Below, in pieces: positions 1 to 64,000 of a DNA stretch of 64,000 nt. Numbering within the stretch: the stretch's first letter is position 1; each line of letters opens with the position of its first letter. Source of the DNA: Terriglobia bacterium (GTDB lineage Bacteria > Acidobacteriota > Terriglobia > 20CM-2-55-15); NCBI GenBank assembly GCA_963664115.2, contig CAXWPJ010000012.1, positions 352,001-416,000 of the forward strand. Direction: 5' to 3'. The notes below the pieces were generated by a model. It was not told the DNA's origin and searched no databases. It saw nothing but the letters and a program-made list of their open reading frames with translations. The translations under genes and the position numbers were made by a program.

Positions 1-9
1 GAGAGTCTG

Positions 10-327
10 GTGTCCGGTATCGAAGCGTCTTCGACAGACATCTACAATCCGGCCTACGGGAGTTCTTCATCGATTGGGACCATCGGTAGTTCGTCAGACC
101 CTCGCATCGTCACGGTCAATGGCGACGCGACCTTCGGTCCTGGAACTGGAGTTGGCATCCTTCTGGTTCGAGGCACACTGCCAACGACCGGCAATTGCAG
201 TTGGGAGAGTTTAATGCTGGTGATCGGTCAGGGGGAACTGATCTGGAGCGGCGGTGGAAGCGGCCAAGTTCGAGGCGGCATTTTCATTGCCAAGACAGGC
301 GAACGGCATCCCTGCCGCGATACTTGA
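10..327 (+). CDS. C-terminal part of a PilX-like pilus-assembly protein (truncated by the window edge, 3' end possibly degenerate)
   Basis: Gly-rich beta motifs DPRIVTVNGDA..GxGxGILLVRG..LVIGQG..GGGSGQVRGGIFIA resemble the C-termini of acidobacterial PilX-type proteins. The true start lies upstream of the window. Confidence 0.4.
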   Translation: MSGIEASSTDIYNPAYGSSSSIGTIGSSSDPRIVTVNGDATFGPGTGVGILLVRGTLPTTGNCSWESLMLVIGQGELIWSGGGSGQVRGGIFIAKTGERHPCRDT

Positions 328-556
328 CCTCAAAAATTACGGCGCTTCAGACCGAATTATTTTGACGGCGTGACCACCAGTGCGGCTTGTGGATCACTTC
401 CAGTTCCGATTTGCTTTGAACAATCTCAGCCCGCCCTGTAGGCTACCTCACATACTGGAAGAGTCTTACCGATCAAGATTTGTACCAATTGAATCAACAC
501 TGCCTCAGATATTAAGCCGCGGCATGAGAAACACGGATCCTTCGGAGGAAACCCCG

Positions 557-1723
557 ATGAAACAAGCAATCGCACCTAAAATGCTCAAGACTCTGTTTCT
601 CGCGATCGTTATAGCGTTGTTTAGTTCACTGAGTTTCGCGGATTTTCATGGCTGGACAATTAGCGAGATTTACACCAACAGTGACGGTAACGTGCAATAT
701 ATCGAATTGTTTACGTCTCTTGAGGGCCAACAGAATATGGCAGGTCATGCCATCAGCGCATTTCAGGCTGACGGAACCGCAGGGCAGACTTTTATCTTTC
801 CATCAAACTTGTCCGGTGCGACGGCACAAAAAAGTCTCCTGATCGCAACAGAGGATTTTCAGGATCTGGCTGGAATCGCTCCCGATTTCATCTTGCCGAA
901 GGACTTTTTGTTTGCTGACGGCGGCCGCATCGATTTTGCTGGAGTGGATTCAGTGGAGTATGCCAACAGCCAATTACCCAAAAACGGAATTCAGGCTTTG
1001 GATGGAAATCTGTCACCTGTAGAGACAAGTCCAACTAATTTCTCTGGCGAAACGGCCACAGTTATCTCAGATATTACTGCTTCATTTGACAGTTCAACGT
1101 CGCAATTAAATTTGCCGGTTATCGATGTGCCTGGGATTGGCGTGGTCAGTGCCACGCTTTTACTGGTTAACGCGGACCCCCTTGAATTCAGGCTGGGGGA
1201 TTTTTATCTGTACGGTGACGGTATCGTCGCGGGCAGTTCTGCGGCGACATTCTTAGGGACTTCTTTATCTATCCCATCCGTCGACGTCGGTGGCGTGTAC
1301 TACGAAGTGACCTTGGGTCTGACCGATGGCGAGCTATTTGTCTTCGGCAATCTGCAAGTGCTGAGTGTCACAGACCCTGGGACCAATGGTGTTGTCGACG
1401 TGACCGGATTCTGGACTGGGGACTTCGTACTCGAAGTGCGGGGTGGCGAGAATGGCTTAACCGGTGGCACGATCGGGTTCTTTTTGACGCAGAACGGCAG
1501 CGCCGTATCGGGAATACAGACGGAGGATCAGGACGAGGGCGCGGACGACTCCGGCACCGTGTCCGGTTCAATCAACGGGAACACTCTCACGCTCGTGTGG
1601 CTGACCGACGACACCAGTGCGGATTGTGCGGTGTTCGAAGTGACGCTAGTCTTCACCGTTTCGGGCACGAGGCTGGTCTTGGCCGGCGCGTCAGGTCGGC
1701 TGTGCGATAGCGGAGAGGGCTAG
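557..1723 (+). CDS. Secreted hypothetical protein (N-terminal FHxWxIxExYxNxDG domain); probably continues into 1726-1917 via a frameshift
   Basis: GGAGGA RBS precedes ATG 557 and there is a signal peptide ending SLSFA. Acidic beta-rich sequence. The stop at 1721-1723 is followed immediately by a similar acidic reading frame. Confidence 0.65.
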   Translation: MKQAIAPKMLKTLFLAIVIALFSSLSFADFHGWTISEIYTNSDGNVQYIELFTSLEGQQNMAGHAISAFQADGTAGQTFIFPSNLSGATAQKSLLIATEDFQDLAGIAPDFILPKDFLFADGGRIDFAGVDSVEYANSQLPKNGIQALDGNLSPVETSPTNFSGETATVISDITASFDSSTSQLNLPVIDVPGIGVVSATLLLVNADPLEFRLGDFYLYGDGIVAGSSAATFLGTSLSIPSVDVGGVYYEVTLGLTDGELFVFGNLQVLSVTDPGTNGVVDVTGFWTGDFVLEVRGGENGLTGGTIGFFLTQNGSAVSGIQTEDQDEGADDSGTVSGSINGNTLTLVWLTDDTSADCAVFEVTLVFTVSGTRLVLAGASGRLCDSGEG

Positions 1724-1797
1724 GGATGCCATATTCGGGAGACCTAAGCGGAGAACTGGTGTTTGACGCCGACCAGTTGAGCGTTCCAATCGTAGAG

Positions 1798-1869
1798 AGC
1801 GATCCAGCTGAAGACAGCGACCCAGTTGAAGACAGCGATCCCGTCGGAGACAGCGATCCAGTCGAAGAC
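1798..1869 (+). repeat. 4 x 18-bp tandem repeat encoding (SDPxED)n
   Basis: agcgatccagctgaagac / agcgacccagttgaagac / agcgatcccgtcggagac / agcgatccagtcgaagac. Confidence 0.9.
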
Positions 1870-2223
1870 TACGTCGAGGCCGGATCTGCCCAAAGACTCC
1901 TGCGGCGAGAACGATAAGGGAGTGGGAAATGATTCCCCCAGGCGGTCTCCGCAGAGCGAAACAAATCCTCGGGGCTTGTCACGTCACGCTGCAGAGTGGC
2001 TTTTTCGCTTTTTCGCCGCCCTCTGCCCCGTCTGTGTAATTAGATTTCGGGTTTCGACTCCGCCGACACCGTCCCAAAAACGGACGGATTCTCCTTAAGT
2101 TGCTGAAATTATGCTTGCCGTAACCGCGAACTGCTTCCAATCGCCTACTAACACGCCCGATCGTGCCACGGGGATGTTAGAATCGGCCCCACGATCAAAC
2201 TTTCCCAGATTAAGGAGTGCGAA

Positions 2224-4335
2224 ATGAGGATGGCGAATGGCTTGTTCCGAATCGGTATCACGATAGCGGTATGCGCGCTTGCGGGCTTGCTGGCTGCAGC
2301 GTGTCAGCCGCAAGGTGGTTCCGGCACGGTTGAAATTGACGGCGACGATATTGGCGGTGTGGTGGCCAGTACGAACGGACCGGAAGCCGGCGTCTGGGTC
2401 ATCGCGGAAACTGACGATTTCGAAACGCGCTTTGTGCGGATCGTGGTGACCGACGATCAAGGCCGTTACGTCATCCCGGATCTTCCCGATGCCGACTACA
2501 GCATTTGGGTTCGGGGCTATGGACTCACGGATTCAACGAAGGTCGATGCCTCCCCGGGCGGAATGCTCGATCTTACTGCAGTCGTTGCACCGACTCCGGC
2601 GGCCGCCGCTGAATACTATCCGGCAAGCCACTGGTATTCGATGATGGGTCTACCCACTGAAGCCGAACTGGAAAAGGTGCAGGGCGGCCGGGACAGCTAC
2701 CTCTCCTGGATGAAAAACCAGGGCTGCATCGGTTGTCATCAGCTGGGCCAGAAATCCACGCGAACCATTCCCGAATCGCTGGGAGAGTTTGAGTCTTCGG
2801 CCGATGCCTGGCTGCGCCGGGTTCAATCCGGACAGGCCGGTGCGCAGATGGCCGGACAGGTGCAGGGTCGATTGCAGGGACTGCCGCTGAAGTACCTGGC
2901 GGAATGGACAGACCGCATTGCAGCAGGTGAGTTGCCGTCGACGGTGCCCGAACGCCCCTCCGGTGTTGAACGCAACGTGGTCGCCACGATCCGGGATTGG
3001 GGCAGCCCGTCTGTGTATATGCACGACCTGGTCTCTACCGACCGTCGCGATCCGACCGTCAACAGCTACGGCCGGATCTATGGTTCTCCTGAGCTCAGCA
3101 CCGATGACTTTCCTATCCTGGATCCGGTCGCCAACATCGACACGAATTTCAGGGCTCAAGTCCAGGACCCGGACACGCCGACGACGGCCAGCACCCTACC
3201 GTTAGAGCCATCACCATACTGGGGTGACGAAGTCATCTGGGACAGCCAGGCCAACTCACACAACGCAATGATCGATGAGACGGGCCGCGTCTGGTACACG
3301 GCGAGGGGCCGGGGTCCAACCAACCCCGATTTTTGTCAGGAAGGCTCAGACCACCCGTCGGCACAGTTCTTTCCGAACGGCCGCTCAAACCGGCAGCTGG
3401 CCCACTACATACCGGAAACCGGAGAATACACATTCGTCGATACCTGTTTCCAGACGCATCACCTCCAGTTTGCCGAGGACGCAAACGACACGCTTTGGAC
3501 CAGCGGTGGCGGTGCGGTCGTCGGCTGGTTCAACACGAAAATGTACGATGAAACCGGCGATGCCCAGGCATCTCAAGGCTGGGCCCCCATGATCCTCGAC
3601 ACCAACGGCAATGGCCGCCGGGACGACTACGTCGAGCCCGATGAGCCGGTCAACCCGGAACTCGACAAACGCATCGTCGCAAGCTTCTACGCGGTCATGC
3701 CGAACCCGGCCGACGGCTCGATCTGGGGATCGGTCAGTTTCCGGGTTCCCGGTTCGATTGTGCGGTTCGATCCCGAGACGATGCTCGGAGAAATCTACAA
3801 CGTGCCGCAGCCGGGCTTCGGCGTGCGGGGTGCCGACATTGACAGCAACGGTGTCGTCTGGGTATCGCTGGGCAGTGGACACCTCGGCGAATTCGACCGG
3901 AGCAAGTGTGCGGGACCGCTCAACGGCCCTGCCGCAACCGGGGACCATTGCCCGGAGGGCTGGACCTTCCATAATTTACCCGGACCGGGTTTCGACGACC
4001 TCCCGGAGTTCAGCGTGGAATCGAGCTATTACACCTGGGTCGATCAGCACAACACCTCGGGCCTGGGTGCGAACGTACCGATCGCTACGGGAAATCTGGC
4101 GGACGGCGTGCACGCCCTGGTGGACGGAGAGTTCGCAACTCTCCGGATTCCGTACCCGATGGGCTTTTACAGCAAGGGATTCGACGGACGGATCGATGAC
4201 CCGGACGCGGGCTGGAAGGGTCGTGGCCTGTGGGTGTCTGAAGGCGATCGGACTCCGTGGCTCATGGAAGGCGGTACGACGAATCGGCCGCTCGTCGTGC
4301 ACTTCCAGGTACGTCCAGACCCCCTGGCGAAGTAG
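2224..4335 (+). CDS. Lipoprotein with carboxypeptidase-regulatory-like domain, one heme c motif and a Vgb-like beta-propeller
   Basis: Lipobox LAAAC; TDDQGRYVIPDL transthyretin-like domain; CIGCH; propeller repeats (DETGRVWY, DSNGVVWV). Confidence 0.8.
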   Translation: MRMANGLFRIGITIAVCALAGLLAAACQPQGGSGTVEIDGDDIGGVVASTNGPEAGVWVIAETDDFETRFVRIVVTDDQGRYVIPDLPDADYSIWVRGYGLTDSTKVDASPGGMLDLTAVVAPTPAAAAEYYPASHWYSMMGLPTEAELEKVQGGRDSYLSWMKNQGCIGCHQLGQKSTRTIPESLGEFESSADAWLRRVQSGQAGAQMAGQVQGRLQGLPLKYLAEWTDRIAAGELPSTVPERPSGVERNVVATIRDWGSPSVYMHDLVSTDRRDPTVNSYGRIYGSPELSTDDFPILDPVANIDTNFRAQVQDPDTPTTASTLPLEPSPYWGDEVIWDSQANSHNAMIDETGRVWYTARGRGPTNPDFCQEGSDHPSAQFFPNGRSNRQLAHYIPETGEYTFVDTCFQTHHLQFAEDANDTLWTSGGGAVVGWFNTKMYDETGDAQASQGWAPMILDTNGNGRRDDYVEPDEPVNPELDKRIVASFYAVMPNPADGSIWGSVSFRVPGSIVRFDPETMLGEIYNVPQPGFGVRGADIDSNGVVWVSLGSGHLGEFDRSKCAGPLNGPAATGDHCPEGWTFHNLPGPGFDDLPEFSVESSYYTWVDQHNTSGLGANVPIATGNLADGVHALVDGEFATLRIPYPMGFYSKGFDGRIDDPDAGWKGRGLWVSEGDRTPWLMEGGTTNRPLVVHFQVRPDPLAK

Positions 4336-4379
4336 GACACGCTACGCGGCGCGGGGTTGACCATGAATCGGCGGGCGAG

Positions 4380-4412
4380 GGAAGGACACCGGATACTCAC
4401 AGGTGTCCTTCC
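4380..4412. repeat. Palindromic hairpin (REP-like element or terminator)
   Basis: ggaaggacacc-N11-ggtgtccttcc, a perfect 11-bp stem downstream of the 2224 gene. Confidence 0.6.
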
Positions 4413-4414
4413 GA

Positions 4415-4443
4415 TTGACCGGGCACCTGCGGTTATATAAGCT
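4415..4443 (+). promoter_or_regulatory. Putative sigma70 promoter of the SEC-C gene
   Basis: TTGACC-N17-TAAGCT. Confidence 0.5.
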
Positions 4444-4494
4444 TTATCGAACTTTGCGAATCTAGCGGATATTTAAGCGAGAGCGAGCGTCCTC

Positions 4495-4734
4495 ATGAAA
4501 ACACCCAAAGTTGGTCGGAACGATAGCTGCCCCTGTGCCAGTGGAAAGAAATACAAGCACTGTTGCGGCAAACCCTCCGCGGCGAATAACAACTCACGCT
4601 CCAAGCTAATCATGCTGGTCGTGGGCGGTTTACTCGCACTGGGAACCATCGGGTTCGTCAGGGCCCTTGCCACCAGCGAGCCGTCGGATACCCCCGCCGC
4701 GGTGTGGTCACCCGAACACGGCCACTATCATTAG
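4495..4734 (+). CDS. SEC-C metal-binding motif small membrane protein
   Basis: [20 protein letters not shown], one TM helix, C-terminal WSPEHGHYH. Confidence 0.85.
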
Positions 4735-4856
4735 ACCCAGGGGTCCGTTCCCACCCCCAGAGGGTGACTCCACCGAGAAGACGCCCCGCGAGTGCAGGCC
4801 GCCGGCTGGAAATCAGTATTGAATTGAAATCTAGGACTGCGGTTGGACCCGGCCAA

Positions 4857-5777
4857 TCAGAAAAAGCGCTCCGCCTGATGGCTCCCGACGTACTCGGAAA
4901 GAAAGGTCTGATAGAGCTCTGACATTTTCCGGGTCAGCGTCCCGCCCCCAGCAGGAAACTCGATGACTTCGCCGCTCTGAAACTTCAGGCTTCTCACCGG
5001 CATTATCTCGCGCGTCGCGCTGGTAAGAAAACTCTCGCTGCCTTCCCTCATATCTCCGAGGCCCACAGCCGACTCGACATACTCGATTCCCCCTTCGCGA
5101 CAGAGACCCAGCAAGGTCTCTTTGGTCAGGCCGATCAGGTTGCCGGCACTCTGAAAGGGCGTTACCAGGCGATCTGCGATGACAAAGAATATGTTGCTGT
5201 TCGATGATTCCGTCGCCAAACCCTTTTCGTTGAGGAAAAGACAGTCATCGGCGTCGAGCCCCCTCGCTTCGATCACGCCCAGGACATTGTTGAGGTAGTT
5301 GCCACCCTTGATGTTCGGGTTCAACGCGTTCGACGGATTACGCCTGACGTTCGGAATCGCCAGGGTCACGCCCTCGGTATAGAACTTCGGATCCCAGACG
5401 GGGACTTCCTTGACCATGATCACAAAACGGCCCCGGAGCCCGGGCTCGGGAAACAACTCGACCGGACCGTCGCCCCGTGTCACGGTGTAGCGCACATAGA
5501 CATCCTCACCGGCTTCGGCCGCACCACTCGAAATAATCGTTTGGCGAATCTCTTCGAACAACTGGGCAGAGCTATAGGGGATGTCCATGTGAATCAACCG
5601 GGCAGAGTTTTCCAAACGCCTCCAGTGTTCCTCGAAGAGCAAGCCCACACCGGAATAAGTCCGGAACACTTCGTAGACAGAATCCCCGTAAAGAAATCCC
5701 CTGTCGGCTACAGGAATCCGCGCCTCGGAAAGAGGGGCAACGACTCCGTCGATGTTGGCTGTGCTGCGAACGGTCAT
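4857..5777 (-). CDS. Aminotransferase class IV (BCAT/D-amino acid aminotransferase/ADC lyase family)
   Basis: DRGFLYGDSVYE, HWRRL, IKGGNYLNN (PLP Lys), ESSNSNIF, FLTSATREI. Confidence 0.92.
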   Translation of the reverse strand: MTVRSTANIDGVVAPLSEARIPVADRGFLYGDSVYEVFRTYSGVGLLFEEHWRRLENSARLIHMDIPYSSAQLFEEIRQTIISSGAAEAGEDVYVRYTVTRGDGPVELFPEPGLRGRFVIMVKEVPVWDPKFYTEGVTLAIPNVRRNPSNALNPNIKGGNYLNNVLGVIEARGLDADDCLFLNEKGLATESSNSNIFFVIADRLVTPFQSAGNLIGLTKETLLGLCREGGIEYVESAVGLGDMREGSESFLTSATREIMPVRSLKFQSGEVIEFPAGGGTLTRKMSELYQTFLSEYVGSHQAERFF

Positions 5778-5779
5778 AT

Positions 5780-6784
5780 TTATCGAACAGTCCGGTTCTC
5801 GATCATACCTCGGACCAGTGACACGTCGTTGGTCCAGATACCCCCGTCATAGCCGGACGGAATCCGGGACAGGTCTTCCAATGTGTCCATCCCGGGTGAA
5901 ATTCCAGATCCGTACCTTCCGACTACGACAACCGAGCTCCCGGCCGCTTCCATACGATTCATGAAGCGATTGGGCCAGCCCCACAGGAAGGGCGCGATGT
6001 TAATCGGAACGTAGACGGGCATATTCCGACATGGGGAAGGAACATGGCCGGCCCAGCCAACCACAAAGTAGCGGATGAGGCAGCGACGGATAGAATCCAG
6101 AGAAAACGCCGGAACTTCGGAGAGGTCCTCTCTGAATGCCACTAATACGGCTTCCCGACCGAAGACAGTCAGCAAGCGACGTCTCGCGTCGGGAAATTGG
6201 GCGAGGCGACGGCCCAGCAGGGCACCGTCGCCGGGGTTGTTCGACTTGATATCCAAAAGGAATGATCGTCCGGGAAATGCATCAAATACCTGACGCATGG
6301 ATGGCATGGCCCCGACTCCCCGACCTCGAAACGGGAAAGTCAGTCCCCCGTCCGAGGTGTAACCGTAGCCAACATCCAGGGCTTGCAGCTCGTCAAGTGT
6401 ATGTTCCGAAGCCTGGCCGTGCCCGTCTGTGCGGCATTCCAGTCGCCGGTCATGAAAGACCGCCCACTGGTCATCACGGGTCAACTGGACGTCGAACTCG
6501 ACGACATCCGCACCCCGATCGAAAGCAGCCCCGATCGAGGAGATTGTGTTCTCGATGTAGTCGTGCGACGGCAGGGTCATACGCGCGGATTCGCACCCCC
6601 GGGGGGAGCCCTCTTCGTTTTCAAATTGCTGCGAAACCCCTCGGTGGGATAACACAGACGGCGATCCCGTTCTTGCGGTTGAACCCCGAGACGTATTGTT
6701 CGCGTAAACGAACAACAGGAACAGGGTCACGAAAGCGACCCCGCCTTTAAGTACTCGTCGTGACACTCGTCGCATGGCGAACAC
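5780..6784 (-). CDS. Glycerophosphodiester phosphodiesterase family protein
   Basis: SHRG, ENT, VEFDV, FHD, LDIK, GIWTND motifs; N-terminal anchor. Confidence 0.9.
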   Translation of the reverse strand: MFAMRRVSRRVLKGGVAFVTLFLLFVYANNTSRGSTARTGSPSVLSHRGVSQQFENEEGSPRGCESARMTLPSHDYIENTISSIGAAFDRGADVVEFDVQLTRDDQWAVFHDRRLECRTDGHGQASEHTLDELQALDVGYGYTSDGGLTFPFRGRGVGAMPSMRQVFDAFPGRSFLLDIKSNNPGDGALLGRRLAQFPDARRRLLTVFGREAVLVAFREDLSEVPAFSLDSIRRCLIRYFVVGWAGHVPSPCRNMPVYVPINIAPFLWGWPNRFMNRMEAAGSSVVVVGRYGSGISPGMDTLEDLSRIPSGYDGGIWTNDVSLVRGMIENRTVR

Positions 6785-6900
6785 GTCCCTGCTGCGATAA
6801 AACGCTCTGATTCTACATCTTCGGTCGACTAAATGACCCTCCGGCTGCGCCGAAGTAGTCTAGAATACGGAGGTTTATTATCCATAACTTAAAAGGACGA

Positions 6901-7191
6901 ATGATGATCTACACCCTATCCTTCCTGTTGATGCTCCAGTTAAACGGCAACACCGATACGTTCGACCTCGCCCGGCAATCCCGACAACTCGAGGCCGTCA
7001 AGATTTCCGAGACCATCACCAACCATGGCGATCGGAGCCAATCGGTATGGAACGGTCAGAGTTCCATCCCGTTTCGACCACTCAAATTCCGTGAACATGA
7101 CCTCCAGAGCTGGGGAGGCCACTTCCACCGCGGTCTCCCCAACGATGAGCGCGTTCGGGGCACCCACATCGCTTCGGAGAAACACCCATGA
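6901..7191 (+). pseudogene. Internally deleted remnant of a CBM9-like/DUF5916 gene
   Basis: LEAVKISETIT..G resembles FTAVRLTETESITLDG, and IPFRPLKF..QSWGGHFHR resembles IPFRTLNF..AWGINFQR of the 43512-45734 protein. The long segment between these motifs is missing. Confidence 0.55.
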
Positions 7192-8147
7192 ATGTGACAT
7201 CCCTGGACGCAGTCACCTACGGCGTCGACGCACTGCCGGCGGCGAAGACGTTTTGGAACGACTTTGGCCTGACTCTCCTTGACGAAGACGCCTCGCGGCT
7301 CTTGTTTGAGGCCCAGGACAAATCCACCGTCGAGGTCCGTCTGAGCAGCGACACTTCCCTGCCGGGGCCGATTGAAAAGGGCCCGGGAGTCCGGGAGTCA
7401 ATTTTCGGTGTGGCTTCCGAGGCAGATATGGCAGCCATCGAAGCAGAGCTATCCAAAGACCGGCCGGTGAGAAAAGATCCCGACGGCACACTTCACACGA
7501 TCGACCCACTCGGGTTTGGGGTCGGCTTTCGGGTGACGCGCTGCCAGAAGGTCACGGCCCCGGACCCGGAATTCAACATGCCCGGACGCGTGGGCCGTCT
7601 CAACGGTCGCGCAAAGTTCTACGAGTCTGCCCATCCCATGGAGATGACACATGTCGTCTTCATGGTCACGGATACACAGATCGAGATCGATTTTTATGTC
7701 AAGCGTCTGGGCTTCAAAGTAAGCGACAGCTATCCCGGTCTGGCCTACTTTCTGCGGGGCGGGGCGTCCAATAACCACCACAATCTCTTCTTACTGAATC
7801 CGGGAGGCAAGAGTGAAAAACTCGGATTCCATCACCTCGCCTTTGAAATGGCCAACATACACGAAATGTTCGGTGGAGGCCTGAACATGACGCGCAAGGG
7901 ATGGAAGACGATGCTGGGACCCGGACGCCACCCCATTTCCTCATGCTACTTTTGGTATTTCATAAACCCCTGCGGCGGCGGAGCCGAGTACGACTTCGAC
8001 TCCGACGTTGTCGATGAAAACTGGGTGCCTGGAGAGTTCGATCAGAAGCCGGAAGTATTTGCCGAGTGGTGCCTGGAAGCCGGCATGGAAGAGTCCCTCC
8101 TTTACAGAGGCGTTCAGACGGGCGACACGATCAAGGATTCGCAGTAG
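7188..8147 (+). CDS. VOC family protein, extradiol ring-cleavage dioxygenase-like
   Basis: Two VOC domains; candidate 2-His-1-Glu triad in MTHVVF, HHLAFE and AEYDFD; GPGRH..YF motif. Confidence 0.85.
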   Translation: MNVTSLDAVTYGVDALPAAKTFWNDFGLTLLDEDASRLLFEAQDKSTVEVRLSSDTSLPGPIEKGPGVRESIFGVASEADMAAIEAELSKDRPVRKDPDGTLHTIDPLGFGVGFRVTRCQKVTAPDPEFNMPGRVGRLNGRAKFYESAHPMEMTHVVFMVTDTQIEIDFYVKRLGFKVSDSYPGLAYFLRGGASNNHHNLFLLNPGGKSEKLGFHHLAFEMANIHEMFGGGLNMTRKGWKTMLGPGRHPISSCYFWYFINPCGGGAEYDFDSDVVDENWVPGEFDQKPEVFAEWCLEAGMEESLLYRGVQTGDTIKDSQ

Positions 8148-8241
8148 TGGTCAGCGCCTACGGTCGGAGCAGAGAGATCATCATGCTCGGTTTGATCGTT
8201 ATTCTTACGCTGACGCCTCGGCTGCTGCCTCGTTGTCCACC

Positions 8242-8269
8242 CGCACCGTCGGACCGGTGCGAGTTTTTT
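8242..8269 (+). terminator. Intrinsic terminator after the VOC gene
   Basis: cgcaccg-tcggac-cggtgcg followed by agtttttt. Confidence 0.65.
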
Positions 8270-8298
8270 CCGGAAGGGGCCGGACACTTCAGTCTAGT

Positions 8299-10146
8299 CC
8301 CTGAACAAGCGTGATTGACGAGGAAATGATAGTGCAATAAGAGCGGAAGTACCCGAAATGCCCCCTCTCCGTGCGAAAAAAACCTTGGACAGATTCTTCG
8401 GAAAAGGAGGCATTTCAGATGAACGATTATACGCGCAAGAACATGAGGAACCGCAAGCGGCGAATCGAACGTCGGCTTGGGGACCGGCATTGGACGGATC
8501 AGGTAGAGCCGATGTTTTCGGCGAGCAACATTCAGTACGAGATGGGAGAGCGGACGCGGGGCACATCGGTTGGTGGTATCGGGACGATGCAACTGGTGGC
8601 GCGGCGGACCGGGCTGATCGAAGCCATCGACAAGGGCGTGCATGTGTTGAAGCGGCACCTGCCGTATCACGAGTCGGATCACGTGCTGAACATCGCCTAC
8701 AACGCCTTGAGCGGAGGAACGTGCCTGGAAGACATCGAACTGCGGCGCAACGATGCGGTGTATCTGGATGCGCTGGGAGCGCAACGGATTCCGGATCCGA
8801 CGACGGCGGGAGACTTCTGCCGGAGATTCGAGGCCGACGACGTGGAGTGTCTGATGGAGGCAACCAATCAAGTCCGGCTCGGAGTCTGGCGACAGCAACC
8901 GGCGGCGTTTTTCGAAGAAGCGGTGTTGGACGCGGACGGGACACTGGCCGAAACCACGGGGGAATGCAAGCAAGGGATGGACGTGGCCTACGACGGGACG
9001 TGGGGATATCACCCGCTGATGATCTCGCTGGCCAACACCGCCGAACCGCTGTATCTGGTCAATCGTAGCGGCAACCGGCCGTCGCATGAAGGAGCCGCGG
9101 TCCGGTTCGACCAAGCCATCGCATTGTGCCGGCATGCGGGGTTTCGCCAGATCCTGCTGCGCGGGGACACGGACTTCAGCCAGACCCGGCATCTGGACGG
9201 ATGGGACGACCAGCAGGTGGGTTTCATATTCGGGATTGACGCGATGGCGAACCTGAAGGCCCGGGCCGATGAACTGGAGCCGCGCCAGTGGAAGCGCCTG
9301 GAACGGCCCGCGAAATACGACGTGGCGACCGAACCGCGCCAACGTCCCGACAACGTGAAGGAAGAGATCGTTCGGCAGCGCGGTTTCGACAATATCCGCT
9401 TGCAGGGTGAGGATGTGGCCGAGTTTCGGTATCGACCCGGAGCCTGCGATCGGGACTACCGTGTCGTCGTGGTGCGGAAGAATCTGTCGGTGGCCAAAGG
9501 AGAGCAGGTGTTGTTTGACGACATCCGGTACTTCTTCTACATTACCAACCGTTCGGATCCGGCCGACCAGATTGTGATGCGTGCCAATCAACGGTGCAAT
9601 CAGGAGAATCTCATTGAGCAGTTGAAGAACGGCGTTCAGGCGTTGCGGATGCCGGTCGGAGATCAGACCAGCAACTGGGCCTACATGGTGATCGCGTCAC
9701 TGGCCTGGACACTGAAAGCGTGGTTTGCATTGCTGCTTCCCGAAACCGGACGTTGGGGCCAAAAATATCAGGCTGAGAAGCAAACCGTGCTGCGCATGGA
9801 GTTCAAAACCTTCTTGAACGCTTTCATGCTTGTGCCGTGCCAACTCGTGCGCACCGGGCGGCGCATTCTGTTCCGGATCCTGGCCTGGAACCGGTGGTTG
9901 CCGGTCTTGTTCCGCGGGGTGGATGTGTTGCGTCAGCCTCTGCGATGTTGACCCGATCATGACTCTGAGCCCAGGCGATCGAGGTCCCGGTTTCTGTCAA
10001 CCGTCCAACACCAGCGAGGCTGAACTGAAACAGATTCAACAGAAACTCGATACCTGGAACAGGCCATCCGGGAACGGGATTCTATGCCTCGAATTCTATC
10101 GGCGCGAACTGGGCCTCGGCGGACTGGTTATGCGCTTGTTTTGGGG
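8299..10146 (+). mobile_element. IS1380-family insertion sequence, complete
   Basis: Left end CCCTGAACAAGCG; right end (reverse complement) CCCCAAAACAAGCG; flanking direct repeat CTAGT at 8294-8298 and 10147-10151 (or 4-bp CTAG if the ends shift by 1 bp). Confidence 0.9.
8419..9951 (+). CDS. IS1380-family DDE transposase
   Basis: AAGGAGG RBS; LDADGT, GYHPL, RSGN, LLRGDTDF, NQRCNQENLIEQLK, SNWAYM motifs. Confidence 0.95.
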   Translation: MNDYTRKNMRNRKRRIERRLGDRHWTDQVEPMFSASNIQYEMGERTRGTSVGGIGTMQLVARRTGLIEAIDKGVHVLKRHLPYHESDHVLNIAYNALSGGTCLEDIELRRNDAVYLDALGAQRIPDPTTAGDFCRRFEADDVECLMEATNQVRLGVWRQQPAAFFEEAVLDADGTLAETTGECKQGMDVAYDGTWGYHPLMISLANTAEPLYLVNRSGNRPSHEGAAVRFDQAIALCRHAGFRQILLRGDTDFSQTRHLDGWDDQQVGFIFGIDAMANLKARADELEPRQWKRLERPAKYDVATEPRQRPDNVKEEIVRQRGFDNIRLQGEDVAEFRYRPGACDRDYRVVVVRKNLSVAKGEQVLFDDIRYFFYITNRSDPADQIVMRANQRCNQENLIEQLKNGVQALRMPVGDQTSNWAYMVIASLAWTLKAWFALLLPETGRWGQKYQAEKQTVLRMEFKTFLNAFMLVPCQLVRTGRRILFRILAWNRWLPVLFRGVDVLRQPLRC

Positions 10147-10363
10147 CTAGTTACACTCGCCAGGCCACAGTGTGGATTGAAGTGTCCGTCCCCTTACGCG
10201 AGTTTAATATTGACTGCCCCGCCTCCGTGGGGTAAATGATGGGCTCTGAATTCGATCTGATGGCTTCAGCGGGACGCCGAGTTTCTTCTGGTAGAGGCGT
10301 ACCCGATGCTCGACCGGATCATCGATCAAACCTGTGTCGACCATGCAATCGAGGAGATACACC

Positions 10364-11164
10364 GTGAAATACGCGTCGAGAAAGAGTCAATCGCCGATCT
10401 TGAGGCTCCTTCTGTTTGGAGGGACCCTGCTCTTATCAAGTTCCTATAGCGCGGTCTCCGCCACACAAACGCCGACGCCGCATAACCCAAGCGTATCCGA
10501 CATCATCGAAACCGACGAAGGCGACCTGACGATCACGCCAATCGGCCATGCCAGCCTGATGATGGAACTTAACGGGCGCACGATACATGTCGACCCGGTC
10601 GGCGATTACTCGGAAATGAGTGACCAGAAAGCCGATATCATCATGATTACCGATATTCACGGTGACCACATGAACCCGGAGTCCGTAAGGTCGATCGCCA
10701 AGACGGGAGCCGTTGTGATTGCCCCGCGCGAAGTGTGGAACACGATCACGACCGCGACGGTTTATTTGAATGGTGAGACCAGCCGCATTACGCTGCCGAA
10801 CACGGTAGTCGGTGTCGAAGCCATTCCTGCCTACAATCTGACGCGCGGACCGGAAGAAGGCCAACTCTACCATCCCATGGGCCGGGGCCAGGGCTATGTC
10901 ATGACGATCGGCGGCACGCGTGTCTTCGTGTCGGGAGACACCGAATGTGTTCCAGAGATTCAGGCCTTAGAAAACATTGACGTCGCCTTTTTACCAATGA
11001 ACCTGCCCTTCACGATGACGCCGGAAGAGGCAGCGGAATGCGCGAAGGCCTTCCGGCCTTCGATCGTATACCCCTATCACTATCGTGGACAAGATCCTGA
11101 GGAATTCGCCAGCGCGCTCAGCGGCGAAAGCGACATTGAAGTTCGAATCCGGGAGTGGTATTAG
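10364..11164 (+). CDS. Secreted MBL-fold metallo-hydrolase (UlaG/UPF0173-like)
   Basis: GHAS, IHVDP, TDIHGDH, SGDT, FLPMNLPFTM, YPYHY; signal peptide; GAGGAG RBS before GTG. Confidence 0.88.
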   Translation: MKYASRKSQSPILRLLLFGGTLLLSSSYSAVSATQTPTPHNPSVSDIIETDEGDLTITPIGHASLMMELNGRTIHVDPVGDYSEMSDQKADIIMITDIHGDHMNPESVRSIAKTGAVVIAPREVWNTITTATVYLNGETSRITLPNTVVGVEAIPAYNLTRGPEEGQLYHPMGRGQGYVMTIGGTRVFVSGDTECVPEIQALENIDVAFLPMNLPFTMTPEEAAECAKAFRPSIVYPYHYRGQDPEEFASALSGESDIEVRIREWY

Positions 11165-11171
11165 GAAATCT

Positions 11172-11206
11172 GGGACGGACGCGTATTCAGAGTGTCCGTC
11201 CCCTTA
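11172..11206 (+). repeat. REP-like hairpin/terminator; right arm identical to 10181-10196
   Basis: gggacggacgc..agtgtccgtcccctta. The 16-mer agtgtccgtcccctta occurs at 10181-10196 and 11191-11206. Confidence 0.7.
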
Positions 11207-11293
11207 ATTTTCTTTCCCGCCGCTTGAATTTACTTCCCGGATACACCGATTGGTACTAAGCTAAGAGAAGTGTTTTTCCAAGGGAAGAAGAGC

Positions 11294-11677
11294 ATGCAAC
11301 GTCTACTGACCGCTTTCGTTCTCGTCGCTCTCTTTGCGGGGGTCACCGCGGGAGCCCATCACTCCTTCGCCAGCTTTTACTTCGAAGACGATACGGTATT
11401 GATCGAGGGCGAATTGTTCGAGTTCAATTTCAGAAGCCCCCACGCGTGGCTCTACGTAATGGCCCAGGACGCGGACGGTGAAATGCGCTTGTATGCAGCC
11501 GAATGGGCCAACCCCAACCGCTTGGGCCGCCAGGGTGTCAACGAAGACACGCTCAGTCCCGGTGACCACCTCATCATTGCCGGCAGCCCCGGACGGGATC
11601 CATCCGAACACCAGATCCACCTGAATCGTATCGAACGCCCCGTGGACGGATGGACCTGGCTTCGGAATCGACCCTGA
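11294..11677 (+). CDS. DUF6152 family protein (paralog 1)
   Basis: Signal peptide ..TAGA|HHSFA, FRSPH, EWANP, LSPGD. Confidence 0.85.
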   Translation: MQRLLTAFVLVALFAGVTAGAHHSFASFYFEDDTVLIEGELFEFNFRSPHAWLYVMAQDADGEMRLYAAEWANPNRLGRQGVNEDTLSPGDHLIIAGSPGRDPSEHQIHLNRIERPVDGWTWLRNRP

Positions 11678-11795
11678 AGGCCGAATTCTTCCCGTTTACT
11701 CCGACCCTCCTGTAGCATGCCTTCGCCAGCGTTGATCTTATCCCCAGCTTCCGATACCATGCCCGCGACCTGGGACGGTAGCAAGACAAAGCCAA

Positions 11796-12299
11796 ATGGA
11801 TGTCCTCATCTGGTTCGAACAAAGCGCCTACGGCACGTGGCTACGCGAGTCGCCTTCGATGTGGGCCTTTCCATTGCCGTTAATCTTGCATGCCATCGGC
11901 ATGGGGTTCCTGGTCGGCACGAACGCCGCCCTCAATTTCAGAATCCTTGGTTTTGCCGCATCCATTCCGCTACGTTCGATGGAACGGGTCTTTCCTGTCA
12001 TGTGGTTCGGTCTGGTGGTCAACGTCCTGTCCGGCATTGCCCTGCTGATGGCGTACCCCATCAAGGCTTTCACGAATCCCGTCTTCTACATCAAATTGAT
12101 TCTCATCGCGCTTGCACTCAGCGTCCTGGCCAAGTTACGAAACTATGTTCGCGGGACCAGCTCGGACGATCTCGTCCCGAATAGAGTCAAGCTGCTTGCA
12201 AGCACCTCGCTCGTGCTCTGGGTCTCGGCAACAACGGCGGGTCGCTTGCTGGCATACACGTACAACCGCCTGACCAGCCAGGACGTTTTCTTTTTCTAA
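11796..12299 (+). CDS. DUF6644-like 4-TM membrane protein, subtype A
   Basis: LHAIGMGFLVG..RILG, NPVFYIKL, GRLLAY. Confidence 0.8.
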   Translation: MDVLIWFEQSAYGTWLRESPSMWAFPLPLILHAIGMGFLVGTNAALNFRILGFAASIPLRSMERVFPVMWFGLVVNVLSGIALLMAYPIKAFTNPVFYIKLILIALALSVLAKLRNYVRGTSSDDLVPNRVKLLASTSLVLWVSATTAGRLLAYTYNRLTSQDVFFF

Positions 12300-12301
12300 T
12301 T

Positions 12302-12814
12302 ATGACCGGCTTTCTCAGATCCCTGGACTTCGTGACATCCTTCACATTCTGGCTGGACAACTCGGCCCTATCGGTGTGGGTCATAAGCAACGGGTACTTG
12401 TGGCCTGCACTGGAGTCCATCCACTTCCTCGGACTTTCACTATTGATCGGAACCGTCGGATTATTTGATTTGCGTCTGCTCGGGTTCGCAAGGAACATCG
12501 AGCCAAAGACTCTCCATCGGCTCGTACCTCTGGGTGTGCTCGGGTACGGAATAAACGCGATCACCGGCGCCCTGTTTTTCGTTGGCGACACGGGACAATA
12601 CGTCTACAACGACGCGTTTCACTTCAAAATACTTTTCATGTTGCTGGCCGGTATCAACGTTGCTGTCTTCTATCTCACGACCTATCGGCAGGTTGGAGGG
12701 GTCAGCGCCGGGGGCCACACACCGCTGTTGGCCAAAATTATTGGTGGCATCTCCCTGGTGCTATGGTTGGGCGTCATCACTTGTGGCCGTTTGCTCACCT
12801 TCTACAGGCCTTAG
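12302..12814 (+). CDS. DUF6644-like 4-TM membrane protein, subtype B
   Basis: ESIHFLGLSLLIG..DLRLLG, FHFKI, GRLLTF. Confidence 0.82.
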   Translation: MTGFLRSLDFVTSFTFWLDNSALSVWVISNGYLWPALESIHFLGLSLLIGTVGLFDLRLLGFARNIEPKTLHRLVPLGVLGYGINAITGALFFVGDTGQYVYNDAFHFKILFMLLAGINVAVFYLTTYRQVGGVSAGGHTPLLAKIIGGISLVLWLGVITCGRLLTFYRP

Positions 12815-13034
12815 CAGTCTCAGGCACAACCCTCTAAGATCGCGTCACTGACAAAGGAAAAAGCTGGAGCTCTTTTGGGATGGTTTCATTTGAGCGGTCG
12901 CGATGCTTTGTCGGCGTGCGTGGACCGGCCCTCAAGCTGGTTACGCGTCAGGCCTCCGGAGGCACAGCATCCCGGCGGACGGTTGTAATGATCGGCCAGG
13001 AACGCGCCAATCATGTGGAAGAAGCGTCGGACTT

Positions 13035-13157
13035 TCAGAAGCATAAATGCAGTGTATCACCCACATCCAGCCAAGCTCCGTCGCAGGCCGCACAACGATC
13101 GATTGCACCGCCTTCCAAGTCAAGCATAATCATCGGTTCGCGACAACGAGGGCACAT
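13035..13157 (-). pseudogene. Truncated zf-TFIIB-like zinc-ribbon gene
   Basis: MCPRCREPM..IDRCAACDGAWLD, then an early stop. Confidence 0.55.
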
Positions 13158-13271
13158 AGGAAATTGTGTCTGGTCAGCTTCAGCAATATGTATAGGTGAG
13201 ACGACCCGAATATCCCACGTCCCCGCGATCGGGCAAAGATGGAAACCACCCTCCAATGACACGGGCGTCGA

Positions 13272-13300
13272 TTGACAGCGCGGCGTGATCGTTCCACAAT
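13272..13300 (+). promoter_or_regulatory. Putative sigma70 promoter of the bactofilin gene
   Basis: TTGACA-N17-CACAAT. Confidence 0.6.
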
Positions 13301-13332
13301 AGCCAACATTACGCGACCGGGAGAATTCTCTG

Positions 13333-13740
13333 TTGACGCTGGGACGCAAAACCAAATCCGATGAATTCAAGGGCTTCCTGGACGAAGGAACAGCCCTGAC
13401 CGGAGAACTCAGTTTTTCAGGTACACTGCGCATCGACGGGAGCGTTCACGGCTCCATCAAGACTTCTGACGTTCTGATTGTGGGTCAGCGCGCCTCCATT
13501 CATGCCGACATCAAGGCTGGGGAGGTGCAGATTCACGGCTCCGTGTCCGGCATGATCGATGGTTACCGGCGCGTAGAAATATTTGCAACCGGTCGCGTAC
13601 ATGGCGAAATCCGGACACCGCAGTTGGTCGTTGAAGAAGGGGGACGGTTCGACGGGCGTAGCCGCAGCACATCGGGCGAGGGGGAGGAAACTTCGCCGAC
13701 TCATCCTACATCCGAAGCCAGCCGGGCGCCGAACGAATAG
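13333..13740 (+). CDS. Bactofilin (polymer-forming cytoskeletal protein)
   Basis: GELSFSGTLRIDGSVHGSI..TGRVHGEIRTPQLVVEEGGRFDG. Confidence 0.92.
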   Translation: MTLGRKTKSDEFKGFLDEGTALTGELSFSGTLRIDGSVHGSIKTSDVLIVGQRASIHADIKAGEVQIHGSVSGMIDGYRRVEIFATGRVHGEIRTPQLVVEEGGRFDGRSRSTSGEGEETSPTHPTSEASRAPNE

Positions 13741-13878
13741 AGACGCGTTGGACGGAAGCGTCTCACTCGGAAGTAAATTCGAATCAATCGCCATCTTCGA
13801 CCGTGGCCGTTCCTCACTTCGCGTTTGCGACTCGGAGACCGCTCAAGTTGGTCCTCGAGGCTGCTTTCACGAGCTGCA

Positions 13879-14481
13879 ATGAGCAAATCACCCGACCCGA
13901 ACCAGTTTGATGAGGAGTTCTTCGACCGGTTCTACAACAGACCCGAAACACGCGCCTCGAGTCCTGAGGAGTTTGCCCGGCTCTCCCGGTTTGTCCTGAG
14001 CTACCTCGAGTACCTGGAGATTCCCCTGAATGAGGTTCTCGATCTCGGGTGCGGGCTGGGCCGTTGGCGGGAAGCTCTCGCGACGCATGATGCGACGATC
14101 GCTTACACCGGCGTCGACGTGTCCCCCTATTTGTGTCGTCAGTACGGGTGGATCGAGGCGTCGGTGAGCGACTTCATGTCCCGGCGCCGATACGACCTTG
14201 TCATCTGCCAGGACGTCCTTCCATACCTGACGCGACGTGGCATTCGTGACGCTCTGGCCAACATTGCGCGGCGCTGCCGGGGGGCCGTGTATCTCCAGGT
14301 TCTCACCGAGGAAGACTGGGACGAGAACCACTGCGATCCTGACCGGACTGACCAAAGCATGAACCGTATCGAAGCGGCATGGTACAGAAAAGCGATTTCC
14401 CGGCACTTCACCAACTGCGGCGGTGGACTCTTCGTCCCTAAAAACAGTGGCGTGGTTCTCTGGGAGCTGGAACGGGCCTAG
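13879..14481 (+). CDS. Class I SAM-dependent methyltransferase
   Basis: VLDLGCGLG, TGVDVS, YDLVICQDVL. Confidence 0.88.
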   Translation: MSKSPDPNQFDEEFFDRFYNRPETRASSPEEFARLSRFVLSYLEYLEIPLNEVLDLGCGLGRWREALATHDATIAYTGVDVSPYLCRQYGWIEASVSDFMSRRRYDLVICQDVLPYLTRRGIRDALANIARRCRGAVYLQVLTEEDWDENHCDPDRTDQSMNRIEAAWYRKAISRHFTNCGGGLFVPKNSGVVLWELERA

Positions 14482-14555
14482 CAGGCAGCCGCGCTTTCCC
14501 AATGATTATCCATCTGTTGGCAGCATTGAGGCTGGAGGCACCTGGTGTCGCCAGC

Positions 14556-16831
14556 CTACTTGGAAGTCATGATCCAGACACCGTCCCAGTCCTCGGCCGG
14601 AGGGTTGGAACGTAGTTGCTGGCAGCGCTCCACATAGAGTTTCGAGAGCTGATCGTCGGGTTCCAGCACCAAGGCTTGGCCGAATGCCTTCTCGGCGTTA
14701 CTCCATTGCTGGCTGCGGTAGGACTGATGCCGTCCCGAAAATGGCCCAGCATCTCGATGATGTTCGGGAATGACTCTTCGGAGTGATAGTCGAGAATTTC
14801 GAACACGTCCACAGGTTGCGTCTTGCCCTTGACGATCACGCGATCGACTTCCCGAACACGGTACGTGCCCTTCACTTGCTTGTATGTGTATTCGCTGACA
14901 AGAACGCATGTGCCATACTGCTTGCACGCACTTTCAAGACGCGACGCCAGATTCACCCCGTCCCCGATGACCGTGTAATCCATCCGCTTGGGTGATCCGA
15001 TGTTTCCGGAGACGATGGAGTCCGTGTTGATGCCGACTCCGATGTTGACTGGTTTCCGGGCCGACGCCGCTCTTTCGGCGTTGAATTCAGCGAGAGCCCG
15101 CATCATGTCGATCGCAGCCCGAACCGCACGGTCCGGATCGTCTTCGTGTGCCACAGGTGTCCCAAACACGGCCATGATCGCGTCGCCGATAAACTTATCC
15201 AGCATTCCTCCCCGTTCCTGAATGCACTCCACCATCAAGGTGAAGTATTCGTTGAGCAAAGCGACCGTCGCCTGAGCACCCAGCTCTTCGGTAAAAGAAG
15301 TAAAGCTGCGAATATCGGAAAACAGCACCGTCGCCACGCTGCTCTGTCCCCCCAGGACGTCCTCATCTGCCTGCAACAGCTTGTCCGCGAGAGATGCGTC
15401 CATATACCGGGACATCGTCGATTTCATGCGCTTTTCGCCACTGATGTCCTCGATCATGATCATTGATCCCAGCTTCTTTCCGTTGGTGCTGATTAACGGC
15501 ATGATCGTTACGTTCGCGGAGACCGTCTCCTCGCCGAACTCCATTTCCGTGTCCATCATGACGTCCTGGGCCTGGCTGTCGACGACCTGCGCCATCTTCT
15601 CAAGCACCCACGCATTGCTGTCACTGAAGAACTCCGCGGCGGGTTTCAAGAGGACATCGGTGTCTTTGGCCTTCATGATCTCGAGTCCGGCCCTGTTGCA
15701 GGTCAGAATGATTCCATCCTCGTTCACCGTCATCACACCGCTCGCCATACTTTCGAGCATGCTCTCACTGTAATTCTTCATGTTCTGAACGTCGTCGAAG
15801 AGCTTGGCGTTTTCCAGCCCGATGGCAATCTGTGAAGTGAAGGCCTTGAGTCGGGCTTCGTCATCGTCGGTGAATGGACCGCCTTTTTTGTTCAGAACCT
15901 GCGTGACTCCAATCGCCTTCCCTTTCTTGTTGATCACAGGTACGCAAAGAATGGAACGGGTAAAGAACCCGGTCTGCCTGTCAAAGCTGGGATTGAACCG
16001 GAGGTCGGCATACGCATGCGGGATATTCATGCTCTCGCAAGAGGTGAACACGGTTCCGGCGATGCCCGCCGTATTGGGTAATCGGATCTGGGTCGCGCCC
16101 AGGCCCTGACCGATTTCAGTAAACAACTCCTTCGTTTTTTCGTCGTTGATGAAAAGCGTCGACCTTTCCGCGTCCAGCATTTGCGTCACAGTTGCGATCA
16201 ACTTCTGGAGCAAGGGGCCGAGCTTGAGCTCCGAGGAAACCTCGGACACAACGTTGAGAAACTCCAGCTCCTGTTGCCGCGCACTTTCAATGTTCTCAAC
16301 GATGCGGAGATTCTCGAGCGCAATCGCAGCCTGCTCGATCATGGCTTCCAGCAGATCGAGGTCATCACGGGTGAAATCTCCATCCTTCTTGTTCAGAAGC
16401 TGAGAAACTCCGATCTTGTCACCGCGAAGCGTCAGCAGAGGAGCGCACAGAATACTCGTGGTCGTGTAACCGGTTTTGCTGTCAACTTCTGGATTAAATC
16501 TCTCGTCTGCATAGGCGTCATTGATGACCGCGCCTTCACCGGTCGTAAACACGTGCCCAGCGACCCCGGTCGTATTCAGCATCCGTATCTCGCGACTGAA
16601 GTTCCCGTCGGCTACGCGTGTATAGAGTTCGTCGGAGGCGGCATCGTTCAGGAAAATCGATCCGCGCTCGGCACCGATTGTGGCAGCTGTCAGCTCGACC
16701 AGCGTATCGAGGGCTTCGGTCAGCGTTTTCGACAACGCGAGGCTGTTGGAAACACCCAGAAGCAATTCGGGAGAAGGTAAGCTCCGGCTTCGGGTTTGGG
16801 TCGTTTCCTTTGGGTCACTTATGTCGCGCAT
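14556..16831 (-). CDS. GAF-GAF-PAS class III adenylate cyclase with a frameshift near 14725 in the C-terminal tail
   Basis: Two GAF domains (NKKDGDF, NKKGGPF), PAS, FSDIRSFT, DKFIGDAIMA, DYTVIGDGVNLASRLE. The expected tail (..LYVERC..PPAEDWDGVWIMTSK) lies in another frame ending at 14556. Confidence 0.88.
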
Positions 16832-17297
16832 GCAGATTTTCCAGTTCCTGTCTCAAGACGGTAATCGTGTCCTGAAGCTGTGCCCTCTCACTATGGTAAC
16901 GCCGCTCCAAGACCTGCTCCCTATCCTCGGCTTCGAGCCGGTTGGTTTCCAGAGTGTCTCGCAGTGCATTTACGGCATTTCTGAGTTGAGTGATTTCACC
17001 GTTGGCATGCGCCACGGCCTGTTCGGTGCGTTCTTCCTCTCCAATACGGCGGCGTTCCAGTTCATCACGCAAGGCATTAATGGTTTGCTGCAGTTGCACA
17101 ATTTCGGTGTTTGCCGCTGCAACAGCTCTCTGCGTCCGCTCATCCTCGCCGATCCGAAACTGCTCCAGTTCATTCCTTTGCGCGCTGATGGTTTCCTTCA
17201 GTTGCCGGACTTCACCATGCATCGCTGCCAGTGATTTCTCGAACTGTTCAATGTCATTCGCCATGGTGTCCGTCTGAGAGTGTGAATGCGACATCAA
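16815..17297 (-). CDS. Coiled-coil protein with 36-aa repeats, overlapping the cyclase start
   Basis: About four units of ExxQLxxTIxALRxELE.. Confidence 0.75.
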   Translation of the reverse strand: MMSHSHSQTDTMANDIEQFEKSLAAMHGEVRQLKETISAQRNELEQFRIGEDERTQRAVAAANTEIVQLQQTINALRDELERRRIGEEERTEQAVAHANGEITQLRNAVNALRDTLETNRLEAEDREQVLERRYHSERAQLQDTITVLRQELENLHARHK

Positions 17298-17408
17298 TCC
17301 GCCTCACCCGTCCCACGACGGTCTCTCCATTCCGAGCCTGTAGTATATTGTCAAATCGGGAGAAGCTATTCAAAAGCGGTCTGAGAATACACAGAGGAGG
17401 ACCCCACG

Positions 17409-18269
17409 ATGAAATTCCGCGCCCCTGTTCAAACTGTTGTCGGTCAGGACACTTCCGATGGAGCGGGCGTTCGGCTGCGACGCAGCATCGGGACGCCCTC
17501 ACTCGATCACCTCGACCCTTTCCTTCTCCTCGACGAGTTCAGGTCGGACAATGCCGATGACTACATTGCCGGTTTTCCGGATCATCCCCATCGTGGGTTC
17601 GAGACCGTCACCTACATGCTCGCCGGGCGCATGGAACACCGTGACCATACCGGTGTTCAGGGGAACCTTGAAGCAGGCAGCATTCAGTGGATGACCGCCG
17701 GGCGCGGCATCATACATTCAGAAATGCCGAAGCAGGAAGAAGGGTTGATGTGGGGCTTTCAACTCTGGATCAACCTTCCCGCTGACCAAAAGATGACCCA
17801 ACCGCGATATCAGGATATTCCTCCTGGAAACATACCTGAAGTGGTCCGTGACAACGCACGGATCCGGGTCCTGGCAGGAGAGGTTCAAGGGCAGCGCGGT
17901 CCGATCGAGGGCATCGTAACCAACCCGACATACCTGGATGTATCTCTCGAGCCGCACTCACATTTCACCCACCCGCTGCCCCTTGGACACACGGCATTTG
18001 CCTACGTTTTCGACGGCAGCGGTTACATCGGACAATCGGAACCCACCGGCGACCCGCACAGGCGCAGCCATCTGGTGGTTCTCGGCGACGGCGACGGCGT
18101 CGCGGCAGTAACAGGCGAGGACTCAATGCGTTTCATCCTGCTTGCGGCCAAACCCATCGGCGAACCGATCGCCCGATATGGGCCCTTCGTCATGAACACG
18201 CAAGAGGAACTGAGGCAGGCCTTCAGGGAAATGCAGGATGGGACGTTTCTGGAAAGCCCTGGGACTTAG
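17409..18269 (+). CDS. Pirin family protein
   Basis: DPFLLLDEF, GFPDHPHRGFETVTY, WMTAGRGIIHSE, YGPFVMNT. Confidence 0.96.
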   Translation: MKFRAPVQTVVGQDTSDGAGVRLRRSIGTPSLDHLDPFLLLDEFRSDNADDYIAGFPDHPHRGFETVTYMLAGRMEHRDHTGVQGNLEAGSIQWMTAGRGIIHSEMPKQEEGLMWGFQLWINLPADQKMTQPRYQDIPPGNIPEVVRDNARIRVLAGEVQGQRGPIEGIVTNPTYLDVSLEPHSHFTHPLPLGHTAFAYVFDGSGYIGQSEPTGDPHRRSHLVVLGDGDGVAAVTGEDSMRFILLAAKPIGEPIARYGPFVMNTQEELRQAFREMQDGTFLESPGT

Positions 18270-18344
18270 GGTGATGAGAATCTATGAGTGCATAGTTGTG
18301 CGACCTGGACGCTTGATGGTTAACAGTTAACTCTAAACGCCCCG

Positions 18345-18593
18345 TCACTCGTCACTATTGTTAAGTATCTCCCTCCTCAAACGACGCAGCGTCTCCTCCT
18401 CTTCCGGGTCTTCCGGAATCGGCCATAATTTCTTTGTGGCGTTGCTCAAAGCTTTCAACTGCAATTTGTAGCGGCGGCACTTATCGCAAAGTAACAGATG
18501 CAAGCCGATCAGCAGACGGTCACGCCAGCGGGCCGCGAGGTATTCGTCGCTCGCGAGACGCCGCGTCACTTCTCTGCAGTTCAGTGTCATCAT
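18345..18593 (-). CDS. zf-HC2 anti-sigma factor
   Basis: CREVTR..HLLLCDKC; located directly downstream of the ECF sigma. Confidence 0.85.
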   Translation of the reverse strand: MMTLNCREVTRRLASDEYLAARWRDRLLIGLHLLLCDKCRRYKLQLKALSNATKKLWPIPEDPEEEETLRRLRREILNNSDE

Positions 18594-19163
18594 TTAATTC
18601 ACGCCTTTGGCTTCGAGACACTCTCGGAGGCGATTGCGACCGCGATAGAGCAGCACTCCTAAATTAGTGCGGGAGACGTCCAGAATCTTACATATTTCTT
18701 CGGTCGCCATTTCTTCCTTCTCCCGAAAGACGAACGCCATCCGTTGAGCGGTCGACAAAGTGTCCACACATGCTTCGATCAACTTCCCAAGCTCTCGGCT
18801 ATAGACAGTCATCGACTGCGGCGGATTGCTCCAGGTCCCGTCGGGATGGAAACGCCGTTCCATGACGTGATCGATGTCATCGGATAGTCTCTCCCGCCCG
18901 AGGGCTCGACGCGCTTCGGCGATCTTGCGATACAAGATACCAAAGAGCCAAGTCCTTACCCGGGAACGCCCTTCGAATGAGGGAGCTTTTTCAATGAACG
19001 TCGCGAACGTTGATTGAGTGACGTCTTCCGCTCGGTGTGAGTCCAGGCCTGAGGCTCGCGCCGCGTTGAGAATATGTGACAAGTAAGTCTCGACGACGGC
19101 AGCAATCGCCGCGCGGTCACCACTGCGGATACGTTTCCCAAACTGTGAATCGTCAAAATTCAT
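18594..19163 (-). CDS. ECF RNA polymerase sigma factor
   Basis: AEDVTQ, FEGRSRVRTWLFGIL, EEICKILDVS..VLLYRGRNRLRECLE. Confidence 0.92.
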   Translation of the reverse strand: MNFDDSQFGKRIRSGDRAAIAAVVETYLSHILNAARASGLDSHRAEDVTQSTFATFIEKAPSFEGRSRVRTWLFGILYRKIAEARRALGRERLSDDIDHVMERRFHPDGTWSNPPQSMTVYSRELGKLIEACVDTLSTAQRMAFVFREKEEMATEEICKILDVSRTNLGVLLYRGRNRLRECLEAKGVN

Positions 19164-19259
19164 ACAAATCAGATGTAATAAATCCCGCCCTGCTCCCACT
19201 CATTAACGAAACCCGCCGGGTTTTCAAAGAAATAACCAGTCACCGAGGAGTATACAAAC

Positions 19260-19721
19260 ATGATTTTCAAGAGCATCCAAAACGGAGCCATCGCGGGCAT
19301 AGCGGGTGGCGTAGTGTTCGGAGCCATGATGGGTATGATGGGCATGCTACCTATGATCGGCCAGATGGCCGGATCGCCAACGGCCGCCGCTGGGTTCTTC
19401 GTTCACCTCATAATCAGTGCTTTTATCGGCGGCTCCTTCGCGCTGCTTTTCCGATCGCGCGTTACGGGACCAGCGGCCGGGTTGGCTTTTGGTGGGACCT
19501 ACGGAGTCGCATGGTGGTTTCTCGGTCCACTGACCCTCATGCCAGCAATGATGGGCATGGGAATCGGCGTCAATTGGAATGCCACCGCGGCCACCGCCAT
19601 GTTCCCCAGCCTGATCGGCCACATCGTTTATGGCCTGATCCTTGGCTTCACCTACGCTCGGCTCACGCGTAACGGATGTGTCCGAGCTACATGCGAAGAT
19701 CCAGTCTCCGGCGTGGTGTAA
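19260..19721 (+). CDS. Met/Gly-rich 4-TM membrane protein, divergent from the ECF sigma
   Basis: MMGMMGMLPM, FVHL, SLIGHIVYG; GAGGAG RBS. Confidence 0.8.
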   Translation: MIFKSIQNGAIAGIAGGVVFGAMMGMMGMLPMIGQMAGSPTAAAGFFVHLIISAFIGGSFALLFRSRVTGPAAGLAFGGTYGVAWWFLGPLTLMPAMMGMGIGVNWNATAATAMFPSLIGHIVYGLILGFTYARLTRNGCVRATCEDPVSGVV

Positions 19722-19743
19722 GCGAACCGGGGCGATATCAATC

Positions 19744-19801
19744 GCAAGTTAAAAGTTATGAGCGGGTTCTTCGAATGCTGAACTCATAACTTTTAACTCG
19801 C
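19744..19801. repeat. AT-rich 19-bp inverted repeat between convergent genes
   Basis: gcaagttaaaagttatgag-N20-ctcataacttttaactcgc (18/19 match). Confidence 0.8.
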
Positions 19802-19810
19802 GTGACACCA

Positions 19811-21124
19811 CTATTTATCCAAGTAGGCCGCTAGGTATTGATATCTCTCCGTCAGTGCGCCCCGATGCACGATGATCGCGTTCTTCAACGCGGCCCCCAT
19901 CGCCAGTTCTTCGACCGGGCGCCGGAAATCGGTGGCGGCAAGAATCCCGATATGCGGGGCGAGCATATCGCCAAAACTGAGTGACGCTTCTCGCGGAACC
20001 TCAGCAGGCAAGGTATCCACAGCCATGACGACCACGCCCTCCCCTTCCCACCCATCGAGAACACGCCCGCTCGACGGGATGTAGGTGTAAACGGGTTTAC
20101 CCGGTCCGGTCGCTTTGACGGTACATTCGATCGACCCTTCGATGTCGCAAGTGATGTCTCCAATCACACGCAGTCGTGGCTGTACGGCCTTGTCCCACTC
20201 CGATTGCAGCCACGCCTTCGCAACCAGCCGGGGATAGCTTTTCTCCCAATAGATACAGTTGATCAACACGGTCAAGTGCGGCAGGTATTGTTCGAATATG
20301 CCCCTGTATCTTTCAGGATGCCGGTAGTAATCATCCAGATCGAAGGATTCTGCCGGGTCGATCGAATCGGCGATGTCCTCTTCCTTGAAGACTACCTTAT
20401 AGAGTTTTTTGTCCGAGAAATTCCCTGCAGCCATAAAAGCGTGCAGTCGCCCCGGAGCAATTTCTTCGTGCGGCAACAGATCGAAGAATTCCTGAGCGCC
20501 ACGTGAAACATTCCCATATCCGGCGAACCCGACGACGAACGGTGCCAGGGCCTGACCCACACCTTCCCTTGCGATCCGCGCCGCGGTTTCTACGAGCAAA
20601 GTTCGACCCGCGTCAAGGCTGGAAAAGTTCAGAGGCCGGTCCAGAGATAAGAGCGGTGTGGGATGCCCCTCCCACTCCAGCCGCTTTCCCGCAGCGTAGA
20701 GCGTCTCGAAAAGACCCGCAGCGCCGGCATGGTTCCCGAAATACACCAGACGACGGTTCTCTCTGTCGACGATGTGTTCGTAGTCGAGCAACGTAGCCCT
20801 GAGCTTCAGAATGCGCCGCAGCATACCCATGTTGTAAGGCTGACCCTTCGAAACGTGGGCAAAGAACAGGTATGCCGACTCGGGTCTGAAATATTTGGCC
20901 GGAACTTCCTTGATCGCCAGGACCAGGCCGCAGTCGGAAAGATCTTCTGAAACGCTGGCACCGGAACGCTGATATTCGGCATCGGAGAAAATGCGGATCT
21001 GCGAGGGCTGGATTTTGATTTCCACTCCGGAGTTGACGAGCTGTGCGACATGTGAAGGAGCCAGCGGCGCCCGGCGCTCCCATTGATTCTTGTCTTCTCT
21101 CCGGATGCCGATCTTTCCCAACAC
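19811..21124 (-). CDS. Stand-alone lysine-ketoglutarate reductase/saccharopine dehydrogenase (AlaDh/PNT fold)
   Basis: IGIRREDKNQWERRAPL, IKEVP, HVSKGQPYN, GYGNVSRGA, NCIYW, DITCDIEGSIE. Confidence 0.88.
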   Translation of the reverse strand: MLGKIGIRREDKNQWERRAPLAPSHVAQLVNSGVEIKIQPSQIRIFSDAEYQRSGASVSEDLSDCGLVLAIKEVPAKYFRPESAYLFFAHVSKGQPYNMGMLRRILKLRATLLDYEHIVDRENRRLVYFGNHAGAAGLFETLYAAGKRLEWEGHPTPLLSLDRPLNFSSLDAGRTLLVETAARIAREGVGQALAPFVVGFAGYGNVSRGAQEFFDLLPHEEIAPGRLHAFMAAGNFSDKKLYKVVFKEEDIADSIDPAESFDLDDYYRHPERYRGIFEQYLPHLTVLINCIYWEKSYPRLVAKAWLQSEWDKAVQPRLRVIGDITCDIEGSIECTVKATGPGKPVYTYIPSSGRVLDGWEGEGVVVMAVDTLPAEVPREASLSFGDMLAPHIGILAATDFRRPVEELAMGAALKNAIIVHRGALTERYQYLAAYLDK

Positions 21125-21259
21125 CTGCCCTCGCTCTGTTGCTTGCGTTGTTTCCTAAAACAGTTTAATTTCTCGGGGAAGCTTCTTTCCAGTACTGTCA
21201 GGATAAAATCAGGTCGTATCGCCGGCCACGAGAGAGCCACACCGCACGGGAGACAAACA

Positions 21260-23872
21260 ATGACACGCACGATTCAATATTTATCCTTGATTATCATGGT
21301 GTGCCTGCTTGGCGCAGCGTCCACCCTCGCAGCTCCTCAGGATCCGGAACCGGACGATCCTCCCCGGACCGAAGGGGAGTCGGTAGAGGCAGAAGACGAA
21401 GACGGGAACCGCCGCGGTGGCCGAGATGGAGAAGACACGGAAGGCATTCAACCCTACGATGAGGTGATCACTGACGAAGCTGTATCGGATGAGGGTGTCT
21501 TCCTAGTGCACCAGATCGATGACAGTTATTACTACGAGATCCCGGAATCTGAATTCGGGCGCGAATTTCTGTGGGTCGCACGCATTGCCCGGACCATCGC
21601 CGGGCAGGGTTACGGCGGGCAGAAATTTGATACGCGAGTCGTGCGATGGGAACGCCGGGGGGAGCGTGTCTTTCTCCGAAACGTTTCATACGAAATCGTT
21701 GCCGACGAAAGCCTTCCCATCGCTCAGGCCGTCGGAGCCGCCAACAACGACACGATACTGATGGCATTCGACATTGCGGCTCTCGGAGCAAACGAATCGG
21801 TCGTCATTGACGTCAGTTCTCTGTTCGACACCGAAGTGCCGGAACTCAGTGCTCGCTCGCGGCTCCAGGCCCGGGGTTTCGACCGCCGCCGATCCTTCGT
21901 GGATCGCATCGTGTCGTTTCCTGAAAACATCGAAGTCCGTGCCGTCCACACCTACACGCGTCCGCCGGACAATAATACCGAAGGGCAAGGCAGAGGTGAC
22001 GCCAGCCCACGGCGCGGTATGGCTCCCGGCAGTGCGACACTCGAAATGGCCTACAGCATGGTGAAGCTACCGGAAGAGCCGATGATGCCCCGCCTCTTCG
22101 ATGACAGGGTGGGTTATTTTTCCGTTACCCAGACCGACTACGGCGTGGATGAGCACCGGTCTCCAGAACGCCGCTATATCACGCGTTGGCGTCTGGAGAA
22201 ACAGGATCCCCTGGCCGATATTTCAGATCCTGTAAAACCGATTGAATACTGGATCGATCCGGCGACGCCGACCGAATGGATCCCTTATATCAAACAAGGT
22301 GTTGAGGACTGGCAGGAGGCTTTCGAAGCCGCGGGGTTCTCCAACGCTATCGTGGCACGCGACGCGCCGACGCCGGAGGAGAATCCGGATTGGAGCCCCG
22401 AAGATGCACGCTATTCAGTCATTCGCTGGCTGCCGTCCGACGTTGAAAACGCCCAGGGCCCGCACGTCCACGATCCACGCACGGGAGAGATTCTTGAATC
22501 GGACATCCAGTTCTACCACAACGTCCAGAACCTCCTCAGGGACTGGTACTTCGTGCAGGCGGCCCCCCTCGACCCGCGCGCACAAAACCTTCCCTTTCCC
22601 GATGAATTGATGGGGCGGCTTCTCCAATTCGTCGTCGCCCACGAAGTTGGACATACCTTGGGCTTTCAGCACAATATGAAGGCCAGCTCCACATATCCGT
22701 TCGAGAATATTCGCGATCCGGAATGGCTTCGAACGATGGGACACACACCCACTCTCATGGACTACTCGCGCTTCAACTATGTCGCGCAACCGGAAGACAA
22801 CATTCCCGTCGCAGACCTTGTTCCCGGCATTGGACCCTACGACGTCTGGGCCACGGTGTGGGGTTACGCTCCGATTCCCGGCGCTGCCACGCCGGACCAA
22901 GAGCTACCGACCCTGAATACCTGGGCGCTGGAACAGGAGACCACCCCGTGGTACCGGTTTTCAACCGACGGGTCCGGTGGGTCCGATCCCGGCCAACTGA
23001 CCGAAGCTGTCGGGGATGCAAACGCAATTGAAGCGACGCGGCTGGGAGTGCGAAACCTGGGCCGGGTCATGGATCTGCTGCTGAACACCGCCACGCAGTC
23101 CGGGAAAAACTGGGATGAACTGGAGGAACTCTACGGACGCCTGCTGGCACAGTGGGTCCGCGAGATGAACCACGTGGGTGCCCTGGTCGGCGGTTTCGAT
23201 TCGCGACAACTACACGGGGGGCAGGATGGTGTCCGTTTCACCGCCGTGCCTCCGGACGTTCAGCGCGCCGCGGTAGAATTCCTGAACCAAAATGCTTTCG
23301 AAACCCCGGATTTCCTGGTCCGGCCCGAGATCCTGCGACGGATCGAACCCTCAGGCGTCCTCTCCAGACTACGCAACAGCCAGCGATCGGTACTGAACTT
23401 TCTCTTAAACGCGGGCCGCTTCACACGCTTAGTGGAACAGAACGCGCTTGACGGTACCGCCTATGATCCTATCGACTTTCTGGGTGATCTGCGGAACGGT
23501 ATATGGGCCGAGCTGTCGGAATCATCCGTAACGACCGATGCCTTTCGAAGGAACCTGCAGCGCCTCTATATCGATCTGATCGATACCCGGCTTAACGCTG
23601 ACGACGTGGGGTGGAACGACATGCGGGCGTTCCTGAGGGGCCAATTGAAGACGCTCGACTCTGAGGTCGCGTCTTCCATCACGCGCACGGATGACGATGC
23701 GACGCGTTTCCACCTGGAGGACGTAAGGGACGAAATAGCGGCGATTTTAAATCCTGAAATCTATCGGCCGGAAACCAATTCCACTCAGCTTGACGGATTC
23801 AACGAAGCACCCGACCCTTTCGATCCGTATACGGTGTACGGGTGTTGGGTGGACTTCCTCATCCAGCCCTAG
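21260..23872 (+). CDS. Secreted zinc-dependent metalloprotease (DUF5118/DUF5117/DUF4953 type)
   Basis: Signal peptide; DDRVGYF, DPRTGEI, HEVGHTLGFQHN, MDY Met-turn. Confidence 0.92.
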   Translation: MTRTIQYLSLIIMVCLLGAASTLAAPQDPEPDDPPRTEGESVEAEDEDGNRRGGRDGEDTEGIQPYDEVITDEAVSDEGVFLVHQIDDSYYYEIPESEFGREFLWVARIARTIAGQGYGGQKFDTRVVRWERRGERVFLRNVSYEIVADESLPIAQAVGAANNDTILMAFDIAALGANESVVIDVSSLFDTEVPELSARSRLQARGFDRRRSFVDRIVSFPENIEVRAVHTYTRPPDNNTEGQGRGDASPRRGMAPGSATLEMAYSMVKLPEEPMMPRLFDDRVGYFSVTQTDYGVDEHRSPERRYITRWRLEKQDPLADISDPVKPIEYWIDPATPTEWIPYIKQGVEDWQEAFEAAGFSNAIVARDAPTPEENPDWSPEDARYSVIRWLPSDVENAQGPHVHDPRTGEILESDIQFYHNVQNLLRDWYFVQAAPLDPRAQNLPFPDELMGRLLQFVVAHEVGHTLGFQHNMKASSTYPFENIRDPEWLRTMGHTPTLMDYSRFNYVAQPEDNIPVADLVPGIGPYDVWATVWGYAPIPGAATPDQELPTLNTWALEQETTPWYRFSTDGSGGSDPGQLTEAVGDANAIEATRLGVRNLGRVMDLLLNTATQSGKNWDELEELYGRLLAQWVREMNHVGALVGGFDSRQLHGGQDGVRFTAVPPDVQRAAVEFLNQNAFETPDFLVRPEILRRIEPSGVLSRLRNSQRSVLNFLLNAGRFTRLVEQNALDGTAYDPIDFLGDLRNGIWAELSESSVTTDAFRRNLQRLYIDLIDTRLNADDVGWNDMRAFLRGQLKTLDSEVASSITRTDDDATRFHLEDVRDEIAAILNPEIYRPETNSTQLDGFNEAPDPFDPYTVYGCWVDFLIQP

Positions 23873-25071
23873 CGCAGGGTGAAATTGATCTCAATGTTGA
23901 CGGCGACGTCGACGGGTACACCCTGACGGGTTGCGGGGCTGAAGCGCCACTCGCTCAATGCCTCCATCGCGTTTTCGTCCAGGCCCAGACCCAGACCCCG
24001 GATGACACGCAATATCTCGACAGACCCGTCCTTGCGGACGATCGCTTCAAGAACGACCGTGCCTTCATACTGCGCTTTGCGAGCGTCTTCAGAATAGATG
24101 GGATCGCGACGATAGATGACCGTCGGAGGGGACACGCCGCCCCCGACATCGAATACTCCACCTCCAAAGCCGCCACCGGTTCCCGATCCAAGTCCCGGAC
24201 CCCCGCCTTCACCAACGCCACGGCCTTGTCCCGTGCCGATGCCCGCACCTGCGCCCGGCCCCGATGAGGGCGGTGCGGGAATGCCGGCCATGGGATCGCC
24301 CAGGTTAGGCAAAGTGACGGGAATCAGCGACGCCAGCTGCGGCGCAACGATCGTGGGTTCGGCCACCAACAGCGGATCCAGATTCAGCGGAGGTTCGGCA
24401 GCGGGAGGAACCAGTTGCTCGTCGGCAGCTCGCGGGGCAGGTCCCAACGACGGCGCGGTCAATGTCTCCCGGCCCCCACCGCCACCCCCTGCGGACGTTC
24501 GATCTTCGTCAGGAAGAACCATCAGGTCGACCGGCAGGAACAGGGGAATAAAAGTTTCGCGGACTACGGCTGGGGCATCGGTTCTGAAACTCAGTCCGGA
24601 GAATACCAAACCGATCAGCAACAGATGGGCGGCGATCGTAACGTAAGTCGGGACATTGAGGTGTGTCTCTGACCATATCGAAGGCGTATCGACAGGATCC
24701 GCAGTGGCCTGAAACTCGGAAGGGTTCTTAAAATCGCTGACGATCGCGCGAACCTGACGGATGATCGACTCTATCGGCGACTGTGGGTCAATCAGGCCGG
24801 AGAGAGCCGATGGGTCCGCGGCGGCGGTAATCTTTACGGGTTCCGAGGGAAAGCGAAACTCTTGGTAGAGCTCGCGCAACTGGGACGACAGCGACGAGAG
24901 TGGCGACCGGCGACCGACCATTTTGTCCAGAACAGAGGTGTCCGGTTCAGCGGTCACTTCAATTTCGACCCTGTTGCGTTTTTCCTCCCGCAGTCCGCGA
25001 ACTTGACGGACTAACGATGTGAACCACTTCTCGCTCGTAATCTCGCGGTAGAAGTCCCCTTTCTCGTTCAC
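23869..25071 (-). CDS. tonB: Energy transducer TonB
   Basis: TM helix with His (AAHLL), Gly/Pro linker, PIYSEDARKAQYEGTVVL..GLDENA..WRFSPA. Confidence 0.9.
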   Translation of the reverse strand: MNEKGDFYREITSEKWFTSLVRQVRGLREEKRNRVEIEVTAEPDTSVLDKMVGRRSPLSSLSSQLRELYQEFRFPSEPVKITAAADPSALSGLIDPQSPIESIIRQVRAIVSDFKNPSEFQATADPVDTPSIWSETHLNVPTYVTIAAHLLLIGLVFSGLSFRTDAPAVVRETFIPLFLPVDLMVLPDEDRTSAGGGGGGRETLTAPSLGPAPRAADEQLVPPAAEPPLNLDPLLVAEPTIVAPQLASLIPVTLPNLGDPMAGIPAPPSSGPGAGAGIGTGQGRGVGEGGGPGLGSGTGGGFGGGVFDVGGGVSPPTVIYRRDPIYSEDARKAQYEGTVVLEAIVRKDGSVEILRVIRGLGLGLDENAMEALSEWRFSPATRQGVPVDVAVNIEINFTLR

Positions 25072-25307
25072 ATGCCCTCTCCCGTGGTTGACCTCAATAT
25101 CTATAGACTATAGACGCGCCCGGCGAAATTCCGTTTGACCAAATAATACACCAGCGTGATGACGCCTGCAGTCCCCCGGGGTCTAGGGTCCTATGATTGT
25201 GGACGGACGGGTGGCTGGCAATCTAAATCGCATGACCCATAGCGATTCAGGGACACTTTTGACCGACAGTCCTCGAAGATGGGGACTCCGCCTTTCGAGG
25301 AAAACGT

Positions 25308-26381
25308 CTAGCTCTGTTCTTCGGCCACCGTGGGGCCGGACTCGCTGGGCGTTTTATCCAGGAGGATCGCGATCCAACGCAGTTCATCGCTGTTTTGCAT
25401 GAGGATCTTGACAACCATCGTGAGCGGCACCGAAAGCAGCATCCCGACACCACCCCACACCCAGCCCCAAAACACGAGAGACATGAAGACGACGAGAGTG
25501 GACAGACCCAAACGCGCGCCCATCATTCGCGGCTCTGCCACGTTTCCAACGACAAGATTCAACGCAACGTACCCGATAGCCACTGTGAGCGCGAGGCCGA
25601 AACTGCCTCCCGGTTGAATCAGTCCCACCAGAATCGGGGGGACGGCCGCCATGATCGATCCGATATTTGGGACGTAGTTCAAAAGAAAAGCCAACAGGCC
25701 CCACAGCAGGGGGAAATCAACACCCAGGGCCCATACCCAGGTGCCCAACACGGTGCCCGTAAAGAGGCTGATCGCCGTCTTGATGATCAGATAATGGTGC
25801 ACCTGGGTCATGACGCTGGAGAATTGGAGCATTCTTGAACCGGCGTCTCCCCAGGCCGCCCGGATCTTGGCCGGAAAACCTGTGGCCTCGGTCAACATGA
25901 AGACGGTCGTCAGAAAAACCAGGAGGAAACTGGACACGATCCCCGCCAGACGCGATAAGAGTCCCCCCGCAAATTGAAGGATCTGCCCCGGATTGATCAA
26001 GTCTCCGACAACCGTGGAAAAGGAAACGTTAACGCCCCAGGAGGCCAGTTGTTCTTCGCCCGACACCAAAAGTAGCGTCAATCGTTCCTGATACTGCGGC
26101 AATGCCTGTGTAAATGCGTTCACCGACCCCCCGACGATCGCGCCCACACCGACCAGCACCACGACAAGACCGAGAACAACAGCGATAATCGATATTGACT
26201 GTGGGACTCCAAGCCGCCGAAGCCACATCAGCAGGGGGAACCCCAACATGGCGAGAAACACCGACAACAGGAACGGCACGACCACGGGCTCGGCAGCCCT
26301 CAAGCCGGCAATCAATACGATCAGGCACGCCAGTGGCAGCAACAGTCCGGAACCGACCTCGGGTTTGACGATCTCACGCAT
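25308..26381 (-). CDS. AI-2E family transporter
   Basis: Multi-TM; FLLNYVPNIGS, EPRMMG..LGLS, WGWVWG..MLLSVPLT. Confidence 0.93.
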   Translation of the reverse strand: MREIVKPEVGSGLLLPLACLIVLIAGLRAAEPVVVPFLLSVFLAMLGFPLLMWLRRLGVPQSISIIAVVLGLVVVLVGVGAIVGGSVNAFTQALPQYQERLTLLLVSGEEQLASWGVNVSFSTVVGDLINPGQILQFAGGLLSRLAGIVSSFLLVFLTTVFMLTEATGFPAKIRAAWGDAGSRMLQFSSVMTQVHHYLIIKTAISLFTGTVLGTWVWALGVDFPLLWGLLAFLLNYVPNIGSIMAAVPPILVGLIQPGGSFGLALTVAIGYVALNLVVGNVAEPRMMGARLGLSTLVVFMSLVFWGWVWGGVGMLLSVPLTMVVKILMQNSDELRWIAILLDKTPSESGPTVAEEQS

Positions 26382-26477
26382 TGGCTGATCGAAGCATTTT
26401 ATCCTTGAGGCATGTCGCTCTCAATCGGCCCACTCTATCGTTAAACGGCACGTCGTGCAGAAAAGTTCTGTATAAGG

Positions 26478-27929
26478 TCATTTCCGCCAGAATGCAGGGG
26501 TCAGTATGACAAGTACAGTGTAGTACTCCAGACGGCCTGCAATCATGCAACCTGCGAGAACCCACTTGGCCAAATCGGGCAGGCTTCCGTAGTTTTCTGC
26601 CGGACCGACGCTTCCCAATCCGGGACCAATATTAAACATCGAGGCCGCTACCGCCGTTATGGAGGTCAACACGTCCACACCGAGTGCCGCAAGCGCCAGG
26701 CATGACACGAAGTTGATGACGAAGGCCAGGTAGACGAGGTTGAGCAGACTCTGTATCGTCGCTTCGGGTACGACCTGTCCACCCAGGCGCACGGCGAAGA
26801 CACCCCGGCGCTCGACCATGCGCTTGAACTCACGATCGACGACCCGCGCCAGCAAGAGGATCCGCGATGTTTTCATGCCACCCGCCGTGGACCCGGTGCA
26901 CCCGCCAACGAACATCAAGGCCAGGAGGATCAACTGCGGGAGCGGGTGCCACACCTCGAAGTTGTCGGTTACGAATCCGGTGGTCGTAACGATTGCCGCA
27001 ACCTGGAACAGCGAGTTACGGATCGCCAGTGGCATTCCATAACCGTCGTTCAAAATCAAAACGGCGCCGATAACGCCGGCAGCAACCAGTGTGATCAGAG
27101 CGTAGTACCGCAACTCCACATCTTTGAATACACTTCGGGGATTACGTTCAACCCAGAAGCGGTAGTGCTGGATAAAACTGATTCCCGCCATCAGCATGAA
27201 CACGATGATGATGGCCTCGATAAGGGGACTATTAAAGCCCGCGATGCTTTCGGTACGCGTAGAAAATCCGCCCGTTCCCAGCGTCGAGAAGGTATGGCAC
27301 ATGGCTTCGAATCCCGTCATCCCGGCCAGGCGCAGCGCGATGAACTCGGCCACGCTCAATGTCAAATAGATCTTCCAGAGCGCAATCGCCGTCTCGGCGA
27401 TACGGGGCTTCAATCTTTCTGATTTAGCGCCCGAAAATTCGGCACGGTAGAGGTGCATCCCACCGTGACCGACGAGAGGGAGAATAGCGATGCCCAGGAC
27501 AACGATGCCCATTCCACCGAGCCAGTGCGAAAAGCATCGCCAGAACTGCAGGGCTTCGGGCAGAACTTCGACACGTTCCAGAATTGTGGCACCGGTTGTC
27601 GAGAATCCGGAAATGGATTCAAAAAAGGCGTCCGTAAAACTTGAAAAGTAGGGGGAGAGATAAAAAGGAATGCTGCCAAAGAGGCCGACCGCACCCCAGA
27701 CGGAAACCACCAGAAGCAATCCTTCGCGCCGGGTCAACTCCCGATCTGGCTTCCCTGCAAACCGGATCAGCAATAGGGCACTGCCAGCGGTGATCAGAGC
27801 GCCATAGACAAGGGGCAGCAAGCCTTCACTGCCGGTAATCCACCCGTAGGCCAATGGAATAAGCATTGTCGCGGCCAGAGCCAGTAGAAATTGGCCCAGA
27901 ACGTAGCCGACGGCAGACAGGTGAATCAA
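26478..27929 (-). CDS. trkH: Trk potassium uptake membrane protein TrkH
   Basis: FESISGFSTTGA, TGGFS, TTTGF, GGCTGSTAGGMK, NIGPG. Confidence 0.95.
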   Translation of the reverse strand: MIHLSAVGYVLGQFLLALAATMLIPLAYGWITGSEGLLPLVYGALITAGSALLLIRFAGKPDRELTRREGLLLVVSVWGAVGLFGSIPFYLSPYFSSFTDAFFESISGFSTTGATILERVEVLPEALQFWRCFSHWLGGMGIVVLGIAILPLVGHGGMHLYRAEFSGAKSERLKPRIAETAIALWKIYLTLSVAEFIALRLAGMTGFEAMCHTFSTLGTGGFSTRTESIAGFNSPLIEAIIIVFMLMAGISFIQHYRFWVERNPRSVFKDVELRYYALITLVAAGVIGAVLILNDGYGMPLAIRNSLFQVAAIVTTTGFVTDNFEVWHPLPQLILLALMFVGGCTGSTAGGMKTSRILLLARVVDREFKRMVERRGVFAVRLGGQVVPEATIQSLLNLVYLAFVINFVSCLALAALGVDVLTSITAVAASMFNIGPGLGSVGPAENYGSLPDLAKWVLAGCMIAGRLEYYTVLVILTPAFWRK

Positions 27930-27992
27930 GGAAATCCTCTGACCAACGAGCTGTTAATAGCCTGAACTAAACCCTTTTGGGCCCCCAGGCTA

Positions 27993-29348
27993 TTAGGATA
28001 TAAACGCCGCCTCCAACTCGGAGACAACGCTTTCCAACGCAAAGAAAATGACACGGTCTCCAGCCTGAATCGAACAATCACCGCGAGGCACGACCACCGC
28101 ACCGTCCGGTCGGGCGATTGCGCCGACAATGGCGCCTCTGGGAAATCGGATGTCGCTCAGTTTTCGACCGACATAAATTGTGCCCTGGGCAGCAATCAGC
28201 TCGATCGCCTCCGCTTCTTCCGCTCCGAACGTTGTGACGCTGAGCACACGACCTTTGCGAACATATTGAAGAATGCTATCGACGGCCGCCAGACGGGGGC
28301 TGACCGTCGTGTTGATACCAAGGCGTTGAACCATCGGTAGATAACTCAAGCGATTGATCAGGGCCACGACCTTCTTGACGCCAAGACGACGGGCCAGCAG
28401 CGACGCGATGATGTTGTCCTCGTCGTGGTTCGTCAAGGTCAGAAAAGCATCCACGCCCTCGACGTTCTCTTCCATCAAAGTGGATTGGTCCGTGCCGTCA
28501 CCGTGAATTACGATCGTTTTGTCGAGTATTGTGGAAATCTTCTCACAACGATCCAGTTCGCGTTCGAACAGCTTCACATGAACGTTCGTTTCTTCCAGAA
28601 TCTCGGCGATTCCGATTCCGAGCTGCTTTCCCCCGACGATGAAGACTCGCTCCAGTGTTTTCCGGCTCTCGAGCCCCATGAAGGCGATGACGTCGTCCAA
28701 GTTGTCCCGTGTCGCCATGACATAAATGTGATCACCGGTTTTGAGTCGCTCGGCGCCATGGGGGATGATCACCTGTTGCCCGCGAAAGATCATCGCGATC
28801 AGCGAATTCTCCGGGGGGTCTGCCTGTTCCAGTTCCAGCAGCGTCTTACCGGCAACCCAACTCCCGGATTCAACGTTCATTCCGAAGAGCCGGGCACCGC
28901 CATCGGCAAAATCGATAATATCGGAGACACCGGGATAATTAAGGACGCGCATGATCCGATCAGAGACGTCGGATTCCGGGTGAATGATGAGGTCGATGTC
29001 GAGGTTGGATTCGGCGGCGATACGCCGCCAGTGTTCTACTTCGTGAGTCCGCATCCGGGCCACCTTGACCCGAACGTTGGATTCGACCTTTGCGACCAGG
29101 CACGCAAGTATGTTGGTTGCATCCGAATTCGTTGCCGCAATCAACATATCGGCCGTCTCGAGGCCGGCACGTCTCAGTGCTAAAACGCTGGCTGCATTGC
29201 CGTGAACGATCTTCGCGTCGAGCGTGTCTTCGAGTTCAGAGCAACGCTCTTCCTCTTGCTCGATGAGGATGACCTCATTGCCCTCACCTATCAGGCGGCC
29301 TGCGATCAGGGCGGCCACTTCGCCGCCGCCAGCAATCAGAATTCGCAT
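27993..29348 (-). CDS. trkA: Trk potassium uptake NAD-binding subunit TrkA
   Basis: Two RCK N/C pairs (IAGGGEV; IVGGKQLG, HGDGTD); adjacent to trkH. Confidence 0.95.
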   Translation of the reverse strand: MRILIAGGGEVAALIAGRLIGEGNEVILIEQEEERCSELEDTLDAKIVHGNAASVLALRRAGLETADMLIAATNSDATNILACLVAKVESNVRVKVARMRTHEVEHWRRIAAESNLDIDLIIHPESDVSDRIMRVLNYPGVSDIIDFADGGARLFGMNVESGSWVAGKTLLELEQADPPENSLIAMIFRGQQVIIPHGAERLKTGDHIYVMATRDNLDDVIAFMGLESRKTLERVFIVGGKQLGIGIAEILEETNVHVKLFERELDRCEKISTILDKTIVIHGDGTDQSTLMEENVEGVDAFLTLTNHDEDNIIASLLARRLGVKKVVALINRLSYLPMVQRLGINTTVSPRLAAVDSILQYVRKGRVLSVTTFGAEEAEAIELIAAQGTIYVGRKLSDIRFPRGAIVGAIARPDGAVVVPRGDCSIQAGDRVIFFALESVVSELEAAFIS

Positions 29349-29492
29349 CAGTACTCGCCAGTATTCTCTCACCGATTAGAGCCCGGCGCATCATAGGCAT
29401 CCCATTTATTTTCTTGAGGGTAGTCCCGAATCGTGCCGTGCGCCAAACGGTGCAACTTGAACGGCGCCCGACACCCCCGGCCCTCGGACAAG

Positions 29493-30323
29493 TTACCGGG
29501 CCAGCAAAACCGACTTCCGGCGTTCTACCGGAGAATCCCGTATCAGGGCAGCCATGTCGGGAGACTCAACCCCGCGCTGCGGGATCAGAAACCGGCCGTC
29601 GAAATACACCTCCAGGCCATTGCTCCGAAATGGATAAGGCGTGAGAGTATAGGTGTCTTCACTCTGGGGCCGAATCACGATGTCGCCATCATGAGTCTCG
29701 CTCAGCGGAACGTGGGTAAACGTCGCCTCGCCCCGTGCCCCCTCAGGCGTGCAATTAAAATAGAGCGCCAGCGTATCGAAGAACTGCAGCCGCTTATAGT
29801 TCGCAAACAGAGCCGCGGCCTCAACCCAGTCCGCAGTCTTCGGGTCCCCCCTCAGTGACGCTGTCAGCCGGACCTGCCGCTGTTGCTCGGAGTGCAGCAT
29901 GGCATCTGCCGCCGTCCGATGTTCCTCGGGGATCGAGTCGATCAGCACCATCGCCGACATTCCATAACGACCGTTATAGAGCCCCCAAACGTGCATGCTG
30001 GCGATCAACCCGCTATAGGGATGGTGGGCCTCGTTGTGCTCCGGTGAGCGCGCACCCGCGAGCATGATAATTGGAATCGGTGTCTCCACCAGGTTGTAGG
30101 GCAGACCCGTATCAGGGTTCAGTGGCGGATTGAGGTCGAGGTCACGCCACCCGCGATCATGCCAGCGGCAGGCATAAATAAACTCATCACGCGGTTCCGG
30201 TTTCTCGAACGTATCATTACCAAAATTTTCAGCCAGTTGACCCACCAGTTCGAGGTGCTCTTCGAGACTGATCACGAAGCGCCTGCTGTCATTCCGTCCC
30301 TCGGGTACTGACTGTATGATCAT
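29493..30323 (-). CDS. DUF3891 family protein
   Basis: H..L.GQLA..FGN, WHDRGW, GL..SMH, LQFFDTLALYF, PYPF. Confidence 0.75.
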   Translation of the reverse strand: MIIQSVPEGRNDSRRFVISLEEHLELVGQLAENFGNDTFEKPEPRDEFIYACRWHDRGWRDLDLNPPLNPDTGLPYNLVETPIPIIMLAGARSPEHNEAHHPYSGLIASMHVWGLYNGRYGMSAMVLIDSIPEEHRTAADAMLHSEQQRQVRLTASLRGDPKTADWVEAAALFANYKRLQFFDTLALYFNCTPEGARGEATFTHVPLSETHDGDIVIRPQSEDTYTLTPYPFRSNGLEVYFDGRFLIPQRGVESPDMAALIRDSPVERRKSVLLAR

Positions 30324-30365
30324 CGCGCGTCTCCCCTGCTTCCCCGTCTCGTCGAAATCCCAGGT

Positions 30366-32060
30366 TTAAAATACCTGCATCCCGACGCTGAAATGAATGC
30401 CGGAATCCTGCAGCGATCCACTCCGGGCAGAAGTCGGGTTTGCATCCACCAGACTTTTGCCCCAGTACATTTCAAATTCGGGATTCCAGCGCAGCGATTC
30501 ACCAAAGACGGCATTCCAGCGGACACCCACGCCCACGCTATAAATACTGGAGGGTGGGGCCGGCAGCAGAATGCGTCCCCGACCCGCAGCCTCTGCCCGG
30601 GTGTGCCAGCCATTCCCGAAATCAAAGAAGGGCGCCAGTTCGAGACTACGCGCCCACCTGCGGTCGGACACGATGGCGACACGTGATTCGATAGAGCTGA
30701 TCACGGCGTTGTCCCGGACGAGCTGATTTTCACGATATCCGCGGACGCTGTGGCGTCCACCGACCGGAAGCTGTTCTGTAGCCAGAAGCGGGTCGGCCGC
30801 CATTTGCACATCGCTTCTAAATATCAGTTGCCATGCCCCGACACGTCGGGCCCACTGCAGTTTTCCCAACCATGAAAAGAAGCGGCCATCCGGGGCGTCT
30901 CGGACACCAATCTGCTCATAGATCGAATCCTGTCCATGAACAGTGGCCCCGAACAGATCCACACCGAAACTGAATCTGGATTGAACGGACACGGCCTGAT
31001 TCTGAGATCTGTGAGTCCACTCCTGGACAATCCGTAAGGCCGTGACATTGGAACGCCCACTATCGGCGCCCAGAGAAAATGAAAAGGGCTCCCCCAGCAT
31101 GAAAGTTCGGTTCTGCAACCGCTCCGAAGTGAATCCCAGGAGAAATTCGGAATTCAGCGTCCGGTAAACGCGATGCCGCAGCGTAAAGCCATAACCCGAG
31201 GATTCGCTTTGCACGTTCAAGCCGTCAAATGGCATCTCGACAACGGTGAAATCATTCTTGCTCCATGACAACCCCACGGTCGTGGAGTTGCCGAAAAGCG
31301 GCAACTGGTAGCTGGCCGAGATCGAGGGGCTCACACCGGCAGACCTCCCGACCGTTAAACTCAGAGCATCTCCGAAACCTGTCAGGTTCTGGTGCATTGC
31401 CCCCGACATCAAGCGGGACGAACCAACGGTCGGTGACTGGTGGTTGTCGAAGGCAAGCGATACGCTGTATGGGCTTTCTTCCTGGATCGCGAGATTCAGT
31501 CGTGCTTCGCCCGGGCGAAATCCCGGGCGTAGCTCCGCAGCAAAGCGAGAGATCCGCGGGTCCTGCTCGAGTAGCTGCAAACGCTCCTGAAGGTCCTGTA
31601 TTCTCAGCGGCCCTGAGGTTTCCAGGTCCAGGCGACTCCTAAGATGGCTGGCTCGAAACCACCGCGGAGGATCTATCTCCACTGCGGTCAAACGACCTTC
31701 CACTATTTCAACGACGAGCACACCATCGCTAACGCTCTGGTCCGGTATTCGGGCTCCTGAATTGACATAACCATTCTGAACGTAAAGGTCTGTCAAATCC
31801 CGTCTGATAAATCCAAGATCTTCCGATGTCAGGGTTTGGTTTACGTAGGCCCGGGTAATGGCATCCAATTCATCATGAGTAAATACTGTGCTTCCGGAAA
31901 CCTGGATCTCGATGATTCGAACGCTGAGAGCTGTGAGGGATTCGCCGGGGCCGGAAACTTGAGGCAAGACGTCCTGCACTGGATGTGCCCCGTACACCAG
32001 CGGCGAAAACAGGAGCAGCGAGAGACAGGCGCCCTTGCAAACTCGTGACTGAGCAGTCAT
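30366..32060 (-). CDS. ShlB/FhaC/HecB (TpsB) outer-membrane transporter
   Basis: POTRA (YVQNGYVNSGA), SVRGYREN loop, FFDFG, C-terminal Phe; the ATG overlaps the TpsA stop. Confidence 0.92.
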   Translation of the reverse strand: MTAQSRVCKGACLSLLLFSPLVYGAHPVQDVLPQVSGPGESLTALSVRIIEIQVSGSTVFTHDELDAITRAYVNQTLTSEDLGFIRRDLTDLYVQNGYVNSGARIPDQSVSDGVLVVEIVEGRLTAVEIDPPRWFRASHLRSRLDLETSGPLRIQDLQERLQLLEQDPRISRFAAELRPGFRPGEARLNLAIQEESPYSVSLAFDNHQSPTVGSSRLMSGAMHQNLTGFGDALSLTVGRSAGVSPSISASYQLPLFGNSTTVGLSWSKNDFTVVEMPFDGLNVQSESSGYGFTLRHRVYRTLNSEFLLGFTSERLQNRTFMLGEPFSFSLGADSGRSNVTALRIVQEWTHRSQNQAVSVQSRFSFGVDLFGATVHGQDSIYEQIGVRDAPDGRFFSWLGKLQWARRVGAWQLIFRSDVQMAADPLLATEQLPVGGRHSVRGYRENQLVRDNAVISSIESRVAIVSDRRWARSLELAPFFDFGNGWHTRAEAAGRGRILLPAPPSSIYSVGVGVRWNAVFGESLRWNPEFEMYWGKSLVDANPTSARSGSLQDSGIHFSVGMQVF

Positions 32061-35000
32061 CCTATCCCGCCTTGCCCGGTGATTGCTTCGCCGAGCTCGG
32101 GTGGACACAGCGCGTCCAGGGCATTCCAGAAGCGCTTCGGATTTGACACCCGAAGATTCATCCCGGTATCGCCCGTCTCCGGAGTCTCCTGATGCAGCGC
32201 TTCGACTGCTGCGGTTTCGGGTTCGAGGTCAGAAACGGAACTCGAAAGCAATCCGCCCGGTTCGGGAGGCAGGACGTCACGTCCGGCCACGATGAAACTG
32301 CTGGTTTCGCCGCCACCTGCGATTTGGGCGCAACGTGCAGCGAGCAGTTCGGAGACATCCAGAAAGTTTTCCGGTAATGGTGTGATGCTCTCGGCAACTC
32401 CGGCAACGATGGCCTGAATTCCGACTTCACCGTCGATTCCAGCGGGTTGTCGTGCCCGGGCCTGAACCAGACCGGTCATCGAACCGGTAAACCCCGCGGC
32501 ATCAATGGAAATTTTACCGCCTTGATCTCCACCGTCCGCCCGAATCTCGCTGATGTCTTCTAAAACGAGAAAGCCTACTGGTTCGGCATTGGCACCGCGA
32601 ATATCGGACACGACAATCGCGACATTCCCTCCCGCTCCCTCACCACCATCGGCCGTAATCTTGCTGTCGTCGAGCCTGACGAATCGGGAGCTAAGAGTCA
32701 CGTTTCCACTGCCGGTGCCGCTTCGGACCGTCGTGGTGATGAGGCTGTCATCAGACAGCAAGATCCGATAGGAATCTATCGAGATACTCCCCCCGCCGGC
32801 CTGTTGGGATGCCGTCGTAATCCGGCCCGTCAGAGCGGTAACGGAATCTGCTGACCGACCCGCATCGACACCAGCGATATCGATCGTGCCCGCCGGACCC
32901 GATCCGCCGCTTTGTGCAGAAACGGTAGAGTCGCCGGTGAGCTCCAGCGTTCCAACGCGCAGATTGATATCGCCGGCACTTCCAGTACTGCCGTCACGCG
33001 CACTCGATCCGATCTCGGCACCGCCCTGTAGCTGAAGGCGAGGCGTTTCGAACGTAACACTCCCGCCGGCGCCATCGCCCGTGGTGCCACTGAATACAGC
33101 ACTCGGAAATCCAGCACTCGACGTCCCGCTGAGGAGGGCTGATTCTTGGGCGCGAAGACTAATCGTTCCGCCTGCTCCATCCGAAGTTACCGCCAGGACC
33201 TGTCCACCCTCATCGAGAACAAATCTTCCGACATCCAAGATGACAGAACCGGCTGCGCCGGCGTTGTCTCCTTCGGTCACGCTTCGGACGGAAATGACAC
33301 TGTCCTGAACGAAAAGCTCGTCTGTATCGATGGGAATGTCAGCGTCGCGCCCGATCCGAATGATTCCCCCATCCCCCACGCTGTCGGTCGTGGAAGTGAT
33401 CATCGAGCCTCCCGAAACAACGATGCGGCCACCCGAAATCCTCATCTCGCCCGCCGATCCCGAACCCAGTGTCGCAGTGGTCACCAAACTCCGGTTGCTG
33501 ATGGACAACAACGACTTTGCAGCGAATCGGAGCTCTCCACCCTCTCCATCCAAGGTATAGGCTGATATGAATCCATCGTCGATGACGATCCGATCCGCTT
33601 CGACGATGACGGAACCCGACCGGCCGGCATCCTCACCCAGGGCTACGCTGTCCGCGGCGATGCGGCCACCTTCGACAACAAGCTCGTGAGTGTCGATCGG
33701 GATGTCTTCCGCACGGCCAATCCGAATCGCTCCTCCGCTTCCAGAGCTGAAGGTCCTCGATCCGACTTCTCCGCCGTCCGCCACAACAATTCGGTCTGCC
33801 GAAATTCGCAGTTCACCGCCGGATCCGGAACCTCCTGTCGACGTCGTTATACTGCTCGTATATTGTCCGTCAGAGCCGCTTACCAACAACAGCTCCGTAG
33901 CACCGATCGTTATGCTACCTGCCGACCCCTGTGACTGGTCGGCGGCAAAGCTCGCAACGACTCCTCCGTTTTCGATACGCACGACGTCTGCGTCGATACG
34001 GATGTCGCCGCTTCGTGAATCACTCGACGGGGAAAAATTGTTGGACTGGATTGCCGATGGTCCATCAATCGTGACGCGACCGGTGCCGCCTGGGTTAACT
34101 ACCACGACGGCTATACGCCCTCCGTCCCCTGTGCCTCGCGTTGTACTGTTGATCTGCGTTTCCCGAAAGCAGCACGACGGATTCAACACGGACACCGATT
34201 CATTCGCACGAATGAAAATCTCACCCGCATTTCCGGTCGACAATTCCTGGGCTTCACTTTCAATCGAAGCTCCTTCATCTAGTGTCAAGCGGTCGACAAG
34301 AATGGTGATCGTACCTGCCGATGCCGAGCCATTCGATACCGCGGTGGATATCCTGGCGGCATCTGATAAACGAATGTCGGTGGCGACCAGGACAAGATTG
34401 GAGCTATTCCGGCTGCTCTCAGAAGAAATACTTTGAACACCGGTATTGAAGCCGTTCAACGAGATGACAGAATCCTGATTTGGGTCCAGCGGAGTGATCC
34501 GAATTTCCGTTTGAGCGACAAGATCCGAATTCAGAGGAAGCGTAGACTCACTGCTGTCATTCATAATCCGAGCCCCATCGTTCATTTCCAGTTGATTGGT
34601 ATAAATTCGAACATTCCCCGGAGTACCCCGAGTGACCTCCCCTTCGAATGCAAAACCGACGTCCGCTCTGATATTTCCGCCCTCCATCCGCAGTGTAGGG
34701 GTCCGGATCGTAATGTCTCCAGCTGTACCATCACCAAAGGTCACATTGCTTTGAATTCCAGTAAGAAACACGAAACCGTCAGGATCGGAGATCAATACGG
34801 ATCTGGACGCTTCGATCGTGACATCTCCCGCATCACCAGCCGCCCAGGTCTTTGCAGTAATGTTGCTTTCTTCGAGGATTTCCAGTTCCTCGGCTACGAT
34901 ACGAATCGGAACCCCATCCCCGTCCCCCTGTGTCCAGCTCACGACCCCGGCTTCATTCTTCAGCCACACCGTCCCGTCCACCACAATATCGATTGCACCT

Positions 35001-35926
35001 CCGCTGCTGTTGAGGATTGTGTTGGCATATAGGAAGGAATCGTTCACTTCCAACTGGCCGGCTCGAACAATAATCGTCCCCGCACCCTCGGCAACAATGG
35101 AGGACTCGTCTACGTTAACAATTGTTCCGTTCGTCAGACGCAATTCGCCCAAGCTTGAAAACGAATCGACGACGACACTACTATCGGTAAAGATAGCCTC
35201 GCCGGGAGAATCGACACTGACCATATCGATGCGGCCACCGGACGCAACGATAGTGCCTCCGCTTATCGTTGTATCGCCGCCAATGAGACTGATCTCGGTA
35301 CCGTCATACCCCCAAAAAAAGGCGTCATTGACAGTGATGGATGCTGGGCTATCTGAGAGAAAACCGAAGGTGTCGGGGACGTCAAACAGTACGCCGGGAT
35401 CGATGGAGAAAACACTGGGTAGTGCAGCGTTCGCATTGGATTCGCTCACATAGAACGCGCTCGCTCCTGATCGAAGATAGTCTGCTGTACTGACAAGGAA
35501 CGACCCAGCGACATCAAGATTAACGTCAGCGTTAAAAATAACTCCGTTCGGATTCAGGAAAAACAATGTCGTCGGGGCACGAAGCGTGCCGTTGATCGTA
35601 GAAGCCGTGTTGCCCGTAACCCGGGCGAGAATGCTTTGTATAGATTCGGAGGCTGTGAAATCAGCCGTTTCATCTTTCAGGAGTGAAAACTCGGAGAAAC
35701 TTTGGAACAGGTTGTTCCCGATTCTCCTCCCCATTTCTTCGGTAATGCCGTAAACAGGACCATTCCCGAGCGTGCTTCCGTTTCCGATGCTGCCGTCAAG
35801 GACGACGCTTTGGGCCTGGGCTGTAGCCGGGCCGAAAACGGCGGTCAGCGCATACAACATGCAGAGCATGAAAGAGGCGACAGGCACCGTAAAGACTCGA
35901 CCCTTGCCTTGTGACTTCGAAATCAC
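32057..35926 (-). CDS. TpsA filamentous-haemagglutinin-N-terminal-domain beta-helix protein
   Basis: NLFQSFSEFS, ILARVTG, NPNGV, many GxAGxIxI repeats, C-terminal C..SSFIVAGRDVLPPEP. The start is uncertain (GTG 35926 chosen). Confidence 0.9.
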   Translation of the reverse strand: MISKSQGKGRVFTVPVASFMLCMLYALTAVFGPATAQAQSVVLDGSIGNGSTLGNGPVYGITEEMGRRIGNNLFQSFSEFSLLKDETADFTASESIQSILARVTGNTASTINGTLRAPTTLFFLNPNGVIFNADVNLDVAGSFLVSTADYLRSGASAFYVSESNANAALPSVFSIDPGVLFDVPDTFGFLSDSPASITVNDAFFWGYDGTEISLIGGDTTISGGTIVASGGRIDMVSVDSPGEAIFTDSSVVVDSFSSLGELRLTNGTIVNVDESSIVAEGAGTIIVRAGQLEVNDSFLYANTILNSSGGAIDIVVDGTVWLKNEAGVVSWTQGDGDGVPIRIVAEELEILEESNITAKTWAAGDAGDVTIEASRSVLISDPDGFVFLTGIQSNVTFGDGTAGDITIRTPTLRMEGGNIRADVGFAFEGEVTRGTPGNVRIYTNQLEMNDGARIMNDSSESTLPLNSDLVAQTEIRITPLDPNQDSVISLNGFNTGVQSISSESSRNSSNLVLVATDIRLSDAARISTAVSNGSASAGTITILVDRLTLDEGASIESEAQELSTGNAGEIFIRANESVSVLNPSCCFRETQINSTTRGTGDGGRIAVVVVNPGGTGRVTIDGPSAIQSNNFSPSSDSRSGDIRIDADVVRIENGGVVASFAADQSQGSAGSITIGATELLLVSGSDGQYTSSITTSTGGSGSGGELRISADRIVVADGGEVGSRTFSSGSGGAIRIGRAEDIPIDTHELVVEGGRIAADSVALGEDAGRSGSVIVEADRIVIDDGFISAYTLDGEGGELRFAAKSLLSISNRSLVTTATLGSGSAGEMRISGGRIVVSGGSMITSTTDSVGDGGIIRIGRDADIPIDTDELFVQDSVISVRSVTEGDNAGAAGSVILDVGRFVLDEGGQVLAVTSDGAGGTISLRAQESALLSGTSSAGFPSAVFSGTTGDGAGGSVTFETPRLQLQGGAEIGSSARDGSTGSAGDINLRVGTLELTGDSTVSAQSGGSGPAGTIDIAGVDAGRSADSVTALTGRITTASQQAGGGSISIDSYRILLSDDSLITTTVRSGTGSGNVTLSSRFVRLDDSKITADGGEGAGGNVAIVVSDIRGANAEPVGFLVLEDISEIRADGGDQGGKISIDAAGFTGSMTGLVQARARQPAGIDGEVGIQAIVAGVAESITPLPENFLDVSELLAARCAQIAGGGETSSFIVAGRDVLPPEPGGLLSSSVSDLEPETAAVEALHQETPETGDTGMNLRVSNPKRFWNALDALCPPELGEAITGQGGIG

Positions 35927-35936
35927 GAATCCAGGC

Positions 35937-38234
35937 TCACAGCCAGTTATTGATGAGGATGAATGGAGACCAGAAGAACGGATGTGCGTATTGCTCCTGG
36001 ACCAGCAATTGAAGTTGGGCTTGTCGGAGGGCCTTGGCTTTCGAGAGAGTACTGTTCCGAAGTTCTTCATAGAAGCTCGTAATCAGTTCGGACGACGCCG
36101 CGTCGCTGATCTGCCACAGCGTGGCCAGCGCGCTCTTGGCTCCGGCCTTTACCGCGACTCCGGCCAGGCCCAGTGCGGCCCGGTCGTCGCCGGCGGCTGA
36201 TTCGCAGGCGCTCAGCGTCAGAAGCTCGATCGGGTTTTCCCGAAGGCGAAACCGGCCGATGAGGTCGCCCAGATCATCGAGCGTGAACCTGTCGTCGTAA
36301 GTCAGAAGAAAGGAATCCTCGGGGTTGGCCGCAAATGCGGCGTGGGATGCAATGTGCACAATACTGAACTCGCGGTCTGCCAGGGCGCGCTCGACGTTCG
36401 CCACAACAAAGTCTTCATCGATCAGCGCGGTTCCGGGAAAGAGTTCCCGGATCGCGTCAGTTTCCTCACCCGCCCCGGGCAAGGCCGCGAAATTCTGAAC
36501 AGCTTCCGTCAGCCCCAGCGTCAGGACTGAAATGTTGTCCCGTGCCAGCGGGCGTGGATCGGACAGCCTCAGACTCGGCGTTACCGCAACGGCGTAGCTT
36601 TCGATCAGAAAGGCTTCTCCATCATAAAGTGCGGCCATCGGTATGGTTCTCAATGCGCCGTCAGGCACAAAGACGATCGTGTCCACACCGGACGCGGTTA
36701 GAAGTGGCTCCAATGGTCGCATCACCCACTCATACAGCTGGGCCGCCGGAGCCAGGTAGGCATTTCCGGCCTGCCCTTCCAGAAGAAGCCGAAATATGCG
36801 CACGAGATTCATCAGTGCGTCTTCCCTTACGGGAACAGTCGTTCGGCTTAACCTGCCACGAATCCCTACCAACAATTCCAACCTGTCTGGAAGGATGATC
36901 GGGTAGATGATGGCGGCCTCGGCGGACAGCGCATCCAGGCTCGTTTCCCGTGCCAGGTAGGTGTCGACACAGTCGTCACGAAAGTAATCTCTGAGCTCGG
37001 CCAGCTTGAAAAGCTCGACGGTATCGCGGGCTTCGTTCAAATAAAGTGAGGTCGTCTCGATGTCGGACACCGTTGAAGCCCGTTCCAGGAGCAGATCGAT
37101 CATTTCGAAATAGGCCCGGCCGGCGGATTCTCTAAACGAGGTTGCCGTTGCGGTGTAGGCCTGTGGCGCCTCCTGGCGGATCGTTTGCAGGGTCTGAATG
37201 GAAGCACGATAGGACTCGATCGCGTCGTCGCTGATTTCAAGCGCACGTAGCAAGCGTCCCGACTGCCACTGCCAGCGATAGAGTGATTCCGGAGAGTGAA
37301 TCCCCCCTACAGCGGCCAGGGCACGTCGCGTCCATACCAGGGCCTCCTCAAAGCGCCCTTCATCTTCGTATAGACTGCCGATACCCCCGTAGGCATAGGA
37401 CCGAGTCCTGAGATCCCCTATCGTTTCAGCGACCTCAGCCCCCTGGCTGAGCGCTTCGTAAGCCGCAAGCCGCAGCGGTCCGTGACGATCGGGAAGCGCC
37501 CGTGCGAGGATGGCGTAGTTTTCCCCGAAGTTGACCGACAGCTGCGCCTTGTCGTATGAAAGGCCCAATGCGCGGACCACGGCCATGCCTTCATTTCCGA
37601 GCCGAAGGCAGGTCTCATAATCTTCTGTCTTACAGGACAATGTGGCCGCATTGCTGAGGGCCCGCCCGTGGAGAGCTTCCAGTGATTCGTTTCGGGCAAG
37701 GCGCGCACTCCTGAGGTAGGACTGGATAGCCGCGTCATAAAAACCTTCGGCCCCCAGCAGCCCACCACGGTTATTTTCAATGAAAGCGATCAGCGGATCG
37801 TCGTCGAGTTCTGTGGCGAGATCGAGGGCGGCTGTGAGCATTTCCGAGGCAGGTGGATAGGCCCTCAAACTCAGATAGACGCTACCCAGAGTTCCCAGTA
37901 TCTCAACCTGCACCCGATTGCCTGCATCCTGATTCAGAAGTCGGGCCGTTCCCAGCGCCCTGAGAGCGTCCCCAGAGAGGCCCAGGTTCTGATACGCCCC
38001 CGCCAGACGAACCAGGGTCCGAGCCTGATCTTCCGACCGGCCGTCCAGCGCATATACCTCTGCGGCTTCAAGCCATCCGCTGATCGCCTCTTCAAACGCG
38101 CCTCGGGCGAATGCACTTTGAGCCTGCTCGTATGAGGACTGGACGGGCCGAGCTTCCGCCCTCGACACGAGAGGTTCTGCGGCCAGAACCACCGTAAAAA
38201 ACAGGAGCACACAGACTGTCCACGGGGTATGCAT
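35937..38234 (-). CDS. Secreted TPR-CHAT (clan CD caspase-like) protease
   Basis: Signal peptide, TPRs, VPDGALR..PMAAL, HIASH (His), LTLSAC (Cys), ATLWQISD, HPFFWSPF..NNWL. Confidence 0.92.
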   Translation of the reverse strand: MHTPWTVCVLLFFTVVLAAEPLVSRAEARPVQSSYEQAQSAFARGAFEEAISGWLEAAEVYALDGRSEDQARTLVRLAGAYQNLGLSGDALRALGTARLLNQDAGNRVQVEILGTLGSVYLSLRAYPPASEMLTAALDLATELDDDPLIAFIENNRGGLLGAEGFYDAAIQSYLRSARLARNESLEALHGRALSNAATLSCKTEDYETCLRLGNEGMAVVRALGLSYDKAQLSVNFGENYAILARALPDRHGPLRLAAYEALSQGAEVAETIGDLRTRSYAYGGIGSLYEDEGRFEEALVWTRRALAAVGGIHSPESLYRWQWQSGRLLRALEISDDAIESYRASIQTLQTIRQEAPQAYTATATSFRESAGRAYFEMIDLLLERASTVSDIETTSLYLNEARDTVELFKLAELRDYFRDDCVDTYLARETSLDALSAEAAIIYPIILPDRLELLVGIRGRLSRTTVPVREDALMNLVRIFRLLLEGQAGNAYLAPAAQLYEWVMRPLEPLLTASGVDTIVFVPDGALRTIPMAALYDGEAFLIESYAVAVTPSLRLSDPRPLARDNISVLTLGLTEAVQNFAALPGAGEETDAIRELFPGTALIDEDFVVANVERALADREFSIVHIASHAAFAANPEDSFLLTYDDRFTLDDLGDLIGRFRLRENPIELLTLSACESAAGDDRAALGLAGVAVKAGAKSALATLWQISDAASSELITSFYEELRNSTLSKAKALRQAQLQLLVQEQYAHPFFWSPFILINNWL

Positions 38235-38325
38235 GGTTTGGGCTGCCCAATTCTAGCAGTCATCCTAGAATCAGAAAGATCGAAAGTTACTGGACGTCTC
38301 GATGTCACACGGGGACAATGAGTCT

Positions 38326-39228
38326 ATGTCTCTGTATCGGTTACTCATAACAGTTGCTTTATGCCTGTTCTCCACCGCCATCGCTTACGGCGCGCAATCT
38401 GAAAACTCTCCGCTCGGAATGATTCTGGGAATCGAAGGCAGTGTGTTTGTCGAGCGGGATGAACTCCAACGCCCGGCATTGTTCGCCGACCTGCTTTTCG
38501 ACGGAGACCGTGTGATCACGGAAGCGGGAGCAGCCACCTTGATTTATTGTCCCTCAACGCAAACCCTGGGACTCGGTAACAACACCGCAGCCCTCCTGGG
38601 CCTGGAATCATTCGTCATTGAGAGTGGAGCGACACCGACGGTGAGCCCGTCACGTGCCTGCATGCTGCCCCAGGTGGCGCTGGGTGCGGAAAGCCTGGAA
38701 CGTGTGGGCGCGTTGACCGTGCGCGGCAACCCTCCGGTTCCACTGTATCTGGGCGGCAAAATATCCGCTCGACGACCCACCTTTCGATGGGCAGCGGTTG
38801 AGAGCGCGGATAGCTATCAGCTGACGCTCAATGATCTAACCGGTACAAAGGTATGGGAATATCAAACGACCGAACTGAACGTGTCCTATCCCCCCTCGCT
38901 CGATCCACTGGGTGACGGCGACTACCTGTGGGAGTTAAGGGCTCAAACCGGCAACAGCACCGCAGCGTTTCAGATCGCTGTGTTCACCCTCGACCCGGCA
39001 GAGCTTCCGACATCGGAGCCCGCCTCGAACAACGCAGAAAGACTGCTGCGCGCGATGGAACTGGAACATTTTGGCTATTACGCCGATGCAGCCGAAGAAC
39101 TGAGCGCCCTGCTGTCGGGCAATCCGTCAGACAAGCCAATCGTCAGCCGGCTCGCATGGCTGTACTCGAACGCAGGGTTGGTTGCGGCCGCGGACGAAGC
39201 CGTCACACGTCTCGACGCCATGCCTTAG
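38326..39228 (+). CDS. Secreted CHAT-associated protein (FecR-like N-terminus, DUF928-like Ig domain, TPR)
   Basis: Signal peptide; LFDGDRVIT, VGALTVRG, RPTFRW, GYYADA; divergent from the CHAT gene. Confidence 0.65.
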   Translation: MSLYRLLITVALCLFSTAIAYGAQSENSPLGMILGIEGSVFVERDELQRPALFADLLFDGDRVITEAGAATLIYCPSTQTLGLGNNTAALLGLESFVIESGATPTVSPSRACMLPQVALGAESLERVGALTVRGNPPVPLYLGGKISARRPTFRWAAVESADSYQLTLNDLTGTKVWEYQTTELNVSYPPSLDPLGDGDYLWELRAQTGNSTAAFQIAVFTLDPAELPTSEPASNNAERLLRAMELEHFGYYADAAEELSALLSGNPSDKPIVSRLAWLYSNAGLVAAADEAVTRLDAMP

Positions 39229-39462
39229 CAACCCACGCCGACACCGAACGCTCAGGACCCGTCGAGCTCAAATGAAAAACTCGAGTCGACTGACGCGACT
39301 GTCCCTGTATTCGGCGATCCGTGGAACGTCCCTGAAAGCGATTGCCGCCCCCAATGACTGCTGATCGTGTGCGCGTGGGGGGGGGAGGCCGTGCTCAATG
39401 GCATGCGGGCTCCCGGCATCGCGACAGTCATTCTGCCCGTCTTTCTGCCCTCATGGGGCCTC

Positions 39463-40455
39463 TCATGGTTCGAGAGAAGCCGTGTACGCAGCGATTGCGA
39501 CAAGGTCTTCCAGCGTCAGATCGTCCACGACATCCTCCATCAGTGCAGACCACGCACCGCGGCGGGCACCGGTCTGGAAGTCGTACAACTGGCGGGCGCT
39601 GTAGCTGGGTGACCGTCCCGCAAGTCCCGGTACGGGACCGAGGCCCTTCAGATCCGGGCCGTGACAGACACCGCACCGAGTCGTCCGGCCTTCGCCCCCC
39701 GTGGTCACCAGCGCTTCACCCCGACCGAGGCTGCCCACCGGCAAATAGGCAACGAATCCCGAAGCGTCATCCCTCAACTCGGTTCTCCCGAGATCCTCCG
39801 GGATCTCGACGATCCGGTTTCCGATAGCCTCCCTACCCCCGCCCTCTTCCGCCGCGTACATCGCGCCCGCGATGAACGTTTCAGGCACGGTATCGGTCTC
39901 CACGACACGTATCCATGGCTTGAAGGGGAAGCTGGAAAAATATTCAGCTGCCGCGGCGACCTCGTCATCTTCAGCATTTTCTCCAATCGCCAGCATCGCC
40001 CTGGGCGGCCCCATTCGGGGTTCGGAACTCCGCCGAAGCCCGGCCTTGTAGTCGGCCATCTGCTGCACGATGTAGGCCGCCGGAAGACCGGCAATGCCGG
40101 AATTTTCAGGACGTCCCTGTCCGTTGGGCAGGTGACAATAGCCGCAGGCGCGGACTGCCGGGCTGCGTCCGTTTGACACAATCTGGGGCATCGCGGGATG
40201 TCCGTCGGGATGCCAATCGGGCGGATTGAACAGGTCACGTGTTTCGGTCAACGAGAACGTTATCGCACTCCCAGGAACACGCCGGGGCACACCGTCGTCT
40301 GCGGCGCGTTGCCCTCCGCCTGGATTGACCGGATAGGCCCAGGCCGGCGGCAACGCTCCGGCACGAGGAGTTTCCTCTTGTCGGGGCGCCGCCGGGAGCC
40401 CAACCGTCACGGCAAACCCTATGGAAACTGCAATGATGCCCAGATAAGTTTTCAC
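39463..40455 (-). CDS. Di-heme c-type cytochrome (c4/c553-like)
   Basis: CGYCH and CGVCH, distal Met candidates, signal peptide; AAGGAGG RBS before GTG. Confidence 0.9.
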   Translation of the reverse strand: MKTYLGIIAVSIGFAVTVGLPAAPRQEETPRAGALPPAWAYPVNPGGGQRAADDGVPRRVPGSAITFSLTETRDLFNPPDWHPDGHPAMPQIVSNGRSPAVRACGYCHLPNGQGRPENSGIAGLPAAYIVQQMADYKAGLRRSSEPRMGPPRAMLAIGENAEDDEVAAAAEYFSSFPFKPWIRVVETDTVPETFIAGAMYAAEEGGGREAIGNRIVEIPEDLGRTELRDDASGFVAYLPVGSLGRGEALVTTGGEGRTTRCGVCHGPDLKGLGPVPGLAGRSPSYSARQLYDFQTGARRGAWSALMEDVVDDLTLEDLVAIAAYTASLEP

Positions 40456-40843
40456 TGGTTCCTCCTTGCGATCTGCAAGATTAGAGACGCGCCGAACAGG
40501 GCTCTTTATATACACCCGGGAAGCCTTACACGCAATCGGCATCCGCTGTGGCAAGCCGTTCGCTCGATAGCGTTTGCTGTTGCGGAACCATTCCCGGTGA
40601 ACCATCATAAGCGTCTTACCCATTACGTCCTATCCATCTACCAGAGGAGACCGCCATGCGTCGTCCACACTCACGCTATGCATTATCCGGCCTGATTACT
40701 GACCTGCCTGCCAGGAACGCCACAGCCGGAAACACGCTCGACGCCCTCATTCCCGGCGAACGCGGGGTCGACCTCGTCCGGAAAACGGGCGGTCCAGTGT
40801 TCGTTCGAGACGCGACTCCAGCCGCATCGGCGCGAAATCACGC

Positions 40844-42139
40844 ATGGTAGCGACAACACGTGAAGGACTGGTTCGGGTCCTCCGGAAATGGGACCTTGAG
40901 GCCATAGTGCTGAACTCCATCATCGGCGCGGGGATATTCGGCCTGCCCTCTGTTGTGTTTGCACTGGCCGGTGTTTATAGCCTCGTAGCGTTTGTTTTCT
41001 GTGCCTTCCTTGTCACCCTGATCATCCTCTGTTTTGCCGAAGTCAGCAGCCGATACAGCGAAACCGGTGGCCCGTATCTATACGCGCGGGAGGCTTTCGG
41101 CCCGGTGGTCGGGTTTGAAGTCGGTTGGCTGATGTGGATCGCGCGTGTTACGGCTTTCGCAGCCAACTGCAATCTTCTCATCGCCTATTTCGGCTTCTTT
41201 GTTCCATCCGTCGAGGCCGGCGCCGCACGCGCGGTCACCGTTACCGTGATCGTCGCCGCGCTCACAACCATCAACGTCATCGGCATCCGCAACGCCACCC
41301 TACTCACCAATGGGTTGACAATAGCGAAACTGCTACCGTTGGTTTTGTTTGTGGTGGTCGGATTCTTCTTCATCGACACCAGCCGCTACGACCTCACCGC
41401 TGGGCCGATCTTTGAAGATTTCTCGGTTTCCGTGTTGTTGCTCGTCTATGCGTTCACCGGGTTCGAGATGGCGGCGATACCGGGTGGTGAGGCTCAGAAC
41501 CCAAGGCGAGACCTTCCCTGGGCCCTGCTAATGGCCATCGGCGTGGTGACCGTGTTTTATTTCCTGATCCAGTTTATCGCGATTGGAACGCTTCCCGGGT
41601 TAGCTGAATCGACGCGGCCACTGGCCGATGCCGGTGGACGCTTTCTGGGGTCAATGGGTGCCGCGATCATTTCAGCCGGGGCTTTGCTTTCTATTCTTGG
41701 GAACCTGAACGTGACGCTGATGGTAACGCCGCGTCTACCCTTTGCCATGGCCGAGCGGCGGGAACTGCCCCGGTGGATCGGTGCTACACACGCACGCTTT
41801 CACACACCGCACATCGCCATCTACTTAACGGGATTGGTGGTCCTCGTTCTGACGCTGACAGGAACCTTCGTCTATGCCGCAACGATCAGCGTGATTGCAC
41901 GATTGCTGAGCTATGGGGCAACCTGCGCGGCGCTGCCAGTGCTTCGGGGCCGGGAGGACTCTCCCCGGGCAGAATTCATTGCTCCCTTCGGAGTTGCCGT
42001 TTCCATCCTTTCCCTGGTACTGGTGGCCTGGTTACTAACCCAGAGCACAGCCGTACAGGCCCGCGACACGGCCATTGCCGCCGCGATCGGGCTCCTGATC
42101 TATTTTCTCCCGAGGCACAAGACTCCCCGAACGGGGTAG
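40844..42139 (+). CDS. APC family amino acid permease
   Basis: IIGAGIFGLP, GGPYLY, YAFTGFE, multiple TM helices. Confidence 0.93.
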   Translation: MVATTREGLVRVLRKWDLEAIVLNSIIGAGIFGLPSVVFALAGVYSLVAFVFCAFLVTLIILCFAEVSSRYSETGGPYLYAREAFGPVVGFEVGWLMWIARVTAFAANCNLLIAYFGFFVPSVEAGAARAVTVTVIVAALTTINVIGIRNATLLTNGLTIAKLLPLVLFVVVGFFFIDTSRYDLTAGPIFEDFSVSVLLLVYAFTGFEMAAIPGGEAQNPRRDLPWALLMAIGVVTVFYFLIQFIAIGTLPGLAESTRPLADAGGRFLGSMGAAIISAGALLSILGNLNVTLMVTPRLPFAMAERRELPRWIGATHARFHTPHIAIYLTGLVVLVLTLTGTFVYAATISVIARLLSYGATCAALPVLRGREDSPRAEFIAPFGVAVSILSLVLVAWLLTQSTAVQARDTAIAAAIGLLIYFLPRHKTPRTG

Positions 42140-42155
42140 AAATCAACTGAGGTTG

Positions 42156-43385
42156 TTAAGGCGTCGGGACGAATTTTTGGATTCGCGTGTTGGGAGCCAC
42201 CTCGGTGACATACAAGTTTCCCTGCGAATCGAATGCCATATATTCGATCTGGTCGAACTGGCCGGCCTGATGCCCTTTGTGGCCGATCGAGCCGACTTCC
42301 GTGCCATCTTCGCGGTTAAGAATCCAGATCTTACCGTTGGCCGCGTCGGCAACGAAGAGATATCGTTGCTCCGGATCTGGAGAAAACGCCGTGGACCATG
42401 CCGTGCCGTTCCCCAGTGTCTCGGGACGAATGAGAAACTCCTCGACGAACATGCCTTCTTTGGTAAACACCTGAACCCGGTTCCCTCCGCGGTCGCTCAC
42501 GTAGACGAATCCGTCAACCGAAATATCGACGTTCATGACCGGACCTCGGAACTGCCGCGCCGGAACTGCCGGATCATAGGGCGGGGATGGGCCATTGTCG
42601 ATCTCACTCAAGGGGATCCCGTAGGCGCCCCAGCCGCGCTTGAATGCTCCCGTGTTCGAGTCGTACACAACGACCCTCCGGTTCATGTAGCCGTCGGCGA
42701 CATAGAGTTCACCGGCTTCGTCGTCGACGAAGATCTCGGAAGGCGCACCCAGCATCGTCGTGTCCTGGTTATTGACGGGATCGTTTGAAGGTTGGCCTAT
42801 CGTCAGGAGAAGTTCCTTGTCTGGAGAAAATTTCAGAACGTGACGATCGCTGTGCAAGATGGCCGGCGGTGGAATCGGGGCTGTGAGCAGTCCGTTATTG
42901 GGGCCGAATCGGTAGTTGCCTCCGAGCCAGAAGTTCCCGGCTGCATCGATGAAAAGACCATGCTCAAGAGTCGGCCAGTTGGGCACGTACTCCGGCCCGC
43001 CCCAGGAGCTGAGCAGGTTGCCCTCGCTATCGAATTCCACCACGGACGGTGCCGGAATACAGCATTCGCTGATCGGGGGTGTCTGTGCTGCTCCGGCGTC
43101 CGCCATCGAGACCTGCCTCGGCCGATTGATAATCCATATATGATCGTCTGCGTCCACATGAAGTCCGGTGCTGTTCCAGAGAATCCAGTTATTGGGCAAT
43201 TCCTTAGGCCAGGACGCATCCACCTGGTAACTCAGCACATCGGGTTCTGCGGTCTCGGCGGCTGTTTCTTCCACGGGTGCCGTGGCGCAGGCGGACACAA
43301 CAAGAAAACAAAAGACGATGACCCCGGGAAACGCGCTTATCTTCATTGTGAACGTTGTTGAAACAGGCATTCGATTGTCCTCCAC
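42156..43385 (-). CDS. NHL-repeat PAL-like (peptidyl-alpha-hydroxyglycine lyase family) protein, probable lipoprotein
   Basis: VSAC lipobox; VDASWPK, EHGLFID, YVADGY, SDRGGNRVQ. Confidence 0.82.
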   Translation of the reverse strand: MEDNRMPVSTTFTMKISAFPGVIVFCFLVVSACATAPVEETAAETAEPDVLSYQVDASWPKELPNNWILWNSTGLHVDADDHIWIINRPRQVSMADAGAAQTPPISECCIPAPSVVEFDSEGNLLSSWGGPEYVPNWPTLEHGLFIDAAGNFWLGGNYRFGPNNGLLTAPIPPPAILHSDRHVLKFSPDKELLLTIGQPSNDPVNNQDTTMLGAPSEIFVDDEAGELYVADGYMNRRVVVYDSNTGAFKRGWGAYGIPLSEIDNGPSPPYDPAVPARQFRGPVMNVDISVDGFVYVSDRGGNRVQVFTKEGMFVEEFLIRPETLGNGTAWSTAFSPDPEQRYLFVADAANGKIWILNREDGTEVGSIGHKGHQAGQFDQIEYMAFDSQGNLYVTEVAPNTRIQKFVPTP

Positions 43386-43511
43386 CGAAATCAGACTCAG
43401 TATCGTTAATGTCTGGAATGCCCGTCAGGATACGCCCAACAAGCGGAGGCTGCAAGATTATTACCGGCACTTGATCGTCGACTCATTGCGCCCCACACAG
43501 ATGTGGGGCAC

Positions 43512-45734
43512 TCAGAATCGATGCGTGTATGAAAGCTTCGCAACCCCCTGGCGGTCGAGAGTGCGCAGTTCGAGAAAATCGTCCTCCCAGTTGTGCACAT
43601 AGACGAAAAAGAGGTCGTTGCCGGGCTGGAGGATCCAACGAAAGCGCGTCTGCCAGCCGAGAACCCGGCTGCGGGTGTCGTATTGAATATTGTTGTTCAG
43701 CGAGATCCAGGGGTTGAACTGGGTGTCGACGCTGGCTCGAACGACGCTGGTCGTAAAGCGGCCTTCGTCCAGGTCGACGCGATTCCATTCGCCGGTCAGG
43801 CCCAGCAGCACGCCGTTGCGGGGACGCAGGTCCAAACCTGCCGTGAACTCGCGACGGTTTCCGGAAAAGAAACTGCCGACCTCGTATGTCGAGTTGAACG
43901 CAATCGGTCGTTGGCTGGCGGTGCGAAGATCGAATACGTATCGGGTGAAGTGATAGGCCGCGCCTTTGGGGAGGACGATGTCGGGATGGATTTCGAAATC
44001 GTTCGCAAGCCGCTCGAAGCTCGGATGGATGTTGACACGGAAACTGTCACCCGAATGCAGTTCGATGGAAAACGCCGAGACGTTCTGCAAATAGGAAAGA
44101 AGCTCGTTCTCGAAGCTTGAGATCCATTCTCCATCCCAGCCGAAACGGAAGCGCCGGATCCAGGGGTGCCCGGTCGGACGCGGCGCGTAAGTCAGTCCCG
44201 GACTAAAGCGGCGCATGTTCACCCGTGGTATAAAACCGACGGCAGGGTCGTGGTCTTCACCAAACTCCCTGTAAGAGACTATGGAGCTCCAGGGGTCGTT
44301 GGGGTAGGCCAGCCGCACTCCAAACGCATGTCCTCCAAGGTGGCCCCGCGGACGACCCGGGTTGTTGTTCCAGGCCCAGTAACCCCAGAGGTTGAGGTTG
44401 TCGGAACCGCGAAACTCGGATGTGTTCAGCGCAAAATCGAGGCCTACGGTATGCCGGTCCGCTTGATCGCCTTCCCGCTCCGAACGCCGGGTGTAAATCA
44501 TGCCGACATAGCTCTGGGTGAATACCTGCCGGCGGGTCCGCAACACAGTGAAATCCGCGCCGGCAACACCCGGCTCTGTTGCGGTTTGCATCTGCAGGAA
44601 CCCGATATCATTGGATCCTACCTGGCCGGTCAACTTGGCGCCGAAGTTGATCGCTTGAGGTGCGCCCGCGTCGGTGCGACCGATTCTGCGGCTGAAAAAT
44701 GATTCCAGACGCCCCACGGCAAAGTCGAAAAAGCTGGCGCCTTCGAGAAAAAAATCGCGTTGCTCCGGGAAACGCAGCGGAAACCGCGTCAGGTTGACGC
44801 GACGCCGGTCCACTTCGGTTTCGGCGAAGTCCGTGTTTATGGTGAAGTTCGCCCGCAGGCTGGGGGTCAGGTTGTAGAAGAAATCCGCGCCCACGTCGGT
44901 GTTCCCCTTCGTAGCCGGAAGCCCGCGACCCGGCGACTGGCTCAATCCGGAGACAATATAAGGTCTGACGTCCAGGCCAACACCCTGGCTGATCTCCCTC
45001 AGGCCCTCCAGCCGACCCGCGTTCGACATGCGAGTCAGGCTCTGGTTGCGGGCATAACCCATCCACAGGCTTTCTTCGTTCTTGCGCCGGACGGTGCGCT
45101 GAAAATTGATGCCCCAGGCCGCGGCGTTGGGGTTGAAGTTGAGCGTGCGGAACGGTATTTCGATTTCAATAGTCCATCCGATCTCGCTCTGCTCGACCCG
45201 CGCATTCCATATGCCGTCCCAGGATCGGTTCACACTGATATTTGTTCCACCGGCCACAGGATTAACCAGACCGTCTCCCATGGCGCCGGATGGATTGATC
45301 TCGAAGTAGTAACCGCTGCGACCGTCCAGGTAGGGATCGATGACAAACATGAAACGATCGTCCCCGGCAAATGCCGCATCCCGCATCATCTGGTTTCCGA
45401 GAAGGCCGTCCGGATCGGAGTCGTAACAGATGACGCTGACAAAAATGCGGTTGCGATCGTAAACGACACGGACTTCGGTTTGTTCCGTCGCCGGCTCTCC
45501 GTTGAGAGGATCCAGCTGTATGAAATCTGTGGCGGGAACAGCCCGCCCCCAGGCCGCTTCTTCCAATTCCCCGTCCAGAGTGATGGACTCCGTCTCTGTC
45601 AGGCGAACCGCGGTGAAGGTCCGTTGTTCAAGGGAGGTTTCCTGAACGCGCTCCATGCCCAATGCCATGGCTGTTGACGATAATCCTGCAACAACTGACA
45701 TGAGCAGCCGAACGCGGAAGTCTCTCATTCCCAC
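43512..45734 (-). CDS. CBM9-like/DUF5916 outer-membrane protein
   Basis: ITLDGELEEAAW, IPFRTL, WGINFQR, NTDFAETEVD, FPEQRDFFLEG, C-terminal YTHRF. Confidence 0.88.
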   Translation of the reverse strand: MGMRDFRVRLLMSVVAGLSSTAMALGMERVQETSLEQRTFTAVRLTETESITLDGELEEAAWGRAVPATDFIQLDPLNGEPATEQTEVRVVYDRNRIFVSVICYDSDPDGLLGNQMMRDAAFAGDDRFMFVIDPYLDGRSGYYFEINPSGAMGDGLVNPVAGGTNISVNRSWDGIWNARVEQSEIGWTIEIEIPFRTLNFNPNAAAWGINFQRTVRRKNEESLWMGYARNQSLTRMSNAGRLEGLREISQGVGLDVRPYIVSGLSQSPGRGLPATKGNTDVGADFFYNLTPSLRANFTINTDFAETEVDRRRVNLTRFPLRFPEQRDFFLEGASFFDFAVGRLESFFSRRIGRTDAGAPQAINFGAKLTGQVGSNDIGFLQMQTATEPGVAGADFTVLRTRRQVFTQSYVGMIYTRRSEREGDQADRHTVGLDFALNTSEFRGSDNLNLWGYWAWNNNPGRPRGHLGGHAFGVRLAYPNDPWSSIVSYREFGEDHDPAVGFIPRVNMRRFSPGLTYAPRPTGHPWIRRFRFGWDGEWISSFENELLSYLQNVSAFSIELHSGDSFRVNIHPSFERLANDFEIHPDIVLPKGAAYHFTRYVFDLRTASQRPIAFNSTYEVGSFFSGNRREFTAGLDLRPRNGVLLGLTGEWNRVDLDEGRFTTSVVRASVDTQFNPWISLNNNIQYDTRSRVLGWQTRFRWILQPGNDLFFVYVHNWEDDFLELRTLDRQGVAKLSYTHRF

Positions 45735-46058
45735 GAGTATCCCGTAAAATGAGGTTCAAGCGCCAGCGCACGGAGGTATCCCCACCGCGGTGCGGATGGG
45801 TGCACTCGAGCAAGAAAGCCCCAAGGCTTGGAGGCCTTCTTGCGAGCCTGCGGCGGTCACCGGGTCCGGGTCAACCGGGACAGTCCTCGGTACCGTCGAC
45901 CGTGTTTAAGTTGAAATTGCCGACGACGCCATCGGTATCTATTTGGCAGGTGAGCGGTGCGTTGTATCTCCGGGCATCCCTTCTTCTATATCAGTTTTCT
46001 AGATTAAGGCGCGAGATCCGATCGTCGCCCACACACCCGCCGCGTTCATAGCTTACCC

Positions 46059-47831
46059 TCACGGCGCTTCCGGCAGGGCAAAGGCATAAATTTCGTTATG
46101 ACCGCGAACCGTCTCCACGCCGGCCAGCTCTGCCGGCCCTCGCGTCCCGGAGGCGCCATCCCCCGTCAGGACGGCGACATATTGACGACCGTCCACGGCA
46201 TACGTGATCGTGCTGGTTTGGATAATGCCCCCGAGCACGGCTTCCCAAAGGATTTCGCCGTTGTCTGAATCGAAAGCGCGGAACCGTCGCGCCAGATCGC
46301 CCCAGAAAAGAAGGTCACCGCCCGTGACCAGAGCTGAACCATTGCCGGGAACCGGCTGCGTGTAGATCCGCTCCATTTCGCCCGTAGCAAGATCCACTTT
46401 GGCCATTCCCATAAATTCATCCGGATTGGAACCGGGTCGGACAACGCCGACCCTGGGGCCCCAACCACTTGGGTTATCCGCATTCGCTGTCATGTCCAGG
46501 CAGGAATCGTGAAACGGAATATAAAGCGCGTTTCTGCCGGGGTCATAGGCCGTGGACCAGTAACTTCTGGTGTTGTGGAAGCAGGTGAGGTGTCTTTCTC
46601 CATCCTCGAGGAACACATTGTCCCAATTGATGTGGGTGCGACCCGTTTCAACGTCGATATCGGAAATATTAAATTCTGGCACGTCGTAGGGGAACGGCAT
46701 GGCCCAGAGAAACTCGCCCGTCGCGCGGTCGATGATCCAAATGCCTCCACCCTCTCCAACGGCTACGACGGCATCCCGCTCTTCGCCTCGTGGTATCCCC
46801 GGGTTGATCCATTTCACGGCTGCGGGGTCGGGATCGAAGCGCGTCGTGATCAACGTGCGCTCGTGCAAATGGTCGGCGTCCCAGTCGTCGCCCGGAAGAT
46901 GCTGGTAATACCAGGCCAGCTCGCCGGTCTCGACGTCAATTGCCACCGTTGAATTACTGTAAAGATCGGCGGGCGCTGTCCGTGGCGTCCCGTCCGCGCT
47001 GCCATGGCGGGTCAACCGTGTATAAGGTTTCGGATTCGCAATTCCCCAAAAGGTGAGCTTTCTCTCCGGATCGTAAGACCCGGGCAGTCCCCAGGAACTC
47101 GCGACGCGGTCTTCGACGGGAACCTCACCCCAGGAGTCGCCACCGGGCGTTCCCGGCGCGGCCGTGTTGTAGAACTTCCAAACTTCTTCTCCGGTCAGTG
47201 CGTCATGCGCGACGATGAAGCAGCCGCCGCGCTCGGAACATGTGCGATTCGTAATCACCTTCCCGTCAGCAACGAGGACACCCCCGGTATGTCGCGTATT
47301 GCTGTCCAGCTCAAAAACCTGGGTTTCCCAGCGCACCTGGCCTGTGCGCACATCGAGCGCCACCAAATACCCGTCCGGTGCAGGATAGAAAACCAGATCG
47401 CTGTAGATGGCGATATTCTTCGTCCGAACGTTGACATAGTCCACAGCTTCGTCGGGCACTTCGCGCCAATATTCCCAGATTAGATCACCGCTCGTGGCAT
47501 CAAGCGCAAGGATTCCCGCGCCCGGGGCAACCAGATACATGATCCCGTCATAGACGATGGGCGTTGTTTCCTGCGCGCCACGGGGCAAGCCCCGCGACCA
47601 GGCCATGGCGAGTTGACCGACATTGTCCCGATTGATCTCGTCGAGCGGACTGAAGCGTTGCTCGTCAAAAGTGCGGTTGATCATCAGCCAGTCGGCCGGG
47701 TCGGGATTCAGAAGCATTGCATCGGTAACGGGCGTGTATTCGGGTTCTTGCGCGAATACCGGATACGCGATCAGGTTCAACAATACCGCAGCGCTTATTA
47801 GAACTGCCGCCCACTCCGCTTTAGTCTTCAT
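46059..47831 (-). CDS. PQQ-dependent dehydrogenase (beta-propeller)
   Basis: DWLM..R..QRFSPLDEIN..NV, QETTPIV, WYYQH..DDWDAD, ITYAVDGRQYVAV; signal peptide. Confidence 0.9.
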   Translation of the reverse strand: MKTKAEWAAVLISAAVLLNLIAYPVFAQEPEYTPVTDAMLLNPDPADWLMINRTFDEQRFSPLDEINRDNVGQLAMAWSRGLPRGAQETTPIVYDGIMYLVAPGAGILALDATSGDLIWEYWREVPDEAVDYVNVRTKNIAIYSDLVFYPAPDGYLVALDVRTGQVRWETQVFELDSNTRHTGGVLVADGKVITNRTCSERGGCFIVAHDALTGEEVWKFYNTAAPGTPGGDSWGEVPVEDRVASSWGLPGSYDPERKLTFWGIANPKPYTRLTRHGSADGTPRTAPADLYSNSTVAIDVETGELAWYYQHLPGDDWDADHLHERTLITTRFDPDPAAVKWINPGIPRGEERDAVVAVGEGGGIWIIDRATGEFLWAMPFPYDVPEFNISDIDVETGRTHINWDNVFLEDGERHLTCFHNTRSYWSTAYDPGRNALYIPFHDSCLDMTANADNPSGWGPRVGVVRPGSNPDEFMGMAKVDLATGEMERIYTQPVPGNGSALVTGGDLLFWGDLARRFRAFDSDNGEILWEAVLGGIIQTSTITYAVDGRQYVAVLTGDGASGTRGPAELAGVETVRGHNEIYAFALPEAP

Positions 47832-48199
47832 TACGATTCCTCCGGGGTCTTTCGACAGCTGTCGGACCGGGTCGAACACAGTGTTTTCAGCGTGACATGG
47901 GATGTCTATTCTCAAGCCCATGCGCGTGGATTCTGCACCCGAGATGAATTTGTATCGGGAGTATATCGCTGCATCTCGGCACAAACTACCCAAACATTTG
48001 CGAACGGATGTTGGAGATTCAGAGAGAAGCCTGTCAAACAGCCACCTGCTCCTTTCCTGGTGCAAGCGCGCCGGACCAAGAAAGAGGACTCGATGATTCG
48101 TTTCACGCTCTGCCAGGCCGTGATAAGCTCGCTCATGCTGGGACGTGTCGATAAGAAGAGCTGAACCGCAGAAAGCGATCCGGGAAATCCGGGAGGTCA

Positions 48200-48604
48200 G
48201 TGATGCGATGGGTTCTACTGCTGGTATTAGGTTTCGGGGCGTGGGCTCCGTTTGCGTACCCGCACCACTCTATTGCCGGCATGTATAACACGCGCGAAGA
48301 GGTCACGATCGAGGGGATCGTCGCCGAACTCCGATTCCGTAATCCACACCCGTTCCTGATCGTCAACGTCGGAGGTGCAGGTAGCCGGACGCAGTGGATA
48401 CTCGAGATGGATAATCGCCGAGAGATGGCCAGAATCGGTATGACGGACGAAACCTTGAGGCCCGGCGACCGCGTCATCGTCTCCGGCAACCCGTCCCACG
48501 ATGTGTCGCAGCGCATCTACATCCGCAAGCTTGACCGTCCTGCAGACGGCTTTGGATACGAACAGGTCGGCAACAGCCCCCGGATAAACACACGTTCCCG
48601 CTAA
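48200..48604 (+). CDS. DUF6152 family protein (paralog 2)
   Basis: ..FAYP|HHSIA, FRNPH, WILE, LRPGD. Confidence 0.85.
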   Translation: MMRWVLLLVLGFGAWAPFAYPHHSIAGMYNTREEVTIEGIVAELRFRNPHPFLIVNVGGAGSRTQWILEMDNRREMARIGMTDETLRPGDRVIVSGNPSHDVSQRIYIRKLDRPADGFGYEQVGNSPRINTRSR

Positions 48605-48736
48605 TCTTCCCTGAATCTTCGTAACGCCAAGCCGCTTTTCTCGACAGCAGTCGCCGCAGAGCGGCGAAGCGAAACACAGGTCACGAGAACAGTCCAAACC
48701 AAGCGTTACCGGTGAACCCTTTGCGTCTCGATAGCA

Positions 48737-48768
48737 TTGACAATCGCAGTCGTCAAAACTAGACTGCG
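48737..48768 (+). promoter_or_regulatory. Sigma70 promoter with overlapping dyad (candidate operator)
   Basis: TTGACA(48737-42)-N17-TAGACT(48760-65); CGCAGTC-N10-GACTGCG at 48745-48768. Confidence 0.65.
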
Positions 48769-48956
48769 GTAGAAGTCGATCACCTGAAGGCCGCCGACTG
48801 CCACTGTTACCGTAGGGCATGGGTGCGGTGCTCCCGAAAGGGGAAGCCTTGGCAGAGGTGGCGGCAAGACAATAAAGCACGCCGACTGGGGGTCCACACG
48901 GGTGAACTTCCACACGATTCGAATCCCTGTTCCGGCGTCGCTCAGGAGGGATCTAC

Positions 48957-49340
48957 ATGTTCCGAATCTTACAGCTTCTTCTGGTTTTCGGTTTTTGCTT
49001 CACAGCCTTTGCTGTGGCGCACCACTCTACGGCGGCGGTGTACTTCATGGACGACGAGCCCATCACACTGAAGGGAACCGTGACAAAAGTGGAGTGGCAG
49101 AATCCACATATATGGGCCTACATTGATGTGACCGATGAGACCGGGAACGTCACGAACTGGGAAGTGGAAATTCAAACCAATCCGGCCAGAATGTACAGGG
49201 CAGGCTGGTCCAAGGATTCATTAAAGGTTGGCGATGCCGTGACCGTGGAAGGTCTTCTCCCGAGAAACGCCGCCTTGAACCGAGTATTGAACCGGTCCCT
49301 GATTTTGCCGGATGGCAGAGAGTTGGGCAGCCGGCAGTAG
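48957..49340 (+). CDS. DUF6152 family protein (paralog 3)
   Basis: ..FAVA|HHSTA, WQNPH, WEVE, LKVGD. Confidence 0.88.
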   Translation: MFRILQLLLVFGFCFTAFAVAHHSTAAVYFMDDEPITLKGTVTKVEWQNPHIWAYIDVTDETGNVTNWEVEIQTNPARMYRAGWSKDSLKVGDAVTVEGLLPRNAALNRVLNRSLILPDGRELGSRQ

Positions 49341-49428
49341 CCGAAACCTGACCCACACGGTAAGAACCTGATGAGGCTGCGGTCTATCCGCAGTGATTCG
49401 AGGGGAAGAATCCCCAGGAGGTATCGGC

Positions 49429-50205
49429 ATGAGAATTTGCATTCAGCTTTCAGAAAGACCGCTCATCCTGCAGCTGTGTCTTGTGATTCTGGTCGGCACG
49501 GTGATGCTTGCCCCCGTCCCTGCTGCTGCGCAAGATTGGAATCCCGAGGATCTAGGAGGGATCTGGCGGACTTCCATACGGGACATCACACTGGGGATGC
49601 TGCCCGGCGAGGAGATCTCCTTTACTCCCTACGGCGCACAACAGCATAAGGCCTTCGATTTGCAGGTATATTCCAGGAGGGGATGCGAGATTAAGGGCGC
49701 TACGCGACAGCTGCTTTCGAACAGCCTCTCGATGTTCGTTCAGGCCCCCAGCCTTCAGATGATGGTGATATTACACGAGGACCACAACCGTTTTCGGGCA
49801 GTTTACATGGACGGCCGTGATCATCCCGAAGAAGTTTATGACATCCCGGAGCCCTTCGGACATTCGATTGGGCACTGGGAGGACGACACGCTCGTCGTGG
49901 ATTCGATTGGCTTCCGTGACACGACCTATTTGGACACGAACGGTCTCGGTCACAGTGCGCAACTGCATCTCACCGAAAGGTACCGGAGGACTGGGCCGGA
50001 CACGATCGAGTGGACCACCACGGTTGAGGATTCGCTCTTTTACACGCATCCCTTTACTTTTCGAAGCATCTTCACCCGCCAAACCGGTTTGCGGTTGATG
50101 ATGTATGACTGCGAAAACGAAAGAGATATCGAGCACCTGGAGTCCATAATTCGAGGTGATAACGAGATTCACCGGAATCCTGAAGTTTTTGTATTCCCCG
50201 AGTGA
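49429..50205 (+). CDS. Secreted hypothetical protein, DUF6152 partner type
   Basis: Signal peptide; GCEIKG, GHSIGHWEDDTLVVDSIGF, LHLTERYRR, YDCE. Confidence 0.8.
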   Translation: MRICIQLSERPLILQLCLVILVGTVMLAPVPAAAQDWNPEDLGGIWRTSIRDITLGMLPGEEISFTPYGAQQHKAFDLQVYSRRGCEIKGATRQLLSNSLSMFVQAPSLQMMVILHEDHNRFRAVYMDGRDHPEEVYDIPEPFGHSIGHWEDDTLVVDSIGFRDTTYLDTNGLGHSAQLHLTERYRRTGPDTIEWTTTVEDSLFYTHPFTFRSIFTRQTGLRLMMYDCENERDIEHLESIIRGDNEIHRNPEVFVFPE

Positions 50206-50234
50206 GTTCTGGCCTCGAAGACGTTCACTGCCTT

Positions 50235-50272
50235 GAAAGCCATCGTCGGGCCAACTCGGCGATGGCGCTTTC
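50235..50272 (+). terminator. Hairpin/terminator after the 48957-50205 operon
   Basis: gaaagccatcgtcgg..cggcgatggcgctttc. Confidence 0.5.
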
Positions 50273-50634
50273 GTCAACTTTCTAATCGTTTGTAGCCTCG
50301 AGCTTGATATACGCAGAGCCCGGCTGATGCTACCTCGGACGGCGTCCACAAATCGACGGAACAGCGCTTACCAATGCTCTGAGTGATTGGGACGCCGTAG
50401 TTTAAGCTCCTGCGCATCGAAAAAGCTACGGCACCGGCAACCGCGTTCTTTCAGTTCGTCAAACTCGTTCTTCAGAACGACGTCCCATCAGTCTGGTATT
50501 TGACAAGATACGCGTCGGGCTGGTCGGCCCGATAACGAAAAACCGACAGTTCTTCTCAGTTCATTACGGAAACTTCTGTGCGCGGGTATTATTTTCTGGC
50601 ACTATTGCGCGAGGTGAGAACCTTGGGAGGACAC

Positions 50635-51255
50635 GTGGCTTGGCTTAACAGACTCATTCCCGTAACAATCATTCTGTGTATTTCGCAGCCTGCTTTCGCG
50701 CAAAGCTGGATGACGCACGTCAGTCTGGAGGATCGCTTCAGCGTCAATCTTCCTGGTGAGCCTGAAGTAGAGGACCTCACCTACCCCTCGGAATATGGGG
50801 CCATATTCCCAGGACGGGTCTATATCTACGAGGATGGCTCAAACCGATATTCCGTCACCGTGATCGATTACACGGACGCGGAAAGAATACACGAGGAACG
50901 AACCAACAAAACCGAAGCCGACAGCCTGCCGATCTACTGGCAGATTGATGTGCGAGCATCTATCGCCTATGCAGCGTGGGGGTTCCGTCAAAGGGACGCC
51001 AAAGTCACCTATGATGCCTGGCACTACATAAACCTCATTGAAGGGCACCAGCTACAGCTTACGAATGCAGATCAATCCCGTACTTTCGCGGCGATTTATC
51101 TGCACGAAAGCCGTCTCTACATCCTGGAGGCCACCGTACCGCAGGGTGCGGCGCCGCCGGGACTGTTTCAGCAATCCCTAACTATCCTCGATGAAGAGGG
51201 CAACAGGGTGCGCTACGATTCGATCTACTCCAACCAGTTACCAACCGGACCCTGA
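50635..51255 (+). CDS. Secreted hypothetical protein co-transcribed with DUF6152
   Basis: GGAGG RBS, signal peptide ..PAFA|QSW; FSVNLPGEP, EGHQLQLTN, RLYILEATVP. Confidence 0.75.
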   Translation: MAWLNRLIPVTIILCISQPAFAQSWMTHVSLEDRFSVNLPGEPEVEDLTYPSEYGAIFPGRVYIYEDGSNRYSVTVIDYTDAERIHEERTNKTEADSLPIYWQIDVRASIAYAAWGFRQRDAKVTYDAWHYINLIEGHQLQLTNADQSRTFAAIYLHESRLYILEATVPQGAAPPGLFQQSLTILDEEGNRVRYDSIYSNQLPTGP

Positions 51256-51273
51256 TGACGAGGAGGAAACGAT

Positions 51274-51645
51274 ATGCAGTACAAATCGTTAGGTCTTGCT
51301 GCCCTGTGTGTGGTTTTCCTGGCCGTACCGGCTCGGGCACACCATTCACACGGCAACTACCAGATGACGGAGTACACGATCTTAAACGGAATAGTGAAGG
51401 AAATTCACTGGATCACGCCGCATAGTTGGATCTACCTCGAAGTCATCGACGACGATGGTGAGCCCACAACGTGGGCGCTTGAAGGCGCCGGCGTGACTCA
51501 GCTCAGAAGGCTCGGATGGACAGAAGACAGCGTCAAAGTGGACGATCCCATCTCCGTGCGCTGCCACCAGCTCAGAGACGGCTCCAATGGCTGTCTTCTG
51601 GGATTTGTGACGCCGGAAGGCGGCGTCGAGAAAATGTTCGACTAG
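51274..51645 (+). CDS. DUF6152 family protein (paralog 4)
   Basis: ..PARA|HHSHGNY, WITPH, WALE, plus a Cys pair (RCH..GCL). Confidence 0.87.
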   Translation: MQYKSLGLAALCVVFLAVPARAHHSHGNYQMTEYTILNGIVKEIHWITPHSWIYLEVIDDDGEPTTWALEGAGVTQLRRLGWTEDSVKVDDPISVRCHQLRDGSNGCLLGFVTPEGGVEKMFD

Positions 51646-51773
51646 AATGATCGGCTAGGATGACCGGGGCGCCCTGCCTGACTCCTTTGCCTTCACATCT
51701 TCAAACGAATTCCGGACGATGTGTATCTGGGATGGTGGCAGTATCGCCCTCGGTTACAGTCGCTTCCGCTTGA

Positions 51774-52793
51774 CTATTTCTTGACGTATTTCCGCAAGGC
51801 CATCCCGCCAGTGAGTGACGCATAGATGTTGCCATCGGCGTCCACGACGACGCCTTCCTGAGATCCGTCGGGATCGGGGTCGTCTATGAACGTGATAACC
51901 TCACCGTTTTCCACGCTGCCAATCCGAATACCTTCCTTCCACGGTGTGTTCCTCTCGTCGTCTGAACTTGAATCGGCAACGTAGAGGATATCGTTGCTGT
52001 CGATGTAAATGCCGCTCGGCCGTCCGAACTGTGGCCACTCGTCCAGAAAAGTCCCGTTCTGATCAAAAATCTGCACGCGCTCGTTTCCACGGTCGCCGAC
52101 GAAAAGCCGACCCCGGGAGTCCATGGCGAGCGTGTGCGGCGTCTCAAACTCTCCGGGTGCTGTTCCCTTAGTTCCCCAGGTCTTGATAAACTGGCCGTTC
52201 TTCGAGAACTTCACGATCCGGGCCGATTCCCCGCCGTGGCCATCCCCAACGAAGATGTCGCCGTTGGGCGCGACGAAGACCGCGGACGGCTGATTGAACT
52301 CATCCGGACCATTCCCTGCTACTCCAGCCTTGCCGAGCGTCATCAGAAGCTGGCCATCCGGACTGAACTTGAACACCTGGTGGCCCTTGCCGTTTCGCCT
52401 CGGGTCGATGCCGTCCGGTCCTTCATGGTCGGTCACCCACACGTTGCCTTCGGCGTCGATGTGGATGCCGTGAGGACGCACGAACATGTCCGCGCCAAAA
52501 CTCTTCATCAGGGTTCCGGAAGGATCAAACTTCAAGATAGGTGGCAGGTCAGAGCCGACGCAGTCATTCTGGCCACAACGCTCGAACAGCCAGATGCTGC
52601 GACCGTCCCCATCGAGAGCCATCGCAACCGTGGAGCCAATCGTCCGCCCCTCGCCTAGCTTGAAGAAACTCTGATTCATAGAATAGGGATCGGGCCGGGC
52701 ATTGATCTCTTCGTTGATTTGCCCGGAAGCCCCTTGGCCGGACGCGACAAACGCGCCCACCAAGACCCAGCTCACGAACTTCCCCTGCCACAT
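51774..52793 (-). CDS. NHL-repeat PAL-like protein, secreted
   Basis: RPHGIHID, FNQPS, VGDGHG, TPHTLAMD, GDRGNERVQ. Confidence 0.85.
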   Translation of the reverse strand: MWQGKFVSWVLVGAFVASGQGASGQINEEINARPDPYSMNQSFFKLGEGRTIGSTVAMALDGDGRSIWLFERCGQNDCVGSDLPPILKFDPSGTLMKSFGADMFVRPHGIHIDAEGNVWVTDHEGPDGIDPRRNGKGHQVFKFSPDGQLLMTLGKAGVAGNGPDEFNQPSAVFVAPNGDIFVGDGHGGESARIVKFSKNGQFIKTWGTKGTAPGEFETPHTLAMDSRGRLFVGDRGNERVQIFDQNGTFLDEWPQFGRPSGIYIDSNDILYVADSSSDDERNTPWKEGIRIGSVENGEVITFIDDPDPDGSQEGVVVDADGNIYASLTGGMALRKYVKK

Positions 52794-53109
52794 AGCAACC
52801 CCCTTCTGATTACTGCCTTTTGAAATGAGGCGGAAAAACTGGTTGAAGGATATTCGACGAGGGATTCAGAAGCAATCAAACTCTCGATGCCTGAGCACAC
52901 AAAGCGGCGTAAAGAACACACAAGTCAGCCGGAGGCCACTTGTTTTTGAGACGCACGGATTTCATGTTAGTCTCGCCATCAGCAATCACCAGGACGCAGG
53001 CCCCACTGCCCTGGACGACCTACTCCCGGGTAAAGAGGCGGCACGAAGCCTCCGGGCAATGACCGAGATCCGAGCTTAAAAATATGATTCGGGCAATGAA
53101 GGAGGCTAA

Positions 53110-53568
53110 ATGACCATTTCAATGAATCGCTTTGTCGTGTGCATAGCGGCCGTGGGAGTTTTGTTGCTGGCCGGTTTGAACGCGGCGACATTCGCGCATC
53201 ACGGAGGGTTTGTCAATTGGCAGCAGGAAAGTTTGATCGGCCCGGTCACCTTTGTAGCCACGAGTTTTGCGTTTCGTTTTCCGCATCCCCAGATATCCGG
53301 TGAGATCAGGGACGAGACCGGACAGGTCAGGCCATGGGTCATTGCACTGCGTCAGACGCCCACCGGTTTACGGGCTCAAGGCTGGAATCGGACTTCTATC
53401 AAGTCTGGAGACACCCTCGATTTGACCTATAGCCCGCATGTATCCGCAGAGAACGTCGGTATAGCCCGCCGCGTGGTCGTCAACGGAGAATTTCTCCCCA
53501 TCGAACCGGGTGATGAGGAATGCCGCACGACGACGACGCCCTACCGCCGCTGCGGAGACGTGCAATGA
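53110..53568 (+). CDS. DUF6152 family protein (paralog 5, divergent)
   Basis: ..ATFA|HHGGF, FRFPH, GWNRTSIKSGD. Confidence 0.75.
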   Translation: MTISMNRFVVCIAAVGVLLLAGLNAATFAHHGGFVNWQQESLIGPVTFVATSFAFRFPHPQISGEIRDETGQVRPWVIALRQTPTGLRAQGWNRTSIKSGDTLDLTYSPHVSAENVGIARRVVVNGEFLPIEPGDEECRTTTTPYRRCGDVQ

Positions 53569-53651
53569 AGTCGCCATCCTGTCAGTGGCCAAAAGCGTCT
53601 CACGGTTGAAGTCACGCCGACAATATGTGACTGGCTAACGAGGAGTTTCCA

Positions 53652-54470
53652 ATGCACAGAGTCTATTGCATGGTCTGGGTTGTAGCGATGGCAGCCGGTA
53701 TGCTTTCTTCAGTAGCTCAAGCGGTGCAGGAGGCCGGTGACCCACGTCCGGGAAATGCGGCCGCCTTCGACCCCCACGATTTTTCTGGACACTGGCACCG
53801 CGAGACGCCCCTCGTCACCTTCGGTGTTGTCCCGACTGTCGCGAACACCACGATCGCGGAAGCTCCGTTTACAGCGGAGGGTAAGGCCCGCTTCGACAGC
53901 AATAAGCCGGGCTACGGCCCCAGAAGAAAACTCGAGAGGAACGATCCCTTGGGACGCTGCGAGCCCATGGGCTTGGTTCGGAATCTTGTCGCTGAAATTA
54001 CTGAGCCCCATCCGACGTGGCAAATTGTTCAGACCGCCGACAGGATCATCCAGTTTTTCGAGTATCGACACGACTGGCGCGAAATATGGATGGATGGGCG
54101 GAGTCTTCCCACCGCGGACGAAGTTTATCCAAAATGGAACGGTTATTCTGTAGGGCGTTTCGAAGGAGAGACGCTTGTTGTGGAGTCGATCGGTTTAGAC
54201 GAGAGAAGCTGGATCGACAAATTCGGCTATCCTCAATCCGAACAGATGCACGTCGAGGAACGCTATCGGCGTGTGGACATCAATACTCTGGAGCTCAGGA
54301 TGACGATCACGGATCCGCTGATATATGCCGGTCCTTGGGAGAGCGACATAAAGGTATTCAGCCTGGACCGTGAGAAAGCCAGTCGATGGGACGAGCAGAT
54401 CTATTGCGTACCCGCCGAGGAATTCTCGTATCAGGAATTAATCGAGTCCGGTAACGTGGTCCCACGGTGA
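53652..54470 (+). CDS. Secreted hypothetical protein, DUF6152 partner type (paralog of 49429)
   Basis: RCEPMG, GYSVGRFEGETLVVESIGL, MHVEERYRR, IYCVP. Confidence 0.8.
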   Translation: MHRVYCMVWVVAMAAGMLSSVAQAVQEAGDPRPGNAAAFDPHDFSGHWHRETPLVTFGVVPTVANTTIAEAPFTAEGKARFDSNKPGYGPRRKLERNDPLGRCEPMGLVRNLVAEITEPHPTWQIVQTADRIIQFFEYRHDWREIWMDGRSLPTADEVYPKWNGYSVGRFEGETLVVESIGLDERSWIDKFGYPQSEQMHVEERYRRVDINTLELRMTITDPLIYAGPWESDIKVFSLDREKASRWDEQIYCVPAEEFSYQELIESGNVVPR

Positions 54471-54557
54471 AAGACGGTATAGCAGCCGGGCACACGAACT
54501 GAGTGAGCACACAAACATTCGACTGAATCACTGCCCTGCTCGGACTGTCCCCGCAGA

Positions 54558-56735
54558 CTAGCGGGCCGGTCTCAGGTATTTGACTTCCCCATCACCGCTA
54601 TAGAAAGCCCAGGTCCCAGCGAGCGGAACCTGGCCAACGCCCGGTTGTGTCCAGTCGCAAACGCCCTCTGGAAAACTTTCTCGAAGGCCGGTGAGTTCAG
54701 CGGCAGCCAATGACCGCGTGTAGTCGCTCCGATCGACGGGCTTGAGCGTGCACTTCAAGACATCGTTGGCCGCTGGGGCTCCCGCCACCATGCGGGCGTC
54801 CGTGCCGATTGGGAACAGTTCCCCGCAACGATCCATGTCGGTGATCTTCGTTGTCGCCGAGGTGTAGCATGCATCGACAAAGCCGGCCGGCCGATGGGCC
54901 CCGACCTTCTGTGCCTGCCCCAGCTCCGAGCTATCCGCCAGTACGCGGGTGACCCACTGGTCCAGAACGGCAACGGCTTCCGGCGAAACGATCCCCAGGA
55001 TCGACTCGGGTCCACGGTGCCCAACCTCGTGCATGACGAACCTGACGTGGTTGTCGATATTTCCATTGGATTTCATCAGCCGGGCACGAGTGACCAGCGA
55101 ATGGTAGCCGTCATGCACGTCGACGTCACGGGCTTCGCCCGGCGGGCATGGCGCGGCTGTGCAGATGCCATCCGTGTATCCGCGGACGTCGAGGATTGGG
55201 ATAGTCCTCAAGCCACCGTCACCGGTATTGAGACGCCCGGTCTCGTAAGCGACCCGCACCGCGTCCGGATTGGCGTGAGCCCGCTCGCCGGACACAATCA
55301 CACCGTTGATGTCATGACCGCCAATGCGTGCGTTCAGATCTGCAAATTGGTCGAAGGTGATGATGCCGTCGTTGAATGCCTTCAAGCCATACTGGACACC
55401 GACGTTATCCCAGGGGCTGCGAGCGAAGCCCGTCGCCGGATCGATGCCATATACATTGACTAGATTGTCCTGGTATGTGCAACGTACGTCCGCCCATAGC
55501 TGGGGGTTGGAAGACATTTGCTCGACCACCGAAGCGTCGCAGTTGTCCGGCGACAGGTTGGGGAACCGCGTCGCAGGTTGGGTGCAGTAGCCGAAGGTAA
55601 TCTTACCGGACACCTCGCGCATCTGGATGTCAGTCAACGGCATTTCGGTGTTGTCAAAATAGCGGACCAAAAGGTTGCAGTCGTTGATCGGCGTGTTGAA
55701 ACTCAGCACGTCCGGATAGCTCCGCCACGGCATGATCCCATCGTAAAGGCCCGGGTAGTCCTGGGCGATGAGGTGCTGCGACATCGAACCACCCGAGGTG
55801 CCCATGCTGAGTGTCAATTCCGGCGGACCGAACAGTTCAATGAACCGCTCCTTGATCTTCGCCGCAGTCTCGGCCTGGACAACGTGGTTGGTGTTGGCGC
55901 CCGTCACCATCAACGACCCGCCGGCGAGGGCGTAGCCGGCGCGAATCAATGACTCGTGCAGGTTGTTGTTCTCCCCTCCCACGTAGCCCTTGCTCGCGTC
56001 GAGCGTGCCGATCGAGGTTCCCATGTGATAGGAGGCCCTCACGCCACCGCGGTGGGACATGATCAGCTTGCCGTTCCAACCAGTCCCGTTACTGACCACC
56101 GTTGGCAGCGGTCCCGCCGCCGGGTCGTGTAACAAACTGATCACGTATGCTGACCGGTTGATGATGCCCTTCTCGTACCAATTGATGAGAGGCACCGTCT
56201 GACCAGTCATCGTGGTCGTCATATCAATATCGTTGGGTCGCGGGCGCGCAGGTTCAAAATCCTTCCACGCGCCACCGGTGCTCCGATAAAAATAGCCGGT
56301 GACCGAGGGCGCCGCGCAGCTTTCATCGGTGGCGGGAGCCAGCCCGTGGGCTTCGTTCTCGCAGACGAATGGTGTTTGCTGCGGCCCCGCGAACAAGGTG
56401 CCGTTGATCGGGTGGTTGGTCAGCGTGAGCGTTGCTTCGATGCCGCCAGCGGACACGGCCAGCGCGTTGTCGCCGTCGCTGAGCCCGTCGACCATTCCGA
56501 TCCATCCGCCGCTTCCATCGGCGACCCAGGCTACCTGGACATCCATACCAGCGACGCTTGCCGTGGGAGCGCCATTCGCCCCGGTGACCCTCACCAGCGC
56601 GTCGCCGCCGGTCACCAGTTCCGGAAACGACGACAAGACCTCAACCTTCAAGTCCTGGCTCCAGGCCGGAACGCCCGCAAGTACCTGGAAAAGGAAAACG
56701 CACGACGCCGCGAAGCGCACAACTTTCCGTGTCAT
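54558..56735 (-). CDS. DUF6351-like secreted alpha/beta-hydrolase (tannase-like)
   Basis: GPQQTPFVC, WNGKL, GTSGGS nucleophile elbow, YPGLYDG, DNVGVQYGL, FPEGVCDW. Confidence 0.78.
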   Translation of the reverse strand: MTRKVVRFAASCVFLFQVLAGVPAWSQDLKVEVLSSFPELVTGGDALVRVTGANGAPTASVAGMDVQVAWVADGSGGWIGMVDGLSDGDNALAVSAGGIEATLTLTNHPINGTLFAGPQQTPFVCENEAHGLAPATDESCAAPSVTGYFYRSTGGAWKDFEPARPRPNDIDMTTTMTGQTVPLINWYEKGIINRSAYVISLLHDPAAGPLPTVVSNGTGWNGKLIMSHRGGVRASYHMGTSIGTLDASKGYVGGENNNLHESLIRAGYALAGGSLMVTGANTNHVVQAETAAKIKERFIELFGPPELTLSMGTSGGSMSQHLIAQDYPGLYDGIMPWRSYPDVLSFNTPINDCNLLVRYFDNTEMPLTDIQMREVSGKITFGYCTQPATRFPNLSPDNCDASVVEQMSSNPQLWADVRCTYQDNLVNVYGIDPATGFARSPWDNVGVQYGLKAFNDGIITFDQFADLNARIGGHDINGVIVSGERAHANPDAVRVAYETGRLNTGDGGLRTIPILDVRGYTDGICTAAPCPPGEARDVDVHDGYHSLVTRARLMKSNGNIDNHVRFVMHEVGHRGPESILGIVSPEAVAVLDQWVTRVLADSSELGQAQKVGAHRPAGFVDACYTSATTKITDMDRCGELFPIGTDARMVAGAPAANDVLKCTLKPVDRSDYTRSLAAAELTGLRESFPEGVCDWTQPGVGQVPLAGTWAFYSGDGEVKYLRPAR

Positions 56736-56835
56736 CGTATCCCCCTGTCGCATTGTCCGTGCGACGTCCGCCGCACCCGACACTTTATGATCGGTCAGTT
56801 ATACCACTGGCGAAGGCCACGCTACTCGCACCGTC

Positions 56836-57525
56836 TCAATCGGCGGCGAAGCAATAAAATCGTCCAGCGCCGCCCGTGTCGTTGAACGCCTCCAGGCTGC
56901 AACCCGCAGTCGAGTGCGAAGAATTCCAGGAAGTATTCCAGCCACTCATGCGGTCATGGTGGCCGATCATCCCATGGGCATCGGCGCTATCGGAGGTCCA
57001 GTTGTTGCAAGTGCGGTCGTCGGCCTGATTGGACATGCCACCCGGAAAGGCCCGGCCATGGGAATCCGATCCCGTAAGCATGTCGTGTTCTTGCGGGGTG
57101 CCTGCGGCACGACCGAAGCCGTTTACAAGGTCGCCCCCTTCGGTCAACGCAGTTCGCACATTGATGAGGTTGGTGTCACGCTGGACATCGCCGTGAAGAT
57201 CTGCGAGGCTGCCCGCCACCATGGTCCCGTTGGCATTGAACCAAGGTCCGTTGCCGATACGATCCCGTGCGTTGACGGCCGGAGTGGATTGGGTGCCCTG
57301 GGTGCTGAGATAAGCGCGCCAGGTTCGATTGCCCGCGCCGACGGCAGCCGCCAGACTCTGGCACTCGGCGTCGGCACCAGTCAGGCCTCCGAGGTTGCCA
57401 CTGTGCGTGGTGCTCGTGACAAAGAAACCCATCGGTGGCTGCGATTCCTGGCCTTGGGCTAAATTAGCGGCCGCGCTCAATGCGATGGCCACCACTGCGG
57501 CAAGAACGATGTGTCTATGGGTCAT
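56836..57525 (-). CDS. Secreted lectin-like (endostatin/C-type lectin fold) protein
   Basis: GNLGGLTGADAECQ, WRAYLS, ARDRIG.GPW, CNNWTS, FYCFA. Confidence 0.8.
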   Translation of the reverse strand: MTHRHIVLAAVVAIALSAAANLAQGQESQPPMGFFVTSTTHSGNLGGLTGADAECQSLAAAVGAGNRTWRAYLSTQGTQSTPAVNARDRIGNGPWFNANGTMVAGSLADLHGDVQRDTNLINVRTALTEGGDLVNGFGRAAGTPQEHDMLTGSDSHGRAFPGGMSNQADDRTCNNWTSDSADAHGMIGHHDRMSGWNTSWNSSHSTAGCSLEAFNDTGGAGRFYCFAAD

Positions 57526-57773
57526 GACGTATCTCCCCTGTTCTTTGGTTATATACTCACCAACGGCCCGTGCGGGCCACAGCGGCCCTCTCCGGGCGGT
57601 CGGGCCTAGATGTTAGTTTAAAGGCCGCAAATGCGCCAGCTGTGGATGGGCCGGTCCTGTTCAAAGCGATCATTCACACAGCACAGCTCAAAAGGGGCCA
57701 CGCCGGTTCCACGCCACCATCGACCGTAAGGGTTTCTGCGTGAAAGCATACGACCCTCGAAAAACAGATAGGA

Positions 57774-58028
57774 TTAAGAATCGGAAGACTTCAGGCGACT
57801 GATTGCGCCTTCGGCGAGATCGCGGATCCGGTCCACGGGTATTACGTCCTCACCGAATGTTTCCTCAGCGACAGGAAGCCACTCCCTGATCCTGGGATGC
57901 ACGGCGGCAGCCTCATCAATGATCGCGCTGAAGGTCCGCCACTCGTTCATCCAGTCGGCGTTCGGGTCTTCGGCGAGCTTGTCTCGAATAGCCTCCAACC
58001 TTCGAATCCAGTCCGTTTCCCGGCTCAT
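57774..58028 (-). CDS. Small hypothetical protein
   Basis: GAGGTG RBS before ATG 58028; amphipathic helical composition. Confidence 0.5.
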   Translation of the reverse strand: MSRETDWIRRLEAIRDKLAEDPNADWMNEWRTFSAIIDEAAAVHPRIREWLPVAEETFGEDVIPVDRIRDLAEGAISRLKSSDS

Positions 58029-58225
58029 CGGATACACCTCAAGTGGCAACCTGCCGCTCGGTCGGCTAAGCCACGCGCGGCAGAAGATTCCTCCGTCGAG
58101 GTGTACATCCTCGTTCCGTCTGAATGTCATGTCAATAAGATTCACCGCATGGCAGTTCTGAATTGCCCGAACATCTTTTCTCGACTAGCATCTAGGTGCT
58201 AAACGCTCATACGAAACGACGGACC

Positions 58226-60811
58226 ATGATCGGAAAGAAGCTCGCGCACTACGAAGTCACCGGCAAGCTTGGAGAGGGCGCCATGGGCGCCGTCTATCGC
58301 GCCCGGGACTTGCGACTCCACCGGGATGTCGCATTGAAGGTCCTGCCTGAGTCCTTCAGCAAAGATCCGCACCGCATGGTGCGGTTCGAGCGGGAAGCCC
58401 AGGTGTTGGCCTCCATCAACCATCCCAACGTCGCGGCGATCTACGGTCTGGAAGAATCCGGAGGCGTTCGATGTCTCGTGCTGGAGCTGATCGAGGGTCC
58501 GACTTTACGAGAGCACCTCGATAGAAATTCTCTGTCTTTCAGGCAAGCGATTGACATGGCACTGCAAATCGCCCGTGCTCTGGAAGCGACGCACGCAAAG
58601 GGAATCACACATCGCGACCTGAACCCCGCCAATATCAAAATTCTCGAAAACGGAATAATAAAGGTTCTGGATTTCGGCCTGGCCAAAGTGTTCATGGACG
58701 ACGAGAAGACCTCCCCCCTGTCGACCAAAGCGGGTGTGCTGCTGGGAACGCCTGCATATATGAGTCCGGAGCAGGTACGGGGCGGTGCGGTCGACAGCCG
58801 CGCGGACATCTGGGCCTTTGGGTGTGTCCTATTCGAGATGCTCGCCGGGGAGCACGCGTTTCTCAAGAGCACGGTACCGGATACCTTGACCACAGTTCTG
58901 GATCGGGAGCCCGAGTGGGGGAAGCTGCTTCAAAGCACGCCGCCCGCTCTTAGGCGACTACTCGGTCGATGCCTTGCTAAGGAACCCCAACATCGGCTGC
59001 GTCATATTGGCGATGCCATCCTGGAGCTGGAAGAAGCGACTGAAGAAGCCGGTCGCACAGCGTCGGCCAGCATCCCCGTCTCGCAGGGTCGTTGGAGATC
59101 AGCCGCAGCAGTCGGTCTGCTCGGCCTGGTGGTCGGCCTCATGGTGGGCATTCGTGTGTGGGACACCACGCCCGCTGAATTCAGTCTCATTCGCCAGCAG
59201 ATACAGATTACTGACGAGCCCGCCGTTGAAACCTGGCCCAGCCTCTCCCCCGATGGCCAGAACCTGGTGTATGCGGGCAACGGCTCCGGCAATTGGGATA
59301 TTTACTTCAGGCGCGTCGATGGACAGACGGCCATCAACCTGACCGAAAACTTCGAAGGTGATGACCATCAGCCCGCGCTCTCGCCCGATGGCGGACGGAT
59401 CGCGTTCCAATCCAATCGTGACGGCTTGGAAGGCATCTTTGTCATGGGAGCCACAGGGGAATCGATTCGGCGGTTGACGGACTTCGGAGCAAACCCCGCC
59501 TGGTCGCCCGACGGAACGGAAATCGTGTTTGCGACGCTGGAAGTCGAAAGCGACCCCACCACTCGCGGCGGCCTTGACGGAGAGCTCTGGGTCGTCAACG
59601 TGGAAAGTGAGGGTACTCGCCAGCTTGCGACAGCGGGCCGGGACGCAACACAACCCAGTTGGTCACCGAATGGATATCGAATCGCATTCTGGGGTCTGGA
59701 CAGGAAACGCGGCTCCGGGCAGCGAGATATCTGGACAATTCCAGCCGAGGGGGGTGAACCCACTGCGGTCACCGAGGACGTTTATACCGACTGGAACCCC
59801 GTCTGGTCACCCGATGGTCAATACCTCTATTTCTCAAGCGACCGCGCCGGTGGAATGAATCTTTGGCGCGTCCGGATCGACGAACGCACCGGAATTCCGA
59901 CGGGCCAACCGGAACAGATAACCACCGGTGGCTTTTCCCAACAGTTACACCTGACCTTGGCCGGCTCCCAACTGGCCTACGCCGAGCGTCGATCCCGTAC
60001 CAACATTTACGCAGTGGATTTCGATCCCGAAACCGGGCGGGTCGTCGGTGAACCCCAGGCCATCACTCGAGGTTCCCGCGTTGTTGACCACCCCGACGTT
60101 TCCAGAGATGGCCAATGGTTGACGTACATGATCCGAGGCGCGCGGGAGTCCATCATGGCAAGCAGGACGGACGGAAGCGACCTGCGTCGGCTCACGAATG
60201 ATGCGTTCAAGAATAGGGGTCCGCGATGGACTCAGGATGGTACACAGATCGCCTTCTATTCGGATCGAAGCGGTAGCTATGGAATTTGGGTGATGGATCC
60301 CGACGGAAGCGGCCAGACACAAATCACGAACAATCCGGAAACTCCGATAGTCAACCCCGTCTGGTCACCCGACGGTGCAAGGCTGGTTTACGCGTACAAC
60401 GATGTTACTTATGTCGTCGAAGGCCCGGATTGGAGCGAACAGACGCCCACCCGGGTCATGGAGTCGCGGCCGGCCGATTGGTCTCCAGATGGGCGCAGAC
60501 TGGCCAATTCATCCACCCTCACGAACCCGTGGCCGCTTCGGATTCACTCCTTCGATACGGGCGAAACCCTGGAGGTCTCGACTCTCCCGAGCTTCGGCGG
60601 CCGCTGGCTGGACGATCGCAGGCTCGTTTTCGCTTCCGACGGCGAAATCCGATTGATCGACGTTGACTCCGGCCTGTCCCAGCGATTGTTGGACGGCCCC
60701 CGGGGCGAGACCATCAACGTCGCTGGATTTTCACCCGACCGGAGAACGCTCTATGTTCTGCTGAGCGCCGAACCGGAGTCCGACATCTGGCTCATGACTC
60801 TGGGCCCCTAG
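58226..60811 (+). CDS. Hanks-type Ser/Thr kinase with TM helix and TolB/PD40 beta-propellers
   Basis: LGEGAMGAVY, VALK, HRDLNPAN, DFGLAK, YMSPEQ, DIWAFG; repeated WSPDG. Confidence 0.92.
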   Translation: MIGKKLAHYEVTGKLGEGAMGAVYRARDLRLHRDVALKVLPESFSKDPHRMVRFEREAQVLASINHPNVAAIYGLEESGGVRCLVLELIEGPTLREHLDRNSLSFRQAIDMALQIARALEATHAKGITHRDLNPANIKILENGIIKVLDFGLAKVFMDDEKTSPLSTKAGVLLGTPAYMSPEQVRGGAVDSRADIWAFGCVLFEMLAGEHAFLKSTVPDTLTTVLDREPEWGKLLQSTPPALRRLLGRCLAKEPQHRLRHIGDAILELEEATEEAGRTASASIPVSQGRWRSAAAVGLLGLVVGLMVGIRVWDTTPAEFSLIRQQIQITDEPAVETWPSLSPDGQNLVYAGNGSGNWDIYFRRVDGQTAINLTENFEGDDHQPALSPDGGRIAFQSNRDGLEGIFVMGATGESIRRLTDFGANPAWSPDGTEIVFATLEVESDPTTRGGLDGELWVVNVESEGTRQLATAGRDATQPSWSPNGYRIAFWGLDRKRGSGQRDIWTIPAEGGEPTAVTEDVYTDWNPVWSPDGQYLYFSSDRAGGMNLWRVRIDERTGIPTGQPEQITTGGFSQQLHLTLAGSQLAYAERRSRTNIYAVDFDPETGRVVGEPQAITRGSRVVDHPDVSRDGQWLTYMIRGARESIMASRTDGSDLRRLTNDAFKNRGPRWTQDGTQIAFYSDRSGSYGIWVMDPDGSGQTQITNNPETPIVNPVWSPDGARLVYAYNDVTYVVEGPDWSEQTPTRVMESRPADWSPDGRRLANSSTLTNPWPLRIHSFDTGETLEVSTLPSFGGRWLDDRRLVFASDGEIRLIDVDSGLSQRLLDGPRGETINVAGFSPDRRTLYVLLSAEPESDIWLMTLGP

Positions 60812-60954
60812 CCTTCGCGCGTGGTGACTCCCGACGACGTGTCGCATCGAGGCCGTCGCGACGAGTCCGATCGAAAACAACTTTGATCACTGAACCCACC
60901 TACCCGCGCGCCACTCACGATATAGAACATCATCAGCGCGCCCGGCCGTGGCAG

Positions 60955-61653
60955 TCAACGCGCTACGGGCGTGCCATAGACTTCGATCCAGTCCACGATC
61001 AGATTTCCCGACGTGCCATGGCCTGCGCCTGAGGTCAGAGTGGTAAAGCCGATCTCGTCAACCTGGCTCAAGTCCACGCCGGTCTTCCAGAGCGGCTGGC
61101 CCCGAACGTTGCCCGCTTCAAACATCGTCTCTGGATTCAGAGGCCTCCATCGAGGGACGTCGACCAGGAAAACTTCGGTCTCGCGTAAATAGGTCGAAAG
61201 CGGCTCTTGATAGTCGCCTACCAGCAGCGTTCCATCCGACAGCTTTATGAGCGGACGAATCTGGTGGAGGCTTCTCTGCCGCACTCGCCAGCGCAGCCGG
61301 CCTGTGCTTCTCAAATCGAGAAAGTTATTCTTATGCTTGAGCATGACGGCCCACGTTCCTTCGGCAACTCCCGTGTAGACGACGCTCACGAGTTCCCCTG
61401 GGTTCGTCGGGTCTCCCTCGTTGCCCAGCAGGAGCCCGGAGTCCCGGCCAACTCCTGGTTTCGAACCCGGACCGTAGACCATTAGATCCAGATTCGGATT
61501 CGTCACCGCGTCCTGTGTCAACTGCACTTGACCCGCGGGTCCCTCCTTAAAGTCTTCACGGAAAAGTAGCGAAGCCGCGTCTTCCTGCGCGAAGCTGTTT
61601 AGGCCGAAGCCCAGAACCACGAGTACCGATAGGATACAAATTGTTTTTCGCAT
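60955..61653 (-). CDS. Secreted hypothetical protein (beta-sandwich-like)
   Basis: GGGAGG RBS, signal peptide ..NSFA, LLFREDFK, DLSQVDEIGF..GAGHG..VDWIEVYG. Confidence 0.7.
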   Translation of the reverse strand: MRKTICILSVLVVLGFGLNSFAQEDAASLLFREDFKEGPAGQVQLTQDAVTNPNLDLMVYGPGSKPGVGRDSGLLLGNEGDPTNPGELVSVVYTGVAEGTWAVMLKHKNNFLDLRSTGRLRWRVRQRSLHQIRPLIKLSDGTLLVGDYQEPLSTYLRETEVFLVDVPRWRPLNPETMFEAGNVRGQPLWKTGVDLSQVDEIGFTTLTSGAGHGTSGNLIVDWIEVYGTPVAR

Positions 61654-61982
61654 CACGTCCTCCCTTGCGTTTCTTAGCCACTGATGATTGGTGATCCGGC
61701 TTTCCGCCGCCCGACATCGGGTATCTCTCCCCGGTCCCGAAACAGCCAGTTCACGTCGGCCAGAGCAACCGTGCACATTGGAATATCAGAAACTCTCGAC
61801 AGAGTCCACAGCGAAGGCCGCCGAAATTCGGGGCACCTCCCTTGGATTCCGCCGCCAGTCGTGATCTCGGGTCCTGTGTCGGCTTGGGCTCGCGCTTAAC
61901 GATACGCGTTATTGACTTCCCCCTTCGCTTTCTTCAAACCGGTCACTTCAGTAGCGATAACTCGACAAGACCCGGCACCATC

Positions 61983-62011
61983 TTGTTAACCCCTAAACGA
62001 TGGGGTAGACT
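61983..62011 (+). promoter_or_regulatory. Putative sigma70 promoter of the second DUF6644 pair
   Basis: TTGTTA-N17-TAGACT with an ACCCC..GGGGT dyad in the spacer. Confidence 0.45.
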
Positions 62012-62038
62012 CCGCCGTGAAATAACAAACCACAAAAC

Positions 62039-62554
62039 ATGAATTTTGATCCCTTTTTTCGGTGGGTGGAAGAAAGTTCCCTGAGTGTCTGGATAGTAGA
62101 ATCTCCATCCATGTTTGCATTTCCAGGCATCCTGGTTTTCCACGCCCTGGGGATGGCTTTCCTGGTGGGAGGCAATGTTGCCCTGGATTTGCGCGTGCTC
62201 GGGTTTGCCCGAGGTATCCCGGTTCCTTCGATGGAGAGATTCTTTCCTGTCATGTGGTTCGGCTTCTTGGTGAACACAATATCCGGGATCTTGCTGTTGA
62301 TCGGGTATCCGACCAAGGCGCTGACGAATCCCGTTTTTTACCTGAAGCTCACGCTGATCCTACTGGCCATGGTGACCATGCGGTGGTTCCAGGTAAGGAT
62401 TCTGCGCAACCCGGGCCCGGAAAAGGATTCCGTTTCCTCAAGAGCCAGGCTCCTGGCGGTCGTCTCCATCCTTATGTGGTTTGGAGCGGTCACCTCCGGC
62501 CGCCTGCTGGCCTATACCGCGAACCGATTGACGGTGGACCTGCTGAATTTCTAG
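62039..62554 (+). CDS. DUF6644-like membrane protein, subtype A (paralog of 11796)
   Basis: ESPSMFAFP..FHALGMAFLVG..DLRVLG, NPVFYLKL, GRLLAY. Confidence 0.82.
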   Translation: MNFDPFFRWVEESSLSVWIVESPSMFAFPGILVFHALGMAFLVGGNVALDLRVLGFARGIPVPSMERFFPVMWFGFLVNTISGILLLIGYPTKALTNPVFYLKLTLILLAMVTMRWFQVRILRNPGPEKDSVSSRARLLAVVSILMWFGAVTSGRLLAYTANRLTVDLLNF

Positions 62555-62588
62555 AACTTAATAATTATGAAGAGCGACAGAGACTGAA

Positions 62589-63107
62589 ATGGCAGCCTTC
62601 ATGGAATCGTTCCGGATCTGGATCGATGGCACGGCCGCGTCCGCTTTCATGGGCCAATCCTGGTGGGCATGGCGCGTAGCGGAGAGCCTCCACTTTTTCG
62701 GTCTGTCCCTCCTGATCGGTACTGTCGGCATGTTCGACCTGAGGTTGATCGGGCTGGTCAAAAGTGTCCCGCTGACCGCCTTGCATCGCATGGTGCCCTG
62801 GGGCATCTTCGGATACCTCATCAACGTATCCACCGGGATCCTTTTCTTTGCCGGCTTTCCCGACCAGTACATGTACAACCCTTCCTTTCACCTCAAGATG
62901 TTGTTCATGGGAATGGCCGGCATCAACGTGCTTGTTTTCTACCTGGTCGTTTTCGGCAAGATCAAAGCGCTGGACTTGAACGACGAACCCCCTCCCGCTG
63001 CCAGGATCATCGGGCTGGTATCCCTGATGTGCTGGGTCGCTGTCATCACGTTCGGCCGTCTGCTGACCTTCTACCGCCCTCCCTGGTACTGGTGCCCGTG
63101 GTGCTAG
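62589..63107 (+). CDS. DUF6644-like membrane protein, subtype B (paralog of 12302) with C-terminal CPWC
   Basis: ESLHFFGLSLLIG..DLRLIG, FHLKM, GRLLTFYRPPWYWCPWC. Confidence 0.82.
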   Translation: MAAFMESFRIWIDGTAASAFMGQSWWAWRVAESLHFFGLSLLIGTVGMFDLRLIGLVKSVPLTALHRMVPWGIFGYLINVSTGILFFAGFPDQYMYNPSFHLKMLFMGMAGINVLVFYLVVFGKIKALDLNDEPPPAARIIGLVSLMCWVAVITFGRLLTFYRPPWYWCPWC

Positions 63108-63194
63108 CCCCCGGAAGCAGTCGTGCGATTTCGTTCCCGCAGCCACTTCTATTTTTTCCTGTGTCGCGCCCGGACGTTTGAGACCGGACCCTCT

Positions 63195-64000
63195 TTACTG
63201 CCACGCCGAATAGACGGGCTTGCCGATCAGAGTGGTAGGATCGGCGCCCGCGCGCGGACGGAACTTCTGGAAACGTCCGGCGTCGACCTCAGCGACGTAG
63301 AGGTTCCCTTCCTGGTCCGTGCTTACGCCGTGCACGCCCCAGAGCGTGCCTGGAAAATCAGCAACCGTTCCCCACGAGTACAGGAGATGGCCCTCGAGAT
63401 CGTACTTCAGCATCTTGTGGGTATTGCGATCGAAGGTTACCAGCGTTCGATCCGCACCGATCTGGACGAAGTGAAGGCTGGACGGTCTGACATTGATCTT
63501 CCACTCGGAGAGGTAGGTGCCGTTCTCGTCGAATATCTGGATGCGATGGTTGTCGCGATCATTGACGAACACCCGCCCGGTCTCGACGTCGACCGCCACG
63601 CCATGAACGTTGTTCATGTATCCGGGGCGGGTTTCCTCCCCGCCTTCGCCCGCCATTCCGAAGTCCAGCAGGAACTCGCCATTCACATCAAACTTCGCGA
63701 CGCGCGTGCCGTTGTACCCGTCGGCCACGTAGAAGCTCCCATCAGGCATCCACGCCATGAACGTCGGTCGGTTGAAATGTGTCGCATCGGCACCTGCCAC
63801 GTTGGGTGTCCCGATCGTCTGGACCAGCTGCGAGCCGTCGTTCGTAAATTTGTAGATCGCATGCGTGTGGTCATCGACAATCCAGACATGCTTTTGCGGA
63901 TCATACGGGCTGATATAGATGGAGTGCGGGCGCTTGAACAAATCGTCCCACTGCGTCCACTCTTCGATAATGTTGCCCTCCCTGTCGACAACGATCACAC
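63195..64000 (-). CDS. NHL-repeat PAL-like lyase (partial, 5' end outside the window)
   Basis: RPHSI, YVADGY, NVHGV, DRDNHRIQ, GVHGV. Confidence 0.85.
   Translation of the reverse strand, partial: VIVVDREGNIIEEWTQWDDLFKRPHSIYISPYDPQKHVWIVDDHTHAIYKFTNDGSQLVQTIGTPNVAGADATHFNRPTFMAWMPDGSFYVADGYNGTRVAKFDVNGEFLLDFGMAGEGGEETRPGYMNNVHGVAVDVETGRVFVNDRDNHRIQIFDENGTYLSEWKINVRPSSLHFVQIGADRTLVTFDRNTHKMLKYDLEGHLLYSWGTVADFPGTLWGVHGVSTDQEGNLYVAEVDAGRFQKFRPRAGADPTTLIGKPVYSAWQ

Follow-up and report, generated by a model that had tools for sequence, protein, structure and literature searches.

The question raised by this locus is why several of its predicted secreted proteins should begin, once the signal peptide is removed, with two histidines. 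The window, a stretch of 64,000 nucleotides, was analysed along with the rest of the genome. Five open reading frames of the DUF6152 family with a His-His motif had been proposed; all of them exist, lie above the Pfam gathering cut-off for PF19649 (27 bits) and carry exactly the motifs quoted. The genes had been placed together at 48200-53568, where four are found; the fifth lies 37 kb upstream, with 11294 as its start codon (Table 1). Five is also an undercount, as the genome holds 125 DUF6152 matches, together with 145 copies of an unnamed partner. The original prediction missed this main point, that the proteins are one half of a multi-gene module which has undergone heavy expansion.

Table 1. 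Genes of the window discussed in the text. A slash marks the predicted cleavage site; barrel folds are predicted; the PH-His column gives the mature residue number.
Feature	Position	Strand	PF19649 score (bits)	PH-His	Remarks
Metallo-beta-lactamase (MBL)-fold gene	10334..11164	+			Upstream of paralog 1
DUF6152 paralog 1	11294..11677	+	68.6	29	Signal peptide; TAGA/HHSF, His1 at 11357; SPH; YAAE
DUF6644 membrane protein A	11796..12299	+			Conserved His in first helix, Lys, Trp..Gly-Arg; recurring module member
DUF6644 membrane protein B	12302..12814	+			Weak Pfam match; in same genome family as A
PQQ-type dehydrogenase	46059..48065	-			Divergent from paralog 2; genomic context
DUF6152 paralog 2	48200..48604	+	67.6	29	FAYP/HHSI, His1 at 48263; NPH; WILE; atypical Pro at -1
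DUF6152 paralog 3	48957..49340	+	87.9	30	AVA/HHST, His1 at 49020; NPH; WEVE; modelled as OB-fold
Secreted barrel partner of paralog 3	49393..50205	+			Likely start 49429; no Pfam or NCBIfam family; conserved Cys pair, Arg, GxSxGxWxxDxLVV, Glu-Arg, Asp-Pro
Secreted protein F19	50578..51255	+			13 genome copies; start codon uncertain
DUF6152 paralog 4	51274..51645	+	96.3	28	ARA/HHSH, His1 at 51340; TPH; WALE; Cys75/Cys85
DUF6152 paralog 5	53110..53568	+	30.8	30	TFA/HHGG, His1 at 53197; FPH; Glu absent (WVIA); tail Cys109/Cys119 (mature numbering)
Secreted barrel partner of paralog 5	53652..54470	+			Unnamed family

The conservation of the putative ligands was analysed in 120 aligned genome copies with a mean identity of 30%. 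His1 was retained in 119/120 copies and His2 and His30 in 120/120 each, and the weighted conservation of the three over 663 sequences was 0.996, 0.998 and 0.99. Glu50 was kept in 96/120 genome copies and is 79-87% conserved, compared to about 99% for each of the three His, being swapped for Thr, Ser, Gln or Gly across whole subfamilies. The second P-H, expected some 25-30 residues on, was located at mature residues 28-30, and the W/YxxE motif was confirmed in four of the five paralogs. The Cys pair described as an extra of paralog 4 is present there, but paralog 5 also carries one.

The (-3,-1) signal-peptidase rule predicts cleavage directly before His1 in 114/119 genome copies; when Ala is strictly required at -1 it still fits there in 104 copies, and no other position between -8 and +6 reaches more than 45. 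Cleavage had been expected to expose His1-His2 in all five paralogs; the rule fits four, and the AYP/HH of paralog 2 breaks it, none of the other copies (121 unique ones in the genome) having Pro at -1, so that this cleavage site is uncertain. A His-His start was seen in 0/554 other secreted proteins of this genome, as predicted by a crude motif-based signal call, and a His start in 9/554; the His-His start is therefore not a matter of chance. The HH pair and the PH-His are kept in 519/521 N-terminal DUF6152 domains, one N-terminal copy having lost all three His together, and all three are kept in 0/11 internal repeats. Every fusion seen is DUF6152-first (8/8 in this genome, 9/9 in a sample picked by Pfam score and 234/234 in a search-biased sample), whereas DUF6152 and barrel genes that are separate are found in either order (46 and 26). 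The loss of the triad from internal repeats and the order of the fusions indicate that the free N-terminus matters. Taken with the near-invariant His1, His2 and His30, the cleavage register and the covariation given below, they lend indirect support to a metal site predicted to be unmasked by signal cleavage.

The model of paralog 3 (pLDDT 93) showed strands at residues 15-26, 31-38, 44-51, 73-79 and 88-95 and a helix at 55-60, so a five-stranded closed OB barrel is predicted, its helix following strand 3 and preceding strand 4. The best fold match was 7r4w (Z 9.4, rmsd 2.7, 82 residues) and the top ones among the matches listed were OB domains, which argues against an immunoglobulin-like beta-sandwich. 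Structure prediction, suggested earlier as a check, thus gave an OB barrel unlike the beta-sandwich of LPMO, CopC and YcnI, and no sequence match to the LPMO, CopC, YcnI or PCuAC families came from the Pfam scan, which returned DUF6152 alone for all five proteins (E <= 0.001). A PDB profile search with DUF6152 found no chain of significant similarity. The five-stranded barrel is common to OB-fold proteins of the SSB/PriB class (by fold), from which DUF6152 differs in the N-terminal His-His segment predicted to fill the ligand face. CusF, CcmE and YgiW/BOF are periplasmic OB-fold proteins; the His/Met ligands of CusF are absent in DUF6152. Covariation sets residues 4-8 beside 50-53, Tyr8-Glu50 being the second-ranked covarying pair of the domain, and this would put the N-terminal segment on the His30/Glu50 face of the OB barrel. 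From covariation, and from the register of the strands, the histidines may lie close to each other.

Searches of Pfam, NCBIfam and the PDB gave no sequence match for the barrel partner. It lies adjacent to DUF6152 on the same strand in 86/117 cases, where about 6 are expected, and the two diverge together (Mantel r 0.64 for 72 pairs, against 0.14 as the best of 2000 permutations). The model of a natural DUF6152-barrel fusion (pLDDT 94, pTM 0.89 over both domains) predicts confident packing of the domains. Nine strands are predicted in the partner, with middling Z scores of 8.2-9.0 to FABPs and nanoKAZ over about 105-117 residues, and its GxW strand keeps G in 134/146 and W in 121/146 aligned genome domains. 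The partner is thus predicted to be an FABP-like barrel that opens with the GxW strand and carries a helical lid, a fold that by itself shows no function. It aligns with FABP/calycin barrels including the Oplophorus luciferase nanoKAZ/NanoLuc and differs from them in being periplasmic and in its conserved Cys pair and buried Arg-Glu pair. No invariant His, Met or free Cys was found in the aligned partners, nor an invariant His or acidic ligand near the C-terminal Cys of the aligned copies. Together the two families, neither with an assigned function, make up about 6% of the genes (262/4391, crudely called) and form the largest gene group of this genome; public sequences of DUF6152 alone fall into 15,934 clusters when grouped at 50% identity.

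The smallest form of the module was sought in genomes that hold one match only (12 loci) and that are kin and hence do not count as independent: barrel-barrel-DUF6152 was found in 10, DUF6644 in 11, a cytochrome c'-like CxxCH gene in 9 and a PQQ-type gene in 6. No barrel stands beside DUF6152 in 2/12 of these loci or in the paralog-4 clade, where F19, in place of the barrel, adjoins every one of the 10 copies. Paralog 1 also has no adjacent barrel, being flanked by the MBL-fold gene and the DUF6644 pair; an MBL gene of another family occupies that upstream position in 5/8 members of its clade. In this genome PQQ genes were not enriched near DUF6152 (5/20 within 3 kb compared to 30% for same-region genes) and CxxCH genes were only modestly enriched (23 compared to 13.8 +/- 3.6, maximum 25 in 300 draws); the cytochrome c'-like genes lie 4 kb or more away.

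The reading that we tentatively prefer, at somewhat less than an even chance, is that DUF6152 is a mononuclear periplasmic redox metalloenzyme, the constant catalytic half, and the barrel its variable substrate pocket. A signal peptide with small residues at -3/-1 appears to end directly at His1-His2, with the third His in an (N)PH turn and mostly a Glu; cleavage would free the His1 amine, and a short N-terminal helix is predicted to pack on the OB ligand face by His30 and Glu50. The amine and imidazole of His1, with His30 and His2, would then hold one ion, probably copper or nickel, and Glu50 and Tyr/Phe8 may act as tunable second-shell or weak ligands, the Tyr/Phe recalling the LPMO axial residue. 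The paired, fused and co-diverging barrel, predicted to pack on DUF6152, would bind a small organic substrate without any invariant His, and electrons could be moved by the DUF6644 pair together with the PQQ and cytochrome c'-like proteins that the minimal cluster contains. Some 120 duplications of the pair might have produced a specificity library for varied organic compounds; so many diverged copies seem more than metal housekeeping would need, which favours an enzyme. The reading is also favoured by the shared presence of DUF6644 and DUF6152 across relatives, and by the surroundings of the genes in cultured Sphingomonadales, where they are found amid genes for monooxygenase, sulfonate or acyl-CoA catabolism or next to TonB receptors. 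Counted against it are the 24/120 copies without Glu, the absence of PQQ enrichment, the distant cytochrome c'-like genes, the barrel-less loci, the modest CxxCH enrichment, the kinship of the genomes and the middling barrel Z; as CopC, PCuAC and CopD were all not found in this genome, nothing singles out copper either. PMC12537917 found weak or no oxidase/peroxidase activity in all four of the N-terminal-His families that it characterised and assigned them to metal transport; according to PMC10952591, most non-LPMO brace variants seem linked to copper transport.

These precedents also speak for a non-catalytic periplasmic Cu/Ni carrier similar to CopC and the anglerases, taking up the ion at its N-terminal His site and shuttling between a putatively CopD-like DUF6644 and the cognate partner, which we consider unlikely. 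Such a carrier would suit the missing CopC, PCuAC and CopD as well as the tight linkage of DUF6644, which lies within 3 kb of DUF6152 in 16/21 copies compared to 12% of all genes in this genome and agrees with it in presence in 30/31 relatives. The Glu-less HHGW subfamily (loci L232 and L240) stands beside DUF6644 with no barrel within the stretch fetched, and so, by annotation, does a Comamonas copy. However, the barrel offers no invariant His, Met or free Cys to accept the metal, 125 co-diverged versions with one carrier per partner are hard to explain, and the DUF6644 profile built from 21 genome copies missed all six CopD proteins fetched, a small test.

It is less likely again that the pair forms a metal-assisted binding or sensing module without chemistry, the DUF6152 metal capping the polar end of a ligand for TonB uptake or for signalling by way of the many kinases. 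FABP-like barrels are mostly binders, many ligands would account for the expansion equally well, and TonB receptors flank the genes in 3/4 cultured loci viewed; but TonB-type genes (8/38), ABC ATPases (4/46) and response regulators (4/39) are not enriched within 3 kb in this genome, and the minimal cluster holds haem c, PQQ and DUF6644 genes and not transporters. Ligation of haem, another tetrapyrrole or a cofactor inside the barrel by the His and free amine, in place of a bare metal ion, seems improbable: UnaG, an FABP binding bilirubin, and other ligand-holding FABPs are among the fold matches and haem proteins recur in the minimal cluster, yet the axial site of a haem does not use as many donors as three invariant His plus the amine provide. 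CcmE, a periplasmic OB-fold haem chaperone, and nitrobindin are not among the matches listed, an absence that is not exclusion. There is little likelihood that no metal is involved and that, on the OB ligand face of a hydrolase or lyase, the His cluster and free amine serve as acid-base groups or bind anions. OB faces do bind anionic ligands, Arg60 (78% conserved) and Trp47 are near the site in sequence, and hydrolase families are co-expanded in the genome (MBL 83, amidohydrolase 19); dependence on a free N-terminal His after cleavage is, however, the hallmark of metal chelation that PMC12537917 and PMC10952591 describe. The binuclear site raised by the original prediction, with three His and a bridging Glu, is scarcely probable despite the three invariant His, a Glu that covariation and strand register assign to the same face as these, and the fourth His of the 10-member paralog-4 clade. 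Six or more conserved donors and a conserved bridging carboxylate would be expected of such a site, but the five donors (amine, three His, Glu) suit one metal, the carboxylate is replaced in whole subfamilies and the partner adds no conserved ligand; the three-His PmoB site has itself been revised from dinuclear, according to the part of PMC10952591 available.

The mononuclear enzyme reading was compared with known systems. Brace proteins (LPMOs AA9-AA17, CopC, PmoF1, PmoB site B, X325/Bim1, YcnI), as the available part of PMC10952591 describes them, share with DUF6152 the cleavage before His1, predicted for DUF6152, further conserved His and an optional carboxylate. In the strict sense a histidine brace holds Cu in a T-shaped N3 geometry, for which DUF6152 is a candidate. 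DUF6152 differs in its predicted OB barrel in place of a beta-sandwich, its invariant His2, its obligate-looking partner and its lack of a family match. By the available part of PMC12537917, DUF4198, DUF6702, Ang-1 and Ang-2 are likewise secreted with His1 after cleavage and bind Ni or Cu, DUF6702 using His1, 28 and 32 with a spacing similar to His1/2/30; unlike the predicted OB-fold, they are beta-sandwiches whose His1 is conserved at 65-100% and which have little or no redox activity. The name DUF6152 does not occur in the searched portions of that paper and its supplements. The Pfam entry PF19649 gives no function, and no paper on the His-His terminus, OB-fold, barrel partner, DUF6644 link or 125-copy expansion of DUF6152 was found in the literature searched. 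Very large catabolic-enzyme paralog families have been proposed to widen the organic substrate range of SAR202 (available parts of PMC6946804 and PMC5395668); those are known enzyme families, whereas the present expansion concerns families without an assigned function.

A bolder version, which we regard as speculative and rather doubtful, is an unrecognised superfamily of periplasmic copper/nickel oxygenases or oxidases, the bacterial small-molecule counterpart of LPMOs, in which an exchangeable FABP-like barrel would have a His-His brace, borne by an OB-fold, at its mouth. Fed with electrons by the DUF6644 pair and quinohaemoproteins, it would attack diverse recalcitrant organic matter, uncultured Acidobacteriota and Gammaproteobacteria having expanded it beyond 100 copies per genome. 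Should the site bind a metal, both its scaffold and its His-His ligand set would be new to N-terminal-histidine chemistry; should the pair be an enzyme, it would represent a major unknown route for organic matter in abundant uncultured bacteria of soil, sediment and sponges. The system is tractable, with small proteins, natural fusions and copies in cultured Sphingomonadales, which carry one to three DUF6152 genes.

The five open reading frames of the original prediction were recovered, and each matched DUF6152 (PF19649) above the cut-off. The cleavage contexts agreed exactly with those quoted, as did the PH and W/YxxE motifs, and the occurrence of DUF6152 paralogs with a predicted His-His start is real. 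Four of the copies (paralogs 2 to 5, starting at 48200, 48957, 51274 and 53110) lay within 48200-53568 as proposed, while paralog 1 started outside that interval, at 11294. Profile search of the whole genome (G000, 4.89 Mb, 97% complete) gave 125 DUF6152 matches, of which 124 exceeded the cut-off; 14 control genomes yielded none. Within the family to which the genome belongs, 15 of 18 genomes carried DUF6152, five of these having at least 112 matches; in a phylum-wide sample 18 of 201 did. At 50% identity, 15,934 DUF6152 clusters were obtained by profile search, and an ESM Atlas search returned only DUF6152 or unnamed clusters.

The alignment of 120 unique copies from the genome (30% mean identity; one C-terminal fragment counted as gaps) revealed His1 in 119, His2 in 120, Pro29 in 118, His30 in 120, Trp47 in 108 and Glu50 in 96, numbered on the predicted mature chain. 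The weighted frequencies over 663 sequences were in accordance with this (His1 0.996, His2 0.998, PH-His 0.99, Glu 0.87), and residue 8 was Tyr in 46% or Phe in 44%. Of 119 full-length copies, 114 satisfied the (-3,-1) rule immediately ahead of His1; with a strict Ala demanded at -1 the number was 104, as compared to at most 45 at any other tested offset. A hydrophobic core was located at -20 to -7 relative to His1. The copy at 48200 was the sole case among 121 unique copies with Pro at -1, and hence its processing is uncertain. By a crude signal call the genome has 554 further secreted proteins, and not one of them started with His-His. Lipoprotein anchoring was rejected as no lipobox was present in 119 copies, and Tat export as the only two twin-Arg matches were spurious, both being 5' of the start.

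Fetched proteins and loci supplied 541 domains for an analysis by domain position, nine truncated ones being excluded. The His-His pair and the PH-His were kept in 519 of 521 N-terminal domains with a visible leader, a count that includes 16 weak-leader domains assigned by eye and is biased towards retention because the sets were gathered with His-bearing queries. All three His were kept in none of the 11 internal repeat domains, and in protein P0449 an N-terminal copy had lost all three together. DUF6152 came first in 8/8 fusions of the genome, in 9/9 among 20 stretches chosen by Pfam score and long frame, and in 234/234 of a set biased by its DUF-first query; unfused DUF6152 and partner genes occurred in both orders (46 and 26). 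Since internal repeats lose the triad and fusions place DUF6152 first, these natural controls show that the free N-terminus matters. In the internal domain of two-domain proteins some part of the triad was always missing, the His-His pair or the PH-His often being kept.

The AlphaFold2 model of mature paralog 3 showed a pLDDT of 93 (85 for residues 1-10) and a pTM of 0.84. Fold searches with this model gave OB-fold domains throughout (best E 9e-4 by Foldseek; by VIA, Z 9.4 and rmsd 2.7 over 82 residues to 7r4w). CopC, LPMO, YcnI, CusF, CcmE, ZinT and nitrobindin were not among the fold matches listed for DUF6152 or for the partner barrel. Searching PDB sequences with DUF6152 and fusion profiles yielded nothing significant. 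Covariation recovered the strand registers 36:46, 34:48 and 38:44, which bring His30, Trp32 and Glu50 to the same outer side of the barrel. The pair Tyr8-Glu50 ranked second overall, Val7-Pro81 and Thr4-Thr53 also being high; these pairs with the registers indicate that the N-terminal segment likely lies beside His30 and Glu50 on the OB ligand face. Covariation thus supports the anticipated convergence, with the N-terminal His residues, His30 and Glu50 as candidate ligands. The proposed N-terminal-His site survives as a mode of working: DUF6152 would act like the signal-unmasked N-terminal-His proteins described in PMC10952591 and PMC12537917. Membership among LPMO, CopC, YcnI or PCuAC was not borne out by sequence, and the predicted fold is also different.

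The secreted barrel partner, an unnamed family with no match in Pfam, NCBIfam or PDB sequences, carried a hydrophobic leader on 125 of 129 testable ORFs of the genome. A same-strand partner directly adjoined 86 of 117 unfused DUF6152 genes, compared to about 6 expected, and the two families together account for 262 of 4391 crudely called genes, the biggest cluster of the genome. DUF6152 together with the barrel was also seen in records named as Gammaproteobacteria (Rariloculaceae), Acidobacteriota, Alphaproteobacteria and Gemmatimonadales, among others. For 72 unambiguous pairs the identity matrices correlated with r 0.64, or 0.56 once close pairs were removed, while the highest value in 2000 permutations was 0.14. 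The nearest neighbours concurred in 33 of the 72: the pairs have been duplicated as units. The model of a natural fusion of 311 residues (pLDDT 94, pTM 0.89) suggests confident domain packing, and its second domain is predicted as a barrel of nine strands capped by a helical lid, whose matches to FABPs and nanoKAZ were middling (Z 8.2-9.0). The invariant barrel residues were two Cys, Arg, Glu, Ser, Gly, Trp and Asp, His being absent, and Arg196 and Glu254 covaried. In 338 paired sequences (effective 265), which did recover intra-domain hairpins, the top inter-domain pairs were scattered with no enrichment of lid or tail. A metal ligand supplied by the partner from the vicinity of its C-terminal Cys was rejected, as there was neither a conserved candidate nor compensation for Glu loss.

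The second secreted neighbour, F19, had no match in Pfam, NCBIfam or PDB by profile search and may speculatively have a PsbP/Mog1p-like fold; each of its 13 copies had a DUF6152 gene no more than 3 kb away. The extra His and Cys pair noticed in paralog 4 proved real and common to a clade of 10, in which 10/10 start HH(S/A)H, the Cys pair is visible in at least nine and 10/10 adjoin F19 in place of the barrel; these features thus mark a partner switch. In the clade of eight with paralogs 1 and 2, a metallo-beta-lactamase gene was directly upstream in five. DUF6644 membrane proteins were within 3 kb of DUF6152 for 16 of 21 copies, compared with 12% for genes overall and 30% for genes in the same regions, and presence of the two was concordant in 30 of 31 relatives, which are kin rather than independent and were scored with differing thresholds. 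DUF6644 conserves one His, one Lys and Trp..Gly-Arg. A one-His/one-Lys pattern is known from HemJ, which binds haem b, and from CopD; a small test found no similarity to CopD. DUF6644 is possibly a haem b or metal-handling membrane component.

Of the 20 stretches that were fetched, 12 were loci from genomes with a single DUF6152 match, and eight were set aside as coming from multi-copy genomes or not including the gene. The order barrel-barrel-DUF6152 was seen in 10/12 and DUF6644 in 11/12, the twelfth locus being cut short where its contig stops. A cytochrome c'-like CxxCH gene was present in 9/12 (below the Pfam cut-off, E ~1e-3) and a PQQ-type gene in 6/12, at least three of the latter having an N-terminal haem c motif. 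The minimal cluster comprised a PQQ dehydrogenase, with or without haem c, together with two barrels and DUF6152; convergent with these were the cytochrome c'-like gene and two paired DUF6644 genes. In G000 itself, PQQ and cytochrome c'-like genes showed no excess proximity to DUF6152 over expectation. Among cultured strains, the Sphingobium TomTYG65 locus contains two DUF6152 copies with a barrel and paired DUF6644 genes, set among a TonB receptor gene and genes for flavin monooxygenase and sulfonate; in Croceibacterium atlanticum 26DY36, two DUF6152 copies occur with one barrel and a TonB receptor; in Novosphingobium humi DUF6152 and a DUF6644 pair adjoin acyl-CoA catabolism genes; and in Comamonas antarctica DUF6152 is followed by DUF6644.

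Features of the window, of the genome G000 (contigs C) and of fetched proteins (P) and loci (L)
Feature	Location	Strand	Remark
Barrel partner genes	window 49393-50205 and 53652-54470		145-ORF genome family
F19, ~215 residues	window 50578-51255	+	13 genome copies
DUF6644 membrane proteins	window 11796-12814	+	21 genome copies, mostly tandem pairs
Two-partner secretion pair	window 30366-38234	-	ShlB/FhaC-type transporter and 1337-residue TPS-domain protein; adjoins TPR-CHAT protease gene
Di-haem cytochrome c-like gene	window 39463-40623	-
Tannase-like DUF6351	window 54558-56783	-
DUF1554/endostatin-like secreted protein	window 56836-57525	-
Ser/Thr kinase-PD40 propeller fusion	window 58196-60811	+	~55 related genome genes
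HupE/UreJ-2 genes	G000:C9:94459-95820, C9:431790-432572, C7:75222-76280		His directly after predicted signal peptide (anglerase-like)
Broken or oddly duplicated DUF6152	G000:C2:991476-991892, C5:116676-117190, C6:30390-30674, C12:439511-440074		truncation, frameshift with local repeat, fragment, 12-residue tandem duplication
Natural DUF6152-barrel fusion (example)	G000:C12:334221-335153
Two-DUF6152-domain proteins	P0241-P0246, P0251, P0257, P0273, P0318
Conserved minimal cluster	L221, L223-L226, L228-L231

Assigning the metal from gene content of the genome was rejected. CopC, PCuAC, CopD and NiFe hydrogenase were not found, urease gave a partial match of 41 positions only, Ni-SOD was searched without a positive control, and one haem-copper oxidase was present. 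HupE/UreJ-2, carried here by a genome lacking NiFe hydrogenase and a full urease match, occurred in 18/18 family genomes, including those without DUF6152.

A metal or metal cofactor is very probably bound by the His cluster. The reading tentatively preferred is a mononuclear periplasmic redox metalloenzyme, in which the constant His-His/His site of DUF6152 would be the metal subunit, the variable barrel would form the substrate pocket, DUF6644 with haem or PQQ proteins may provide the electron path, and gene expansion would serve many substrates. PMC12537917 calls for caution here, since the four families newly described there show little redox activity although they bind Ni or Cu. Metal carriage is an unlikely role for DUF6152, metal-assisted binding or sensing a still less likely one; ligation of haem is improbable, and a His cluster holding no metal highly so. 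The binuclear site once suggested is the least probable, as five donors suit a single metal; the three-His site of PmoB has itself been revised from dinuclear, according to PMC10952591.

In the literature searched, which leaves out most subscription papers, no paper was found for 'DUF6152' or 'DUF6644', nor for 'histidine brace' with 'OB-fold' and 'copper', nor on the ecology of the system, bioRxiv supplements being outside the scope. The interval 48.1-53.4 kb was partly covered by metatranscriptome contigs from four runs of three studies. One run yielded a contig joining paralog 3 to its barrel as well as one joining F19 to paralog 4; one run labelled sponge metagenome gave three contigs at least 99% alike. 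The evidence for expression is weak because the runs were picked for containing the stretch and DNA may be present.

The second-largest family of the genome was the metallo-beta-lactamase fold with 83 genes (55 with HxHxDH), one of the co-expanded secreted families that cluster in DUF6152 regions (e.g. locus L160). The others were 28 NHL propellers, 27 DUF5916/CBM9-like proteins, 20 PQQ dehydrogenases, 19 amidohydrolases and 13 DUF1554/endostatin-like proteins. The acidobacterial family TIGR03436 had ten matches over the cut-off, which would place the genome in Acidobacteriota. Several identical DUF6152 copies were located on different contigs beside insertion sequences, and the broken or duplicated copies would fit either continuing turnover of the family or errors in the assembly.
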